A stretch of DNA of 64,000 nucleotides from Mobula hypostoma (Eukaryota), in NCBI RefSeq assembly GCF_963921235.1, contig NC_086108.1:52888001-52952000 (forward strand). Reading direction: 5' to 3'. This document shows positions 1-64,000 of the stretch, piece after piece. The stretch's first letter is position 1. Each line of letters begins with the position of its first letter. The position numbers were made by a program, and so were the translations under genes. The notes beneath the pieces are model-generated. The model did not search any database. It saw only the letters and a program-made list of their open reading frames with translations, and was not told the origin of the DNA.

Positions 1-650
1 TCTGCTGGCAACTTGTTCCACATTCTCACCACCCTCTGAGCGAAGAATTTCCTCCTCATATTCCCCTTAAACATTTCACCCTTCACTTGTAACCCGTAAG
101 ATCTCACCCAACCTAGGTGGAATAAGCTGCTTCTCCCTTCATTCTCCTATGCTCCAAGGAATAAAGTCCTAACCTATTCAAACTTCCCCTATAACTCATG
201 TCCTCAATCCCAGCAACATCCCTGTATAGTTTATCAGTACTCTTTCAATCTTATTACATCTTTCCTGTACGTGGCTGACCAGAACTGCACACAATACTCC
301 AGATTAGGCCTCACCAATGTCTTATACAACATCAACATAACATCCCAACTCATGTACTCAAATACTCTGATTTATGAAGGCCAAAGTACCAAAAGCTCTC
401 TTTATGACTCTCTTTATCTACCTGTGACATCACTTTCAAGGAATTATGGATCTGTGTTCCCAGATCCCTCTGGTCTACCACACTCCTCTGGTCCCTACTG
501 CTCACCATGTACAGTAAGCTCTTGCCTGTGTTTGTCCTCCAAAAGTGCAACAACTCACACTTATCTGCATTAAATTCCATTTACTATTTTTCAGTCCATT
601 TTTTCCAGGTGGCCCAAATCCCACTGCAAGCTTCGATAGCCTTCCATTCT
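1..650 (-). mobile_element. CR1-clade LINE, 3' part of ORF2 (decayed; runs off window start)
   Basis: Minus ORF 350-580 MEFNADKCELLHF...DQRDLGTQIHNSLKV is the CR1 post-RT motif; also contains the YCVQFWS-coding segment (ccagaactgcacacaatactcc on +). Confidence 0.9.
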
Positions 651-1097
651 GTTCGCCATGTTGTGTTGGTTGTTAATGTAAATGACACATTCAATTGTAT
701 GCTTCAATATACTGTATGAATAAATTAATCGGACCTGGATCTGAATTTATTTGAAGTATTGCACTAAGAGAAAGGGAACTGCAAAACTACATTTAACAGG
801 TTAGAAGTTATTATATTTATTTTGTACATTCACAGTAATAAAATATCCCAAGTCATCTCATAGGAGCATTATCAAACAAAATCTGACAATGGAAGTGCTA
901 TATCGATCAATCAAAGCATATTTATTATCAAAAAATGTATAAATTATGCACCTTGAAATTTGTCTGCTTACAGGCAGCTACAAGAAACTCAATAACCCAA
1001 TAAAAAAGACCGAAAACCACTGCACAGAGAAAGAGAGAGAAAAAAACACACACATCATGCAAACAATAGAAACAATATAAAGGTAAATCTGACTCAC

Positions 1098-1181
1098 CTC
1101 TTTTGATTCAGATATAAAGTAAAAACCCTCTCCTTTGAAGACATGGTTTTAACTATGTTGAGATAAATGGGTTTAGTGATC
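1098..1181 (-). other. Candidate 84-nt internal exon of an unidentified minus-strand transcript
   Basis: Acceptor ttattcttctaccag, donor GAG|gtgagt; one open frame (ITKPIYLNIVKTMSSKERVFTLYLNQK); protein not recognised. Confidence 0.3.
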
Positions 1182-2484
1182 CTGGTAGAAGAATAAGTGT
1201 TGGCCAGTATTCTTTCTTGTTCCTCTACGTAATCTCACATCAAACAATGTAGTTTCTATCGTAGTGATTAAAAATTACTCAAAATACAAAGTTTGAATTT
1301 TAAAAATTCTTAGTCCTTTATGACCAAATGGATCGGGCTACCTGAGCAGTTGTTTATGTTTTGAACATCTTTCTTCAGGTTTGCCTGAACAACAATGACA
1401 GGTTCACTCCACAATGTTTTTTTTCAGGAGGGTCCGGAAGGAGCAAGCCAGTGGCTTGCCAGTTTGCTAGAATCGTTTCCTCCGTTCATCAGTTATAATG
1501 ATAATTGCTTAAAGTTGTGGAATATGATTTCATCAACAAACTCTCTAACCAACAATCCAATAGAAGTATCTTCAGCAAATCAACTGTACTGGTTTCATTA
1601 TCATCACATGAGTAATAAGTTAAAGGCAATGAATACTGGCCTTGTCAGTATTGTACACATTATGAAAAATTAATTTAATATAATCTCAAAAAGAAAACCA
1701 CTTGCTTATAACTTTCAAATCATTTTCTCTGGAACTAAATGGTTTTATCACTCTTAATTCTTTCTTTAAGCCACTGCCCCCTACCCCAACATCAATCAAG
1801 ATTTCATCAAGATATTATCTGTTCTGAAGGCTTTAACTACCAGAGTTTCTAAATGCAATGGATTGCACATGTTAGGTAAGCAAAATTACATATTCTTCAC
1901 AGAAAATGTGTTTGGGATAAAATTCTGTATGTTCAAAACATAGTTATATAGATGATGCCAAAATGCTGTCTTATATCAGATGTATATGATTAATTGCAAA
2001 GAAAGACAACCCAAAATCAAAAAAGAAGGAATACTGTATTCAGAAATATTTAAGTAGCTCAAAGTATTGATTCACTTTTGAAGCAACTGTAAGATTGCTT
2101 GATGAAGTACTATTATTATCAATGAAACTCATGATACAGTTAAAGAGAGCATTTTTGTACAGAGAATATGTAAACACCTAAATGTGACACTGCTATGTGA
2201 ATGTCGTGCCAATTAATACTTAGTCAGTGGGCTATCAACAACAAAACATTAATGATATTTGTGTTGAGAAAAAGGTTTGCCAATCTCTTAAAGCTATTCT
2301 TATTGGGGGAAATCAGGCCATAGGAAATAGTAACAAAAAGATCATAATCTTGAGCTTACATCACACCTTTCATATCCTGAAGATGTCCCAGAGCACTTTA
2401 TTGCCCACAAGAGTTTTCTTGATATGTAATCATAGTTATAATGTAGAAAAGACAATTAAATATTAAACATAATTGGATCTTACA

Positions 2485-2655
2485 AATGGAAAGGAATAAA
2501 CAGTTGAAGCATCAGGTGAAGACTCTTCATCAGGACTTGGCCCGAAATGTCGCCTGGCTATTCCTCTCCATAGATGCTGCTTGACCTGCTGAGTTCCTCT
2601 GGCATTTTGTGTTTGTTGCTCTGGATTTCCAGTGTCTGCAGACTCTCTTGTGGTT
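2485..2655. mobile_element. Short decayed Penelope-like (Neptune-type) terminal fragment with internal inversion
   Basis: gactcttcatcaggac (minus-sense hammerhead remnant) joined to ggcccgaaatgtcg...tagatgctgcttgacctgctgagttcctc...ggatttccagtgtctgcaga, the terminus shared with other PLE copies in the window. Confidence 0.75.
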
Positions 2656-3169
2656 GTATCCTACAAAAAACAGTTATATGTGATTAGTTTCAGGATTTCT
2701 GTTAACCTAATGAAAAGCTAGTAAATTGTATAAGGAAAAAAAAAATTTAAAAAAAACAGGGACTTGTCCAGGAATTTAATTTTCTTTCGGAGGGGAATAT
2801 TAAATAAAATAATATCAAGTATATATACAATTATTTAATATAAATAATGATTATTAGGGATCCTGGCCCTTTACTCCTACCTGTACAAAACTCTGCAAAT
2901 TAAAGTCATTCACATTCCACAATGTACAATGTACTGAATAATATTCCCAAATATATTCTAAATAAAATCTATCCCTATAATCTCTCATGCCCCAATGCCA
3001 AGAAGGAGCTCATTACTTAATAATTACTTCTATTGAAAGAACATACAATGCTTCACTTGTTCTAAGAAAAAAAAAGAATATCCAGCCTTAGGAGTAATTT
3101 GTTGATCTTCAATTTATGCTCTTGTGCTCTGCAGTCTTGAAAATAAAAATGTAGAAGCAAAAATCATCA

Positions 3170-5330
3170 AAGAACATAAAAAAACAGGAGCAGAAGAATA
3201 GGCAATCCCTCAATTTGAGACTGCAATCCCTGGTTCCAGCCACTCCTGCCAACATTAACATTGCATCTATTCTGTGAGCAACCTAAAGAATTTTGTATGT
3301 TTGAATGAGATCATACAATTTTCTTTTCAATGCAAGGGAGTACAGGCCTAGTCTGCTTAATTTCTTCTCACACAGCAAACCCACCATTCCAGGAATATAT
3401 CGGGGTGAGCTTTGACTGCACCTCCTCTCTCACAACTATTTTCCTTTTATGTGGGAAAGCTGGATCTATACAGAATATTCCCTAATGAAATCTCACTTGG
3501 CTTCATATAATTGGAGCAAACTCAAATTCTTTTGCAATATAGACCATTATACCATTTGCCTTCTTAATTGCTTGCTAAACTTGCAATGTTAATTTATGAT
3601 AGTATGAGTACAGCCACCTAAGTCCTTGTTAACATGACAGCTTTCAATCTCTCACATTAAAAATACTCTAGAATATAGAAGAGTATAGCACAAGGCCAGG
3701 TCCTCTGCACTGATCATAATGTCTTTGTAAACTAATCCCATTTGCCCGTACTAGGTTAGTACCTCTCTTTTGCCAGCCTGCCAATGTGTCTGTCTAAATG
3801 CTTCTGAAACTTTGTTATCATATCTGTTTCTACTGCTTCCCCTCGCAGCACATTCCAGGCACCAACCATCCTCTGAGTAAAAATCTTGCCTTATAAATCT
3901 TGTTTATATTTTCCTCCTCTCACATTAAACCTGTGCCCTCTAGTATTTTACATTTCGATCCTGGGAAAGACTTTGGCCATCTACCCTATCTATGCCTCTC
4001 ATAATTTTATGTTCCTGTCACACCACCCCATAGCCTCTAATGCTCCAGAGAAAACTAAGTTTTAACAACCCCTCCTTATAGCTAATACTGTCCTATCCTG
4101 TCAACATCTTGTGCATCTCTGCTGTACCTTCATCAAAGCCCACACATCCTTCTATAACGTATTGAATGAGACTGGACACAATTCTCCAAAGTTTTATACA
4201 ACTACAACATGACCTCCGACTTTTGTACTCAATACCCTGATTGATGAAGGCAAGTACGCTGTGTCCATATGTTGCCACTTTTAAGGAGCTATGAACATAA
4301 ACCCCAAGATCCCTGTCATGCTTTGGTCTGATCACCAGGGGGTGCAAGAGTCCTCCAGGCTCTGATGCTCCTCCTCCCAATTATTACTTGATTATTTTCA
4401 TCTGTGTTTTGTTTTAGTTATCAGTGCACCTTTGCCTTGTTTTACTTCTCTATTTAAGTTCCCTCTGTATTGCTTGTCTTTGCTCAGTCTTGAGTTTACC
4501 TACACTGTGTGTAGTGATTCTTGAGTCATAGCTTGTGTTTTCTACAAACCAATCCACAAGTAAAGATCCGTTGTTCAACTCCATGTTTGTCTCTGGACTC
4601 CTCTGCACTTGGGTCCACCTGGTCTAAGCCACTCTTGGTAGTCCAATGGTTGCAGATACTTCATAACAACCCTGGATCAAACCCAGTCTGGCAACCATCC
4701 CTCCGTACATCAATGCACCTAAGGATTCTGCAATTTACCGTATATTTTCCTAAGGCATTTGACCTCAACTTGTCCAGACTAAACTCAATCTATCACAGTA
4801 TTTCTCCACCCATATTTTTAATTGATTTATATACTGCAATATACATATCCTTTGAAAACCTTCACTGGGCCCCACAATACCATCAATCTTTATTTAGTCT
4901 GCAGCTTCCTAATCATACTAGCTACATTTGTGATGAAATCATCTAACATGTTATGAATGACAGAGGTCCTAGCATAGATCCTGTGAACACCACCAGATCT
5001 TGAACACAGACCTTCAGTCAAAATAACACCTCTCTGCATTCTCTTCATATTGCATACTGCTTAGTATCATCAGCAAACTTGGATATATTTATCCCTGCAT
5101 ACAAAACACTGATATTTGTGACATCTGGAGGGCTACCATTGACTCCTGTGATATTCCAATGGCCAACACCAATCAGAAAATAACCCATTTATTCTCTTCT
5201 CTTGTCTTCTGTCCATTATCCACTTCTCAATTCATGCTAGTATTGTACTCTATTCTAAGCTGTTTTCTATTTTTAATTAACCTTCTCTTCTGCGGCACCT
5301 TATAGGAAACCTTCATATGCATCATATGAA
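3170..5330 (-). mobile_element. Cluster of decayed CR1 fragments (main copy about 3670-5040, interrupted by a solo LTR)
   Basis: Minus ORF 4093-4380 contains RDLGVYVHSSLKVAT...LAFINQGIEYKSR; CR1 3' tails (tagaagagtatagcacaagg) and RT segments (tcatcagcaaactt = KFADD antisense). Confidence 0.8.
4314..4697 (+). mobile_element. Solo LTR (Gypsy-like), 384 bp, inserted in CR1
   Basis: TG...CA termini; 4-bp TSD tccc (4310-4313 / 4698-4701); removal restores CR1 ccaagatccctccgtacatcaatg; internal TATA-like tatttaa, agtaaa polyA-like signal and ctctgcacttgggtcc U5-like motif. Confidence 0.75.
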
Positions 5331-6240
5331 CTTCTCTTTAGATTTTCAATGTAAGGAAGAAAACATTTGATAAGTATTTTCATTTTCCAAATGGTTCATG
5401 AATCTTCAAAAATGTTGATGAAGAAAACACATATGTTCCTTTCTAAAGCATCTGTACTATGGATATCATTTATCAGAATATCCTTCAATCCTTTTCTGTC
5501 AAGAAGCACATTTAGTTGTCTCTCAAGTTTATTTACATTGCAATGCTATTTCTTGGTTACTGATTCAAGCAAATAATTTGGTCTGACTTCCCTTATTAGC
5601 CTTAACTTCATAATGTTCCCAGACTGGTAGGAATATATTAGCCCTGTTTCACTACATAATAGTACACTATGTAGCATGATTTAACCTTTCACCTTTGACA
5701 GCCAGCATTAACAACTGTCCATTATAACTGGACAATATTTGTGAAACCCTAGGGAAGTCAAGCATCAATGCTCTGCTGAAAGGTCAACCTATAAAAATTT
5801 AATCTATCTTGTTTCTTTGCTGATATGTACATTTTCGGTCTTTATTTCTTGTTTGGATACTATCCGACAAAAGCTGACTGCTAGAAGCTTGTGCAAATTT
5901 GCCATGATCCTAGATTAAGGTGATGAAGTTTATCTTGGGGCTGTGGCATAACGTAGATGGCGGAATAATAAGCAGCATGTTTTACACTCTGTCTGATTTT
6001 CTTTTTGCGTTGTTTGCAAGACACTTTCAGTCACTGGTTACCTTCAAGAATATTTCACCCTCAATGAATTCATGGGGGCTATATGCTTTGTTGGTGGGGT
6101 TGTGGAGGAAAGGGCATCACAGCACAATTCAATCCTAATCTCAAGCAACATTCCCAATTTGAATTTTCCACATGACTCAATTAATCCCCAATAAACACTC
6201 GCCTTTGTGTTATCCTTTACTACCCTCTGGGATTAATAAG

Positions 6241-6575
6241 GAGTCACCGTGGCACAGCCTGTGGTGCTGCTACCTTGTAGCCCCCGTTACCTAGGCTCGG
6301 TACTCATCTCTGGTCCTGTTTTTGTAGAGTTGGACATTCTCCCTGGGACTGTCTTAGTACCCTCTGGGCACTCTGATTTCCTCCCACATCCCAAAGATGT
6401 GTGGGCTAGGAGATGAATTGTTTACTTTGGTTTGCCTCTACTCTGCAGGCAAGTGGTGGAATTTGAGAATGAGGGAAGAATAGGTTGTAGAGAAAAAACA
6501 ATGGGAATGGGAGTGCTCTTTGAGAAACAAAAGACTTAATGAACTAAATAGCCTCCTTCTCTGTCATAAGGAAAT
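6241..6575 (+). mobile_element. Old V-SINE (HE1-like)
   Basis: tRNA-like head (gtggcacagc...ggctcg), V-domain-like tgtagagttggacattctccc...gatttcctcccacatcccaaagatgt, CR1-like tail (aaatagcctccttct). Confidence 0.75.
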
Positions 6576-7054
6576 TGGCAATATGGCTGCTGTTGATTAC
6601 ATATCATAGAAGCTAGCTTAGCTTTGACAACACTGAATTTCTCCTGTGTTGGATCTAACTGTTTAATTCTTAGATTACACTGTTCAGTTGCAGTTTTAAC
6701 AATTAATTATGTTTGTATTTTATATAATTGCTTACTGTATATACAATACAAATAACTGCATACTATGCTTGCTAGTGGTAATATTATGTCTATAGTATAC
6801 GTGTTTAGTATGTCCCCCTGGTGGTTGCATTGGTATAATACAAGTATGATTCTGGAAGCTTCTCTTGGTATTGTATTATTTGAATAAGTGCTTTTTCTAT
6901 TGTTAACTCTTATCTACAGATTTGAATGGAGTTTTTTCTTATCTATGGTATAAAATAGTTGACCACAAAGCAGTGCCATCTTATTTCTTTGACTCAACCT
7001 CTCTTCAATTGGTAGACCTCTGTCACTGTCCATTTTCAACTCTCTCTCTATTCC

Positions 7055-7262
7055 ATTGTTGATCCTTTTCACACCTTGTGGCACATTGGACGGCATTTTT
7101 GTTGTTTCCACAGTATTTGACTGTTTTTTTACGAGGCAGAGTTTCTAGCTTGACGCTCAAACCAGCACAGATGGAAAAGGTGTGCAAGGAGCCGGCCGGA
7201 TTCAAACTCGGGACCATTCACCTTGAAGTCCTATGCTAATGCCACTACACTACCAGCCAGCT
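7055..7262 (-). mobile_element. tRNA-derived SINE with RTE-like body and tail
   Basis: Minus: A box (tagtgtagtgg), B box (gagtttgaatcc), then ttccatctgtgctggtttgagcgtcaagctagaaactctgcctcgtaaaaaa; same head and body as 32757-32974. Confidence 0.75.
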
Positions 7263-10200
7263 AGTTTATTCTATTCATGTGTAATAAAACAATCATGAAG
7301 CAACAAGTTTTGTGCCTCCTTTCCTGACTTCTGAAATAACCTTGGATTAAAACATTAGAATCTAACACCAGTTATCTGATCCAATGCCAAAGTGTGCAAT
7401 TCACTCAGATAAATAACCATTTAAGGGTGGTCATTTTTGAAGTCTTTATTTGAATACAGGAAGGTCTTAAATGCCCTCCAGCCTGTACTGTAAAATTTAG
7501 GTCCAAAGTGAATAAAAACTAACCAGAATTGCACTAAAGTATACTTGAAATGTTTCCATACATTTAGAATTATGGTTGTAGATAAATCTCTGACTATTCC
7601 TTTAAGTATGTCAGAAGTGCCAACGCATCACCTGGAACTTTCCAAATGCAGGTGGTATATTTATAGTTTTGTTTCAGTACAATGCATTTGAATTGTGTAG
7701 ACAAGGTTAGTTGACTCTCCTATTCAACCAGCAGTCTTCTCACAGCTGAATTCCCATGGGTCAATGGAAAAGATTGCAAAGGGGTTGCTTGTTTACAACC
7801 TGAAGTCCCATCACCCTGACAATCACATTACAGAACACAGAAATGCTTTATCAAGACCAAAACTCTAAAAAGCTTCTAAAAATGCTTTTAATTTTTAATA
7901 TACCTTTTGAGTTGTTCAGTGAAGTTGTGGAGGGGATTCAACCATTTCGAGATTGATATGCTTTTGTGATGCAATGAAATGTATGAAAATTCTTGCTTCT
8001 TGTTTTGTCTAGCTGTGAGATTCAACCCTCGATGGATCAGCTAGTTTACATAAAATTAGAGCAAAATTAAGTTCAAAATCATGTTCATTTCTTCAGACAG
8101 GGATAGCCAATTCCATGATATTGAGATCTGGATAGAATATATATTTTTGTTGCTTATGTAAATATATAACTACCAAGCAAACAAAACAAAGACTATATTT
8201 ACAGTAATGGTAAGTTTAGAACACAGTGACTTCAGGTTCTTTTTAAAAGATCACTCATCTGAAGTTCTAAAAAAGCAGATGTATAGTTGCAGGATATTCC
8301 TAGAAACTGCTCCAAGTAATCAAAAATATCATTAAAATGAGGATATACAACACAATTGGTTAGATTAAGAAAAGAAAGCACCAGCTAATCCAGTAACCAG
8401 CTAGGCCGCAAGAATTGGCCATCTTTCTCTGTGTGTGTCAGGGAAAATAGACTGATGGATCACTTTGCTGTGTCAAAAGCTGCGACTGGTGACAATCAGG
8501 GAAATGATTGTGTCTGCCTCTACACATATTTGTAATTGATTGCCCAAACCCTAAGACTCTCTTTTGCTGTTGATATGATGGAACATTGTACCACAATCAC
8601 TCCAGATGAGGAGGAGCTGAGGCCATTTGTTATTTACTTGTGTGAGTTTCCCCTCTCTCACTCTTTTCCGATTCTGCCGCAAGAACACATTATGGTAATA
8701 AGTGGAAATGTGTGTACAGGAATCAATCAAAGAGTATGGCTTTACAAGACTTATGACGTTGCAAACTCTGTTTGTAACTTTTGATTTATGGAAGAATTTC
8801 AATTTTATAAATTGAGAATGAGGCATGGTGGGAAGTTTTAACTCCTTGACTGCTCCAAGATATATAGCTACTTGTCCATCATCAGTTTTTTTTGTATAAC
8901 TAATGATTTTCAGTATGCACTATCAAGAAATCCAAGTCTGCATGGACACCATGGTGTTATTTTGTTAAACAATAGCAAATCGCTAGCTGCATTTCTTGCT
9001 TAATTAACATTAAACTACCCTTTCCCTGCAGAGTTAATATAAATCATTTTTTTTCCACTGAGGCATGACCAATTGACATTGAGGGATGTGTGCCCATGAG
9101 TACCAGGGTGCAAAAAGCTGGGGTAAACAAATTTTAACCTGAATTTTCTTGTACATTCTGAAATTCCAGTGTAAACTACAAATCAGTGTATGATAACCGT
9201 AACACAAATACTAAACAGTGTATGAAAACAAGTTTGGTTTCTACTGCACTAAACCTGGTTTCCTCCCTGCTCCCCTTGCGCACATACAGTGATATATTAC
9301 ATGTAGCAAGAACAACTTTTAAGATATAGCTGTAAAATGCAAGCTACATCTTTTATTCAGAAAGGTTGTCAATGATTTCTGACAGCATTGAAACAACTCA
9401 GATTCCAGCTAGCACTTCCTGCCAGTTTATATATATGGACAGAGATTGCTTTTAGTTGGAACGAGAATTTACAATGACCAAGACATGGTAAATGAACTTT
9501 TTGTTAAAATGAATGAATCATTCATTTTATTTTGCATTCAAAAATTTAGGAAAGGGAAATATAATCGCATAGATAGAATATTTTAATAGCAATTAGAAAA
9601 AGGGCAAAGCCAAAAGCAGGAACATCTAAATAAGGATCAATCATCTGAGTTTCATTTCAGAAATAGCATGAAGAAGTTACACAGATATTTCCCTGGTAGT
9701 GTTGAAGTAAAGCATTGCAACTCGTATCACATTCACAATGTACTGAATATACAGACAAGATTCAGAAAATATCAAAGGAAGAATTCATCTTTCCTTTTGC
9801 CTCTTAGGATGTTTTTTTTCAATTTATGCTGGTAAATGTTGCACTACCTAATGTGTTTCTGAAGCACATAGACAGGAAGATAGCACATTTATTTATTGCC
9901 TTGATGGAATGCATTAATTGATCTTAGTAAAGGCAGCATGCAGAGAAGAGGGGCTTTGCAATTGACCCCTTTATGTCTAGACTGTGTAAAAACACAAAAA
10001 CCTCAAATTGTTACCCAGTGAGAACTGCTCACCAGCACTAACATAAAGATATTCAATAAGGATGACTTTAGGTACATCTGTGGTGTCCCTGTGGTTGAAT
10101 AGTTTTGTCCACATTAAATTGTGAAGAAAAAACTAGTTTGATTAGACACTATACTGATATCCAAAGTACACAGCACATCAATGGAAAAGATGGAAAAGTT

Positions 10201-10819
10201 TGCAGTCTATACTTTATCACTTGGGTTTCTCACAGTGAATTTGGAAAGATGAGATTTTTTTATTCGTTAAGTTTTGCTAATTTTATTTTGTATTCTCTAT
10301 TTTATTAGTGGCTTTGAGTTTTATATATACTGCAAATATTTGCTCTTTTGGGCCCTACATCCTTTCCTGCAGCTGAAAAATGTTACACTCCCTCAGTGAC
10401 ATTTGCCTGTTCAATATAATAACCAGGAACATAACTCTGTTATAACATCACGGGTTGCTAAAAATTAGAGCTCACGTTGTTTTTGACAAATCTAGAGTAA
10501 AACTCCAACTGTGCTGTACAAAAATCTATCTGAGTAAATGTTGCTTAAGTCAACACAAGATAAATCTGAAAATCAAGACAAAATTGCAAATGCTGGAAAT
10601 CTGAAAAAAGAACCCACAGAAAATACTGAAGCAGCATCTGCAAAAGGAGAAACAAATTAACCCTTCAGGTCTAGAACCCCTCTTATCTGATGTGTATGAC
10701 CAGTCTCTTTAGCCATTACAAATGGTTAAATTATGTGAAACCTGAATTTTAAACTTCCATGGAATATGCAAAAGTTAAGGAAATAAAGTGTCATGCTTGG
10801 AAATCTGAAAAAAAAGAGG

Positions 10820-12135
10820 CACAAACATGAGAAAATCTTCAGATGCTGGAAATTCAAGCAACACACACAAAATGCTGGTGAATGCAGCAGGCCAGGCAGC
10901 ACCTAAAGGAAGAGGTACAGTCAATGTTTTGGGCCGAGACCCTTCGTCAGGACTAATTGAAAAAAGAGATAATAAGAGATTTGAAAGTGGGAGGGGGAGG
11001 AGGAGATCTGAAATGATAGGAGAAGACAGGAGGGGGAGGGAAGAAGCTAAGAGCTGGAAAGTTGACTGGCAAAAGGGATGCAGAGTTGGAGAAGGGGGAG
11101 GATCATGGGACAGGAGGCCCAGGGAGAAAGAAAGGGGGAGGGGAGCCCAGAGGAAGATGGAGAGCAGGCAAGGCGTAATTGTGAGAGGGACAGAGAGAGA
11201 AGAAAAAAAAGGGGGAATAAAAATAAATAAGGGATGAGGCAAGAAGGGGAGGAGGGGCATTAACAGAAGTTAGAGAAATCAATGTTCATGCCATCAGTTG
11301 GAGGGAACCCAGACGGAATATAAGGTGTTGTTCAGCCAACCTGAGTGTGGCTTCATTTTGACAGTAGAGGAGGCCGTGAATAGACATGTCAGAATGGGAA
11401 TGGGATGTGGAATTAAAAGGTGTGGCCACTGGGAGATCCTGCTTTCTCTGGCGGACAGAGCATAGGTGTTTAGCGAAACGGTCTCCCAGTCTGCATCGGG
11501 TCTCACCAATATATAGAAGGCCACATCGGGAGGACTGGACGCAGTATATCACCCCAGCTGACTCACAGGTGAAGTGTCGTCTCATCTGGAAGGACAGTCT
11601 GGGGCCCTGAATGGTGGTGAGGAAGGAAGTGTAAGGGCAGGTGTAGCACTTGTTCCACTTACAAGGATAAGTGCCGGGAGGGAGATTGGTGGGAAAGAAT
11701 GGGGGAGACGAATGGGCAACAGAGTCGCGTAGGGAGCAATCCCTGCGGAAAACAGAGAGAGCGGGGGGAGGGAAAGATGTGCTTAGTGGTGGGATCCCAT
11801 TGGAGGTGGCGGAAGTTACGGAGAATTATATGTTGGACCCAGAGGCTGGTGGAGTGGTAGGTGAGGACAAGGGGAACCCTATTCTTAGCGGGGTGGCGGG
11901 AGGATGGGGTGAGAGCAGATGTGCGTGAAATGGGAGAGATGTGTTTGACAGCAGAGTTGATGGTGGAGGAAGGGAAGCCTCTTTCTGTAAAAAAGGAAAA
12001 GCCTCATCCTGAGAGCAGATGCGGCGGAGACGGAGGAATTGCGAGAAGGGGATAGCATTTTTGCAAGAGACAGGGTGGGAAGAGGAATAGTTCAGATAGC
12101 TGTGAGAGTCCGTAGGCTTATAGTAGACATCAGTA
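10820..12135 (-). mobile_element. Penelope-like element (Neptune-type), 5'-truncated: GIY-YIG endonuclease remnant plus 3' pLTR
   Basis: Minus ORF 11286-11585 FTCESAGVIYCVQSSRCGLLYIGETRCRLGDRFAKH...VATPFN...EQHLIFRLGSL is a PLE GIY-YIG; pyrimidine-rich 3' region and a mutated hammerhead at about 10918-10955. Confidence 0.92.
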
Positions 12136-13674
12136 CAAGTTACATTACTGACTCTTAATTTTCATTCATCATTAATTGGTGGAAAACCATGTAGCGCAGG
12201 TTATTCGTGGTTTTCAAGGAACAAAAGATGAACATTTCAGAGCTGCAATGTCTATTGTGGCATAACTAAGGTACAGAAAGATAAAACAGGGTGAAAGAGA
12301 AAAACAGGGAACTTGAATGTAATAGCTGGAGTAAAATCGTTCCAGTGAACTAAAAACCAAAGCAGTCCTTACCCCTGGGAGGAAAACAGATTGGATGGCA
12401 TTCATAAAGTGTGCAGTCAGCAGGTCTGGGAACTTTGCAAGATATTAGGTCTGTAAATCCGAGGTGCAAATTGTTTGTGGGATCTTCATTAAGCTCCTTA
12501 TAATATTGTCATTTGCAATCAGCTCAGTAGAAAAACAGAGCACCGAAAGGGGAGGAAAATCATTTGATCCACTGAACCATCTTGGGTCTGATTATGCAGA
12601 TAAGGTCAGTGGTCAGTTATAGGTGACATTTTGGGTCAGGATTCAGGACTAGAGAGATAGAACCTTCTATGTACATCTGTGAATGACCTGATGAAACAAA
12701 ACTCTCCAGAGGAATATTTTTTTATATGAAGTCAGCTGCTTTTTTTGCAGATTGCTATCTTGGCCTAAAGATCCTGCTGACGGTACTAGTAGCCATATCA
12801 CCGGGTCAGAGTCTGGGCACCCAGCATGATGGCAATTGATGCATTTGAGGAAATGTTTTGAGTAAACACCCTTTACCTTATTTCAACAGCTTTAATCTTA
12901 ACTAAATCCTGTGTATGCACAAGTATGTAAACACATATTATATATACCTACACATATTTATTGAGGTGCATATGTAAATATTTCATGACAAATTAAAAAT
13001 AGAAACATCCAATAAAGGTATGAACATAAGATTTGACTATGACATATATTTCAAAAGAGGAAAATGATTGAGGGCACGACAGAAAGATGGATTGATCATA
13101 GAAATGAAAGGCTTGAAGGAGAAAAACCCACACATTTTATATTCCAGTAATGTCCAAATAAATGGAGAGTGATGTAGAAAAAGAAATATCAGCAGCAGGG
13201 GTCAGGAGGTAAGAAGTGAAGTAAGATGATAGAGGGATTTGTAAGTGGGTATGACATTTTAGAATCAGTAGTTGGGAAGACGAAATCCAGAGGAAGGGTG
13301 TAAGGTAAGGATTTTAGTGAAGTAAACTTTCCAGGAGTTGGTAAACTTGTGGAGGAGGGACAGCTATGCAACCACATATGATTTGTCATATAATGAAGGC
13401 AATAAACAAATGTCTGCAGCACAGTGAAATGTACTATGGCACAACAGAGAGCTTTGGGAAAATTTTTTGTCTACGTTATTGTGAATGTTGACAATGTATT
13501 AGCAATGGATCAGTGGCCTTTTGTGTACATAAAATGAACGACAAAACTTTGCTAAAATGGCTGCACAGTTGAGTCATAAATGTAAAACAAGTTTAAAAGA
13601 TATTTACCCAAAAATATTTGTTCTCATCATGGAATGCAACATTTTTGCACTCTGAATAATCAATGCCACTTAAA

Positions 13675-14155
13675 CAAAAACAACAGGAATTCTGCAGATG
13701 CTGGAAATTCAAGCAACACACATCAAAGTTGCTGGTGAACGCAGCAGGCCAAGCAGCATCTATGGGAAGAGGCGCAGTCGACGTTTCAGGCCGAGACCCT
13801 TTGTCAGGACTAACTGAAGGAAGAGTGAGTAAGGGATTTGAAAGCTGGAGGGGGAGGGGGAGATGCAAAATGATAGGAGAAGACAGGAGGGGGAGGGATA
13901 GAGCCGAGAGCTGGACAGGTGATAGGCAAAAGGGGATACGAGAGGATCATGGGACAGGAGGTCCGGGAAGAAAGATGGGGGGGGGTGACCCAGAGGATGG
14001 GCAAGAGGTATATTCAGAGGGACAGAGGGAGAAAAAGGAGAGTGAGAGAAAGAATGTGTGTATAAAAATGAGTAACAGATGGGGTACGAGGGGGAGGTGG
14101 GGCCTAGCGGAAGTTAGAGAAGTCAATGTTCATGCCATCAGGTTGGAGGCTACCC
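13675..14155 (-). mobile_element. Penelope-like (Neptune-type) 3' fragment with 12-bp TSD
   Basis: TSD atgccacttaaa at 13663-13674 and 14156-14167; highly similar to 10820-11310; hammerhead remnant CTGACAAAGGGTCTCGGCCTGAAACGTC on minus at about 13776-13811. Confidence 0.92.
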
Positions 14156-14854
14156 ATGCCACTTAAATCCAGGGGAAAGTTGCTTTTTATTATTTACTCA
14201 TTCTTCAGATCTGGGTTTTACAAGCAAGACTGGCATTTACAGCCCATCATTAATTGTCCTTAAGAACATAATGGTGAGCAATCTTCATGAATCAATCCAG
14301 TTCTTCTGTTGGTCCTAGCTATAGACTTGGTGCAGAATAGTACTTTGTCCCAGCTTTATCAATTTACTCCAACCTCAGAAGAACTTATACCTTTCACTGG
14401 AATTAGTGGTATAATCACAAGGACAGAGTTAAAAACAGGTAATCAAAAGTAAAAAATAAAATTATGGAGAAAAGGAAAGGATGAACAAGAAAAGCACAGA
14501 AAATGAAAGGAAATATTTATTTAAAAATGCATCTCTACCCTATAAATATCCCTCTCCATTAAAACCCAAATATAATAAAATATGTTTCCTTAATGAAATG
14601 TCATCAGATTCAATATCTAATCTTTGCAATAATTTTCCACCATTTTTCTTCCTGCCTTGCTGTAAAATACTCACAGCTTTGTTTGACCGTCTGCTGCAGG
14701 ATCATGTGAACTGTAAAATGTAGCCTATCCTCTTTTAGGTCAATTAGTCCATCCAACCCAACCTCATGCTCACATTGCAGCTAACACAGAAATACCCTTG
14801 GAAGGGGTCATCCAAGTGGGGTCTCTGCTGATGACCCAACAGACCACTGCAAAG

Positions 14855-15605
14855 CAGTTTGACAGGCCATATCAGCATTTGTAATGTTGAGAAATATGAG
14901 TGTTACATTTTGGTAGGAAGAACGAAAAACCATATCAACTAGTAGTACGATTCTTAAAAAGATACAAGAGCAGAGAGATCTAGGAGTATATGTGCACAGT
15001 TCATGTGGTTAAAGTGGTTAGAAAGCATTTGTGCTTTATAACCGGAGGCATAAAGTACATGAGCAAAGAAGTCACAATTAAAATTTACAAAATACTAGTT
15101 TAGCCATAACTTGAGAATTCTGTCTATTGTGGAAAAGATGCGTAAAAAAAAATCACCAAAATAATTCTAGGGATGAAGGAATTTAGTTATGTAGATAAAC
15201 TGGGGAAGTTAGTGTTTTCCTTGGAATAAAGTTGCAAGGAGATTTAATAGAGACATTTATAACAATAAAGTGTATAGACAGAGGAGATGGAGTGAAACTG
15301 TTCCCACTGATGTAGCAGTCAAGAAGCAAGGAATGTAGAATGAAGATGACCGGCAAAAGCACCAGACGTGACACAATAGTTTTTTTTACATGGAGTGGTT
15401 AAGGTCTTGAATGGATTGTTAAGATTAGTAATGGTGGTAGCTTTAATAACAATCTTCAAAAGAGAGCTGAATAAACATCTGAAAGTAAATAATCGTAGAA
15501 TCCTAGGAAAGAATGAGTGTGGCATTAGTTGCATTGCATCGCACAGAGACCAATGAAACTTCACCGTCCGAATGGCCTTCTTCTGAGATGTAATCTGCTC
15601 TAATT
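14855..15605 (+). mobile_element. Decayed CR1 3' fragment
   Basis: gagcagagagatctaggagtatatgtgcac (EQRDLGVYVH), ggagatttaatagagacatttata (GDLIETF), tail ccgaatggccttcttctg. Confidence 0.8.
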
Positions 15606-15659
15606 CCATTTACAAATTTGCAGATAACATCAATCTGGAGGCTCAAATCTCAAATAACA

Positions 15660-16340
15660 ATGAGTCAGAGTACTCGAAGGAGATAGAGAGCATAGTAACA
15701 TGATGTCATAACAACAGCCTTCCCCAACCTCACCCCATGTCAGGCAAGCAAAAGAGCTGACACTAAAGGGGAAAGGTGGAGCGATGCACATCCTTCTGCT
15801 ACATCTCGGGAGGGTGGAAAACTTCCAAGTTCTGAGGAGTGAATATTATCAAAAGTCTGACCTGGTCCAACCATGTAGACATCATGGTCAAGAAAATGCA
15901 TCAACACCTCTACTTCCTTAGGCGGTGAAAGAAATTTGGCATGTCTCCTTTGAACTGCACCAATTTTTATCGATGCACCATAGAAAGCACCCCTTGCAGA
16001 TGTATCACAGCTTGGTGTGGCATCTGCTGTGTCCGTGACCGCAGGAAATTGGAGCGAGTTTTGGACCTAGCTCAATACATCATGGAAGGTAGCCTCTCCT
16101 TCACGGGCTTGTGGCCTCCATAAAGCAGCTCAGTATAATTAAAGACCGCACCCACTCCAGAATTCTCTCTTCTCCTCCTCCTCTTTGGGCAGAAGGTACA
16201 AAAGCCTGAAAGCACATACCACAAGGCTCAAGAACATCTTCTATCCTGCAATTATAAGATAATGGTTCCCTAGTATGTTAAGATGGACTCTTGACCTCAC
16301 AATCGCCTGATTATGGCCTTGCATCTTATTGTCCACCTGC
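15660..16340 (+). mobile_element. Decayed Rex1/Babar LINE 3' fragment
   Basis: ORF 15941-16123 NFYRCTIES..CITAWCG..DRRKLERV is the Rex1 post-RT motif; also aagaccgcacccactcc (DPTHP-like). Confidence 0.85.
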
Positions 16341-18106
16341 CCCTCACACCCTCATAACTTTAATGTACATAAACATGGCATTGTACTTGGAATTCACTGT
16401 ATTCAGGATGCTGGCATTCCACTTCTCTGTTATCTTTACTACCAAAATTTTCATTGATATCTTCCCCAAGAAACTTTAACTTTCTTTGGAGTTGCTTCTA
16501 TAGTAGAAACACTATTTACACAAGTTAGGATTTTACCACACATCTGAGTGAGTGACATCCAGATATAGCAGGGACAGTCCTAACAAAACTCCTGATTTTT
16601 TGTGATGAATCATTTTTAGAATGCAATTTTTATTGCCAGATTTTTGACTGAATGTTGTACAAGGATATTACTGAACAATGACAAATCTAACAGTATGCCT
16701 TGATGCTCCAATAGAATTATGCATCAATAGTATTCTGTATTTGAAGGAGTTTTTCCTTCTCCTAATTTTCTTCTCACTTCACCTATATTATTTGTTGATG
16801 CAGAAATGTTACTCTGCAATCATTATAGCCCTGATACACATCTGGGATCAGCCCCTTCGATGACTGATGAGAAGCTTTACGCGCGCGTTTTCCCCGTTGA
16901 AACAAATGATAGAGAAATGCAGCATTTAAAGCAAAGTTGAACGCCTCATAAGAACTAAGTTTAGATTGCTTATCGTCACTTAGGCGGCTACCCAGGATAT
17001 CAGCATTTGACTGAACACAGCAGAAAAAGTGAATCTATTTATAGATTGGCCACTGACTTCTTGAAATGCCTCCAATCAATGGAATTTAAAAAAAAAAGTG
17101 GAAATGGGCCTTGCTTACACAAAGTTTTTCTCTGATTACACTAACTGCCTGAAGAAATACTTCTCAAAGGAAATCAAGATGAATGAGCAATTACATAGCA
17201 AACCTTTTCTCTTATAGTTCTTTTTTTCATTTTTTGAGCTTCTCAAGGCAAACACAGCTTAATTCAATGTTGTATCTTACCTACTTCGTTTCTCCCAATC
17301 ATCTATTCCACACCATACCACGAGAGCATTAAACACCAGTTCTGTGTAGAATTCCACTTCTTGGGGATAGATGAATAGATAAACATTTGAACTCACTGTT
17401 GCTGTGTAAGGCATTGGTCTGACCCCATCTGGAAGAACTGCTGGCAGTCCTGGTCAACTAACAGCAGGGAGGATATTGTTGCTCTTGAGAGGGCATGGAG
17501 CGAACAACCAGTTTGATTACAGGTCTCAGATACTGAACTTTAGAGAAACGGTGAAGAAAGTTGTGTTTATTCTCTTCTGGGAAAAAAGAGACTGAAATGA
17601 ACTCACAGAACTTCTCAGGGTTATAAAGTTCAGTTGTTATTTCTATGCTGAAGATTTCATACACCAGTAGGGACAGCTGAAAAATAAAGGACAGCTCAGC
17701 ATAAGATATATACTTGTGTTTTTACACAATTCCAGAAAGTTGCCAGTGAAGTTAGTGGAAGAGAATGCTATAATTGAATATAAAAGGGAATTAGATATGT
17801 GTTTATGGATGTACATATTGTTACTATGTGCTTTTACAGGGAAACAATAACTATGTTTAAAGCAATACTAAGGATGATGTAAGCACTGGGACTGATCTTG
17901 GGAGGACAATTGGATGCTTGGGAACAATGCATTTTAAGTTGATGCACTCCCATAATGAGCTCATGCCAAGAGCAACATAGCTCTGCCTTGCTCTTCCTAA
18001 TCACCCACAGAGCCTGATTATCCTTTATACTCCCCTGTCATATTAACATACAAATTAGGAGCAGAATTACACCACTTGGTCCCTCAGGCCAGTTCTGCCA
18101 TTTGTT

Positions 18107-20428
18107 AAGATTGTGGGTGATCTAACCGTAACCTAAACGAATATGCCACCGTTGTCGTGGACTTTATAAAAACAGTCATAGACAAGTATGCCCTCACAAA
18201 ACTATCCACAATCTTCCTGAAGCCCTGGATAAACCATGAGATCTGCAGTTTGCTGAGGGCCAGATCAGTGGTGTTCAAATCTGGTGACCAAGTAAAATAC
18301 CAGAGGTTCAGGAACGACCTCCAGAAAGCTATCTCATATGCAAAGTGGCAATTCCGGACCAAATTTGAATCACTGAAGGCAGCTCGGCTGCTGTGGGAAG
18401 GCTTGAATGCTGTCACCTCCTACAAAGTGAAACCAAGCGATATATAAGTGAAAACAAGGCTTTGCACCCAGGTGAATTCAATGCCTTCTTTGCTCACTTT
18501 GACAACCAAAAATGGAGGCACTTTCATGAACTCCTACAGCCACTGATGACCCTGTAATTTCGGTCTCTAATGCCAACCTTCAGGAGAGTTGACTCACAGA
18601 AAGCATCCAGCTGAGTCGGGGTCCCTGGCCGAGTGCTAAAGACCCATGCAGATCAACGAGCTGGAATGTTCACTGATATCTTGAACCTCTCACTTTGGCA
18701 GTCTGAGGTAGCCACCTGCTTTAAGCAAGCTTCAATTATAATGGAGCCTAAGAAGGATGTGATAACTTGCCTCACTGATTATCATCCAGTAGAACTTACA
18801 TCCACTGTGATAAAGTGCTTTGAAAGGTTGGTGATGAAACATCTCATTTCCTGCTTGTGCTTGAGAAATGACTTGGATCTGCACCAGTTTGTCTACGGTA
18901 ACATTAGGTCAACAGCAGATGCCATTTCAATGGCTCTTCACATAACCCCCGGAACGTCTGGACAGTGAAGATGCAGACATCAGGATGCTCTTCATTGACT
19001 CCAACTTGGCATTCAATACTATCATCCACTCAAAAGTAACCAATAAGCTTCAAGACCTTGGCCTCAGTATCTCCCTGTTCAACTGAATCCTCAATTTCCT
19101 CACTTGCAGACCCCAGTCAGTTCAGATCAGCAACAACATCTCCTCTACAATCACCATGAGCACAGGTGTACCACAAGGCTCTATGTTCAGCCCCCTGCTC
19201 TACTTGCTTAATACTTATGACTGTGAGGCTAAATACAGCCCCAATGCCATATTTAAGTTTGCTGACAACACCACTGCCATTGGCCGAATCAAAGGTGGTG
19301 ACGAATCAGCGTAGGAGAACGAGATTGAAAATCTGGATGAGTGGTGTCACGACCGCAACTTCTCACTCAATGTCGGCAAGACCAAGGAGCTGATTATTGA
19401 GTTCAGGAGGAGGAAACAGGAGGTCCATGAGCAAATCCTCACTCGGTGGAGAGGGTCAGCAATTCTGAAGTCTTTGGTGTTATCATTTTGGATGATCTGT
19501 CTTGGGTCCAGCAAACAAGTGCTATTACGATAAAAGCACAGAAGCGCCTCTACTTTCTTAAATGTTTGCGAAGATTTGGCATGCCATCCAAAACTTTGAC
19601 AAACTTCTATAAATATGTGGTGAAGAGTATATTAACTGGTTGCATCATGGCCTGGTATGGAAACACCAATGCCCTTGAACTGAAAAAACTATAAAATGTA
19701 GTGGATATAGCCTGGTCCATCATGGGTAAAGCCTCCCCACCACTGAGCACATCTACATGGAGCGCTGTCGCAGGAAAGTGGCATCCATCATCCAGGACCC
19801 CCACTATCTAGGCCATGCTCTCTTCTCGCTGCTGTCATCAGGAAGGACGTACAGGAGCTTCAGGACCCACGCCACCAGGTTCAGGAACAGTTATTTCCCC
19901 TCAACCATCAGGTTCTTGAACCAGTGCAGATGACTTTTCTCAACAACACTCACCCCATCACTGAACTGTTCCCACAACAGATGGACTCACTTTAAGGACT
20001 CTTTAGCTCATGTTCTCAATATTTATTGTTTATTTATTATTATTAATATTTGTTTATTTATTTGTATTTACTGTGAATACCCATACCACCAGGTTAAAGA
20101 AAAGTTATTAACCTTCAAACATCAGGCTCCAGAAGCAACAAAGATAACTTAACTCATCTCAACACTGAACTGATTCCAAAACCTATGGACTCACTTTCAA
20201 GTACTTTACAACTCATGTTCTCAATATTGTTTATTACTTATTTAGTTATTATTACTTTGTATTGTCTTCTTCTGCACATTGGTTGTTTGCCTGTCTTTGT
20301 GTGTAGTGTTTCAATAATTCTATTGTGTTTACTGTGAATGCCTGCAAGAAGAACTATCTCAGGGTTGTATATGGTGACATATTCATAATTTGATAATAAA
20401 TTTACTTTTAACTTTGAACTTGAACTTT
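18107..20428 (+). mobile_element. Rex1/Babar LINE, 5'-truncated, frameshifted, with a second diverged copy of the 3' end (about 20083-20428)
   Basis: ORFs KPWINHEICSLLRAR; CLTDYHPVELTSTVIKCFERLV; STADAIS; AQKRLYFLKCLRRFG..LTNFYK..SILTGCIMAWYGN; tail aataaatttacttttaactttgaacttgaacttt. Confidence 0.93.
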
Positions 20429-20677
20429 GTGGCTAGACCATCAATGAAGGATTAATTTGAATGCGATACTAATAAACACAACCTCAAACTCTTGTTCACT
20501 AAGAGTCCAGTTGCCAACCTGCTTTGACTGATCATCATACATTTCACTTGCTCACAATGCACAATTAAAACCCAACACAAAGAACACATTTTCAACCAAA
20601 TTTATCAATATATTCTTGTCATATTGCCTACATTTTGTTAACACTTTCTTCAATGTATCTTTGCTCTCTAGTGCTTA

Positions 20678-21045
20678 GCCATCTTCTTGGGCAGTCCCTT
20701 GACTTCAGATTTACTTCCATTTTAGTTTTGTTAGCTTTGAGTTAGCTGGTGAAGCCAACGAGGGACCACAGACTCTTTGACAGATAGTCTTGCAGGCTGG
20801 GCAGGTGATCATTTGTGGTGTGTTCCTTCTACCGCTGAAGGAGGTTTTCTGGGTGCTCCTTATAAATGGCCCCAGGGTTCCCAATGTTCTTTATTCTCTT
20901 CGAGAGGTCATGAATTCCATGAGCTGGATTGCTGTACTTCTTCAGGGAGATTTTGAGCATATTTACAAAACTTTCCTTTGCCTAGTCATCTCCTTCCACA
21001 ATAGAGCTTTAAATAAAGTGTGTTTGGGGAGGTTGGTGACACTCA
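20678..21045 (-). mobile_element. Old RTE-clade LINE 3' end (decayed)
   Basis: Minus reads gagtctgtggtccctcgttggcttcaccagc...ggaagtaaatctgaagtcaagggactgcccaagaagatg, resembling the RTE C-terminal C..IGL.SH motif and short 3' UTR; recognised from memory only. Confidence 0.5.
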
Positions 21046-21049
21046 TGCA

Positions 21050-22519
21050 AATTACCGGACCGGATGGAATTCCAGGGCGGGTACTCAGGATATACATGGC
21101 ACAACTGGCAGGTGTGTTTACAGACATTTTTAATCTCTCCCTCTCCCAGTGTAGAGAGCCCTCCTGCTTCAAAACATCCACCATTGTCCCTGTAACTAAA
21201 AAGACCAAGGTAACATGTCTGAATGACTGGTGTCCTGCTGCACTCACCTCAATAATAAACAAATGCTTTGAGAGGCTGGTCAAGGACTACATCTGCAGCT
21301 TGCTGCCACCCACACTGGACCCCCTACAATTCGCCGACTGACACAACCGATTAACAGACGACGCAATAGTCACAGCTCTATGTACCGTCCTTTCATATCT
21401 GGAGAAGAAGGATGCTTATGTGAGAATGCTGTTCTTCGACTACAGTTCAGCATTCAACACCATAGTTCCATCCAGGCTTGACAAGAAGTTCAGAGACCCT
21501 CAGCCTTCACCTTGCTTTGTGCAGCTGGATCCTGGACTTCCTGTCAGATCGCTGGCAGGTGGTAAGAGTGGGCTCCCTCACCTCTGCCCCTCTGACCCTC
21601 AACATAGGTGCCCATCAGGGCTGTGTCCTAAGCCCCCTCCTTCACTCTCTGTATACCCATGACTGTGTTGCTACCTACAGCTCCAATTTGCTAATTAAAT
21701 TTGCTGATGATACTACATTGATTGGCCTAATCTCAAATAATAACAAGGCAGCCTACAGAGAAGAAGTCATCACACTGACACAGTGGTGTCAAGAAAACAA
21801 CCTCTTCCTCGATGTCGCAAAAACAAAGGAGCTGATTGTGGACTACAGGAGGAATGGAGACAGGCAAACCCCTATAGACATCAATGGATCTGGAGTTGAG
21901 AGGGTGAACAGCTTCAAGTTCCTCGACATACACATCACCGAGGAATCTCACGTGGTCTGTACATACAGGCTGTGTAGTGAAAAAAGCACAACAGCGCCTA
22001 AGATGGTAAAAGAAGTTTGGTATGGGCCCCCAAATCCTAAGAACTTTCTACAGGGGCACAATTGAGAGCATCCTGATTGGCTGCATCACTGCCTGCTATG
22101 GGAACTCTATTTCCCTCAATCGCAGGATTCTGCAGAGAGTGGTGTAGACAGCCCAGCGCATCTGTAGATGTGAACTTCCACCTATTTAGGACATTTACAA
22201 AGTCGGGTGTGTAAAAAGGGCCTGAAGGATCATTGCGGGCCCGAGTCACCCCAACCACAAACTGTTCCAGCTGCTACCACCCGGGAAACGGTACCGCAGC
22301 ATAAAATCCAGGACCAACAGGCTCCGGGACAGCTTCTTCCACCAGGCCATCAAACTGCTTAATTCATGTTGATACAATTGTATTTCTATGTTATATTGCA
22401 CATACTATTTATTATAAAGTACCATAAATTCCACATTGCACATTTAGACGAGATGTAACGTAAAGATTTTTACTCCTCATGTATATGAAGGATATAAGTA
22501 ATAAAGTCAATTCAATTCA
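21050..22519 (+). mobile_element. Rex1/Babar LINE, RT domain plus 3' end, 5'-truncated (second subfamily)
   Basis: [10 protein letters not shown]...[63 protein letters not shown]; ends aataaagtcaattcaattca. Confidence 0.95.
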
Positions 22520-22679
22520 CCCAAAGTAACCGACTGAGTATAATTAGTGATTCATTGCAAGGGATTTTAGCCTTGACAAGGACACAGATGATAGCTTTCC
22601 TTCTCGTGAATTTGAAGAATTATGCAAATACTTCATTGGTAATCATAAAGTCATCAAGTTATGCAGCACAAAAAGAAGT

Positions 22680-22933
22680 GTTGGAGGTTGGAGTTCAGAG
22701 TTCAATTCCAACACCATCTGTAAGAAGTTTGTACATCCTTCTCATGAAGATCGTGAGTTTCCTCCAGGTGCTCTGGTTTCCTCCCATATTAAGACATACT
22801 GGTCAGTAGGTTAATTGGTCACTGCAATTTGTCCTGTGATTAAGCTAGGATTAAATAGATGGGTCGCTGAGTGGTGTAGCTTGCTGTGCTGGAAGGGCCT
22901 GTTCTGCACTGTATCTTCAGCTAAAAATAAAAT
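22680..22933 (+). mobile_element. V-SINE inserted in a minus-strand CR1 tail (about 22645-23340)
   Basis: B box gagttcaattcc; V-domain gagtttcctccaggtgctctggtttcctccca; tail ggaagggcctgttctgcactgtatct. Confidence 0.85.
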
Positions 22934-24064
22934 GCCTACTAAACTGTCTGCCTGAGCTCGTCCATTTACCTGTTTATGGCCCTTATCCATCTAAACCTTT
23001 CCTAACTGTGTATCTGTCTTAATTCCTTCAAACATTGTAATTGTACCTGCCTCTATCAGTTTCTCTGACATCTCATTCTGTATACCCAGCACTCTTAAAT
23101 GAAAAGGTTGCAAATCAGGTCCATTTAACTCTTTCTATCCTCACCTCAAGCATGTGCCCCTCTTGTTTTAGAACCCCCCCCCATCTTAGTCAAAAGACTG
23201 TGACCATTCTCCTTATCTGTGATTCTCATTATTTTTATACACCTCTCCAAGGTCACCCCTCAATCTCCTTCGCTCCCAAGGAAAAGAGCCCCATCCTAAT
23301 CAGTATCACCTTATAAGTCAAGCCTCCATTACTGGTTTCATCTTTCCAGCTTCTGCAGCAGACAGTGCAGGTGTCTGAAGCACAAAGGGGGAGAGGATTA
23401 GTGAGGTCAGTAGACCATGAGATTTGTGCCTGGTTTGAGGTTTTGATCTTCAAATTCCCTTTTTGTCATCAAACAAGATAGTGCAGCCACATTGAAGGCT
23501 CACTGACTGTTCTGCCCCTCGAAGGGATGGCTGCAGTTAGCATCATCATAACACGGATAACAGCAATCTTAGCCAGCTGGCTGACAGTCAACAGTAAAAT
23601 AAGATTGCAGGTGTTATCCATATTCGTGGTTCATGCTCCATGGGACCCATGTGATTCTGCTGGTGCAGGCCTTCACCAGTCTTAGTCACCTGCTGGAGGA
23701 TAAATTGCTGTTTTGCTGTGAAGGCCTGCAAACCCATTCAAACACCAACCCAGAGTTGTGATGGTGGCTGTGTCAGTGTGCATGATAGCACACTCACCTT
23801 GTAAAGTAGTCGTCTAGGCCTCCACTGTAACACCAAGACCTTGTGCCACAATAGAAGTTGTCATGTCAGTCACCTTGCCCTGATGGTGTCTCTGTATGTC
23901 CCTATAATTTCTATGGTGGAAAGGATGACTGCTTAAAGCTCTGTGCCAATTTGCTGGTTGACTTGGCACAGTCAAGGAAGGACGGCTTTTCAACTGGCTT
24001 CCTGGTGCATGAAACATTTATTTTGTGCTTACCACGTCTGCACCTGACTCTTCGGTAGTGGAGT

Positions 24065-25208
24065 TAGAACATAGAAAACCTACAGCACAACACAGGCCCT
24101 TCGGCCCACAAAGTTGTGCCGAACATGTCCCTACCTTAGCAATTACTAGGGTTACCTATAGCCCTCTATTTTTCTAAGCTCCATGTACCTATCCAAAAAT
24201 CTCTTAAAAGACCCTATCGTATCCGCCTCCACTACCGTTGCCAGCAGCCCATTCCACACATTCACCACTCTTAGCATAAAAAACTTACCCCGACATCTCC
24301 TCTGTACCTACTTCCAAGCACCTTAAACCTGTGCCCTCTTGTGGCAGCCATTTCAGCCCTGGGAGAAAGCCTCTGACTATACACATGATCAATGCCTCTC
24401 ATCATCTTATACACCTCTATCAGGTCACCTCTCATCCTCCGTCGCTCCAAGGAGAAAAGGCCAAGTTCACTCAACCTGTTTTCATAAGGCATGCTCCCCA
24501 ATCCAGGCAACATCCTTGTAAATCTCCTCTGCACCCTTTTTATGGTTTCACATCCTTCCTGTAGTGAGGCGACCAGAACTGAGCACAGTACTCCAAGTGG
24601 GGTCTGACCAGGGTCCTATATAGCTGCAACATTACCTATTGGCTCCTAAATTCAATTCTACGATTGATGAAGGCCAATACACCGTATGCCTTCTTAACCA
24701 CAGAGTCAACCTGCACAGCTGCTTTCAGTGTCCTATGGACTCGGACCCCAAGATCCCTCTGATCCTCCACACTGCCAAGAGTCTTACCATTAATACTATA
24801 TTCTGCCATCATATTTGACCTATCAAAATGAACCACTTCACACTCAACATACATCAAAGTTGCTGGTGAACGCAGCAGGCCAGGCAGCATCTATAGGAAG
24901 CGCAGTCGACGTTTCAGGCCGAGACCCTTCGTCATGTTTCCTATAGATGCTGCCTGGCCTGCTGCGTTCACCAGCAACTTTGATGTATGTTGCTTGAATT
25001 TACAGCATCTGCAGAATTCCTGTTGTTTGCACTTCACACTCATCTGGGTTGAACTCCATCTGCCACTTCTCAGCCCAGTTTTGCATCCTATCAATGTCCC
25101 ATTCTAACCTCTGAGAGCTCTCTACACTATCCACAACACCCCCAATCTTTGTGTCATCAGCAAACTTACTAACCCATCCCTCCACTTCCTCATCCAGGTC
25201 ATTTATAA
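24065..25208 (-). mobile_element. Relatively young CR1 3' fragment, interrupted by a PLE fold-back at 24847-25029
   Basis: WVSKFADDTKIGG..WAEKWQMEFNPDECEV; QRDLGVRVHRTLK; QRRFTRMLPGL..LSELGLFSLERRRMRGDLIEVYK; 3' end (ttctatgttcta on minus) near-identical to 60321-60632. Confidence 0.95.
24847..25029. mobile_element. 183-bp fold-back Penelope-like mini-insertion with 13-bp TSD
   Basis: TSD cacttcacactca at 24834-24846 and 25030-25042; about 54-bp perfect inverted repeat around a truncated hammerhead. Confidence 0.93.
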
Positions 25209-25377
25209 GTTCTTGAGCAGTGTTGCCTTTCAGTGATCTGATAGTTATCCTGTCCTTGTTCCCCGAATGTATTAAGTTACTAGCGACTGGTGTCTCACTG
25301 TGCACAGTCCCTGCTTCTATACAAACTTCTAAGAAATTTACTGCTAGGATCTGAGTTTGTGAATGCAGCCCTGCAAT

Positions 25378-25830
25378 GTCAAAGTTCAAAGTTTAAAGTA
25401 AAATTTATTATCAAAGTACATATATATCACAACCCTGAGACTCATTTTATTGTGGGCATACTCAATAAATCCGTAATAGAATAATAACCGTAATAGAACC
25501 AATGGAAGACCACACCAATTTGGGCGTTCAACCAGTATGCATAAGACAACAAACCATGGAAGTACAAAAAGAAAGAAATATTAAGAAATAAATAATCAAC
25601 AAATATTGAGAACATGATATAAAGAGTCCTTGAAAGTGACTCCATAGGTTCTGGGAACATTTCATTGATGGAGCAGGTGAAGTTATTCCCTTTGGTTCAA
25701 GAGCCTGATGGTTGAGAGGTAATAACTGTTCCTGAGCTGGTGGTGTAAGTCCTGAGCCTCCTGTACCTTCTCACCGATCGCAGCAGCAAGAAGAGAGCAT
25801 GGCCTGGGTGGTGGGGGTCCCTGATGATGG
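25378..25830 (-). mobile_element. Rex1/Babar 3' tail
   Basis: Minus ORF SIIRDPHHPGHALFLLLRSVRRYRRLRT; tail ataataaattttactttaaactttgaactttg. Confidence 0.85.
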
Positions 25831-26089
25831 AGGGCCATTGAATCAAACAGCTCAGAAGCAGACCACAGACTTCATGGTAATCATCATGCATCCAAGTAGA
25901 CTAATCTAATTTTGCTCGCCCACATATTATGTATTTCACCCATATTTTACCAACCTTTGTTCAATAACCCACCAACTTGCCTAACCCATCAATCCACATA
26001 CTTCTGGGGGGGGGGGCGTGGATTTGAGGTATTAACACTGCCACATGCATACTTCAGACAGATCAGGATTGAATTCAGATCACCAGAAA

Positions 26090-26280
26090 ATGAAATACAC
26101 ACAAAATCCTGGAGGAACTCAGCAGGCCAGGCAGCATCTGTCAAAAAGAGGATGAAGGGCCTTGGGCTGAAACATTGACTGTTTACCCTTTTGCATAGAT
26201 GCTGCCTGTCCTGCTGAGTTCCTCCAGCATTCTGTGTGTATTGCTTTGGATATCTAGTGTCTGGAGATTTTCTTGTGCTA
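26090..26280. mobile_element. Fold-back PLE terminal fragment nested in a decayed minus-strand SINE (about 25900-26326)
   Basis: acacacaaaatcctggaggaactcagcaggccaggcagcatct inverted against agatgctgcctgtcctgctgagttcctccagcattctgtgtgt; hammerhead remnant gatgaagggccttgggctgaaacatt; aaaatg on both flanks. Confidence 0.85.
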
Positions 26281-28521
26281 AAAATGGAGTCAGCAGCTCC
26301 ACTAGCTACCACGCCACTGTGCTGCCAATCTGTGAAAATCTTCATCATGATTATCTTTCTGTTGATCCTTAGTGCCTGGAAAGTTTGCCCTTCTTATGTA
26401 CCCTGAAGGACCCAGTGGTTAGCCTGTCATGAGGGGAAGAACTAGGGTGGGTATGTGAATGTAGGAGATGCATATTTAGAATTAACTATAGTCTGTAACT
26501 TTCAGAACATTGCCTCATGAGATGGAAGTAAGATGTCAGGCACAAGATCAGTTTTGGGAATGTGATAGTTTTTGTTTATTCGGACCCTTTGCTGCCACAA
26601 CCTTATAGAAGCATCTAGCACTGTGATCTTGATTTAGATTACAACATACAGCTACAGTGGTCTCTCCTGACCTTGATAGTGCTCAATTGCTCCTGCCAAA
26701 GAGGGATGTATATCAATGAAATTCAGGCGTATTTTTGGGTGCAGGATCTCAAGGTTGAAGAACTGGCAATCTGTGCAAACTGTGAGCCTTCAATATGAGA
26801 TTTTTTAGTGCGCAAGATGAAGTAAGGTATGTCCTTTATGATTAAGGCTGTTGGTAAGTAAATGAACTTAGCAGTGTACAGAGCCGGTGCTGCAGTTGGT
26901 CTAAAATACAGAATTTTAAGCTGTGTCCACTAATCATGATCTCTCGTGTTAATTTCTTGCAACACTGGTTCTGTGCTGTACTGATCTCAACTGATAACTG
27001 CTCCCACTGTAGTGGTCTGGCGGCCATCCTAACTCCCTATGGTTTCATCTCTTTTCCATCCAATTGCGTAGTACTTTGTTCAAAACACTATAGCCTGGTC
27101 TCTCCTATCCTATGCCATGCCATTCTTCACTATTTCCCAGGCTAGATCAATTAGCTATTCCTATTTTAACTGGTGTTAATAAGGTTTCTTACTGGACCCC
27201 CAGCAGGCATGCTGGTAAAGCAGCGAAGCCATTGTATTGAGGAGGCAGCACTGGACTTTGTAAGCAGCTTGTAATGCAATCAGTTGGTGCACATTAATAC
27301 ATATTACTATCCCTGCACCCATGTTTTGGAGTAACCAACGTAAACCTCCTCATGTTTGTTTCAGGGGAGGAATTCAGGAGCTTCTATGTTTGCTTCACCA
27401 TTATGATGGATGGTGCACATTACGAACACATATGAGATATACTATGTACAGGATTGTCTGTTTTGTGCATCATTGAATCTCTATGCACAAAATATTCAAA
27501 TTAAGTAAGAAAGAGAATCACGGAATCTACACATTATATATAAACTATTTCTTGCTGGCAAAAAAAACAAAGATCATACCTTTCTGGATAGGAGAGCAGT
27601 TTTAAATGAATCAATTTTTCAAGGTGGTTTCTTTCATCTTACAGCCCTTCTCATCTTGTTTTGTATCATTATTGCTCCAACTCTTTTGTATTCTGCCCAT
27701 CTTTCTCTGGTTGTCATTATTCAGTGCCCATCAACAGATAAGATATATTTGGGAAAAACCTATCAGGTAGGCTGGACACCGGATAATTGAGGTGATGACT
27801 AGTGCGAGCAAAAGACAATTGATACTGATAGTGTCAGAGGGTATATCTAAAAGGATCTGTACCCTCCATCTCCTTTGCCCTTTTTTTTCTCATAATGGTA
27901 GAATATGGAATAACTTGGACATATCTGATATATGTCAAGTCCTGAGACAAATATACATAGCAGTTCCTGAGAGAGAGAAAAAAAACTGCGGCAATAGAGA
28001 TAGCTGTTTCTATTCATTTACATTTCAATAGGTTACAGAACACACGTTAAAGTGATGACCTGAATTTAAATATTTTAAATGGAGTCAACTATCATTAAAA
28101 AAAAAGGTGGTTTCGAAAACCTTTCATTCCGTATATCATTTTCAATTGTGCAAATAGTATGATATGTTTTAATTTATCTATAATACCACTAACAAAAGCT
28201 TTGCTGATTTTTAAAGAATGTAGCCCTTTTGTAATCATAATTTACTGGAAATGAATCTCTAAAATTATTTTTTTTCTACATAAACTGCCCCTATTTACTT
28301 TCTCTGCTCCAAGTGTCCTAAGTTTTCCTCAGTTAGAAAGATACAACGGACTGACATAGAGAAAATTAATTGAAATATTACAAAAATGTTACTTTTCTTT
28401 GTCTTTCTCTCATGGTCATGGTGTGCAGCCACATAACTCCAAAAGGAAGGAAAAGTAGGAGGGTTTGATTTCTAGGTTCTTGAATTTCTAAATAAAGCTC
28501 AATGTTTTGCTCTCTTTTCTC

Positions 28522-28660
28522 CATCCTCATGAACGGTCTCGGCCTGAACCATCGACTGTTTACTCTTTTCCATAGATGCTGCCTGACCTGCTGAGTTCCT
28601 CCAGCATTCTGTGTGTTTTGCTTTGGACTTCCATCATCTGCAGATTTTCTTATGTTTGTA
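28522..28660 (+). mobile_element. Short PLE terminal fragment starting at a decayed hammerhead
   Basis: cctcatgaacggtctcggcctgaaccatcgactg...tagatgctgcctgacctgctgagttcctccagca...catctgcagattttct. Confidence 0.85.
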
Positions 28661-29573
28661 ATTTTTTAAAATTCTTTACAGGATCTTCTCTCTCAAAGAT
28701 TCTGACTATTACTAGGATACTGCACTACAAAGAGTAGGTACTCGGACAATTAACCATGTAGTGAATTTACATGTATGACTCTAGACAGCGGAGACAGGAT
28801 TTTCAACTTGCATAGCCGCTCACTGATGACACCAGAATGTTGAAGTAAGGGACTTCAATGAACAGTAATGCATGATTTTTAGACTCCTTACTTAAAGAAG
28901 TTTTAATCATTTTAATGTTTTCAGCATTTCTTTTAAAGGGTCCCATATGATATTGACTGTTTATGAATATCAAAGACCTTCACAAAGTTTCAATAACACT
29001 GACATCTTTGGCAATGGTTCGCTTGAGTGCAGTACCTCAATGCCTGTCAAAGCCATTTTGTTACTGCAACAAGTCATTTATGCTGAGAGTTTCAGCCCTG
29101 AACTGTGCCTCTTTGGACCACTGTGCTCTGGACCACGCTGAAGGAAAGGATGTGGTCCACAGGTAGGCAACCAGTGATCTTCAAGTGGTGAAAGATCTGT
29201 TTCAATAAATGTCAATGTTCAAATTGTCTTGTTATATATCAAAGACTTAGAAATGCAGCAACCTTTCCTCCTCACTGCTCACAAGGATAATTGAGGTTGA
29301 ACCTTGGACGAGTGGAAGTGGCTCTATGAAACACAACTTCCTGATATTGTTTATGCTTTCACCTTTGCCTTTCAGATTCTGCCAGTGATCGTACTGCTGC
29401 TTGTCAGGTTCCCAGCGCAAACTGCTGATGCTTATTTTGTGAAGATTCAGTCTGCTCCCAGGCTTTCTCAACACAAGTTTTCCAGGTCAACTGTACTTCC
29501 TTCCACCAATGAAGCCACAGTCAATAGGCAGAATTGAACAGGAGTATTAGGAAGTTTCTCTAGGAGGAGGTAC

Positions 29574-29609
29574 AGTCGACGTTTCGGGCCGAGACCCTTC
29601 GTCAGGACT
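29574..29609 (-). ncRNA. Minimal type-I hammerhead ribozyme motif (intact core)
   Basis: Minus: AGUC-CUGACGA-A-GGGUCUCGGCCC-GAAAC-GUC-GACU; stem I AGUC/GACU, stem II GGGU/GCCC, palindromic ACGU stem III. Confidence 0.85.
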
Positions 29610-29965
29610 AACTGCAAGAAGAGCTAGTAAGAGATTTGAAAGTGGGAGAGGGAGGGGAGATCCAAAATGATAGGAGAAGACAGGAGGAGGAGGGATGGAG
29701 CCAACAGCTGGACAGGTGATTGGCAAAAGGGATATGAGAGGATCACGGGACAGGAGGCCCAGGGAGAAAGAAAAGGCGGGTGGGGGAACCCAGAGGATGG
29801 GCAAGGGGTATAGTCAGAGGGACAGAGGGAAAAAAAGGAGAGAGAGAGAAAGAATGTCCCTGGATCCTCACGTATCCCTTTTGCCAATCAACTGTCCAGC
29901 TCTTGGCTCCATCCCTCCCCCTCCCCCTCCCACTTTCAAATCTCTTACTAGCTCTTCTTTCAGTT

Positions 29966-30001
29966 AGTCCTGACGAAGGGTCTTGGCCCGAAACGTCGAC
30001 T
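29966..30001 (+). ncRNA. Minimal type-I hammerhead ribozyme motif (intact core)
   Basis: AGTC(29966-69) CTGACGA(29970-76) A GGGTCTTGGCCC(29978-89) GAAAC GTC(29995-97) GACT; predicted cleavage after C29997. Confidence 0.85.
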
Positions 30002-30232
30002 GTACCTCTTCCTAGAGATGCTGCCTGGCCTACTGCATTCACCAGCAACTTTGATGTGTGTTGCTTGAATTTCCAGCATCTGCAGAATTCCTCGTGTTTG
30101 CGTATTAGGAAGTTTGTGCATTTAGATGGCAGGAACTGAGGGAGTGCCTGTGCTCTTACTCCTCAGCTTATTGGTATATAGTTGGGGAGAAAGTTCCTAT
30201 TCATGATGTCAAGTCTTCCCAGCATACATAAC

Positions 30233-30312
30233 TAGAGGTTCCCGACGTTTTTTATGCCATGGTCCCCTACCATTAACCGAGAGATCCGTGGACCTCAGGA
30301 TGGGAACCCCAG
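30233..30312. mobile_element. About 80-bp MITE, hAT/Charlie-like
   Basis: Imperfect TIRs tagaggttcccgac / gatgggaaccccag resembling CAGGGGTTCCCAAC; 8-bp TSD is degraded. Confidence 0.55.
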
Positions 30313-30387
30313 TGTTAAACCGTCGCAGATCTCAACTCCATTTTGCTGGGTGCCTCTGGGCTTTTCCAAAGCAGGCCAGGCAGGCAA

Positions 30388-30537
30388 GAGCAAACAAGAG
30401 AAAATCTGCAGGTGCTGGAAATCTAAGCAACACACACTGAAGTCCTGCTGAAGGGTCTCAGCCCAAAACGGCGGCAGTACTCTTTTCTATAGATGCTGCC
30501 TGGCCTGCTGAGTTCCTCCAGCATTTTGTGTGTGTTG
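30388..30537. mobile_element. Short PLE terminal fragment with inversion
   Basis: Minus-sense terminus (aaacaagagaaaatctgcaggtgctggaaatct) joined to plus-sense agtcctgctgaagggtctcagcccaaaacg...; gcaggca on both flanks. Confidence 0.85.
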
Positions 30538-32499
30538 CAGGCAGACAATATATTACTTCAGTATACCGAGTCTTGATCAGAATGCTTGCTTTGCGTTTGT
30601 ATATGAGCCACATTATGCTTGGTGTCCAACAAATCATACAGAGGTGGAAAACTTATAATACAGGTACAGCTAATGACATAGCCTATCATGTCTGTACCAG
30701 TAAGGAAAATCCTACCTTCCAGCTCTACAGGCCACAGGTCCTGTGGATCTCACTCTTCCTTTAGCTTGTCTTGTTCTTCCACCCTCTGTTTTTTGACTAG
30801 CAACATTGTATTCCAATTCTAAGCACCTTTGTCTGGAAACAACACGTTTGGGAAGACACCTTGAAGTCAAAAGCATTGCATCTTGATATTATGGAAAACA
30901 TGTTAAAATTGCTTATAGACAAAACAAACAAACAATTAATCTATATGTAGTTGATAATCCCTATAAATAGTGATGTTTCATTTCTTAGGCCACACACACC
31001 AAACAGGCAGCATTAGTGTCGAATCAGCATTCCTTGCTAATTAACAACTTGATCTGCTGCTCTAAAACATCTGTTAATGAGCTGTGAATCTCTTCACCAA
31101 CACAGCATTGTACAATTCAACAGAGTGGGCATGTAACATTCTCTAATGTGTCTAACCCAATTTCATGCTATTGATCTTTGACATTTGCAAATGGATAACT
31201 TTGATCTATTTTAATATCACTAAAAATGGCCCAAACTCAATAGAGCATGCAAGCAGAAAGGTGTGTTTTGTGCATAATGCTTAACTTGAACATGGGGTTA
31301 GGAGTTGCATAATTACTGTACTTCAATGTAGTTTGGAAAACTGTAGACATATCAATCTGTTCCCTTGCTTTTCCAGATTTTCTCTTTCCTATTCATTAGA
31401 CTCAATCTAAAAATGCCTGCTAGTAATGCAACAGCCAAATCTTGAAATACTCTTTGTTTTGAGATTGCTCCATACATTTCTCCAGCTTGTTTGACCACTG
31501 GAATGAAGAACCACAATTGACGTAAATTCCAGTCCCAGAATATGTGGAACCTGAATATTCAGGCTCTATGCCTTTAACTTCCAAAGAGAAGACATTTATC
31601 CGTAGCAGTAGCATGAAGCATAAGTCATTGTATTAATCATCTTGAAATGGAATTGAGGATGAATTTATATCTCCTTGTTGGTTTCACTAATTAATATTAT
31701 TATAAGATGATTTCCAATTTATGCTGTTTCTACTTTCAAATTAACTGGAAATATGAATATAAATGTTATAGAAAGCCACCTGCAATCTAATTTCTATCAA
31801 CCATTTTTTATTGATTATGATATAATATTAAACAGTTTAATAACTTTTTAAACTATCTTCTACCCTCTCCAAAGTATTGACTATTATTTTCATTAAATGC
31901 AAACTTTCCTCTGTCGGTTGTTTAATGGTCATTCTTGTATGTAAATCAGAAATGTTAAGAGTTGCTGGGTTGTATGTGCCAGATGGAAATTACAAGTAAG
32001 TCTTAATTTAAAATGACCCATGTCATTAAAGACAACTTTTCCAACTGGGATCACTCAGTAATGATTAAAAGCTGGAATTTGATTAATATTTGAGATTATT
32101 GTCAATTAGTAAATTACTTCTTGATAGTTATTACTATCTTTAAACCTACTGACCTTTGTTTTCATTTATAAAGTGTCACATCAGCAAGGTGCCAGAGCTG
32201 TGTTTCCAATTGTGAATGATACCTCTGCAAAATTAATGAATGCTGAAAGTAAGAGATAAATTTGGTAAAGTCAATGGAAATGAAATTTGGGACATGTGAA
32301 AGAATTGTGACTGATTTAATATTGCCCATTTCACACTGCTAAACAAAGTCAACCATTGCCCCCATTGTAATTTGATGAGATCCTTCAAAAGGGATTATCA
32401 AATTCACCTCAGTACCTTTTTCCCAATCTGTGATATTTTATATTCTACTGAGTACAGTTTTAGGCTCCCTATCTAAACAAGGATGTACTTGCCAGAGAG

Positions 32500-33040
32500 A
32501 TGGACACAGCAGGTAGTGCTGCTGGCTATGGCTCCAGAAACATACATTTGATCATGATCTCCATACCTGAGTTTGTAGATTGTCCTTGTGACTGTGGCAA
32601 ACATTCCAAAGGAATGCTGGTTGGTAGGTAAATTGCCCGCTGTCAAACTACTCCTAACCTAAGTTAGTGGTGGGAGAATTGGTGTAGTAGAACAGAGAAT
32701 ATGTTGTATGTGAATAACTAGGCAAATGGGATTAATGGTTTTGCTATGAGTACAAGTGGTGGCATAGTGGCATCAGTGCTGGACTTCGGAGCGAAGGCTC
32801 CCGAGTTCAGACCCAGCCGGCTCCCCAGGCACACTTTCCATCCGTGCTGGGTTGAGTGTTAAGCTAGCAACTTGACCGCGTAAAAAAAAAATGCCTGCTA
32901 TAGAAACATCAACAGTGAAAAGTTGATGGCCTATGCTCTCTCGTGAGCTTAAGAGGCAATTTCCTTTCCGCTTTTATGAGCACAAGCTTCATTTGATGAG
33001 CCAAATAGCCTCCTCTATGTTGCGGGAAAATATGAGAATT
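32500..33040 (+). mobile_element. Old V-SINE-like element hosting a younger SINE
   Basis: Decayed head (gacacagcaggtagtgct), gagtttgtagattgtcc..cattccaaag; tail resumes after the nested SINE (gatgagccaaatagcctcctct). Confidence 0.6.
32757..32974 (+). mobile_element. tRNA-derived SINE with RTE-like body and tail, 12-bp TSD
   Basis: TSD tatgagtacaag (32745-32756) / tatgagcacaag (32975-32986); A box tggcatagtgg, B box gagttcagacc. Confidence 0.85.
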
Positions 33041-36000
33041 AAAAATTCATACAGGTGGGGTGCAAAGAGTATGTTTCTCCAAGTTGAGGAGTTTAGAACC
33101 AGGGGAAACAGTTTCAAAATAAGGGGTAAGCCATTTAGGACTAAGATTAAGAGAAGATTGGGATAGGAATAGTGAAGAGGAATGGTGCTGAAATAGAAAA
33201 TCAGCCACGATTAGGAAAGCAGGCTCAATGGGAGTATCAAAATGATTCACTTCTACTTATGTTCATATTCTAAAATTTTTAACCAAATTTTTATTAGAAA
33301 ATGACACCAGTACAGTACGCGTAGGTTACATATACTTTGGGTTTTAACAAGGAAAGTAAGTGAATGACCAAAGATTATGGAGTAAGGTCAGAAAATATAG
33401 AAGGATATATGAATTAAGTCAGGAATTAGTTCTTCACTGCCATTAAATTTGAACTTTGAAAGCATACAGATTATAAGAGGCAGTGAAGTCTGAGGGAATT
33501 AGAAGATTCACAGTTTGAAATCATAATAATAATCTATTACTGATTTAATCTATTATTTTAAGAGGTACCTAGAATTATTTTTAGACAGAGATGGAAGTAT
33601 AATAAAATGGGATCCACAAAATAGGTAGGGTAAAGCCAGCTTTGTAAAAAACAACTTTTTCTTACTTTTAAATATTATAGAGTTTATTAATTTGAATTGC
33701 ATTTGTTCACTTGGTCTTTACATTAACAATATCATATTATATTGGAAGATAAACCTAAACTCAGAACTTCTCAGCTGCAAACAAGAACTAATAGATTTAA
33801 CTTCAATTAAATGCATTCAGTCTTGAATTTTCTGAAATCCATTACATCTGTGGATCTGCAGCCGTAAATAAATAAAAGTCAGCTCGACTGTGAAGAGCTT
33901 TCCGCTATACGTTTTTGAATGCACTTTAATTTTTTCCTCATAAAGTATAACCAAGTGTTGGAGTGAATTTGAAGGTCTAGTTCATTGTAGTGATTGGAAT
34001 TCTTACATTAATCAAAAACAAAAGATGAGAAAAAGGGGAACGTGAAGACAGAAGTCCCCTTTGCTAACTGTGGTTACACTAATCTAAACTTCCTGAAGTT
34101 ACTTTGAGTTCTAAGGATGGGTAATCTGGAAGCTGTCTGAGTGTTAATCTGTAGGAAACTGTCTGGAGAGTTCAGGCTCCTCTGTCTTTGCCGGGGCATT
34201 GCTCAGGAGATTCTAGTCTTAATCCAATTTACTCAGCTGTATCAGTATCACTGCTGCAGCCTGTCACAAAATTAAAACCTTTGCTTCATAAAAACACTTC
34301 AAATTTAGAACTTATCAGCCAAGCAGGGAGCCTTGAAAGTTCATTTAGTCTGGGTAACTTCTCAATTATCTTCTCAGCACAGTAGATGTGTAAAACTGCA
34401 GAAATCAATAAGATTCTATTCTCCTTATATTGGAAAGGGAGAAATTAATGAGATAGGACATTCTCTTAATCAGAAATAAATGTTTTAATTCAGGTAATGA
34501 CATAGTTTTCTCTTGCAGAAGGATGACAAATAAGATGCTGCACCCCCAGAAGAGGCAGTTTCAATTTTATTGTAAATATAAAAGGTATTGATTCGAGAGA
34601 TGTACAAACCCTATTGCTTACAAAAGCCATTCAGAGGGACTGGGAAAACTATTAACCATTGGGTCAGAAATCAATAAACAACACTGAAATGTATCAGAGG
34701 TCGCCCTTTACAACACCTTGGAAAGCAAAATGGCAGAGCTTGTGACAGAACTGTCTCTTGTGAGGCAATGTTAGGGATGAGGAGGTCAGACATTTAATCT
34801 CATCTGCGGTTTGACAGGTGCTTTGACAGTCCGAATGTAGTTCCTGTGAAACTCCAATTATTAAAGACACTGATTCTCTGTGTTAGACTCAGATATGGTT
34901 TCTGTTCTGATGAGAGACACAAAAAGACTTAGTGCTGATTGCTTTGTGAAATTAGCATTAGAGAACAATTATGTTCAATAAATGCACAATTAGTATCGAA
35001 ATGAAAATGAGTGTCTTTTAAAGTTACACTTGTTGCAATAATGCAACTTGAACGAAAAATGTCATTGAACATGAATTTTGTGTTAATCAAGATGATGATC
35101 GTTAGTGTTGAAGAAGAGTGCATCACTAGTGTTAACATTAAGCCTTCCCAATAAAAGCACAGGATTAGATACAGAATAAAATTCTTTCTACCTTAAAACA
35201 CCTGTAATAACAAATTGTTTTATAACTTTCCAACCAATTTCTTTTCCAGGTAGTTTATTTTGCACCAGTGCTATCAACTAAGTTCAATGATATCAAATTC
35301 ATAAATTACTAGGCTTAGGTTAAGGGAATGACAGATTTCGAGGTTTTTTTTTCAAGAACTGTGATTATTTCAGGCCTGAAAATTAGCATACTGAATGAAA
35401 TTTGCATGATGGAATAAAATGCACATGTTCCACAAACAGCAGTTTATAAGGTGACTAAATTTAGTTCCAAAGTATTCTCTTTGAATTAGAACATTTTCGG
35501 ATGATTTCGGTTTTAACTAATCTATATATTGTGACTGAAATCCACAGGATGCTGTGAGATATACTGTATTGGAACAATTACCTCTGTAGCAAGTGCTTTC
35601 CCAAATACGATTACAGGATTATAGAACTCTTTCTTCTTGTAATTTATTTCAGAATAAACTGCAGAGGACCTTGGACTACAGATAATAGATTTAGATGGCA
35701 GCCAAAATACATAATGCCATCAAACAGGAAAAGAAAATTGTTAGCTTTACATTCAAAAAGATTGCATTTCAAAGTAAAAGAACTTCAACAATAGCTTAAT
35801 TTGACTACATTTTAACTACTGTCATCAGATTTAGGAACTCATTCTAAGAATGATGTGCAAAAGTGGAAATAATAGACATAATTTTATTGTAATAATAGTA
35901 GGCATTGAGGAAAAATGAGAGTTAGAACAGCTCTACTTATGAAAATAGGTAGTAGGAGCAGAAGAAGGCCATTTAGCCCTCAGATCTGCTCTGCTGTTCT

Positions 36001-36054
36001 ATGAAATATCATTTTTCTGCTCAACCCCCCCCCATTTCCACGAATTCCCAAGAT

Positions 36055-36275
36055 ATTTTATTTTATTGACATACAGCACAGCGTAGGCTCTTCCTGCCCT
36101 TCAACCTGTGCTGCCCAGCAATCACCCAGTTTAATCCTAGCTCAATCACGGGACAATTTACAATGATCAATCAGTATGTCTTCGGACTGTGGGAGGAAAC
36201 CGGAGCACCCAGAGGAAACCCACGCAGTCACAGAGAGAATGTACAAGTTCCTTACAGGCAGTGGCGGGAACCCAG
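36055..36275 (-). mobile_element. V-SINE within a decayed minus-strand CR1 (about 35945-37230)
   Basis: tgtgggaggaaaccggagcacccagaggaaacccacgcagtcac is the reverse complement of the V-domain. Confidence 0.88.
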
Positions 36276-36544
36276 TAACCTATCCCAGTTTGAATGTAAT
36301 CAATGACACCATAGGCCACCAGGGATTCACAGCCTCTGAGTGAAAAGAAATTTCTCCAGTTAAACTATAAAAGGTCTACCCCTTCTTGTGAGACTGTGTT
36401 TCTTAGTTTGTACTCCTTCAAAATGGATAACATCCTCCCTGCACCTTCTTCGTTGAGACCTCCGAGTATTTTGGATGTCTCAGTGAAGTCACTCATTCTG
36501 CTAAACTCTGCAGGATGGAGGCCTGGCCTACCTAATCTCTCCCC

Positions 36545-37017
36545 GCTGCACAGGATCGAAAGAAGCTGCAGAAAGTTGGAAAATCAGTCAGCTCCATCAC
36601 AGGTACCAGCCTCCATAGTATCCAAGACATCTTCAAGGAATGGTGCCTCAGAAAGGTGGCGTCCATTATTAAGGACTCCCCATCACCCAGGACATGCCCT
36701 CTTCCTGTTGTCCCATTGTTACTATCAGGAAGGTGGTACAGAAGCCTATAGGCACACACTCAGTGATTCAGGAACAGCTTCTTTCTCTCTGTCATCAGAT
36801 TTCCTAATGAACATTGAACCCATGAACACTACCTCACTTTTTAAATTACTTCTGTTTTTGTTCTAATATTTTTAAATTTAACTATTTAATATACTTATAT
36901 GTATTTACTGTAATTTATTTATTTTCTATATTTATTAGGTATTGCAATGTGCAGCTGCCACTAAGTGAACAAATTTCATGATATATGCTGGTGATATTAA
37001 ACCTGATTCTGATTCTG
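36545..37017 (+). mobile_element. Rex1/Babar 3' fragment
   Basis: caggatcgaaagaagctgcag..., PHHPGHALF; tail gatattaaacctgattctgattctg. Confidence 0.88.
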
Positions 37018-37869
37018 TATAAGACATCTTAGCACTTGTCTTCTAAGGACAAAACACCGTGGACTTCGCTACATTCTTGTTGCTCGTCCATACTAGCTTT
37101 CAAAGACTTTTGTACAAGGGCTGCCGGAGTCCTTTGAACAAAATTTTCCAATAGTGCATTATTTAAAAAATACTCAACATTTCTGTTTTTACTTCCAATG
37201 TGGATCATTTTGTTAATCATTTTATATGTAGACACAATTTATTTTGTAATGATACATCTTTTTCTCATGGAACAAAGTAAGAATGGATTCTGAAAATATG
37301 CAAGCAGAGATCACAGTAACAGCAAATAAATTATTTATTTATACAAAATACAGGTTGACCATTAATGAGCCAGATTTTATTAACAGTGGTAAACTGCTCT
37401 CTTGCTGACATCAAAGAAAGTTGTCACAGATATCCAGCAAATTCTGTGACATGTACTTCATTCCTCCTGATAATTTTAATCTGGCTTCAGTTACAGGGAT
37501 CTCTGGTTCCAATCAACAATGGCGCCATTAAGTAAGTACCCAGACAGTCATGTTGGCAACTTCTTTTTCAGAGAGTAAAACAAAAAGTCCCTATTTCTAA
37601 CTAATATTTTAAGATCATGCCCCAACAAAATAAATACCAGGATATTCAAATAAAATTTAAAAAGTGGTGAACTGAAATTGATAAATCAGTTTATTATTGT
37701 CATACATACAGTGAAAAATTTACCTTGCATACTGTTCATATTGATTAATTCACTTCAAGAGTACATTGAGGTAATACAAGGTAAAATAATAACAGTGCTG
37801 AATTATGTGTTATGTTTACCGAGGAAGCGCAGTGCTGGTAGACAATGAGGTACAAGGTAGATTATCTAT

Positions 37870-38520
37870 TATAAGAGGTAGATCAAATAGTCGTAGATAG
37901 AGTGAACTGCCAGCAGTTTATTTTTCCCAGAACAGCAATGGCTAATACCAGAGGTCTTCCTTTTAAGGAGAGTGGAGGAAAGTTGAGGGGAGATGTCAGA
38001 GATAGGCTTGTTACACAAAGTAGTAAATGGCCGGAATGCAGTGTCTGGTGTGGCAGAGGGTGATACAGAGGGAAGTTTAAGAGACTCTGAAATAGGCACA
38101 TAGATGAAAAAAAGTGAAGGGTTGTGGGTGGTACAGTAGTATAGTGGTTAGTGTAACACCATTACAGCACCAGTGATAACCAGCTGGGGTGCAACTCCCA
38201 ACTGTAAGGAGTTTGCACTTTGATATGTTCTCCCCATTACTGTGTAGGTTTTTTCTGGGGGCTCTGGTTGCCTCCCACATCCTAAAGACACATGGTTAAA
38301 GTTCATGAGTAGTGAACATGCTATATTGGCACCAGATACTTGTGGGCCGCAAACGACGCATTTCACTATATGTTTGATGTACATGTGACAAATATAAAGG
38401 TAATTTTTAATTTTTATGTTGGTGGGAAGGGTTAGATTGATCATAAAGTAAGTTAAAAGGCTGGCATAACATCATGGGTTGAAGAGCCCGTTCTTTGCTG
38501 TACTGTTCGATGTTCTAGAT
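37870..38520 (+). mobile_element. CR1 3' tail interrupted by a V-SINE (about 38125-38415)
   Basis: CR1 tail gctaataccagagg...ggagatgtcaga...tgtactgttcgatgttcta; SINE has A box tagtatagtgg and V-domain gtgtaggttttttctgggggctctggttgcctcccacatcctaaagac. Confidence 0.8.
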
Positions 38521-38534
38521 TGTGAGATCAAGAA

Positions 38535-39320
38535 TCTATCTTATCACAGTAGGGAACTGTAGTTTGATAATGGTGGGATAGAAACCGTCCTTGAACTCGG
38601 TGGTATATGTACCCGATAAAGAGAATCTATGGAGGGTAGGTTGATCTCCATGATGTGCGGTGATGTGTTCACAACTCTCTGCAGTTTTTTCTGGTCATGG
38701 ATAAAGCAGTTGCCATGATAAGCCATGGTGCAACTAGGTATGATGCTTTCTATGATGCATTGATAAAAACTGGTGAGGGTCAGGGAACATGCCTAATTTA
38801 TTTAGCCTCCTAAGGAAGCAGAGACACTGACTGGCCGTAAGATCAGCTTGGTGGACCAGACAGGATGTTGGTGATGTCCACTCCTAGGAACTTGAAGCTC
38901 TCAACTGTCTTGGCCTTAGCCCCATTGATGTAAACAGGAGCATGTGCACTGTCCCCGCTTCCTGAAGTCAGTGATGAGCTCCTTGTTTTGCTGACATTGA
39001 AGGAAAGTTTGTTGTCATGACATCATGTCATTAGGTTCTCTCTCTCTCTCTCTCCCCCCCCCCGCCCCCCGCTCTCCTGTACTCAGGCTCACCATTATTT
39101 AGGATACAGCCCATTATGATGGTATCATCTGCAAACTTCTAGGTGGGGCTAGAGCAGAATCTGACGTACAGTTGTGAGTTTATAGAGTAGCGCAGAGGAG
39201 GTGGGCTTGTGTGGCACCACTGCTGAGGATACCCATGGAAGGGGCGTTGCTGCCTATCCTTACTGATTGCAGTCCATTCATCAGGAAGTCCAGGATTCAG
39301 TTGCAAAGGGAGGTGATGAG
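38535..39320 (-). mobile_element. Decayed Rex1/Babar fragment containing a (TC)n/poly-C microsatellite (about 39037-39075)
   Basis: Minus ORF MAYHGNCFIHDQKKLQRVV; gtatcatctgcaaactt = KFADDT antisense. Confidence 0.85.
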
Positions 39321-39464
39321 AAGTTATTAACTATGATTCTGAAGGAATTAGACTCAATTGATAAAAATAATTTTTTCTTTCAAAGATTCATTAAAACTCT
39401 TCATTTGAAAATATTCTCTTTTTCTTTCCATTGCTGTTGTCATGCTATTGAATATTCTCAATAT

Positions 39465-40197
39465 TTACACAAGAAATTCTGCTGATGCTGGAAATCCAAA
39501 GCAACACACGCAAAATGCTAGAGGAACTCAGCAGGTCAGGCAGCATCTATAGAAATGAGTAAACAGTTGATGTTTTGAGCCAAGACCCTTCCTCAGGACT
39601 GGAAAGGAAGGGGGAAAATGCCAGAATAAAAAGGTGGGGAGAGGATAAGTAATCTGATAGGGAAGGAGAATAGACTATAGGAGAAAGGGAAGGAGGAGGG
39701 GCACTGGGAGGAGGAGAATGGCAGGTGAGAAGAGGTAAGAGGCCAGAGTGGGGAATGGAAGAAGTGGAAAAGGGGGCGAATTCTTTTTTACTGCAAATAG
39801 AAGTCAATGTTCATGCCATCAGGTTGGAGGCTACCCAGACAGAGTACAAAGTGTTGCTCCTCCACCCTGCGAGTGGCCTCATCGTGACACAAGAGGAAGC
39901 CACAGACCGACATGTTGGAACAGGAAATGGATTTAAGTGGGTGGCCACCAGGAAATTCCGCTTCTGGTGCTCAACTAAGCGGACCCCAATTTATGACGGG
40001 TCTCTCCATTGTACAGGAGGCCACACCGGGAGCACTTTACACAACCACAGCAGGTGTTGCTTCACCTGGAAAGATTGTTTGGGGTCCTGAGTGGAAGCGA
40101 GAGAGAAGGTGAATGGGTAGATGTAGCACATTGATTACTTTCAGAGATAAGTGTGTGCCAGGAGGGAGATTAGTGGGGAGGGACGAATGGACAAGGG
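39465..40197 (-). mobile_element. Penelope-like (Neptune-type) 3' fragment with decayed GIY-YIG
   Basis: Colinear with 10820-11720 (gaagtcaatgttcatgccatcaggttggagg...ttcacctggaaagattgtttggggtcctga); hammerhead remnant CTGAGGAAGGGTCTTGGCTCAAAACATC on minus at about 39565-39600. Confidence 0.9.
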
Positions 40198-41936
40198 TAC
40201 ATTGCAAACCACAGATTTTTTGCTTCTATTTTAACCAGTGGGATTCAAAGTTCAATGACAAGCATTGAACAAGTTGGTATGTGAGATAACCTTACCTTTT
40301 GTTCTTATGGTGCGATGCAATTATCACCTATCTGCCCAAAGATCACTCCTGTATTCCGTATGCTTCATTCCCATGGAAATACTTCTAAAATTGCTTCTTC
40401 TAGATAATTTACTTTTGAAGTACATTCTGACTTAATCACCTTCAGAGCCATCTTCAGGCTCCCAAGCTGATCATGAGTTTACTAATGCTTCTACCTGACT
40501 CCACCTAACATGTCAATCTTTTAACTAATAAATGACATCTCGCTTTAACTCCAGACTCTGTCCAAAAGCCTCCTCTCCAATTCATAGCAGCGTCTACGTA
40601 TCCTAATCTTCAAGTGAAACCAGGTCCATTTATCAAACTTTCCTTGTGTTTATTCACAAGTGTATTTTGCTGGTCACTTTGGGCCCTAGCCCCAGACTGT
40701 GACTTCAGTGTTTTTCTACTCCACCTCATTTTATCCTAATATTCTTAGAGTCCCCTCTCATGTTGTTATGCCTCCTTTCATTTCTGCCCTTTCGTGTACC
40801 ATGTCTCATAAATCTCTGCTCAGTACCTTCAGCACTCCTCCCATCAGCTTCCAAAATTCGCTCCCGGCACTGCTTTTCTCCCCTTTCTTTAAGACATTCT
40901 TAAAATCGACATTATTGAGCACGATCTGCTTTAATTGTTTCTTGATATAATGCTCTTGGTAACTGCTCTGGGCAATTTTACTGTTAATGCAGGTGGTTGT
41001 TTATGTGCAGTATGACTACCTGCTACAACCTGCATAATAATGTTCCACCGGCCAGTAACAGAATACCACAGGCTAAAATCTGTAAGCAAATCACCTGCCG
41101 ATGCAAATATTCTGGGTGGTATTTTTGAAGAAAGCTAAAAGAGGATAGAAACTTGAAAGAGAACTTGGTGCAGTAGTTCACCTCCAATTAGACTAGAGTG
41201 AGGGATTTGATACACTCGGGGAAATTGTAAGGAATGACAATTATATTTCTATATAGTAAATGTTTTTGTCAACCTTTTGCCTAACTCTTTCTAAGAGTTA
41301 GCACTGCAAAATTAATTTTCCCAGACTCACAAAGAATTTAAAGTGGCTTGTATGAGAAATGGATTACAGTTGATTCTGGTTAATTGGGCCGTTGGTTTAT
41401 CGGGACAGCCGCTTACCTGGGGCAACTCTTAAAAGAACAAAAACTAATCAAGAAAATAGCTGGGATTCCCTTTGTTTATTTGGGACACCATGTGGTTTAA
41501 TTGGGACCGGAGACTGTTGCTATCATCAGTCACATGTATTTGTGTGCCTGTTAGGCTCTACACCATGCTTAGAGTGAATAGTTTTGCGACAGCATCAGTT
41601 TCATGTGTTTGTGTTCGAAAAGCAATGATCTTTGTCACCGATAGTGGGCGAAGAATAAGCAGTAAGACAGTTCAGAACTGTTTTGTTCACTGCAGCTTCA
41701 AGCATTCATAATTGGGGTTCTGCCCCTGGAAGCACCGTTCAGTTATTTGCAGTTCATTTTGTACAAACATCACTTCCTAGTCGTGAGTTTTTATTTACAT
41801 CATTTCTTGTACAGGTTAATTTGGATTTCGACATGGAGCAAACACAACAGCCATCTCCATCCACTCTTTGTTTGTTTGACCTTTATACAGCAATATCTGT
41901 GAAAAAGGATCTAGTTCTTTCCCAGTGTATATGATG

Positions 41937-42348
41937 AATAAACTCTTCTCAGGCTTCTAGCCGGGTACAGGTATCGACTTTAAATGATGTTTCAATGACA
42001 AACTCCACCATCTTCATCAGGGCATGTCTAATCAATAGGCCACACCAATGGGTTTTGGGAAGGCCTGGTGAAGGAAGCCATTGAAATAAAACTAGATGAG
42101 ATTAATTTTAACAAAGACTAAGGTCTTGCTCTAAGTAAGAACTGTAATTTGATTGTAAACGAGGTGGGACAGTGGAAGCCTGATTGGATAAGGCCTAACC
42201 AATCAGGAGGGACAGACAATGAGGGTATATATACCACCTAACTAGACATGCCCAGGTATCATCTTCGATGAAGATGGCAGAGTTTGTCATTGAAATGTCA
42301 GCTAAAATCAATGCCTGTACCCAGCTGGATGCCCAAAAAGAGTTTATT
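41937..42348 (+). mobile_element. Penelope/Poseidon-type PLE 3' fragment with inverted pLTR copy
   Basis: Encodes LVKEAIEIKLDEINFNKD*GLALSKN (C-terminus of a Penelope GIY-YIG); 41937-42030 is the reverse complement of 42243-42348; both arms carry hammerhead motifs. Confidence 0.85.
41986..42020 (-). ncRNA. Hammerhead ribozyme motif, second PLE family (partly decayed)
   Basis: Minus: CUGAUGA-A-GAUGGUGGAGUUUGUCAUU-GAAAC-AUC; partner copy on plus at about 42265-42299 (tcgatgaagatggcagagtttgtcattgaaatgtc). Confidence 0.65.
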
Positions 42349-44669
42349 GGTAATATCTGTGTCTTAAGCTTTCTTAATATTGATAAACATTTAGTAGATG
42401 TAATTTTAAGGAAGTATTATGTTTATCATTCATCATTATTAAGCTATTGTTGGGCCACAAGTTCACTCTAGTCCACAGTATTAAAAACTCTGAAGAAAGC
42501 TTCTGGCTTGGGTGATTTTTGAGAAGGTGCTTAACTCCCTGCTTTGCTTTGTACACAATGCACAGTGAGGTATGTAGCCTTGGAAATACCAGATACAGCC
42601 ATGAATTAAAATGAAAAGGAATTTAAACAAGTTAGGAACTACAAAGAATTTGAAGGTATTGACAATCACCTCGACTGTTGCAATGAAAATAAAGATTTGG
42701 AGGACGCAATTGTTGAAAGCATTGTACGAAAGCAGTCCATTATCTGTACTAGGTGCCTGCACTGATTCTGTTCATTTACAGTCAATCAAAAGAACATGGC
42801 AGTGTACACTGGATGAATTCCTCTGTCAATAACTATTCCGAACTAATACACAGTTTTATAATATTGTTATAGTATTGGTAGTGTTCTAATTTGTTCTGCA
42901 GTTCATTAAATACACAATTGTTACTCAGTTTAACTTGTTTTTTTATACCTTTTTAACAATTTCTATGAAACTTCAGCTAATTGGGGCAGCTGTTTAAATG
43001 GCCACAATGTACGGATCCCAATGTGTCCCAATTAACCAGAATGCACCATATTTTCTGCCTGGAGTATACATAGATTCTCTTCTGAGGTCCTATCTAACTC
43101 CTAATAATGGAACTGTTGCACTTCATAACTGTGTTGATAGTATTTATCGATGGATTTCTGAAAGCAAAATATAAGATTGACAATATCCTAGTTCCAGAAA
43201 GCCCCTTCTTATTACATGAAAGGTATTATACATAAAAAATAGCTTAAAACATAATACTTAAAAATAAACAAAATATAGACCAGGTAATAACTGTACTACA
43301 GAGCATGAAGGTGTAATCTTGGCAGAACTTTTTATAAAACGATGTCAAGCTATAATTTTAATAGCATCAGCTGGAGAATATAGGTACTAGAATATTCCGT
43401 TCTATCATTGAAATTGCAGCTCGCAATGAAGGCGCAGGCATGATAAGCTTCGTCAGGGGTCAGGCTAGCTATCAGTAGGTGAAATTTTCAGCAGCAATGG
43501 ATTTTACTCCCATCTCACCTCTTCTGAAAATGGGGGACTGTGTCAGCTTCATGTCATTTTCATCACCAAGTGAACGATTTCAGGGGCTTTTTCTGTCCCC
43601 TGTTATTGCGGTCACTTGACCTCAAATATAATTCCCATTTAATGCCATCATCTTAACAAAGCCTGGATTTTAGGCCATACAGAGCAACCATTTGACCTCC
43701 CACTTGATACAATACAGTTGGCTGCAGTTTGATTTCCTGCTGTCTTGATCACTTTAAACAAATAAATTAATAAAAGCAGCAAATAATTTTGGTTAACATA
43801 TGAAACTTAAGATCTATTATCAATTATCACTTCCAAAAGTGTGTGAATAAATAAGTTGTCTCGCACAGGCAAACTAAAAGGCTAAGTTCAAATTGCTTTT
43901 ATTTAAAGTATTCTTCCTATTAGAGTACATTCATTAACATTTTCCAAATCATCTTACCAATAATTTGAAGTATTAAGATTCCCACACAATTAAAAACTTT
44001 CTTTCCTTTTTACATGCTTACTAATCTTCATAGCAATTACAACATTTTAAGTTTACTTTCTTATTTTTGGTTTTGACAGATTTTTGTTACCTTATATTAT
44101 TAGCAATTTTTTTAATGTACATTTTTATCTTTGCTATTTTTCATTTTCTCCCTAAGGTGGTAACTCTTTTGATTCCCAGTTGCCTGAGCACAGGAGGCAT
44201 TCTAGTAGTTTATCAAAAGGCCATGCATGTGTAAACTATGACAGTGGATTAGGCAAATACATTTAACACAAGGGGCACTATAGTCATCTCCAATTCTGTC
44301 CTCACCTGGCATCCACATAAGTGACTGTCAAGTGGAGTCCATTGATAAAGACATGATTTGGGGTAATATTTTTCTTCTTTATAACCTACATTGCTGAAAA
44401 TAATTGAGGGATACTTACTACCATCCATGTAGATAATCAGAAATTTGATCTAGGTTGTTAATTGAATTTCAGAATCATCTGGTCTACATGGTTTTGTACA
44501 ACACTAGCTGAGCCATTGAGGAAGTCCACCAGTAATTTTCATTATCAAAGCGCTCTAAAGATTTTTCTCCCCCAGTAATTTAAAGCTGCACAGAGAACCT
44601 TGGAATTTTCCGCATGCCAGTTGCAAAGGGGAGGACTCAGACTAGAATTTCTGTTCAGTTATACATCTG

Positions 44670-45170
44670 TGGTCAAAGTGTATAAAATCATGAGGTCAAT
44701 AGATAGGGCGAGTGCACTCAAGTCCTGATGAAGGGTCTCAGCCTGAAACATCGACTGCTTATTCCCATCCATGGATGCTGCCTGACCTGCTGAGCTCCTC
44801 CAGCACATTGTGTGTATTGCTCTAGATTTCCAGTATTGGTATTGCTTCTTGCGTCTCAATTCTTTTATTCCCAGGGTTAGGGAATCAAGAACTACGGTGC
44901 ATAAGTTTTAGGTGGGAAGGGACATACTTAATAATAAATGAAAGGAACAATATTTTTACACAAAGAATTGTGGAATATGCTGCCAGAGGAAATGGCTGAG
45001 GGAGGTATAATAACAGTTCTTAAAAGGCAGTTGGACAGGTACACGGATTGGAAAGCTTTAGAAAGTTTTGGGCCAAATGCTGGCAATTGGGACTAGCTTG
45101 AATGGGGCATCTTGGCAACACCAACCAGTTAGGCCAAGGGGCCTGTTTCTATTCCGTGTTACTCTATAAT
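44670..45170 (+). mobile_element. CR1 3' tail interrupted by a PLE terminal fragment (44721-44857)
   Basis: Host gtgtataaaatcatgagg..gatagggcgagtgcactca | ttcttttattcccagggttagggaatcaagaac; insert begins agtcCTGATGAAGGGTCTCAGCCTGAAACATCgact. Confidence 0.88.
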
Positions 45171-47513
45171 TGGCAATCATTAACTAAATTCACAACCAAC
45201 AATACCTACTTCTCAAGCCAAGAACTGTCACAGACCAATACTACTTAGCTCCTTTGGATAGAAAACAATAAACTAACAGCTCAAAGAAAGAATTTACACT
45301 TATAATGTACCAGTGACATTCTCAAGATGCATCAAATCACTTTAGAATTAATCAAGAACCAATGAAGATCCCTGAAACACTATATAAGTGAATGAAAAAA
45401 TGTACCTATTTTTTAAATTGGCTGACGATTAAACATTGGCTGGAACTCTAAGGAGAATAAATTACTTTTGAAAAAAATAGTACTGAGAGGGTCTTAAATG
45501 AGAGTGTTGAAGGTGATTTTGTTCAATAGTAAAATTAACAGAATTGAGATGTAGAAAACATAATGGAATTTTAAGACATGATGTGGTATTTCCTTTTGGA
45601 CTTCCATGATTATTATCTTAATATTTGTAGTTAGTCAGTGTTTCTCCTTAATTCTATGCCTCTATGTAATCGACCATTGATTAAGGCTGAGACAAAATAA
45701 CCATATTGCTAATGATATATTTTTGCCCCAAATATTTCTGTGATAATCTGAATACTTTCTTTAAAGCTTAAAAATCTTTATGAATTTCCGTGTGAGTTTC
45801 TAAATCCAATGGCTATCATAGACAATTTTTCTTATCCTATTGGTAACTAGAACCACACTATGGGTTTCTTAAAAAAAAGATTGCAAACTTTTACCTAGGG
45901 TGTAGGGTTGTCTTCTTTTTTATGGCAGAATAAACTCCCCATTTTTCATAATGCCTGATGTATACTATGCTTCTGACTAGTCCATAATTCAGTGTAAAGA
46001 ATACAGGCACTTTCTGAGCATTGTTGCCTTATAAAGGACTGCCCTGGGAGCTGCTGCACTCGAGCACGAAGGGAAGACAATTTATGATTCAGTGACACAA
46101 GCAGAGGGTGTGATTTATAGTTTAATTTGCTGTCGTAATGGACACAGCATAATAACATGTAAAATATTAATCAATGTGTAGCTACAGCAGACACCATTTG
46201 CTAAGCTTGTTATCTGCTGGTCTACCCCTGACAGTGAACAATTAAACTGACATCGCATTGCTTCAAACGAGAAACTGAGAATGCATGGACGACTGTCAGA
46301 GAAAAAAAGGCAGATACCTCCCAAGGCCATGGAAAATTGGGAAAATAAGATACCCGATATATTTCACAAATTGTTTCGTCCTTACTTAAAAATGCAGAGA
46401 TCTTTTAGACCAGGTAATTATTCTTTTGATATAAAGATAGTCGGCAGTATGTTACTGCAGTTGTTTCTTCCACTTTCCCCTCCCTGCACCCGCCCCTCCA
46501 GTGCATGGAATCAATTTCTAAACCGTCTGCTTGTTTTTTTATAAATTCCATCAGCAATCTCTCTGCCAAGGGCTATGAAGGCAACAAGAAAGTATGGCAC
46601 TAGATCTATGTAAGGTCAGCGCGGGAGATGAGCAATGCAATGAGAGTTTAACAAGAACCCTTCAAAAATTCAATTACAGCCAAAGAAATTAATAAATCTT
46701 TTCTGTTGGTATGGAACAAAAATTTGTCAACCTGTCCATTTTTTCAGCATCTCCCTCTGACCCCGGTCAATTACATTGCTTGTAAATAGTTTTTATACAT
46801 GTTCAAATAATTGCTCATCCTAATGTGCAGTGATCTGTATTCGTCACGCTCCGCGGCCCTATCCCATCACTACGCTGCCACCAGGACCCATTACTTGCAG
46901 TTAAGTGAAATCGAAATTGAAGTTATAATTGATATCAGGGCCCATCACCATAATGGGTTCATCATAGCTCCCATCTAAAATATTAATTTTCTAATTATGG
47001 ATAAATGATCGGACAAGCTGAGCCAGTGCTTGCAATGGAGCCCCTGGGAATTTAGACTTGCACAATGGGAGGACAGGGCCTTGTAATGCCTACAGATCTT
47101 TTATTATTCTCTTCCAAAGGCTTGTGAGATTCAATTCTATCCAATAATGGGCAAATAATAGTTAAGAATCAGTCTGTTAGGCTCAGTTCTCTCTCTCTCT
47201 CTCCATAGGTCTGACTCCCTTTTGATTTCACAGTAATACTATTGTAGTTGTGCAGCGTGCGACTGTTAGATCACCTTAGTTAATCATTTAACTTCCTATT
47301 ATATACACCGATAAGAGTGTGTGATTAAATCAGGGACTATTTGTTAAGATACAAATATCTATTTACTTTTTGCTGCGTTTGAAGAAAGGTAATATTTGTT
47401 GTTACCTGATCATTTATAAGTTGTGGTAACTGAAGGGCTTTAACTCCCTGTGGTTTCATTGCTCACTTGGTTTTGACAGCTAAGGTGCAGACGGATTTCC
47501 AGGGTGTGCTTAC

Positions 47514-47660
47514 CTCTGATCGGAGTTGCAGGCGTCTCTGCGCCCCCCACCTCTCGGCCGACCGGCCCCACGCGCCAGGCCCCCGATCGTCAGCTGCCAG
47601 TGCCCGAAACTGGCTGCGTTGTTGGATCCTCTCCCCCTCCCTCCCCCCATCCCGGTCCGG
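47514..47660 (-). promoter_or_regulatory. CpG-rich promoter-like segment / candidate non-coding first exon
   Basis: Most conspicuous non-TE CpG-dense GC-rich patch in the window; ends at donor GAG|gtaagc (intron starts 47513); no upstream polypyrimidine acceptor on minus and no ATG in the CpG-rich part. Confidence 0.45.
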
Positions 47661-48632
47661 CCTTCCGCTTCCCCTCATAAACCTCCCCACATCCCCTCCA
47701 CCACTTCCTCCCCCTCCCTACCTCCCCTGCACCCCTCCTCTCCCAACTCCCAAACCTTCCCCTCCCCTCTTTTCACCCACACAGCTCAACTCCTTCCAGC
47801 TCACTTACCCTGTACCTCCCCACACACTACCAATCCCCAAATATTTCCCTCCCCACTCACTCCCCACACCCCACCCCTCTCCCTGACACCCACCATCACC
47901 CCCACACACCCACAACTCCACTTCATCCTCGCTCAATCTCGCCATGACAACCCCACCCTCACAACCCATCCCCCAACCCTCTCAACACCTCTGCATCCCA
48001 CACTGACCACCCCATTTCTCCCCCTCCCACTCTCTGTCTCTATTACCCCCCACTCCACTCTGTCACCACCTTCCTCCTCACCTCTCTCCCCCACACCTTC
48101 CCCTCACCTAACCCCTGATTTCCCCTCACCCCACCTCCCCCTCACCTCCTTCCTCTCACCTCCCTTCCCCCATACCACCTCCCTTCCCCCACACCACCTC
48201 CCCACCACAACTCCTCCCTCCCCACCACACCACACCACACCACACCACCTCTCTCTCCCCTCACCACCACCCTTCTGCCACACCTCCTCCCTCCCCTCAC
48301 ACCACCTCCCTCCCTCACACCTCCTCCCTACACCTCCTCTCTCTCCCACACCTCCCTCCCCTGTACCTCCTCCCTTCCCCTCATACCTACTCCCACCCCC
48401 TCACCTCCCTCCCCCCTCACCACCTCCCTCCCCCACATCTCCTCCCTCCTCCACCAAACCAACTCTCTCCCCCCACACCACCTTCCTCCTCTCTGCCCAC
48501 CATCTTCTTCTCCCTACCGCCTTATGCCTTCCATCTTCACCTATACTCCCCCACCCATCTCTAACTACTCTCGACCCTCTGTCCCCCAGCCCTTCTGTCC
48601 CCTCTCCCGCCACACACAATCTCCTACCCATG
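47628..48632. repeat. About 1-kb C-rich low-complexity tract (G-rich on minus)
   Basis: Almost devoid of G on plus; degenerate CCT/CCA/CCCT units. Confidence 0.95.
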
Positions 48633-50849
48633 TCTGAGGTTCTCTGTCCCCTTTATCTACTCAGGAATGCAGAATGAAAAATGCACCCTGAAGGCAGGCA
48701 CATGAAGATGTCATTTGCTCTAGTGAATTATGCAGGAAATTTCTGGTAATGTGTTAACATATTTGAAACATGTTCACCCCAAAGGTTGGCCAGATGAGTG
48801 CTGGTGATCATGAGGTGGTCTTTTCAAACAATATGCCCTTTATATATAACTACATGCATAAAAGAGGTGGACTTTTCAATTTGTATCTTCTTCAAATTCA
48901 GTTTGTTTTCTGAACTTTAATAATTTTAACATTAATCTTTATCCAGATTGCTGGATGCCTAATTTACCTTCTGCGTTTTTTTAAAGAATGAAAGTACTGC
49001 TTGAGAGACCAGCATTTATTTTCTTGTTCTCAAGGGGATGAGACTTTTGTGTTAACTTCATACTTTCTACTCATCTCTGCTGGAGATGGTGATTGTTGCT
49101 CATGTGCAACTGTGTGGGTTCTGGCTGTGGTGACGTCCCTCACCCATGTATCTGTTCTCCCAGCTGGCCACATAGGTAATGAAAAAAATAGGCAACTCTG
49201 CTCATTTGCAGATGTTCATCATGATCCGCCCTAATTCAACCTAACCCTACACCTATAACTACTTCGCACTGTGCCAGTGGTCATAGATAGCAGATAGGGA
49301 CAGGAATCATGGCTGATTTCTTGACTCCTGGACCTTACCAGCTACATGGCAAACTGGAGCTCTTTCTATCATGTTCCCAGTGTGGATTATATAACACTGA
49401 TCTCAGCTTATAGTTGTTTATCATACAGTAACTTAGATTTTTTTTGTATGCTTTTCCTAGTTGGAGTTTTATATATTAAAAAATTCCAGCATAGTTGACA
49501 GAAGGATTTACTACTTCTGAAATTAAATAATACTTCTTACATAATTACATTGAAGTGTTAAAGTATATGTCACCACCTAATAGTTCAATCTGCTCCAATT
49601 AATCTGACACAGCACTTATGAATGGCACATTTCTTAGAATCATTTTCTTAAACCAGTGATGAAAATCTTGCCCATTTAACAGAGTTTAACTGTTTTCTAG
49701 CTGCACTATCCTAACAGTCACAAAATTGTCAGCTTTTAAAGGCTAAGATTCTTTCGCAGTCGTACAGTTCCTGTTATTCTGGGTCTGGCTCTCTTAACAG
49801 GCTGGTTGATTCCCTATACGACTATGGTTGGGGACTAGAATCTTGTGAGTTGCATGAGGGTCTGGGAGTTTATTGGGGGTGGGGGGAAGAGGGATTTCTA
49901 AATTCCCTTCCCTGATTATTATGTGGAAGTGGGCAAGGAATGAACTTTGAGTCAGAGGTGATATCATCACAATGAGGTAGAATATTAATAAATATTTGAA
50001 TTTATACACAAGGAAAATAACTTAAATAATATTTTAGGGAGGGTCCACAACTTGACAACTGTACCGCAGAGCTGGTTAGGGATTTCAAAGATTAATTTTA
50101 TTGTCAAGGTACGCATGTACAATACAACTCTGATATTTGTTGTCTTCTTCAGATAGCCATGAAATATAGTGAGTTGTTGAAAGAAAAAGACATCAACTCC
50201 CCCACCCCCGGCACGAAAAAGAAAAAGAAACAAAACTTGCAAACTCCAAAAACCCCTCACCCCTCTGTCACAGAAAAAACGAACAGACTGCCCACAAGGA
50301 AAACGGCAGCTGGAACATCAAAAACTCCAAACCCCCAAGTAAGAAGAAAAGTAAATAACTTTTATTATTTTTGCAAGACTATGTTGACCTGGTCCTTCCA
50401 ATAGGCAGTGGGATCACTTTATGAATTCACCTGCCAGTGTCCTGGTCTCTTCCCACTCTTACAGCTGTCTTTCTGAACAGTCGAGAAGGATATCAGTGAG
50501 AAATAAGCACGTAAAACAAGTCTCATCTTTCGGTACAGTATGTCCTGATTATTTTGGCGCATGTCTGATCAAAATAAGTAGGGAGTTAACCAGAATGTTA
50601 ACTCTAAGAAACATTCATACACCAACTTTGCCAAAGTTCATACTTGCTTGGTACATCAGAGTAAAACTGCACGTATACTTCAGCCGAAATGATGAAAGTG
50701 AAACTACTTTAATTATATTATTGAATAACAAGTTAGATTCCAAGAATGAAAGAAAATTGTATGAATGAGAAAGAGAAAGTTATTTTCAGACCAGGCAGTG
50801 TTGGCAATGATAGATCAGGAATATGAATCCTAGTTTCCTTTCATCTTAC

Positions 50850-50965
50850 CTGCATTGTGGTACTTCGATTGCTCTCTGTCGTCCTGCTTAAGAGACGTGA
50901 AAATTAGGCAAGAATCCACTTCCCTGAAATGTGCATTCTGACTTGAGTATTGTCCTAATAAGTTG
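50850..50965 (-). other. Candidate 116-nt internal exon of an unidentified minus-strand transcript
   Basis: Strong acceptor ctgtttttccttccctcag and donor CAG|gtaaga; one open frame (NLLGQYSSQNAHFREVDSCLIFTSLKQDDREQSKYHNA), not recognised. Confidence 0.4.
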
Positions 50966-51915
50966 CTGAGGGAAGGAAAAACAGTTTGAGATTTGTAATC
51001 TCATTCTATCAAAATTTAATGATTTATTGTTAAATTACTCCCTGCTCCCCTATGGGATAACGTAAAAGAAACAAGCAAGAACAAACACTGGCTATTATTT
51101 ATTTGCAAAGTTAATGCAGATGAAAAGCTATCTCAGCAAACGGGGCCCTGTGTAGTCATGGAAGCTGCTACTATAACCGTGTAAAATGTGTCTAATTGGC
51201 ATGAAAGAACACTAACAGGACGTTTTGCAAGACAAGCTTTGTGCCTTGGACATCTTATTTAGCTCAGCATAAACACAGTTCTTGTAGTAGTGGCTTCTAC
51301 ATACATTCTTCTTTTAAATAATAAAGATAATTGATTATTCATTGTGTATCCTTAGTCTCCATTTAATAATTATAGGCATTTGTGCTAACAGTAGATTTCA
51401 GAGAACATGTAAATTAAAGCTTTATGATTGCAAACAAGTATTTAAAGAATTCATTTGACTGAATCATCCAGATCATGATTTCAATTCGGTGTACTAATAT
51501 AATTTGATTAAAAACCACAGGCTGATTAAGAGGTATTAAGGTGTTAAATTGGAAACCTTGCATTGTATTTTACCTGCTATTCTTTATTATACTACTGCAA
51601 AGTTTTATCTCACTAATCATGCAACAAACTCAATTTTTTAAGTAGATTAATGGCACCCTCTTGTTAAGGAGTTCTTCTCACAGCTTTTGAAACAGGACTG
51701 TAAAATATAATTAAGTCTTTAATCTGTTCTGCACCTCAGCAGGTATATTTCCAACAATCCACCTTAACATTGAACAATTCCCTTACCAAAACATTGTTTT
51801 TTAATGTGTCCAATATACTCCTAACTCTACCTATTAGCACCTTCTAGCTGGATGAAGAAATTAAAATCCTGATCTTTTTTATCTCCTTGCTGATCCCAGC
51901 CTTGCATTTTGCAAA

Positions 51916-51995
51916 GGTGATGATTTTCAATGGTTGTGACCTACAGTGATGATGAACTTCAATGGTGATGATCTACAATGGTGATGGTCTTCAAT
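51916..51995. repeat. Minisatellite, 5 x 16 bp
   Basis: ggtgatgattttcaat / ggttgtgacctacagt / gatgatgaacttcaat / ggtgatgatctacaat / ggtgatggtcttcaat. Confidence 0.9.
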
Positions 51996-53099
51996 GATAT
52001 GTTATGCAGGAGGCATACTTTAGCACCTCCGTCCTGCCCAGCTTAGACAATTAATTTAAAGCAGAACAAATATCAACTTCTTTAGCAAATGTGGGAAATT
52101 GTTATGCTATGAACTTTGGCATGACCCCAGTTATCCACTAAACCAATAAATAGACAAAAAGGCTGAAACAAAACTACTCGCAGTTTCAAGCATTGCAGAA
52201 TTATATAGTTGTACTTTTGTTACACCTGATATATTTTTCATTTTATGTATCTTTTGAAAATATTAAATCTCAAATTTCAACTAATATTTCAATTTTTTTT
52301 CAAAAGTGATTCACTTGTAAAAGTTGTTTTCAATTAATGTTAATTTTATTGTGATATTTACTAACTCCTTAAACCCATATAAAGCTATGGCCATGTGTTC
52401 TGTTTTAAGTGGACTGTTGAGCATAGCAGATTCGCTTCCTGCTTTGGTACAATATTATTTGACCTGCCCTTGTCCATTTCCAGCTTAAGACAGCTCAGAA
52501 TTGGTCTTGCTCACCTAAGGCATTCTCAACTGAGACCAGTTGACCTGATACAGGTCAAGGATTTCACATTGGGCTTTCCTTGTCTGTGGTTAATCAATTT
52601 TTGTTTTTTTTTCTCTCTCAAGTTTGGTCTTGCCTTTCTGTCCTTCTGTTCTAATATAAGCTGATGGTTCCACAGATGTTTCATCTGGATACCCATTGCA
52701 AGTGTGATCACAAGCAGTGGCTACATGGAAGATACCATTTTTTGAATCCAGTGGTATCCGTTTTGAATCCAATGCTCAATTGGCATGTGTCCACACTAGG
52801 ACTGTGATAGAAACAGTACAGATTTTCTCCTACAAGTTTCTCCCTTCTTACTATAGAAGCACTTACACCAAATGTAACTTCCTAATTGCAATCCTGCCTC
52901 TCAGTGTAGACTGAATGAGTTGACCTCATCTGGGTTTGCATCATATAATATGATCTAGTTGGTATGTTTATCCCTTTGACTAATGAGGAACCACTTAAAA
53001 TTTCTATTGTACATCTTGTGTTTATTTGATGGGCACTTTCTTCTTCTTATAGCACCAATGGTATAACAAGGTCAAATTAAAGGTATTTTTCTCTCCCCA

Positions 53100-53385
53100 C
53101 CATTGCAGAGGTGTGCCTCAGGAAGATGGCATCCATCAATTAAGGACCCTCACCATCCAGTACACGCTGCCTTCTCATTACTCCCATCAGGGACGAGACA
53201 CAGCAGCCTGAAGATCCACACTCAATGATTTAGGGACAGCTTCTTCCTCCTCAGGCGTCAGATTTCTGAATGATCCATGAATCATTATATTTACACTATT
53301 TTTGTAATTTACAGATTTTATGTCTTGCATGTACTGTTGCTGAAAAATAATTTTCATGTCATATGAATGTGATAATTCTGATTCA
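53100..53385 (+). mobile_element. Rex1/Babar 3' tail
   Basis: gtgcctcaggaagatggcatccatc..aaggaccctcaccatccag..gggacagcttcttc; similar to 36640-37017. Confidence 0.8.
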
Positions 53386-55344
53386 AATTACAACTTTCTC
53401 TTTTTCAGTTATGTGTTAGTCACAAGGTTGCTTGTATACAGTATATGATCTCACTATTCTTCTTTCTCACTGCAAAACTGATGTTTCATTATTTCCTTTT
53501 TATTCGGGTCTTTTCCTACACATCATCCAAACATTTTTAACTTTGGCACTTCACTTAGCTCTTTTTTTTCATCTTTTAATCTGACAATAGTACTGATCTT
53601 CAACTATATGTCATTTACTTATTACCATTATAATTATTTCATTTAAAGATAATCTGGTGTTGTGCGCAGACCACTCCTCATTAGTTCAGAGTTAGTGGCT
53701 CTGTCCTTTTAGCTTATCTTCAATATTCTTCATACACACAACATTTCAAAAAGGGTCCTGTCTCTGCTTTGATCCCTTGTCAACTTTTTGATGAATAATG
53801 AAATGGTGGATAATTTCATAGTTACTACAATTGTACTGTGGGAATTGTTGAGAGCAAATAAACTCTATGATAAATCTAATACCAGGTTTAATTGTACTAG
53901 GCAGCATTTGAATCTGTTCAAATAACACCCATGCCCATTAGGGAAGGCATGAATTTTCTGTTCTAATACTCATTCTATGATACCTGGAGAGATTCCTCTA
54001 ATTGTGGATGCTGCAGAAGGATAGGTTAAAGTTTCATTGTGTGAGCTAGACTTCTTTTGTGAAATTATTATCTCGACACTGACTTGCATTCTCAGGAAGG
54101 CAGAATAGAACACATGGTAAGCAATAATACTTTCTAGCTTTTCCCCTTGCTTCTCTGGTTGAAATAATTAAACCAATTCATCCCTGCACAATCTGAGAGT
54201 TTACTCTCAAAGCCAGCCAGACAATTTCTGCTATGTTTTTCTTCATGCCAGTGGAAGTAAGAACTCAAGGGATATTGAGCCATTTTCAATGACTTTTAAC
54301 CAGTTTTTAAAGTGGAATGGTAATACATCAAGCCTGCCTGACCTTTTGCACCATTTATGAATTATCTGTTTTAGAATGGTGTGATCTGGCCATCTTTTAT
54401 TTGTGACACAATAGATACTTTGGAAATACAGATCAATATGGAGTAAGTTCACTGGGTGTAGTTAATGGCTACCATAGGGGCATTCTAACATTGACCTCTG
54501 ACCTTTTGAAGGAAAAAATCTATATACACAAAGGTCGTGACACCAGTGTTTATATTTTACAGATATGGAGCTGGAATGCATTTAAATATTTTCAAGATTT
54601 TAGTTATATAATGTATTCTGAAGCTTTGACTTAGAAGTTGTATATGGCTCTTCTTCCATCTTGGAAAAGAATCATTAAAATGTTCATCGAACAGATTGGA
54701 TGTAAAACATGACTACAAATGTTTTTATTTATGCTACAACATTAAGTACTACAGACTGATCAAAGGGAATGAAATACTAATGTCACACTGAATGGAAATA
54801 TTTTACACTTAAAGCTGTAACTAGGTTGCTAATTTAATTTTTGTTTCATATTGATTGATTCCTGGGGACCTAAAAATTGGAAAACTTTATACTTTGATAC
54901 TGCTGAGCTTTGGTTTAGAGATAGAGAACACTCCTGCTGTTAAGTATCATGGTAAATGCATTTATATAGCCCGTTGTTTTCACTTTACCCCCTCCCGCAG
55001 CGCAAGACTGATCACTGACTGATCCTGAATGGTTTTTCTTTTGGGGGCCATTCACAATGAGTTACTTCTGAAGTCCCCTGTCGCTAAACATTCCTTATTA
55101 GTTTAAGAAGTAAGAGACAACCATATTAACTAAGCACTGGCTGCACCAGAAGAATAGTCATTTATTGAAGAATGTTATTTTAAATCTAAAACATATAATT
55201 GCTTCAGCAAACTTGTGTGAATCCCAAATAGATCTGTAAAGGATACCAATACTGGAACTTTAAATACTGCTTATTCTTATAGCTTGCAAATAAATAATGC
55301 TGCCTACTCCTCTGCCTTCTTCTATTTTAACTGTGTACATAATA

Positions 55345-55855
55345 CACAGCTGTCTACAGGTTGTTTAAAATGAGAGAAAGTCAACATGATTTGAGAGGAA
55401 CATGTATATTTCAAAAACAAAAGATAAGAACAAATGTAAAAAGTCATTGTATTTCAGTCAGAGTGGTGAATTTATGGAACAGTTGTAGTGAGAATTTAAA
55501 AACGTGCACCACACTTAACAAGTTTTAAAAATTATTTAAAAGTAATTTAATGAACAAATATAAAATACATGATTTAAAATAAATGGGAGTAATGTAAATA
55601 AATGATACTTGAAATTGGATTTTGTGTTTAAAAATTATGAAATTTTTGTTTGATGTGATAATTGACACCAAATATGTTGTTGTATAAGCAAGAGGGGTAG
55701 GCGTAATAAGCTGTAGCTTCAGCCTACACCCTTTCGGTCTGTTTTAAAGAATATCTATTTTTTTTGTTGTAATTTTGTCTTATGAAATCATCGTTGAAAA
55801 AGATGCTTTTTGTTATGTTTGTACTGACCAAAATAAATTTCATTCATTCATTCAT
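55345..55855 (+). mobile_element. Crack/L2-like LINE 3' end
   Basis: Frame from 55352: VYRLFKMRESQHDLRGTCIFQKQKIRTNVKSHCISVRVVNLWNSCSENLKTCTTLNKF*KLFK; 3' stem-loop gggtaggc..aagctgtagctt..gcctacaccc; tail aataaatttcattcattcattcat. Confidence 0.7.
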
Positions 55856-55974
55856 ATAGCAACTTTTAGGCCCTCAAAATGGAGTGCCGATTATCTCTTT
55901 TATTCTGCAACTATTTTTTAATATCGAATCATTTATCGAGCTATTATTTTTTCTATGTTACCTCGTGGTCTTTT

Positions 55975-56213
55975 GGAATTTTTTTTAGCCAAAGTGTGGT
56001 GAAGCTGTTGAATGCTCTGTCACAGACTGTGGTGGAGGCCAAGTCCAAGGGAATTTTGATAGATTCCTGATTGGGCAGGGCATCAAGGGATATAGTGAGA
56101 GGGCGGGTGTATGGGGTTGAAACTGAGCTGGGGTCAGCCATGATGAAATGGTGGGGCAGACTCAATGGGCTGAATGGCCTAATTCTGCTCCTAGGTTTAT
56201 GGTCCTATGGTCT
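55975..56213 (+). mobile_element. CR1 3' tail
   Basis: gaattttttttagccaaagtgtggtgaagctg...gggctgaatggcctaattctgctcct; same as 62620-62853 and 63690-63905. Confidence 0.85.
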
Positions 56214-56676
56214 CTTCAACTTTATTGATTACATATATTTTGAACTTTATAAAATAATAAAAGTAAGGCAGGTGCCTGGACGTCTCTGCTGTTCAGACTT
56301 CACAAGCTATGTTAACCTTGGGAAAAGAAACAACATAAAGTAATGAAAATCTGAAACTTGTGCATTACCATGTCGTTCAGCTTAAACTCACAACAGACAC
56401 TAAGGTCATATGTCTGGGGTACCCGACCTTTTTTCTGTAATCTCCAATTGCATCTTGTTATTATGCCATTATATGTATGAAAAGAACATAAAAGTTCTTT
56501 CAAGCTGAAGGCTGAAATCAGGCCAGACCACTCATTCAATATCTCTGCTACCTTTTAACTCTTGTCTAAAAAGCATTTCACAATCCTACTCCCATTAGAC
56601 ATAGAATTTAAACAAGGCAATGATGTTTCTTTAATTCATTATTAATTTTTACATAATTGACTGTCTTACCAAGATA

Positions 56677-56692
56677 CCACAAGGTGGCAGTA
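56677..56692 (+). promoter_or_regulatory. CTCF-binding consensus match
   Basis: CCACAAGGTGGCAGTA in unique sequence; motif only. Confidence 0.4.
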
Positions 56693-56819
56693 TGAGAAAT
56701 GGGTATCAAACTTGCATATGTGGATACTCCTCTGAACTTGCAAATTCATTGTTGAGTTACTGAAGAAGAAATTATGCTCTGCTATGATAGCTCCCTGTGT
56801 AAAAACAAAACAGCTCTAA

Positions 56820-59322
56820 TAGCCCCTATACTTCCCTCCTAGTATGTTGAAGTTAGGCCCTCTTGTATTAGATATTTCCTTCCTGGGAAAAGTCTCTGGC
56901 TGTCCACTCGATCTATGCCTTTTAACATCTTGTACGCATCTATCTTGTTACCGCTCATCCTCACTCAATCCATAGAGAAAAGCCCTAGCTCACTCAGCCT
57001 ATTCTCATAAGGCATGCTTTCTAATCCAGGCATTGTCCTGGTAAATCTCTTCTGCACTCTCTCTAAAGCTTCCACATCCTTCCTATCATGAGGTGACCAG
57101 AACTGAACAGGATACTCCAAGTGTGGTCTAGCCAGGGCTTTATGGAGATGCAACATTACCTCATGGCTCCTGAACTCAATCCCCAACTAATGAAGTGCAA
57201 CACATCATTCACCTTCTTAACCATTCTACCAACTTGCCCAGCAACTTTGAAGAACTTGTGGATGTAGACCCCAAGATTCCTCTGTTCCATCACACTGCAA
57301 AGAATTCTGTCATTAACTCTGTACTCTGCCTTCAAATTCAACCTTCCAAAGTGAATCACTTCACCCATTTCTGGGTTGAACTCCATCTGCTTCTTCTCAG
57401 CCCATCTCCACATCCTGTCAACATCCCATTGTAACCTATTTAAATCACACATAACTCCACCAGCCTTTGGGTCATCTACAAACTTCCTAACCCACCCTTC
57501 CATTTCCTCATTTAAGTCATCTATAGAAGTCACAGAGAGCAGGGGTCCCAGAACAGATCCTTGCAAAACACCACTGGTCACTGACCTCCGGGTGGAATAC
57601 TCTCCATCGACTACCACTCTCTGCCCTCTGTGCCCATGAAGACAGTTTTTTTTCTGGACCCCGTGCCTCATGATTTTCTAAGTGAGTCTGCCATGGGGAG
57701 CCTTGTCAAATGCCTTATTAAAACCCATATACACCATACCTACTGCTCTGCTTCCATCAATATGTTTTGTCACTTCCTCAAAGAATTCAATCAGGCTCAT
57801 GAGGCATGACCTGCCCTTCACAAAACCATGTTGACTATCTCTAATCAGACAATGGTTCTCCAAATGCTTGGAAATTCTGTCTGTTAGAAACCTTTCCAAT
57901 CGTTTGCCCACCACTGACATAAGACTCACTGGTCTATAATTCCTAGGATAATGTAATTGGTGGAGACATACATAATTCACAATCACCAATATTGCGTTGG
58001 GGTTCACTTTATGCGGCTGGTCTGAGGTGATGACATATTACATGAAGTTCAGTTACTGTGCTTTGTGTTCAGGTTTTGGATTACAATAAATGAGTTGTTA
58101 CGATTTTTCTTAAAAGTAAAATACCTCAAATCATTTTATTTGTGAAAACCTACACTAGTACCTTTCTTGAATAAAGGAATAACATTTGCCACACTCCAAT
58201 CATCTGGTACTTCTCCTGTGGCCTGTGAGAATGCCGAAGAAGCAGCAGTCTTCCCTCGTTTCCCATTTTAACCTGGGGTACGTCTCATCTGGCCGCCTTG
58301 ACTTATATATCTTAATGCTTTTCAAAAGTTCCAGCACAGACTCTTTCTTAACATGGACATGTTCCAGCCTATCTGCCTGTTTTACATTGACCTCACATTC
58401 ATCAAGGTTCCTCTCACTGGTAAATACTGAAGCAATGTATTCATTGAAGACCTCCCCTACCTCCTCCGGCTCCAGACACAGGTTTCCCCTTTTATCTCTG
58501 ATCAGTCCTACCCTCTCTCTAGTCATCCTCCTGTTCTTCATATATGTGTGGAACCCCGTAGAGTTTTCCTTAATCCTGCTCATACTCCCTTCTAGCTCTT
58601 CTCTCTTAAGCTCCTTCCTGACTAACTCCAGAGTTCTGTATGATCCCTGTCTCCTAAACCTTAACTAAGCTTCTTCCTTCCTCTTGACTACATGTTCCAC
58701 ATCTCTTTTCCACCATCCTTTCAGCCTACTATCCTTTCCCTGCCTCAGTGGGATGAACCTATACAGAACCATGTGTAAGTGCTCTCTAAACAACCTCCAC
58801 ATTTTGGTTTTGCATTTTCCTGAGTATTCCCAATTTATGCTCCCAAGTTGCTGCCTAATAGCATCATAATTCCCCTTCTCCCAATTAAATGCTTTCCTAT
58901 ACCGTCTTCTCCTATCACTGCCCAAGCCTATGGTAAAGAGCAAGGAGTTGTGGTCCCTATCTCCAAAATGCTCACCCACCAAGAGATCTGTCACCTGACT
59001 AGGTTCATTGCCTAGTACCAGATCCAGTATGGCCTCTCCTCTTGTTGGTTTGCCTACCAATAGTGTCAGGAATCCTTCCTTGACATATTCAACCAATTCC
59101 TTTTGCACTGAGGATGTGCCAGTCAAAATCAGGGAAGTTGAAGCCACCCATGACAACAACCCTGTTATTTTTGCACCTTTCCAAAATCTGCCTTCAGATC
59201 TGCACCTTTGTGTCTCTATTGCAATTGGGGATGGGTGGTGGTGGTGGGAGTGGTCTATAGAATACTCCGAACAGAGAGATTTCTCCCTTCCTATTTCTTA
59301 CTTCCACATACGCTGACTCAGT
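56820..59322 (-). mobile_element. CR1 LINE ORF2 (APE endonuclease part plus RT), decayed
   Basis: KPTRGEAILDLVLGNEP..GEHFGDRDHNSL; NYRPVSLMSVVGK..SQHGFVKGRSCLMSL..FNKAFDK; VTSGVLQGSVLGPLL..KFVDD; LARPHLEYPVQFWSP. Confidence 0.95.
57952..58154 (+). mobile_element. Probable small solo LTR inserted in CR1
   Basis: 203-bp non-CR1 block interrupting aattcctaggata..tacctttcttgaa; TGTA...TACA termini, internal aataaa; no clear TSD. Confidence 0.45.
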
Positions 59323-62300
59323 CGATGATTTTTTTCGGGAGACAAGGTGAGGATGTCCTGAAGAGAGATTTTAGGGAGCTAGGTGGAAAGCTGAGAAACA
59401 GGATCTTCAGAGTAGTAATCTCTGGATGCTGCCTGTACCATGTGGTAGTGAGGGTAAGAATTGGGTGATTTGGCAGGTGAATGCTTGGTTGAGGACCTGG
59501 TGCAGACAACAAGAGTTTCAGATTTTTGGATCATTGGGATCTCTTTTGGGGAAAATACGACCTTTACCAAAAGGATAGGTTACACCTGAATCCGAAGGGG
59601 GTCTAATATCCTTGTGGGTAGGTTTGCTAGAGTTGTTCGGGAGGTTTTAAACTAATCTGGCAGGGTGATGGGAACCAGAGTGAAAGTGCTAAGGATGAGG
59701 TAGACAGCTTACAAAGGTAATGTGTATTGAGACTCCTAGCAAGGAGAGGCTGACGACAGGGCAAAATTGCAGTCAACAGGATGAGTTGCAATGTAAAAGG
59801 CAGACAAAATTGAAAAGAGAGAATGCAGGACTGAAGGTGTTATATTTGAATTGGCACAATACAGGCAGGTAGGCAGAGGTGGTGATGTGGCTCTGTTGGT
59901 AAAAAATGAAATCAAATCATTAGAAAGAGGTGACATAGGGTCAGAAATTGTTGACTCATTGTGGGTAGAATTAAAGAACTGCAAGGGTAAAAAGACCCTG
60001 ACAGGAGTTGTATACAGACCCCCGAACAGTAGTAAGGATGTGGTCTACAGATTACAACAGGAGATAGCAAATACATACCGAAGGGCAATGTTACGATTGT
60101 CATGGGTAATTTCAATATGCAAGTGGATTGGGAAAATCATTTTGGTGCTGGATCCCAAGGGGAGGAATTTCTAGAATGCCTACAAGATAGCTTTTTAGAG
60201 CAGCTCATGATTGAGTCCACGAGGGGATCAGCTATTCTGGATTAGGTGTTGTGTGATGAACCGGAATTAATTAGAGACTTTAAGGTAAAAGAACCCTTAG
60301 GAACAGGTGATCATAATATGATAGGTTGTTTCTCAGGGCTGAAATGGTTGCCACAAGAGGACACAGGTTTGAGGTGCTGGGGAATAGGTATAGAGGAGAT
60401 GTCAGGGATAAGTTTTTTACTCAGAGAGCAGTGAGTGCGTGGAATGGGCTGCTGGCAATGGTGGTGGAGGCAGATATGATAGGGTCTTTTAAGAGACTTT
60501 TAGATAGGCATATGGAGCTTAGTAAAATAGAGGGCTATAGGTAAGCCTAGTAATTTCTAAGGTAGGGACATGTTCGGCACAACTCTGTGGGCCGAAGGGC
60601 CTGTATTGTGCTGTAGGTTTTCTATGTTTCTAATTCATCCTGAAATTTGAGAAGGAGAAGCTAAAGTCAAATGTATCAGTATTACAGTGGAGTAAAGGGA
60701 ATTACAAAGGCTTGAGAGAGGAGTTGGCCAAAATTGATTGGAAAAGGACACTGGCAGGGATGATGGCAGATCAGCAATGGCTGGAAGTTCTGGAAGCAAT
60801 TCGGAAGGCACAGGATATACCAATCCCAAAGAGGAAGAAGTATTCTAAAGGCAAGATGACACAACTGTGGCTAACAAGAAAAGTCAAAGCCAACCTCCAA
60901 GCCAAAGAGATAGCATACAATAGAGCAAAAATGAGTGGGAAATTAGAGAATTTGGAAGTTTTTAAAAACTAACAGGAGGCAACTAAAAAGTCATTAAGAA
61001 GAAAAGATAGAATACGAAAGTAAGCTAGCCAATAATATTAAAGTGGAAGCCAAAAGTTTTTTTCGGATTAATAAAGTACAGAAGAGAGATGAGAGTGGAT
61101 ATCAGACGGCTGGAAAACAATGCTGGAGAGGTTGTAATGGGAATCAAGGAAATGGTGAATATGTATTTTGGATCAGTCTTCACTATGGAAGACACTAGCA
61201 ATATGATGGAAGTTCCAGGTGTCAGGGGTCATAAAGTGTGTGAAATTACCACTACCAGGGAGAAGATCCTTGGGAAACAGAAAGATCTGAAGATAGATCA
61301 GTTAGCTGGACTAGATGGTGTACACTACAGGGTTCTGAAATTGGTGGTTGAAGAGATTGTGGAGGCATTAGTAATGATATTTCAAGAATCACTAGATTCT
61401 GGAATGGTTCCAAAAGACCAGAAAATTACAAAAGTCTTAACACTCTTCAAGAAGGGAGAGAGGCAGAAGAAAGGAAATTATAGGCCAGTTAGTCTGACCT
61501 CAGTGATTGGGAAGATGTTGGAGTCGATTGTTAAGGATAAGGTCTCAGGGTACTTGGAGGCACCAGGTAAAATAGGCCATAGTCAGCATGGTTTCCTCAA
61601 AGGAGAATCTTGCCTGACAAATCTGTTGGAATTCTTTGAAGAAACAACAAGCAGGATAGACAAAGGAAAATCGGTTGATGATATATACTTGGATTTTCAG
61701 AAGACTTTGACAAGGTGCCACGCGAGGCTGCTTAACAAGCTATGAGCCCATGGTATTACAGGAGAGATTCCAGCATGGATAAAGCAGTGGCTGATTGGCA
61801 GGAGGCAGACAGGGAATAAAGGGAGCCTTCTCTGGTTGTTGTTGGTGACTAGTGGTGTTCCACAGGGGTATGTGTGGGAACCGCTTCGTTTTACATTATA
61901 TAACAATGACCTGGATGATGGAATTGATGACTTTGTTGAAAAGTTTGTGGATGATATGAAGATAGGTGGAGGTGCAGATAGTTTTGAAGAAGTAGTGAGG
62001 CTACAAGAAGGACTTGGACAGATTAGAACAATAGGCAAAGAAGTGGCTGATGGAATAGTGTCAGGAAGTATATGGTCATGCACTTGGTGGAAGAAATGAA
62101 AGAGTTGACTATTTTCTAAATGGAGAGAAAATATGAAAACCTGAGGTGCAAAGGGACCTGGGAGTCCTTGTGCAGGATTCCCTAAAGGTTAATTTACAGG
62201 TTGGGTCTGTGGTGAGGATGGTAAATGTGATGAAACATTCATCTCAAGAGGTCTAGAATATAAAAGGAAGGATATAATGTTGAGACTTTATAAAGCATTG

Positions 62301-62853
62301 GTGAAGCCTCACTTGGAGTATTGTGAGCTGTTTTGGGGCCCCTTAACTTAGAAAGGATGTGCTGAAACTGGACGGGGTTCAAAGGAGGTTCACAAAAGTG
62401 ATTCCAGGATAGAATGTCTTGTCATATGAAGACTGTTTGATAGCTCAGGGCCTGTATTCACTAGAATTCAGAAGAATGAGGGGTGACCTAATTGAAACCT
62501 ACCGAATGGTGAAAGGCCTTAATAGAATGGATGTGGGGAGGCTGTTTCCTGTGATGTGGGAATCTAAGACCAGAGAATGCAGCCTCAGAATAGCGGGACG
62601 TCCTTTTAGAATGCAAATGAGAAGGAATTTCTTCAGCCAGAGAGTGTTGAATCTTTGCCACACAAGGCTGTGTGCACCGATCACTGGGTACATTTAAGGT
62701 GGAGGTTGATTGATTCTTGCTTAATCAGGGTATCAAAGGTTATGGAGAGAAGACAGGAGAATAGGGTTGAAACTGATAATAAAACAACCATGATGGAATG
62801 GCAGAGCAGACTCGATGGGACAAATAGGCTAATTCTGCTCCTGGGTATTATGG
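59323..62853 (+). mobile_element. CR1 LINE, long decayed copy: ORF1 esterase-like end, ORF2 EN plus RT, 3' tail
   Basis: ORF1 remnant EDVLKRDFRELGGKLRNR..RVVISG, NAWLRTWC, DRLHLNPKG; EN GGDVALLVK..GVVYRPPN; RT GNYRPVSLTSVIGKMLE..SQHGFLKGESCLTNL..YLDFQK; VTSGVPQG..KFVDD. Confidence 0.95.
60321..60632 (+). mobile_element. Young CR1 3' end nested in the older CR1
   Basis: RAEMVATRGHRFEVLGNRYRGDVRDKFFTQR; reverse complement of 24065-24370; splits host gatcataatatgata | aattcatcctgaaatttgag. Confidence 0.92.
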
Positions 62854-62864
62854 TCAAAGCCCTT

Positions 62865-63910
62865 CCAGGTGGAATACCTTGTTGGGAATTGATTGACTAT
62901 TTTCTAAAGGGAGAGTAAAAACAAAAAAATTAAGGTGCAAAGTCCTTGTGCAGGATTCTCTAAAGGTTAATTCGCAGGTTGAATCTATGGTAAAGAAGGC
63001 AAATGAAATGTTAACATTCATCTCAAGAGGAATGGAATATAAAACCAAGGTCCTGTAGTGATGTACAACACACAGCGCTAGAATAACGACACGTAGTCGG
63101 TGAATTGGAGTTGCGATAAAAGAGATTTATTCAAACTTCACGGCCTCCTTTAAAGCCTGCCCGTTCCTGCCCTCCCTGGGTGGGACTGCAGTGGGGAATG
63201 CATATTTGCAGACGCTTTCCGCACGCAGGATTTGCCCCCTGCTGGTGAAGATGGCCTGGCACCCTTTATGGGGCCGGCCTCTCTGCCGGCACGCGCCGTT
63301 TCGTGAGCCGGTTCGAGTGTGCTGGAAAGTGGGTCGCCACAGTCATGATGCTGAGGCTTTATAAAGCACTGGTGAGGCCTCACTTGAGTATTGTGAGCAG
63401 TTTTGGGTCCCTTATCTCAAAGGATGTGGTGACACTGGAGAAGTTTTAAAGGAGATTCACAAAAATGACTCCAGGGTTCAACAGCTTGTCATATGAAGAG
63501 CATTTGATGGCTCTGGGCCTGTATTCACTAGAATTCAGAAGAATGAGGGGTGACCTAATTGAAACCTATTGAATGGTGAAAGGCCTTGGTAGTGTGGACG
63601 TGGAGAGGATGTTTCTTATGGTGGGAAAGTCTAGGACCAGAGGACACAGCCTAAGAATAGAGGGGCATCCTTTTAGAATGGAGATGAGGAGGAATTTCTT
63701 TAGCCAGAGAGCAGTGAATCTGTGGAATTCTTTGCCACAGGCAGCTGTGGAGGCCAAGTTCTTAGGTTGATAGATTTTTGATTGGTCAGGGCATGATGAG
63801 ATACGGGCGGAAGGTAGGAGATTGGGGCTGAGAGGGAAATTGGATCAGCCATGATGAAATGGTGGAGCAGACTCGATGGGCCAAATGGCCTAATTCTGCT
63901 CCTATATCTG
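62865..63910 (+). mobile_element. Second CR1 3' fragment in tandem, interrupted by a solo LTR
   Basis: Colinear with 62100-62853; RTRGHSLRIEGHPFRMEMRRNFFSQRAVNLWNSLPQ. Confidence 0.92.
63054..63341 (-). mobile_element. Solo LTR (Gypsy-like), 288 bp, CpG-rich
   Basis: TGTAGTGA...TCGCCACA imperfect inverted termini; flanks gtcc/gtca (4-bp TSD, one mismatch); aataaa and tttaaa on minus; removal restores CR1 aaccaaggtcatgatgctgagg. Confidence 0.8.
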
Positions 63911-64000
63911 AAGATCTTATGTTCTTATGACATATGTGAGTGATGATAAACTTGATTCTGATGTGGGTCTCTATTTTGGACTGAAAGTGGGAAGGGAGTA

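Follow-up and report, generated by a model that had tools for sequence, protein, structure and literature searches.

Two opposite-strand hammerheads in a ray genome lie in what is very probably an ordinary truncated Penelope-like insertion with staggered arms

A 5'-truncated copy in inverted orientation, with a tail of 30-40 bp on one side, is typical of Penelope-like elements (PLEs) (PMC8557442), and such units lie between target site duplications (TSDs) described as 8-10 bp long (PMC3846280). Inverted terminal repeats of variable size have been described for Penelope itself (PMC2377424), and dual minimal hammerheads on opposite strands, about 100-700 bp apart, are known from Schistosoma (PMC4209133). 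Opposite hammerheads in head-to-head PLE pieces are therefore an already known layout, in print. In vitro, the anole Poseidon element PAc nicks both strands of its target and extends each of them, and a dimeric form is predicted (PMC11167929). Non-LTR retrozymes have been reported in one cartilaginous fish (bioRxiv 10.64898/2026.07.22.740005); our literature search, judged by title, found no PLE description for rays or elasmobranchs.

Here we analysed one such insertion in a 64-kb window from the ray Mobula hypostoma (the whole stretch of DNA examined, 64,000 nt). A sequence-only reading had described a 544-bp insertion with a perfect 14-bp TSD, and both the sequence and a repeat search bear this out: 29544-29557 and 30102-30115 are identical at 14/14 positions and enclose the 544 bp of 29558-30101. 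Arm coordinates were measured along the sister copy at 14156-13676 (minus strand), with the hammerhead cleavage site as zero, and the parts of the insertion are as follows.

29544..29557, plus strand: left copy of the TSD, 14 bp (repeat search)
29558..29857, minus strand: inverted arm, a 5'-truncated 3' pLTR piece, -277..+21 from the cleavage site
29574..29609, minus strand: minimal type-I hammerhead, intact core, C17 at 29578 (descriptor match)
29855..29857, no strand: head-to-head junction, a 3-nt microhomology (TGT) common to both arms
29855..30101, plus strand: direct arm, a 5'-truncated 3' pLTR, -176..about +102/+104 from the cleavage site
29940..29967, plus strand: pyrimidine-rich stretch with a terminal AG, at the 5' edge of helix I (73-85% pyrimidine, 5/5 copies examined)
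29966..30001, plus strand: minimal type-I hammerhead, intact core, C17 at 29997 (descriptor match)
30064..30101, plus strand: optional tail of ~38 nt, right arm only
30102..30115, plus strand: right copy of the TSD (repeat search)

The arms were recovered as inverted blocks at 29549-29657/29918-30026 (109 nt, 94%) and 29683-29752/29855-29924 (70 nt, 90%), and match sister pLTRs at 262/297 and 220/245 positions. They are identical at 154/164 shared columns, with 10 differences plus a 32-bp deletion in the direct (right) arm between short direct repeats at about 29915-29924; contigs have loose ends at 29915 and 29924, that is, at this deletion. The two pieces are pLTR arms, as had been proposed, but their fold-back is not symmetric (-277..+21 against -176..+102). 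Instead they are staggered, the left arm reaching 101 nt further upstream and the right about 82 nt further downstream, with an overlap of 198 nt. The left (inverted) arm carries neither the tail nor the remainder of the pLTR end; its outer end (+21) matches neither usual family end (+66, +102), and it stops about 45 nt before the shorter of these. Gene conversion between the arms was considered and is unsupported (outer vs inner differences 4/100 vs 6/64, p = 0.19), and separate templates for the two arms are not needed, as for 9/10 differences there is no sharing between an arm and a sister copy that would split the family.

The derivation of these pieces from a PLE is upheld by an endonuclease-bearing sister copy, one of several family loci in the window.

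2486..2656: head-to-head locus, older, degenerate
10822..12134, minus strand: sister copy, a 5'-truncated PLE with a frameshifted C-terminal ORF, then pLTR, hammerhead and tail
13678..14157, minus strand: sister copy with the whole 3' pLTR, from ORF end to tail; the ruler
24845..25030: head-to-head locus, 13-bp TSD, tail on the right arm only
26092..26279: head-to-head locus, older, the sole one with nested arms
30390..30538: head-to-head locus, older, with its tail confined to the left arm, TSD about 7 bp

The sister ORF at 10822..12134 covers the post-RT region, a CX4CxxC linker and a GIY-YIG-like endonuclease, for which the Pfam GIY-YIG match (E = 0.003, 18.3 bits) falls under the 22.6 cut-off. 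Relatives at E<=1e-15 numbered 9/387 candidates, 8 of the 9 carrying names from Mobula hypostoma or Hypanus sabinus and showing 62-84% identity. The CX4CxxC linker recurs in 3/4 aligned relatives and reads CX3CxxC in the fourth; CCHH residues are present in all four, and one Cys and one His kept in 4/4 are missing from the window copy. An endonuclease is thus found in the sister copy and its relatives, and the insertion at 29558-30101 itself is without an ORF; no full-length element or RT domain of the family was seen in the window. By the criteria of PMC8557442, and on the strength of the linker motif, the element would count among the Neptune-type EN+ PLEs with a C-terminal endonuclease.

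The ends of family copies fall at +66/+67 or at +100..+104, and these two positions define the ~38-nt tail. The ten family loci add up to 4,153 bp (6.5% of the window) and are head-to-head in 5/10 cases. Junctions, arm lengths and TSD lengths differ among all five head-to-head loci, with TSDs of 14, 13, 7, 6 and 6 bp, the short ones possibly due to chance. Staggered arms occur in 4/5 of them, the ends of the three older loci being approximate, and the arms at 24845-25030 are identical at 54/54 shared bases. An older, more diverged PLE subfamily copy with endonuclease remains and its own pLTR, hammerhead and tail lies at 39466-40287 (minus strand). Family copies often seem to begin at the 5' edge of the hammerhead, those at 30441 and 44721 exactly there; joint starts fall at 29602-29611 in 10 of the 15 contig joints listed, and loose ends pile up at 29609 in three runs. 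Older subfamilies that diverged upstream could explain part of these hammerhead-edge starts.

A minimal-hammerhead descriptor run over both strands of the 64-kb window returned three matches, at 29966-30001 (plus), 29574-29609 (minus) and 44721-44756 (plus), and had 0 matches in 30/30 block-shuffled windows. The ACGU palindrome is present in the two hammerheads of the insertion and broken in the third match. Both cores reported from the insertion are therefore complete and correctly placed, with C17 of the plus-strand copy at 29997, and each has the CUGANGA and GAAA core segments and an NUH site according to the descriptor. The extra base after A9, the G10.1-C11.1 pair and the palindromic 15.2-16.2 positions are all visible in the sequence and are traits described in PMC4209133, with which the earlier assignment (minimal type I, a palindromic stem III needing a dimer, an extra A9 base) agrees. 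The CpGs, said to be retained, are so mostly (9/10 in the two hammerheads) but not wholly: loop II of the plus hammerhead carries one CpG-type change and reads UUGG, against UCGG in the minus hammerhead and in two sister copies. An isolated 46-nt piece gives pair probabilities of 0.87-0.94 for helix I and >0.99 for helix II. Rfam covariance models gave no hammerhead family at E<=5 in 27000-33000 or at E<=10 in 29940-30040, a non-match likely caused by the absent helix III; weak Rfam matches to miRNA and snoRNA families were dismissed as far below gathering scores. The two opposite-strand hammerheads are separated by 356 bp and face outward, so that on either strand the antisense arm is made first, as had been claimed. 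The pyrimidine tract ending in AG is found again at 29608-29635 (minus) and in sister copies; as an intron end of D. virilis Penelope has been mapped to helix I (PMC4209133), this tract may, by analogy, be a candidate conserved 3' splice site.

Conservation and covariation of core and stems across copies, on which the sequence-only reading had staked its ribozyme proposal, were absent in the window, in tests of little power. Differences between the arms are not significantly rarer inside the hammerhead than outside it (1/36 vs 9/128, p = 0.69), and CpGs are kept at 9/10 sites in the two hammerheads, compared with 9/15 in three further young copies (p = 0.18). Among 10 aligned pieces of the 12 that bear hammerheads, 0 pairs had changed on both sides, in a set that is one family of decayed copies with little power, the two degenerate arms at 2.5 kb being left out. 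Stem pairing in these 10 copies was 83.3%, and 500/500 shuffles reached at least this value; changes in the hammerhead among copies are largely CpG decay. The hammerheads are no better kept than neighbouring arm bases. That only these two are fully intact among the 12 hammerhead-bearing pieces of the window speaks against neutrality; in our reading they are very probably intact because the copy is young, not because they were selected.

The insertion resembles canonical EN+ Neptune PLEs, as described in PMC8557442 and PMC3846280, in its head-to-head pLTR pieces, ~38-nt one-sided tail, variable TSD and microhomology at the junction, and its sister copy shares with Neptune PLEs a C-terminal GIY-YIG domain with a CX2-5CxxC linker. 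It differs from canonical EN+ Neptune units in that the present copy has no ORF and its tail-less arm falls ~45 nt short of the usual end. The hammerheads are like the minimal PLE type of PMC4209133: type I, with a 4-bp helix I, an extra base between 9 and 10.1, the G10.1-C11.1 pair, a palindromic loop-less helix III and an opposite-strand partner; helix II is 4-5 bp here, unlike the 7-8 bp of Schistosoma in the same source. As in PAc, two preferred 3' ends define the tail and the hammerhead lies upstream of both (PMC11167929). A further likeness is to the non-LTR retrozymes, described as non-coding, PLE-derived and hammerhead-bearing (bioRxiv 10.64898/2026.07.22.740005). Those, however, are tandem direct repeats in which folding as a dimer is possible, whereas the fold-back unit here is inverted and no tandem array is present at the locus.

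Taken together, this analysis suggests that the locus is very probably an ordinary 5'-truncated, dead-on-arrival insertion of an abundant Neptune-type PLE, with no indication of a special function. The endonuclease would have made a staggered cut at the target, followed by two priming events for reverse transcription, one at the usual tail end and the other some 20 nt beyond the hammerhead. The two cDNAs would have ended prematurely and then been joined, the junction carrying the 3-nt microhomology. The hammerhead lies about 100-135 nt from the 3' end of the element, and long-armed inverted insertions therefore carry two opposite hammerheads.

The staggered arms may be the footprint of double target-primed reverse transcription by a dimeric PLE protein with microhomology joining, which we posit tentatively, as a possibility that falls short of probable. 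A single snap-back nests one arm within the other, and since each arm here holds unique sequence, we infer two primings; priming on the two nicked strands accounts for the stagger better than a simple snap-back does. The last 9 TSD bases match the template at the start of the left arm at 6/9 positions, a level reached at 4/239 positions, and this is a weak hint of internal priming. LINE-1 twin priming is similar in placing an inverted 5' piece within one TSD, with junction microhomology and a partial second-primer match, but twin-primed LINE-1 pieces barely overlap, in contrast to the 198 nt seen here; a search of the open literature on twin priming and inverted Penelope copies gave nothing on point by title. 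By analogy, two-strand extension by a PAc-like dimer would make such head-to-head products, although PAc belongs to a clade other than Neptune and the main text of PMC11167929 draws no link between two-strand extension and inverted pLTRs. If true, double priming would explain the inverted pLTR and one-sided tail in one step, and would tie both to the two-strand extension of PAc in vitro. How PLEs come by their inverted ends could be tested cheaply through the staggered-arm pattern, the sole forward-looking element of this analysis.

A single cDNA that folded back (or an antisense template that primed itself), with later or concurrent loss of 101 nt from the right arm at the centre of the palindrome, is a serious possibility too, though one we would stop short of calling probable. 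Head-to-head PLE repeats have been interpreted in print as products of self-priming (PMC3846280), the arms at the 26-kb locus are nested, and the right arm already carries one microhomology deletion; joints such as 29607-29952, with 2 shared letters, come from other copies and fit a short loop. Snap-back on its own nevertheless yields nested arms, and any other outcome would take a further event at each locus, whereas the arms here each hold unique sequence (101 nt and about 82 nt) and 4/5 loci are staggered. We consider it very unlikely that the fold-back unit is a non-autonomous mobile element, MITE-like or retrozyme-like, copied whole: junctions, arm lengths and TSD lengths all vary across the five window loci, the arms form no terminal inverted repeats, and the hammerheads are inverted, not tandem as in retrozymes. 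The staggered arms and the unequal TSDs, the short ones possibly due to chance, do not match a MITE, which would have terminal inverted repeats, a fixed TSD length and a uniform size. What could speak for a mobile unit are some head-to-head joints whose summed depth far exceeds that on the single-copy flank, such as 29607-29954 (421.8 against 26 in X1), depths that give no copy number. That the palindrome is an assembly artefact is scarcely credible. It is true that no contig spans the whole insertion and that none has 31 letters on both sides of a junction, but the TSD is perfect, the arms differ at 10/164 sites plus an indel, and contigs enter the insertion from the flanks by 26/24 letters with 0 differences in X1 and by 29/30 in X5.

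The sequence-only reading had further suggested that a long hairpin could silence cleavage or feed ADAR or Dicer. The hairpin part stands: the full insert has a folding energy of -342 kcal/mol on the plus strand and -336 kcal/mol on the minus strand, with z about -24 and 0/100 shuffles as stable, and in the full fold-back the pairing probability of the hammerhead stems is 0.0000 on both strands. On this modelling, RNA transcribed across the locus would form a long double-stranded hairpin that leaves both ribozymes unfolded. That the locus is unusual or regulatory is not supported, given that the layout is published and typical of PLEs, that it recurs at 5/10 family loci, and that the hammerheads lack covariation and are preserved no better than the remainder of the arms. 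Stem III has no loop and cannot form intramolecularly, which leaves little activity to be silenced; a minimal PLE hammerhead did not cleave when tested as a monomer and cleaved little when tested as a dimer (PMC4209133), and the dimer requirement of minimal hammerheads is summarised in PMC6765202, citing Lunse et al. We therefore regard a selected switch, in which the paired arms silence the ribozymes or supply ADAR or Dicer for the host, as extremely unlikely. The very stable hairpin on both strands, its abolition of the hammerhead stems, the apparent retention of the insertion across one species split and the small RNAs reported from PLE copies in rotifers and flies (PMC3846280) are all compatible with it. 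Against it, there is no excess conservation of the hammerheads and no compensatory change in 10 copies, and the whole right arm alone already gives a helix I probability of only about 0.02. The weak cleavage described above points the same way, as does the anole hammerhead, which depended on its protein and could be dispensed with when insertion was assayed in vitro (PMC11167929). If the ordinary insertion we favour is transcribed, its ribozyme-burying hairpin would be a passive consequence, as for an inverted repeat of any abundant retroelement.

Also against such a switch, Pfam found no host-gene domain in 276/358 window ORFs of at least 55 aa, a scan that left out 82 ORFs in repeat blocks and would miss short exons. 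The Pfam matches were of RT/LINE type, plus two sub-threshold ones: F-box_4 at 18121-18444 and a TT_ORF2-like match on the insertion. The single-copy stretch at 29250-29534, left of the insertion, has open frames of 79 aa (minus) and 78 aa (plus) with no Pfam match. An exon candidate at 29250-29486 (minus) was set aside as having no relative among longer proteins, a weak argument, and indels in a third organism (organism C, below) at 29250-29534 argue against coding. Run X15, guessed to be RNA, has no cover on the unique flanks, and X9 has none at 30125-30181; neither counts as evidence. A>G differences were rejected as signs of editing, as the tallies for X15 resemble those for the DNA runs and stem from variants within the family, and contigs cannot show editing.

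Contigs aligned to 28700-30380 in four runs numbered 135,410 (X1), 84,380, 39,459 and 10,174, with depth concentrated on repeats, so that it gives no copy number here. In X1, 12 of the 15 joints listed (884 in total) link the minus arm at 29595-29611 to the plus arm, as other head-to-head copies would be expected to do. The joint 29607-29966, in which both arms start at the hammerhead, is present in the DNA-type runs X1, X5 and X9. Starting in unique flank, contigs of organism A (X1) reach 26 and 24 letters into the insertion without a difference, and those of organism B (X5) 29 and 30 letters; organism B diverges by 1.1% in the left flank and by 1.7% over three contigs. Both fall short of our bridging rule of 31 letters either side of a junction, and lend support, not proof, to what looks like an insertion common to organisms A and B. 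A contig of organism C (about 5% different) is exact to 29557, after which its last 12 letters misfit the insertion; it looks like an empty site, with the insertion absent there. Being present in A and B and empty-like in C, the insertion probably dates between those two splits. The copy had been called probably recent, and it is young for the genome, but it is not brand-new, as a second species seems to have it too and a third to lack it. Each arm lies about 3% from the family majority; among the 40 of 88 difference rows listed, 7 sites set the left arm apart from the X1 majority and 2 sites the right arm. At 6.1% divergence, a 14-bp TSD would still be perfect with a probability of 0.41. To the right of the insertion, another high-copy repeat with a short inverted structure occupies 30236-30330, with a depth peak at 30239-30295.

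As a single locus this insertion matters little, being one among a great many truncated copies of a familiar type of element, with a published layout. It does provide a well-preserved natural ray PLE hammerhead, usable in dimer-cleavage tests. Ray genomes appear rich in young head-to-head PLE insertions, and counts of staggered vs nested arms among them could settle the origin of inverted pLTRs. Elsewhere in the window, an inverted pair at 41929-42356 (90-nt arms, 80% alike, about 250 nt apart) is unrelated to this PLE family; it may be what is left of a head-to-head insertion from a different PLE family, with hammerhead-like words recognised by eye. Decayed LINE-type reverse transcriptase fragments lie at 18100-22065, 25000-25400 and 56900-62200, and a long C-rich low-complexity tandem region extends over 47400-48700.
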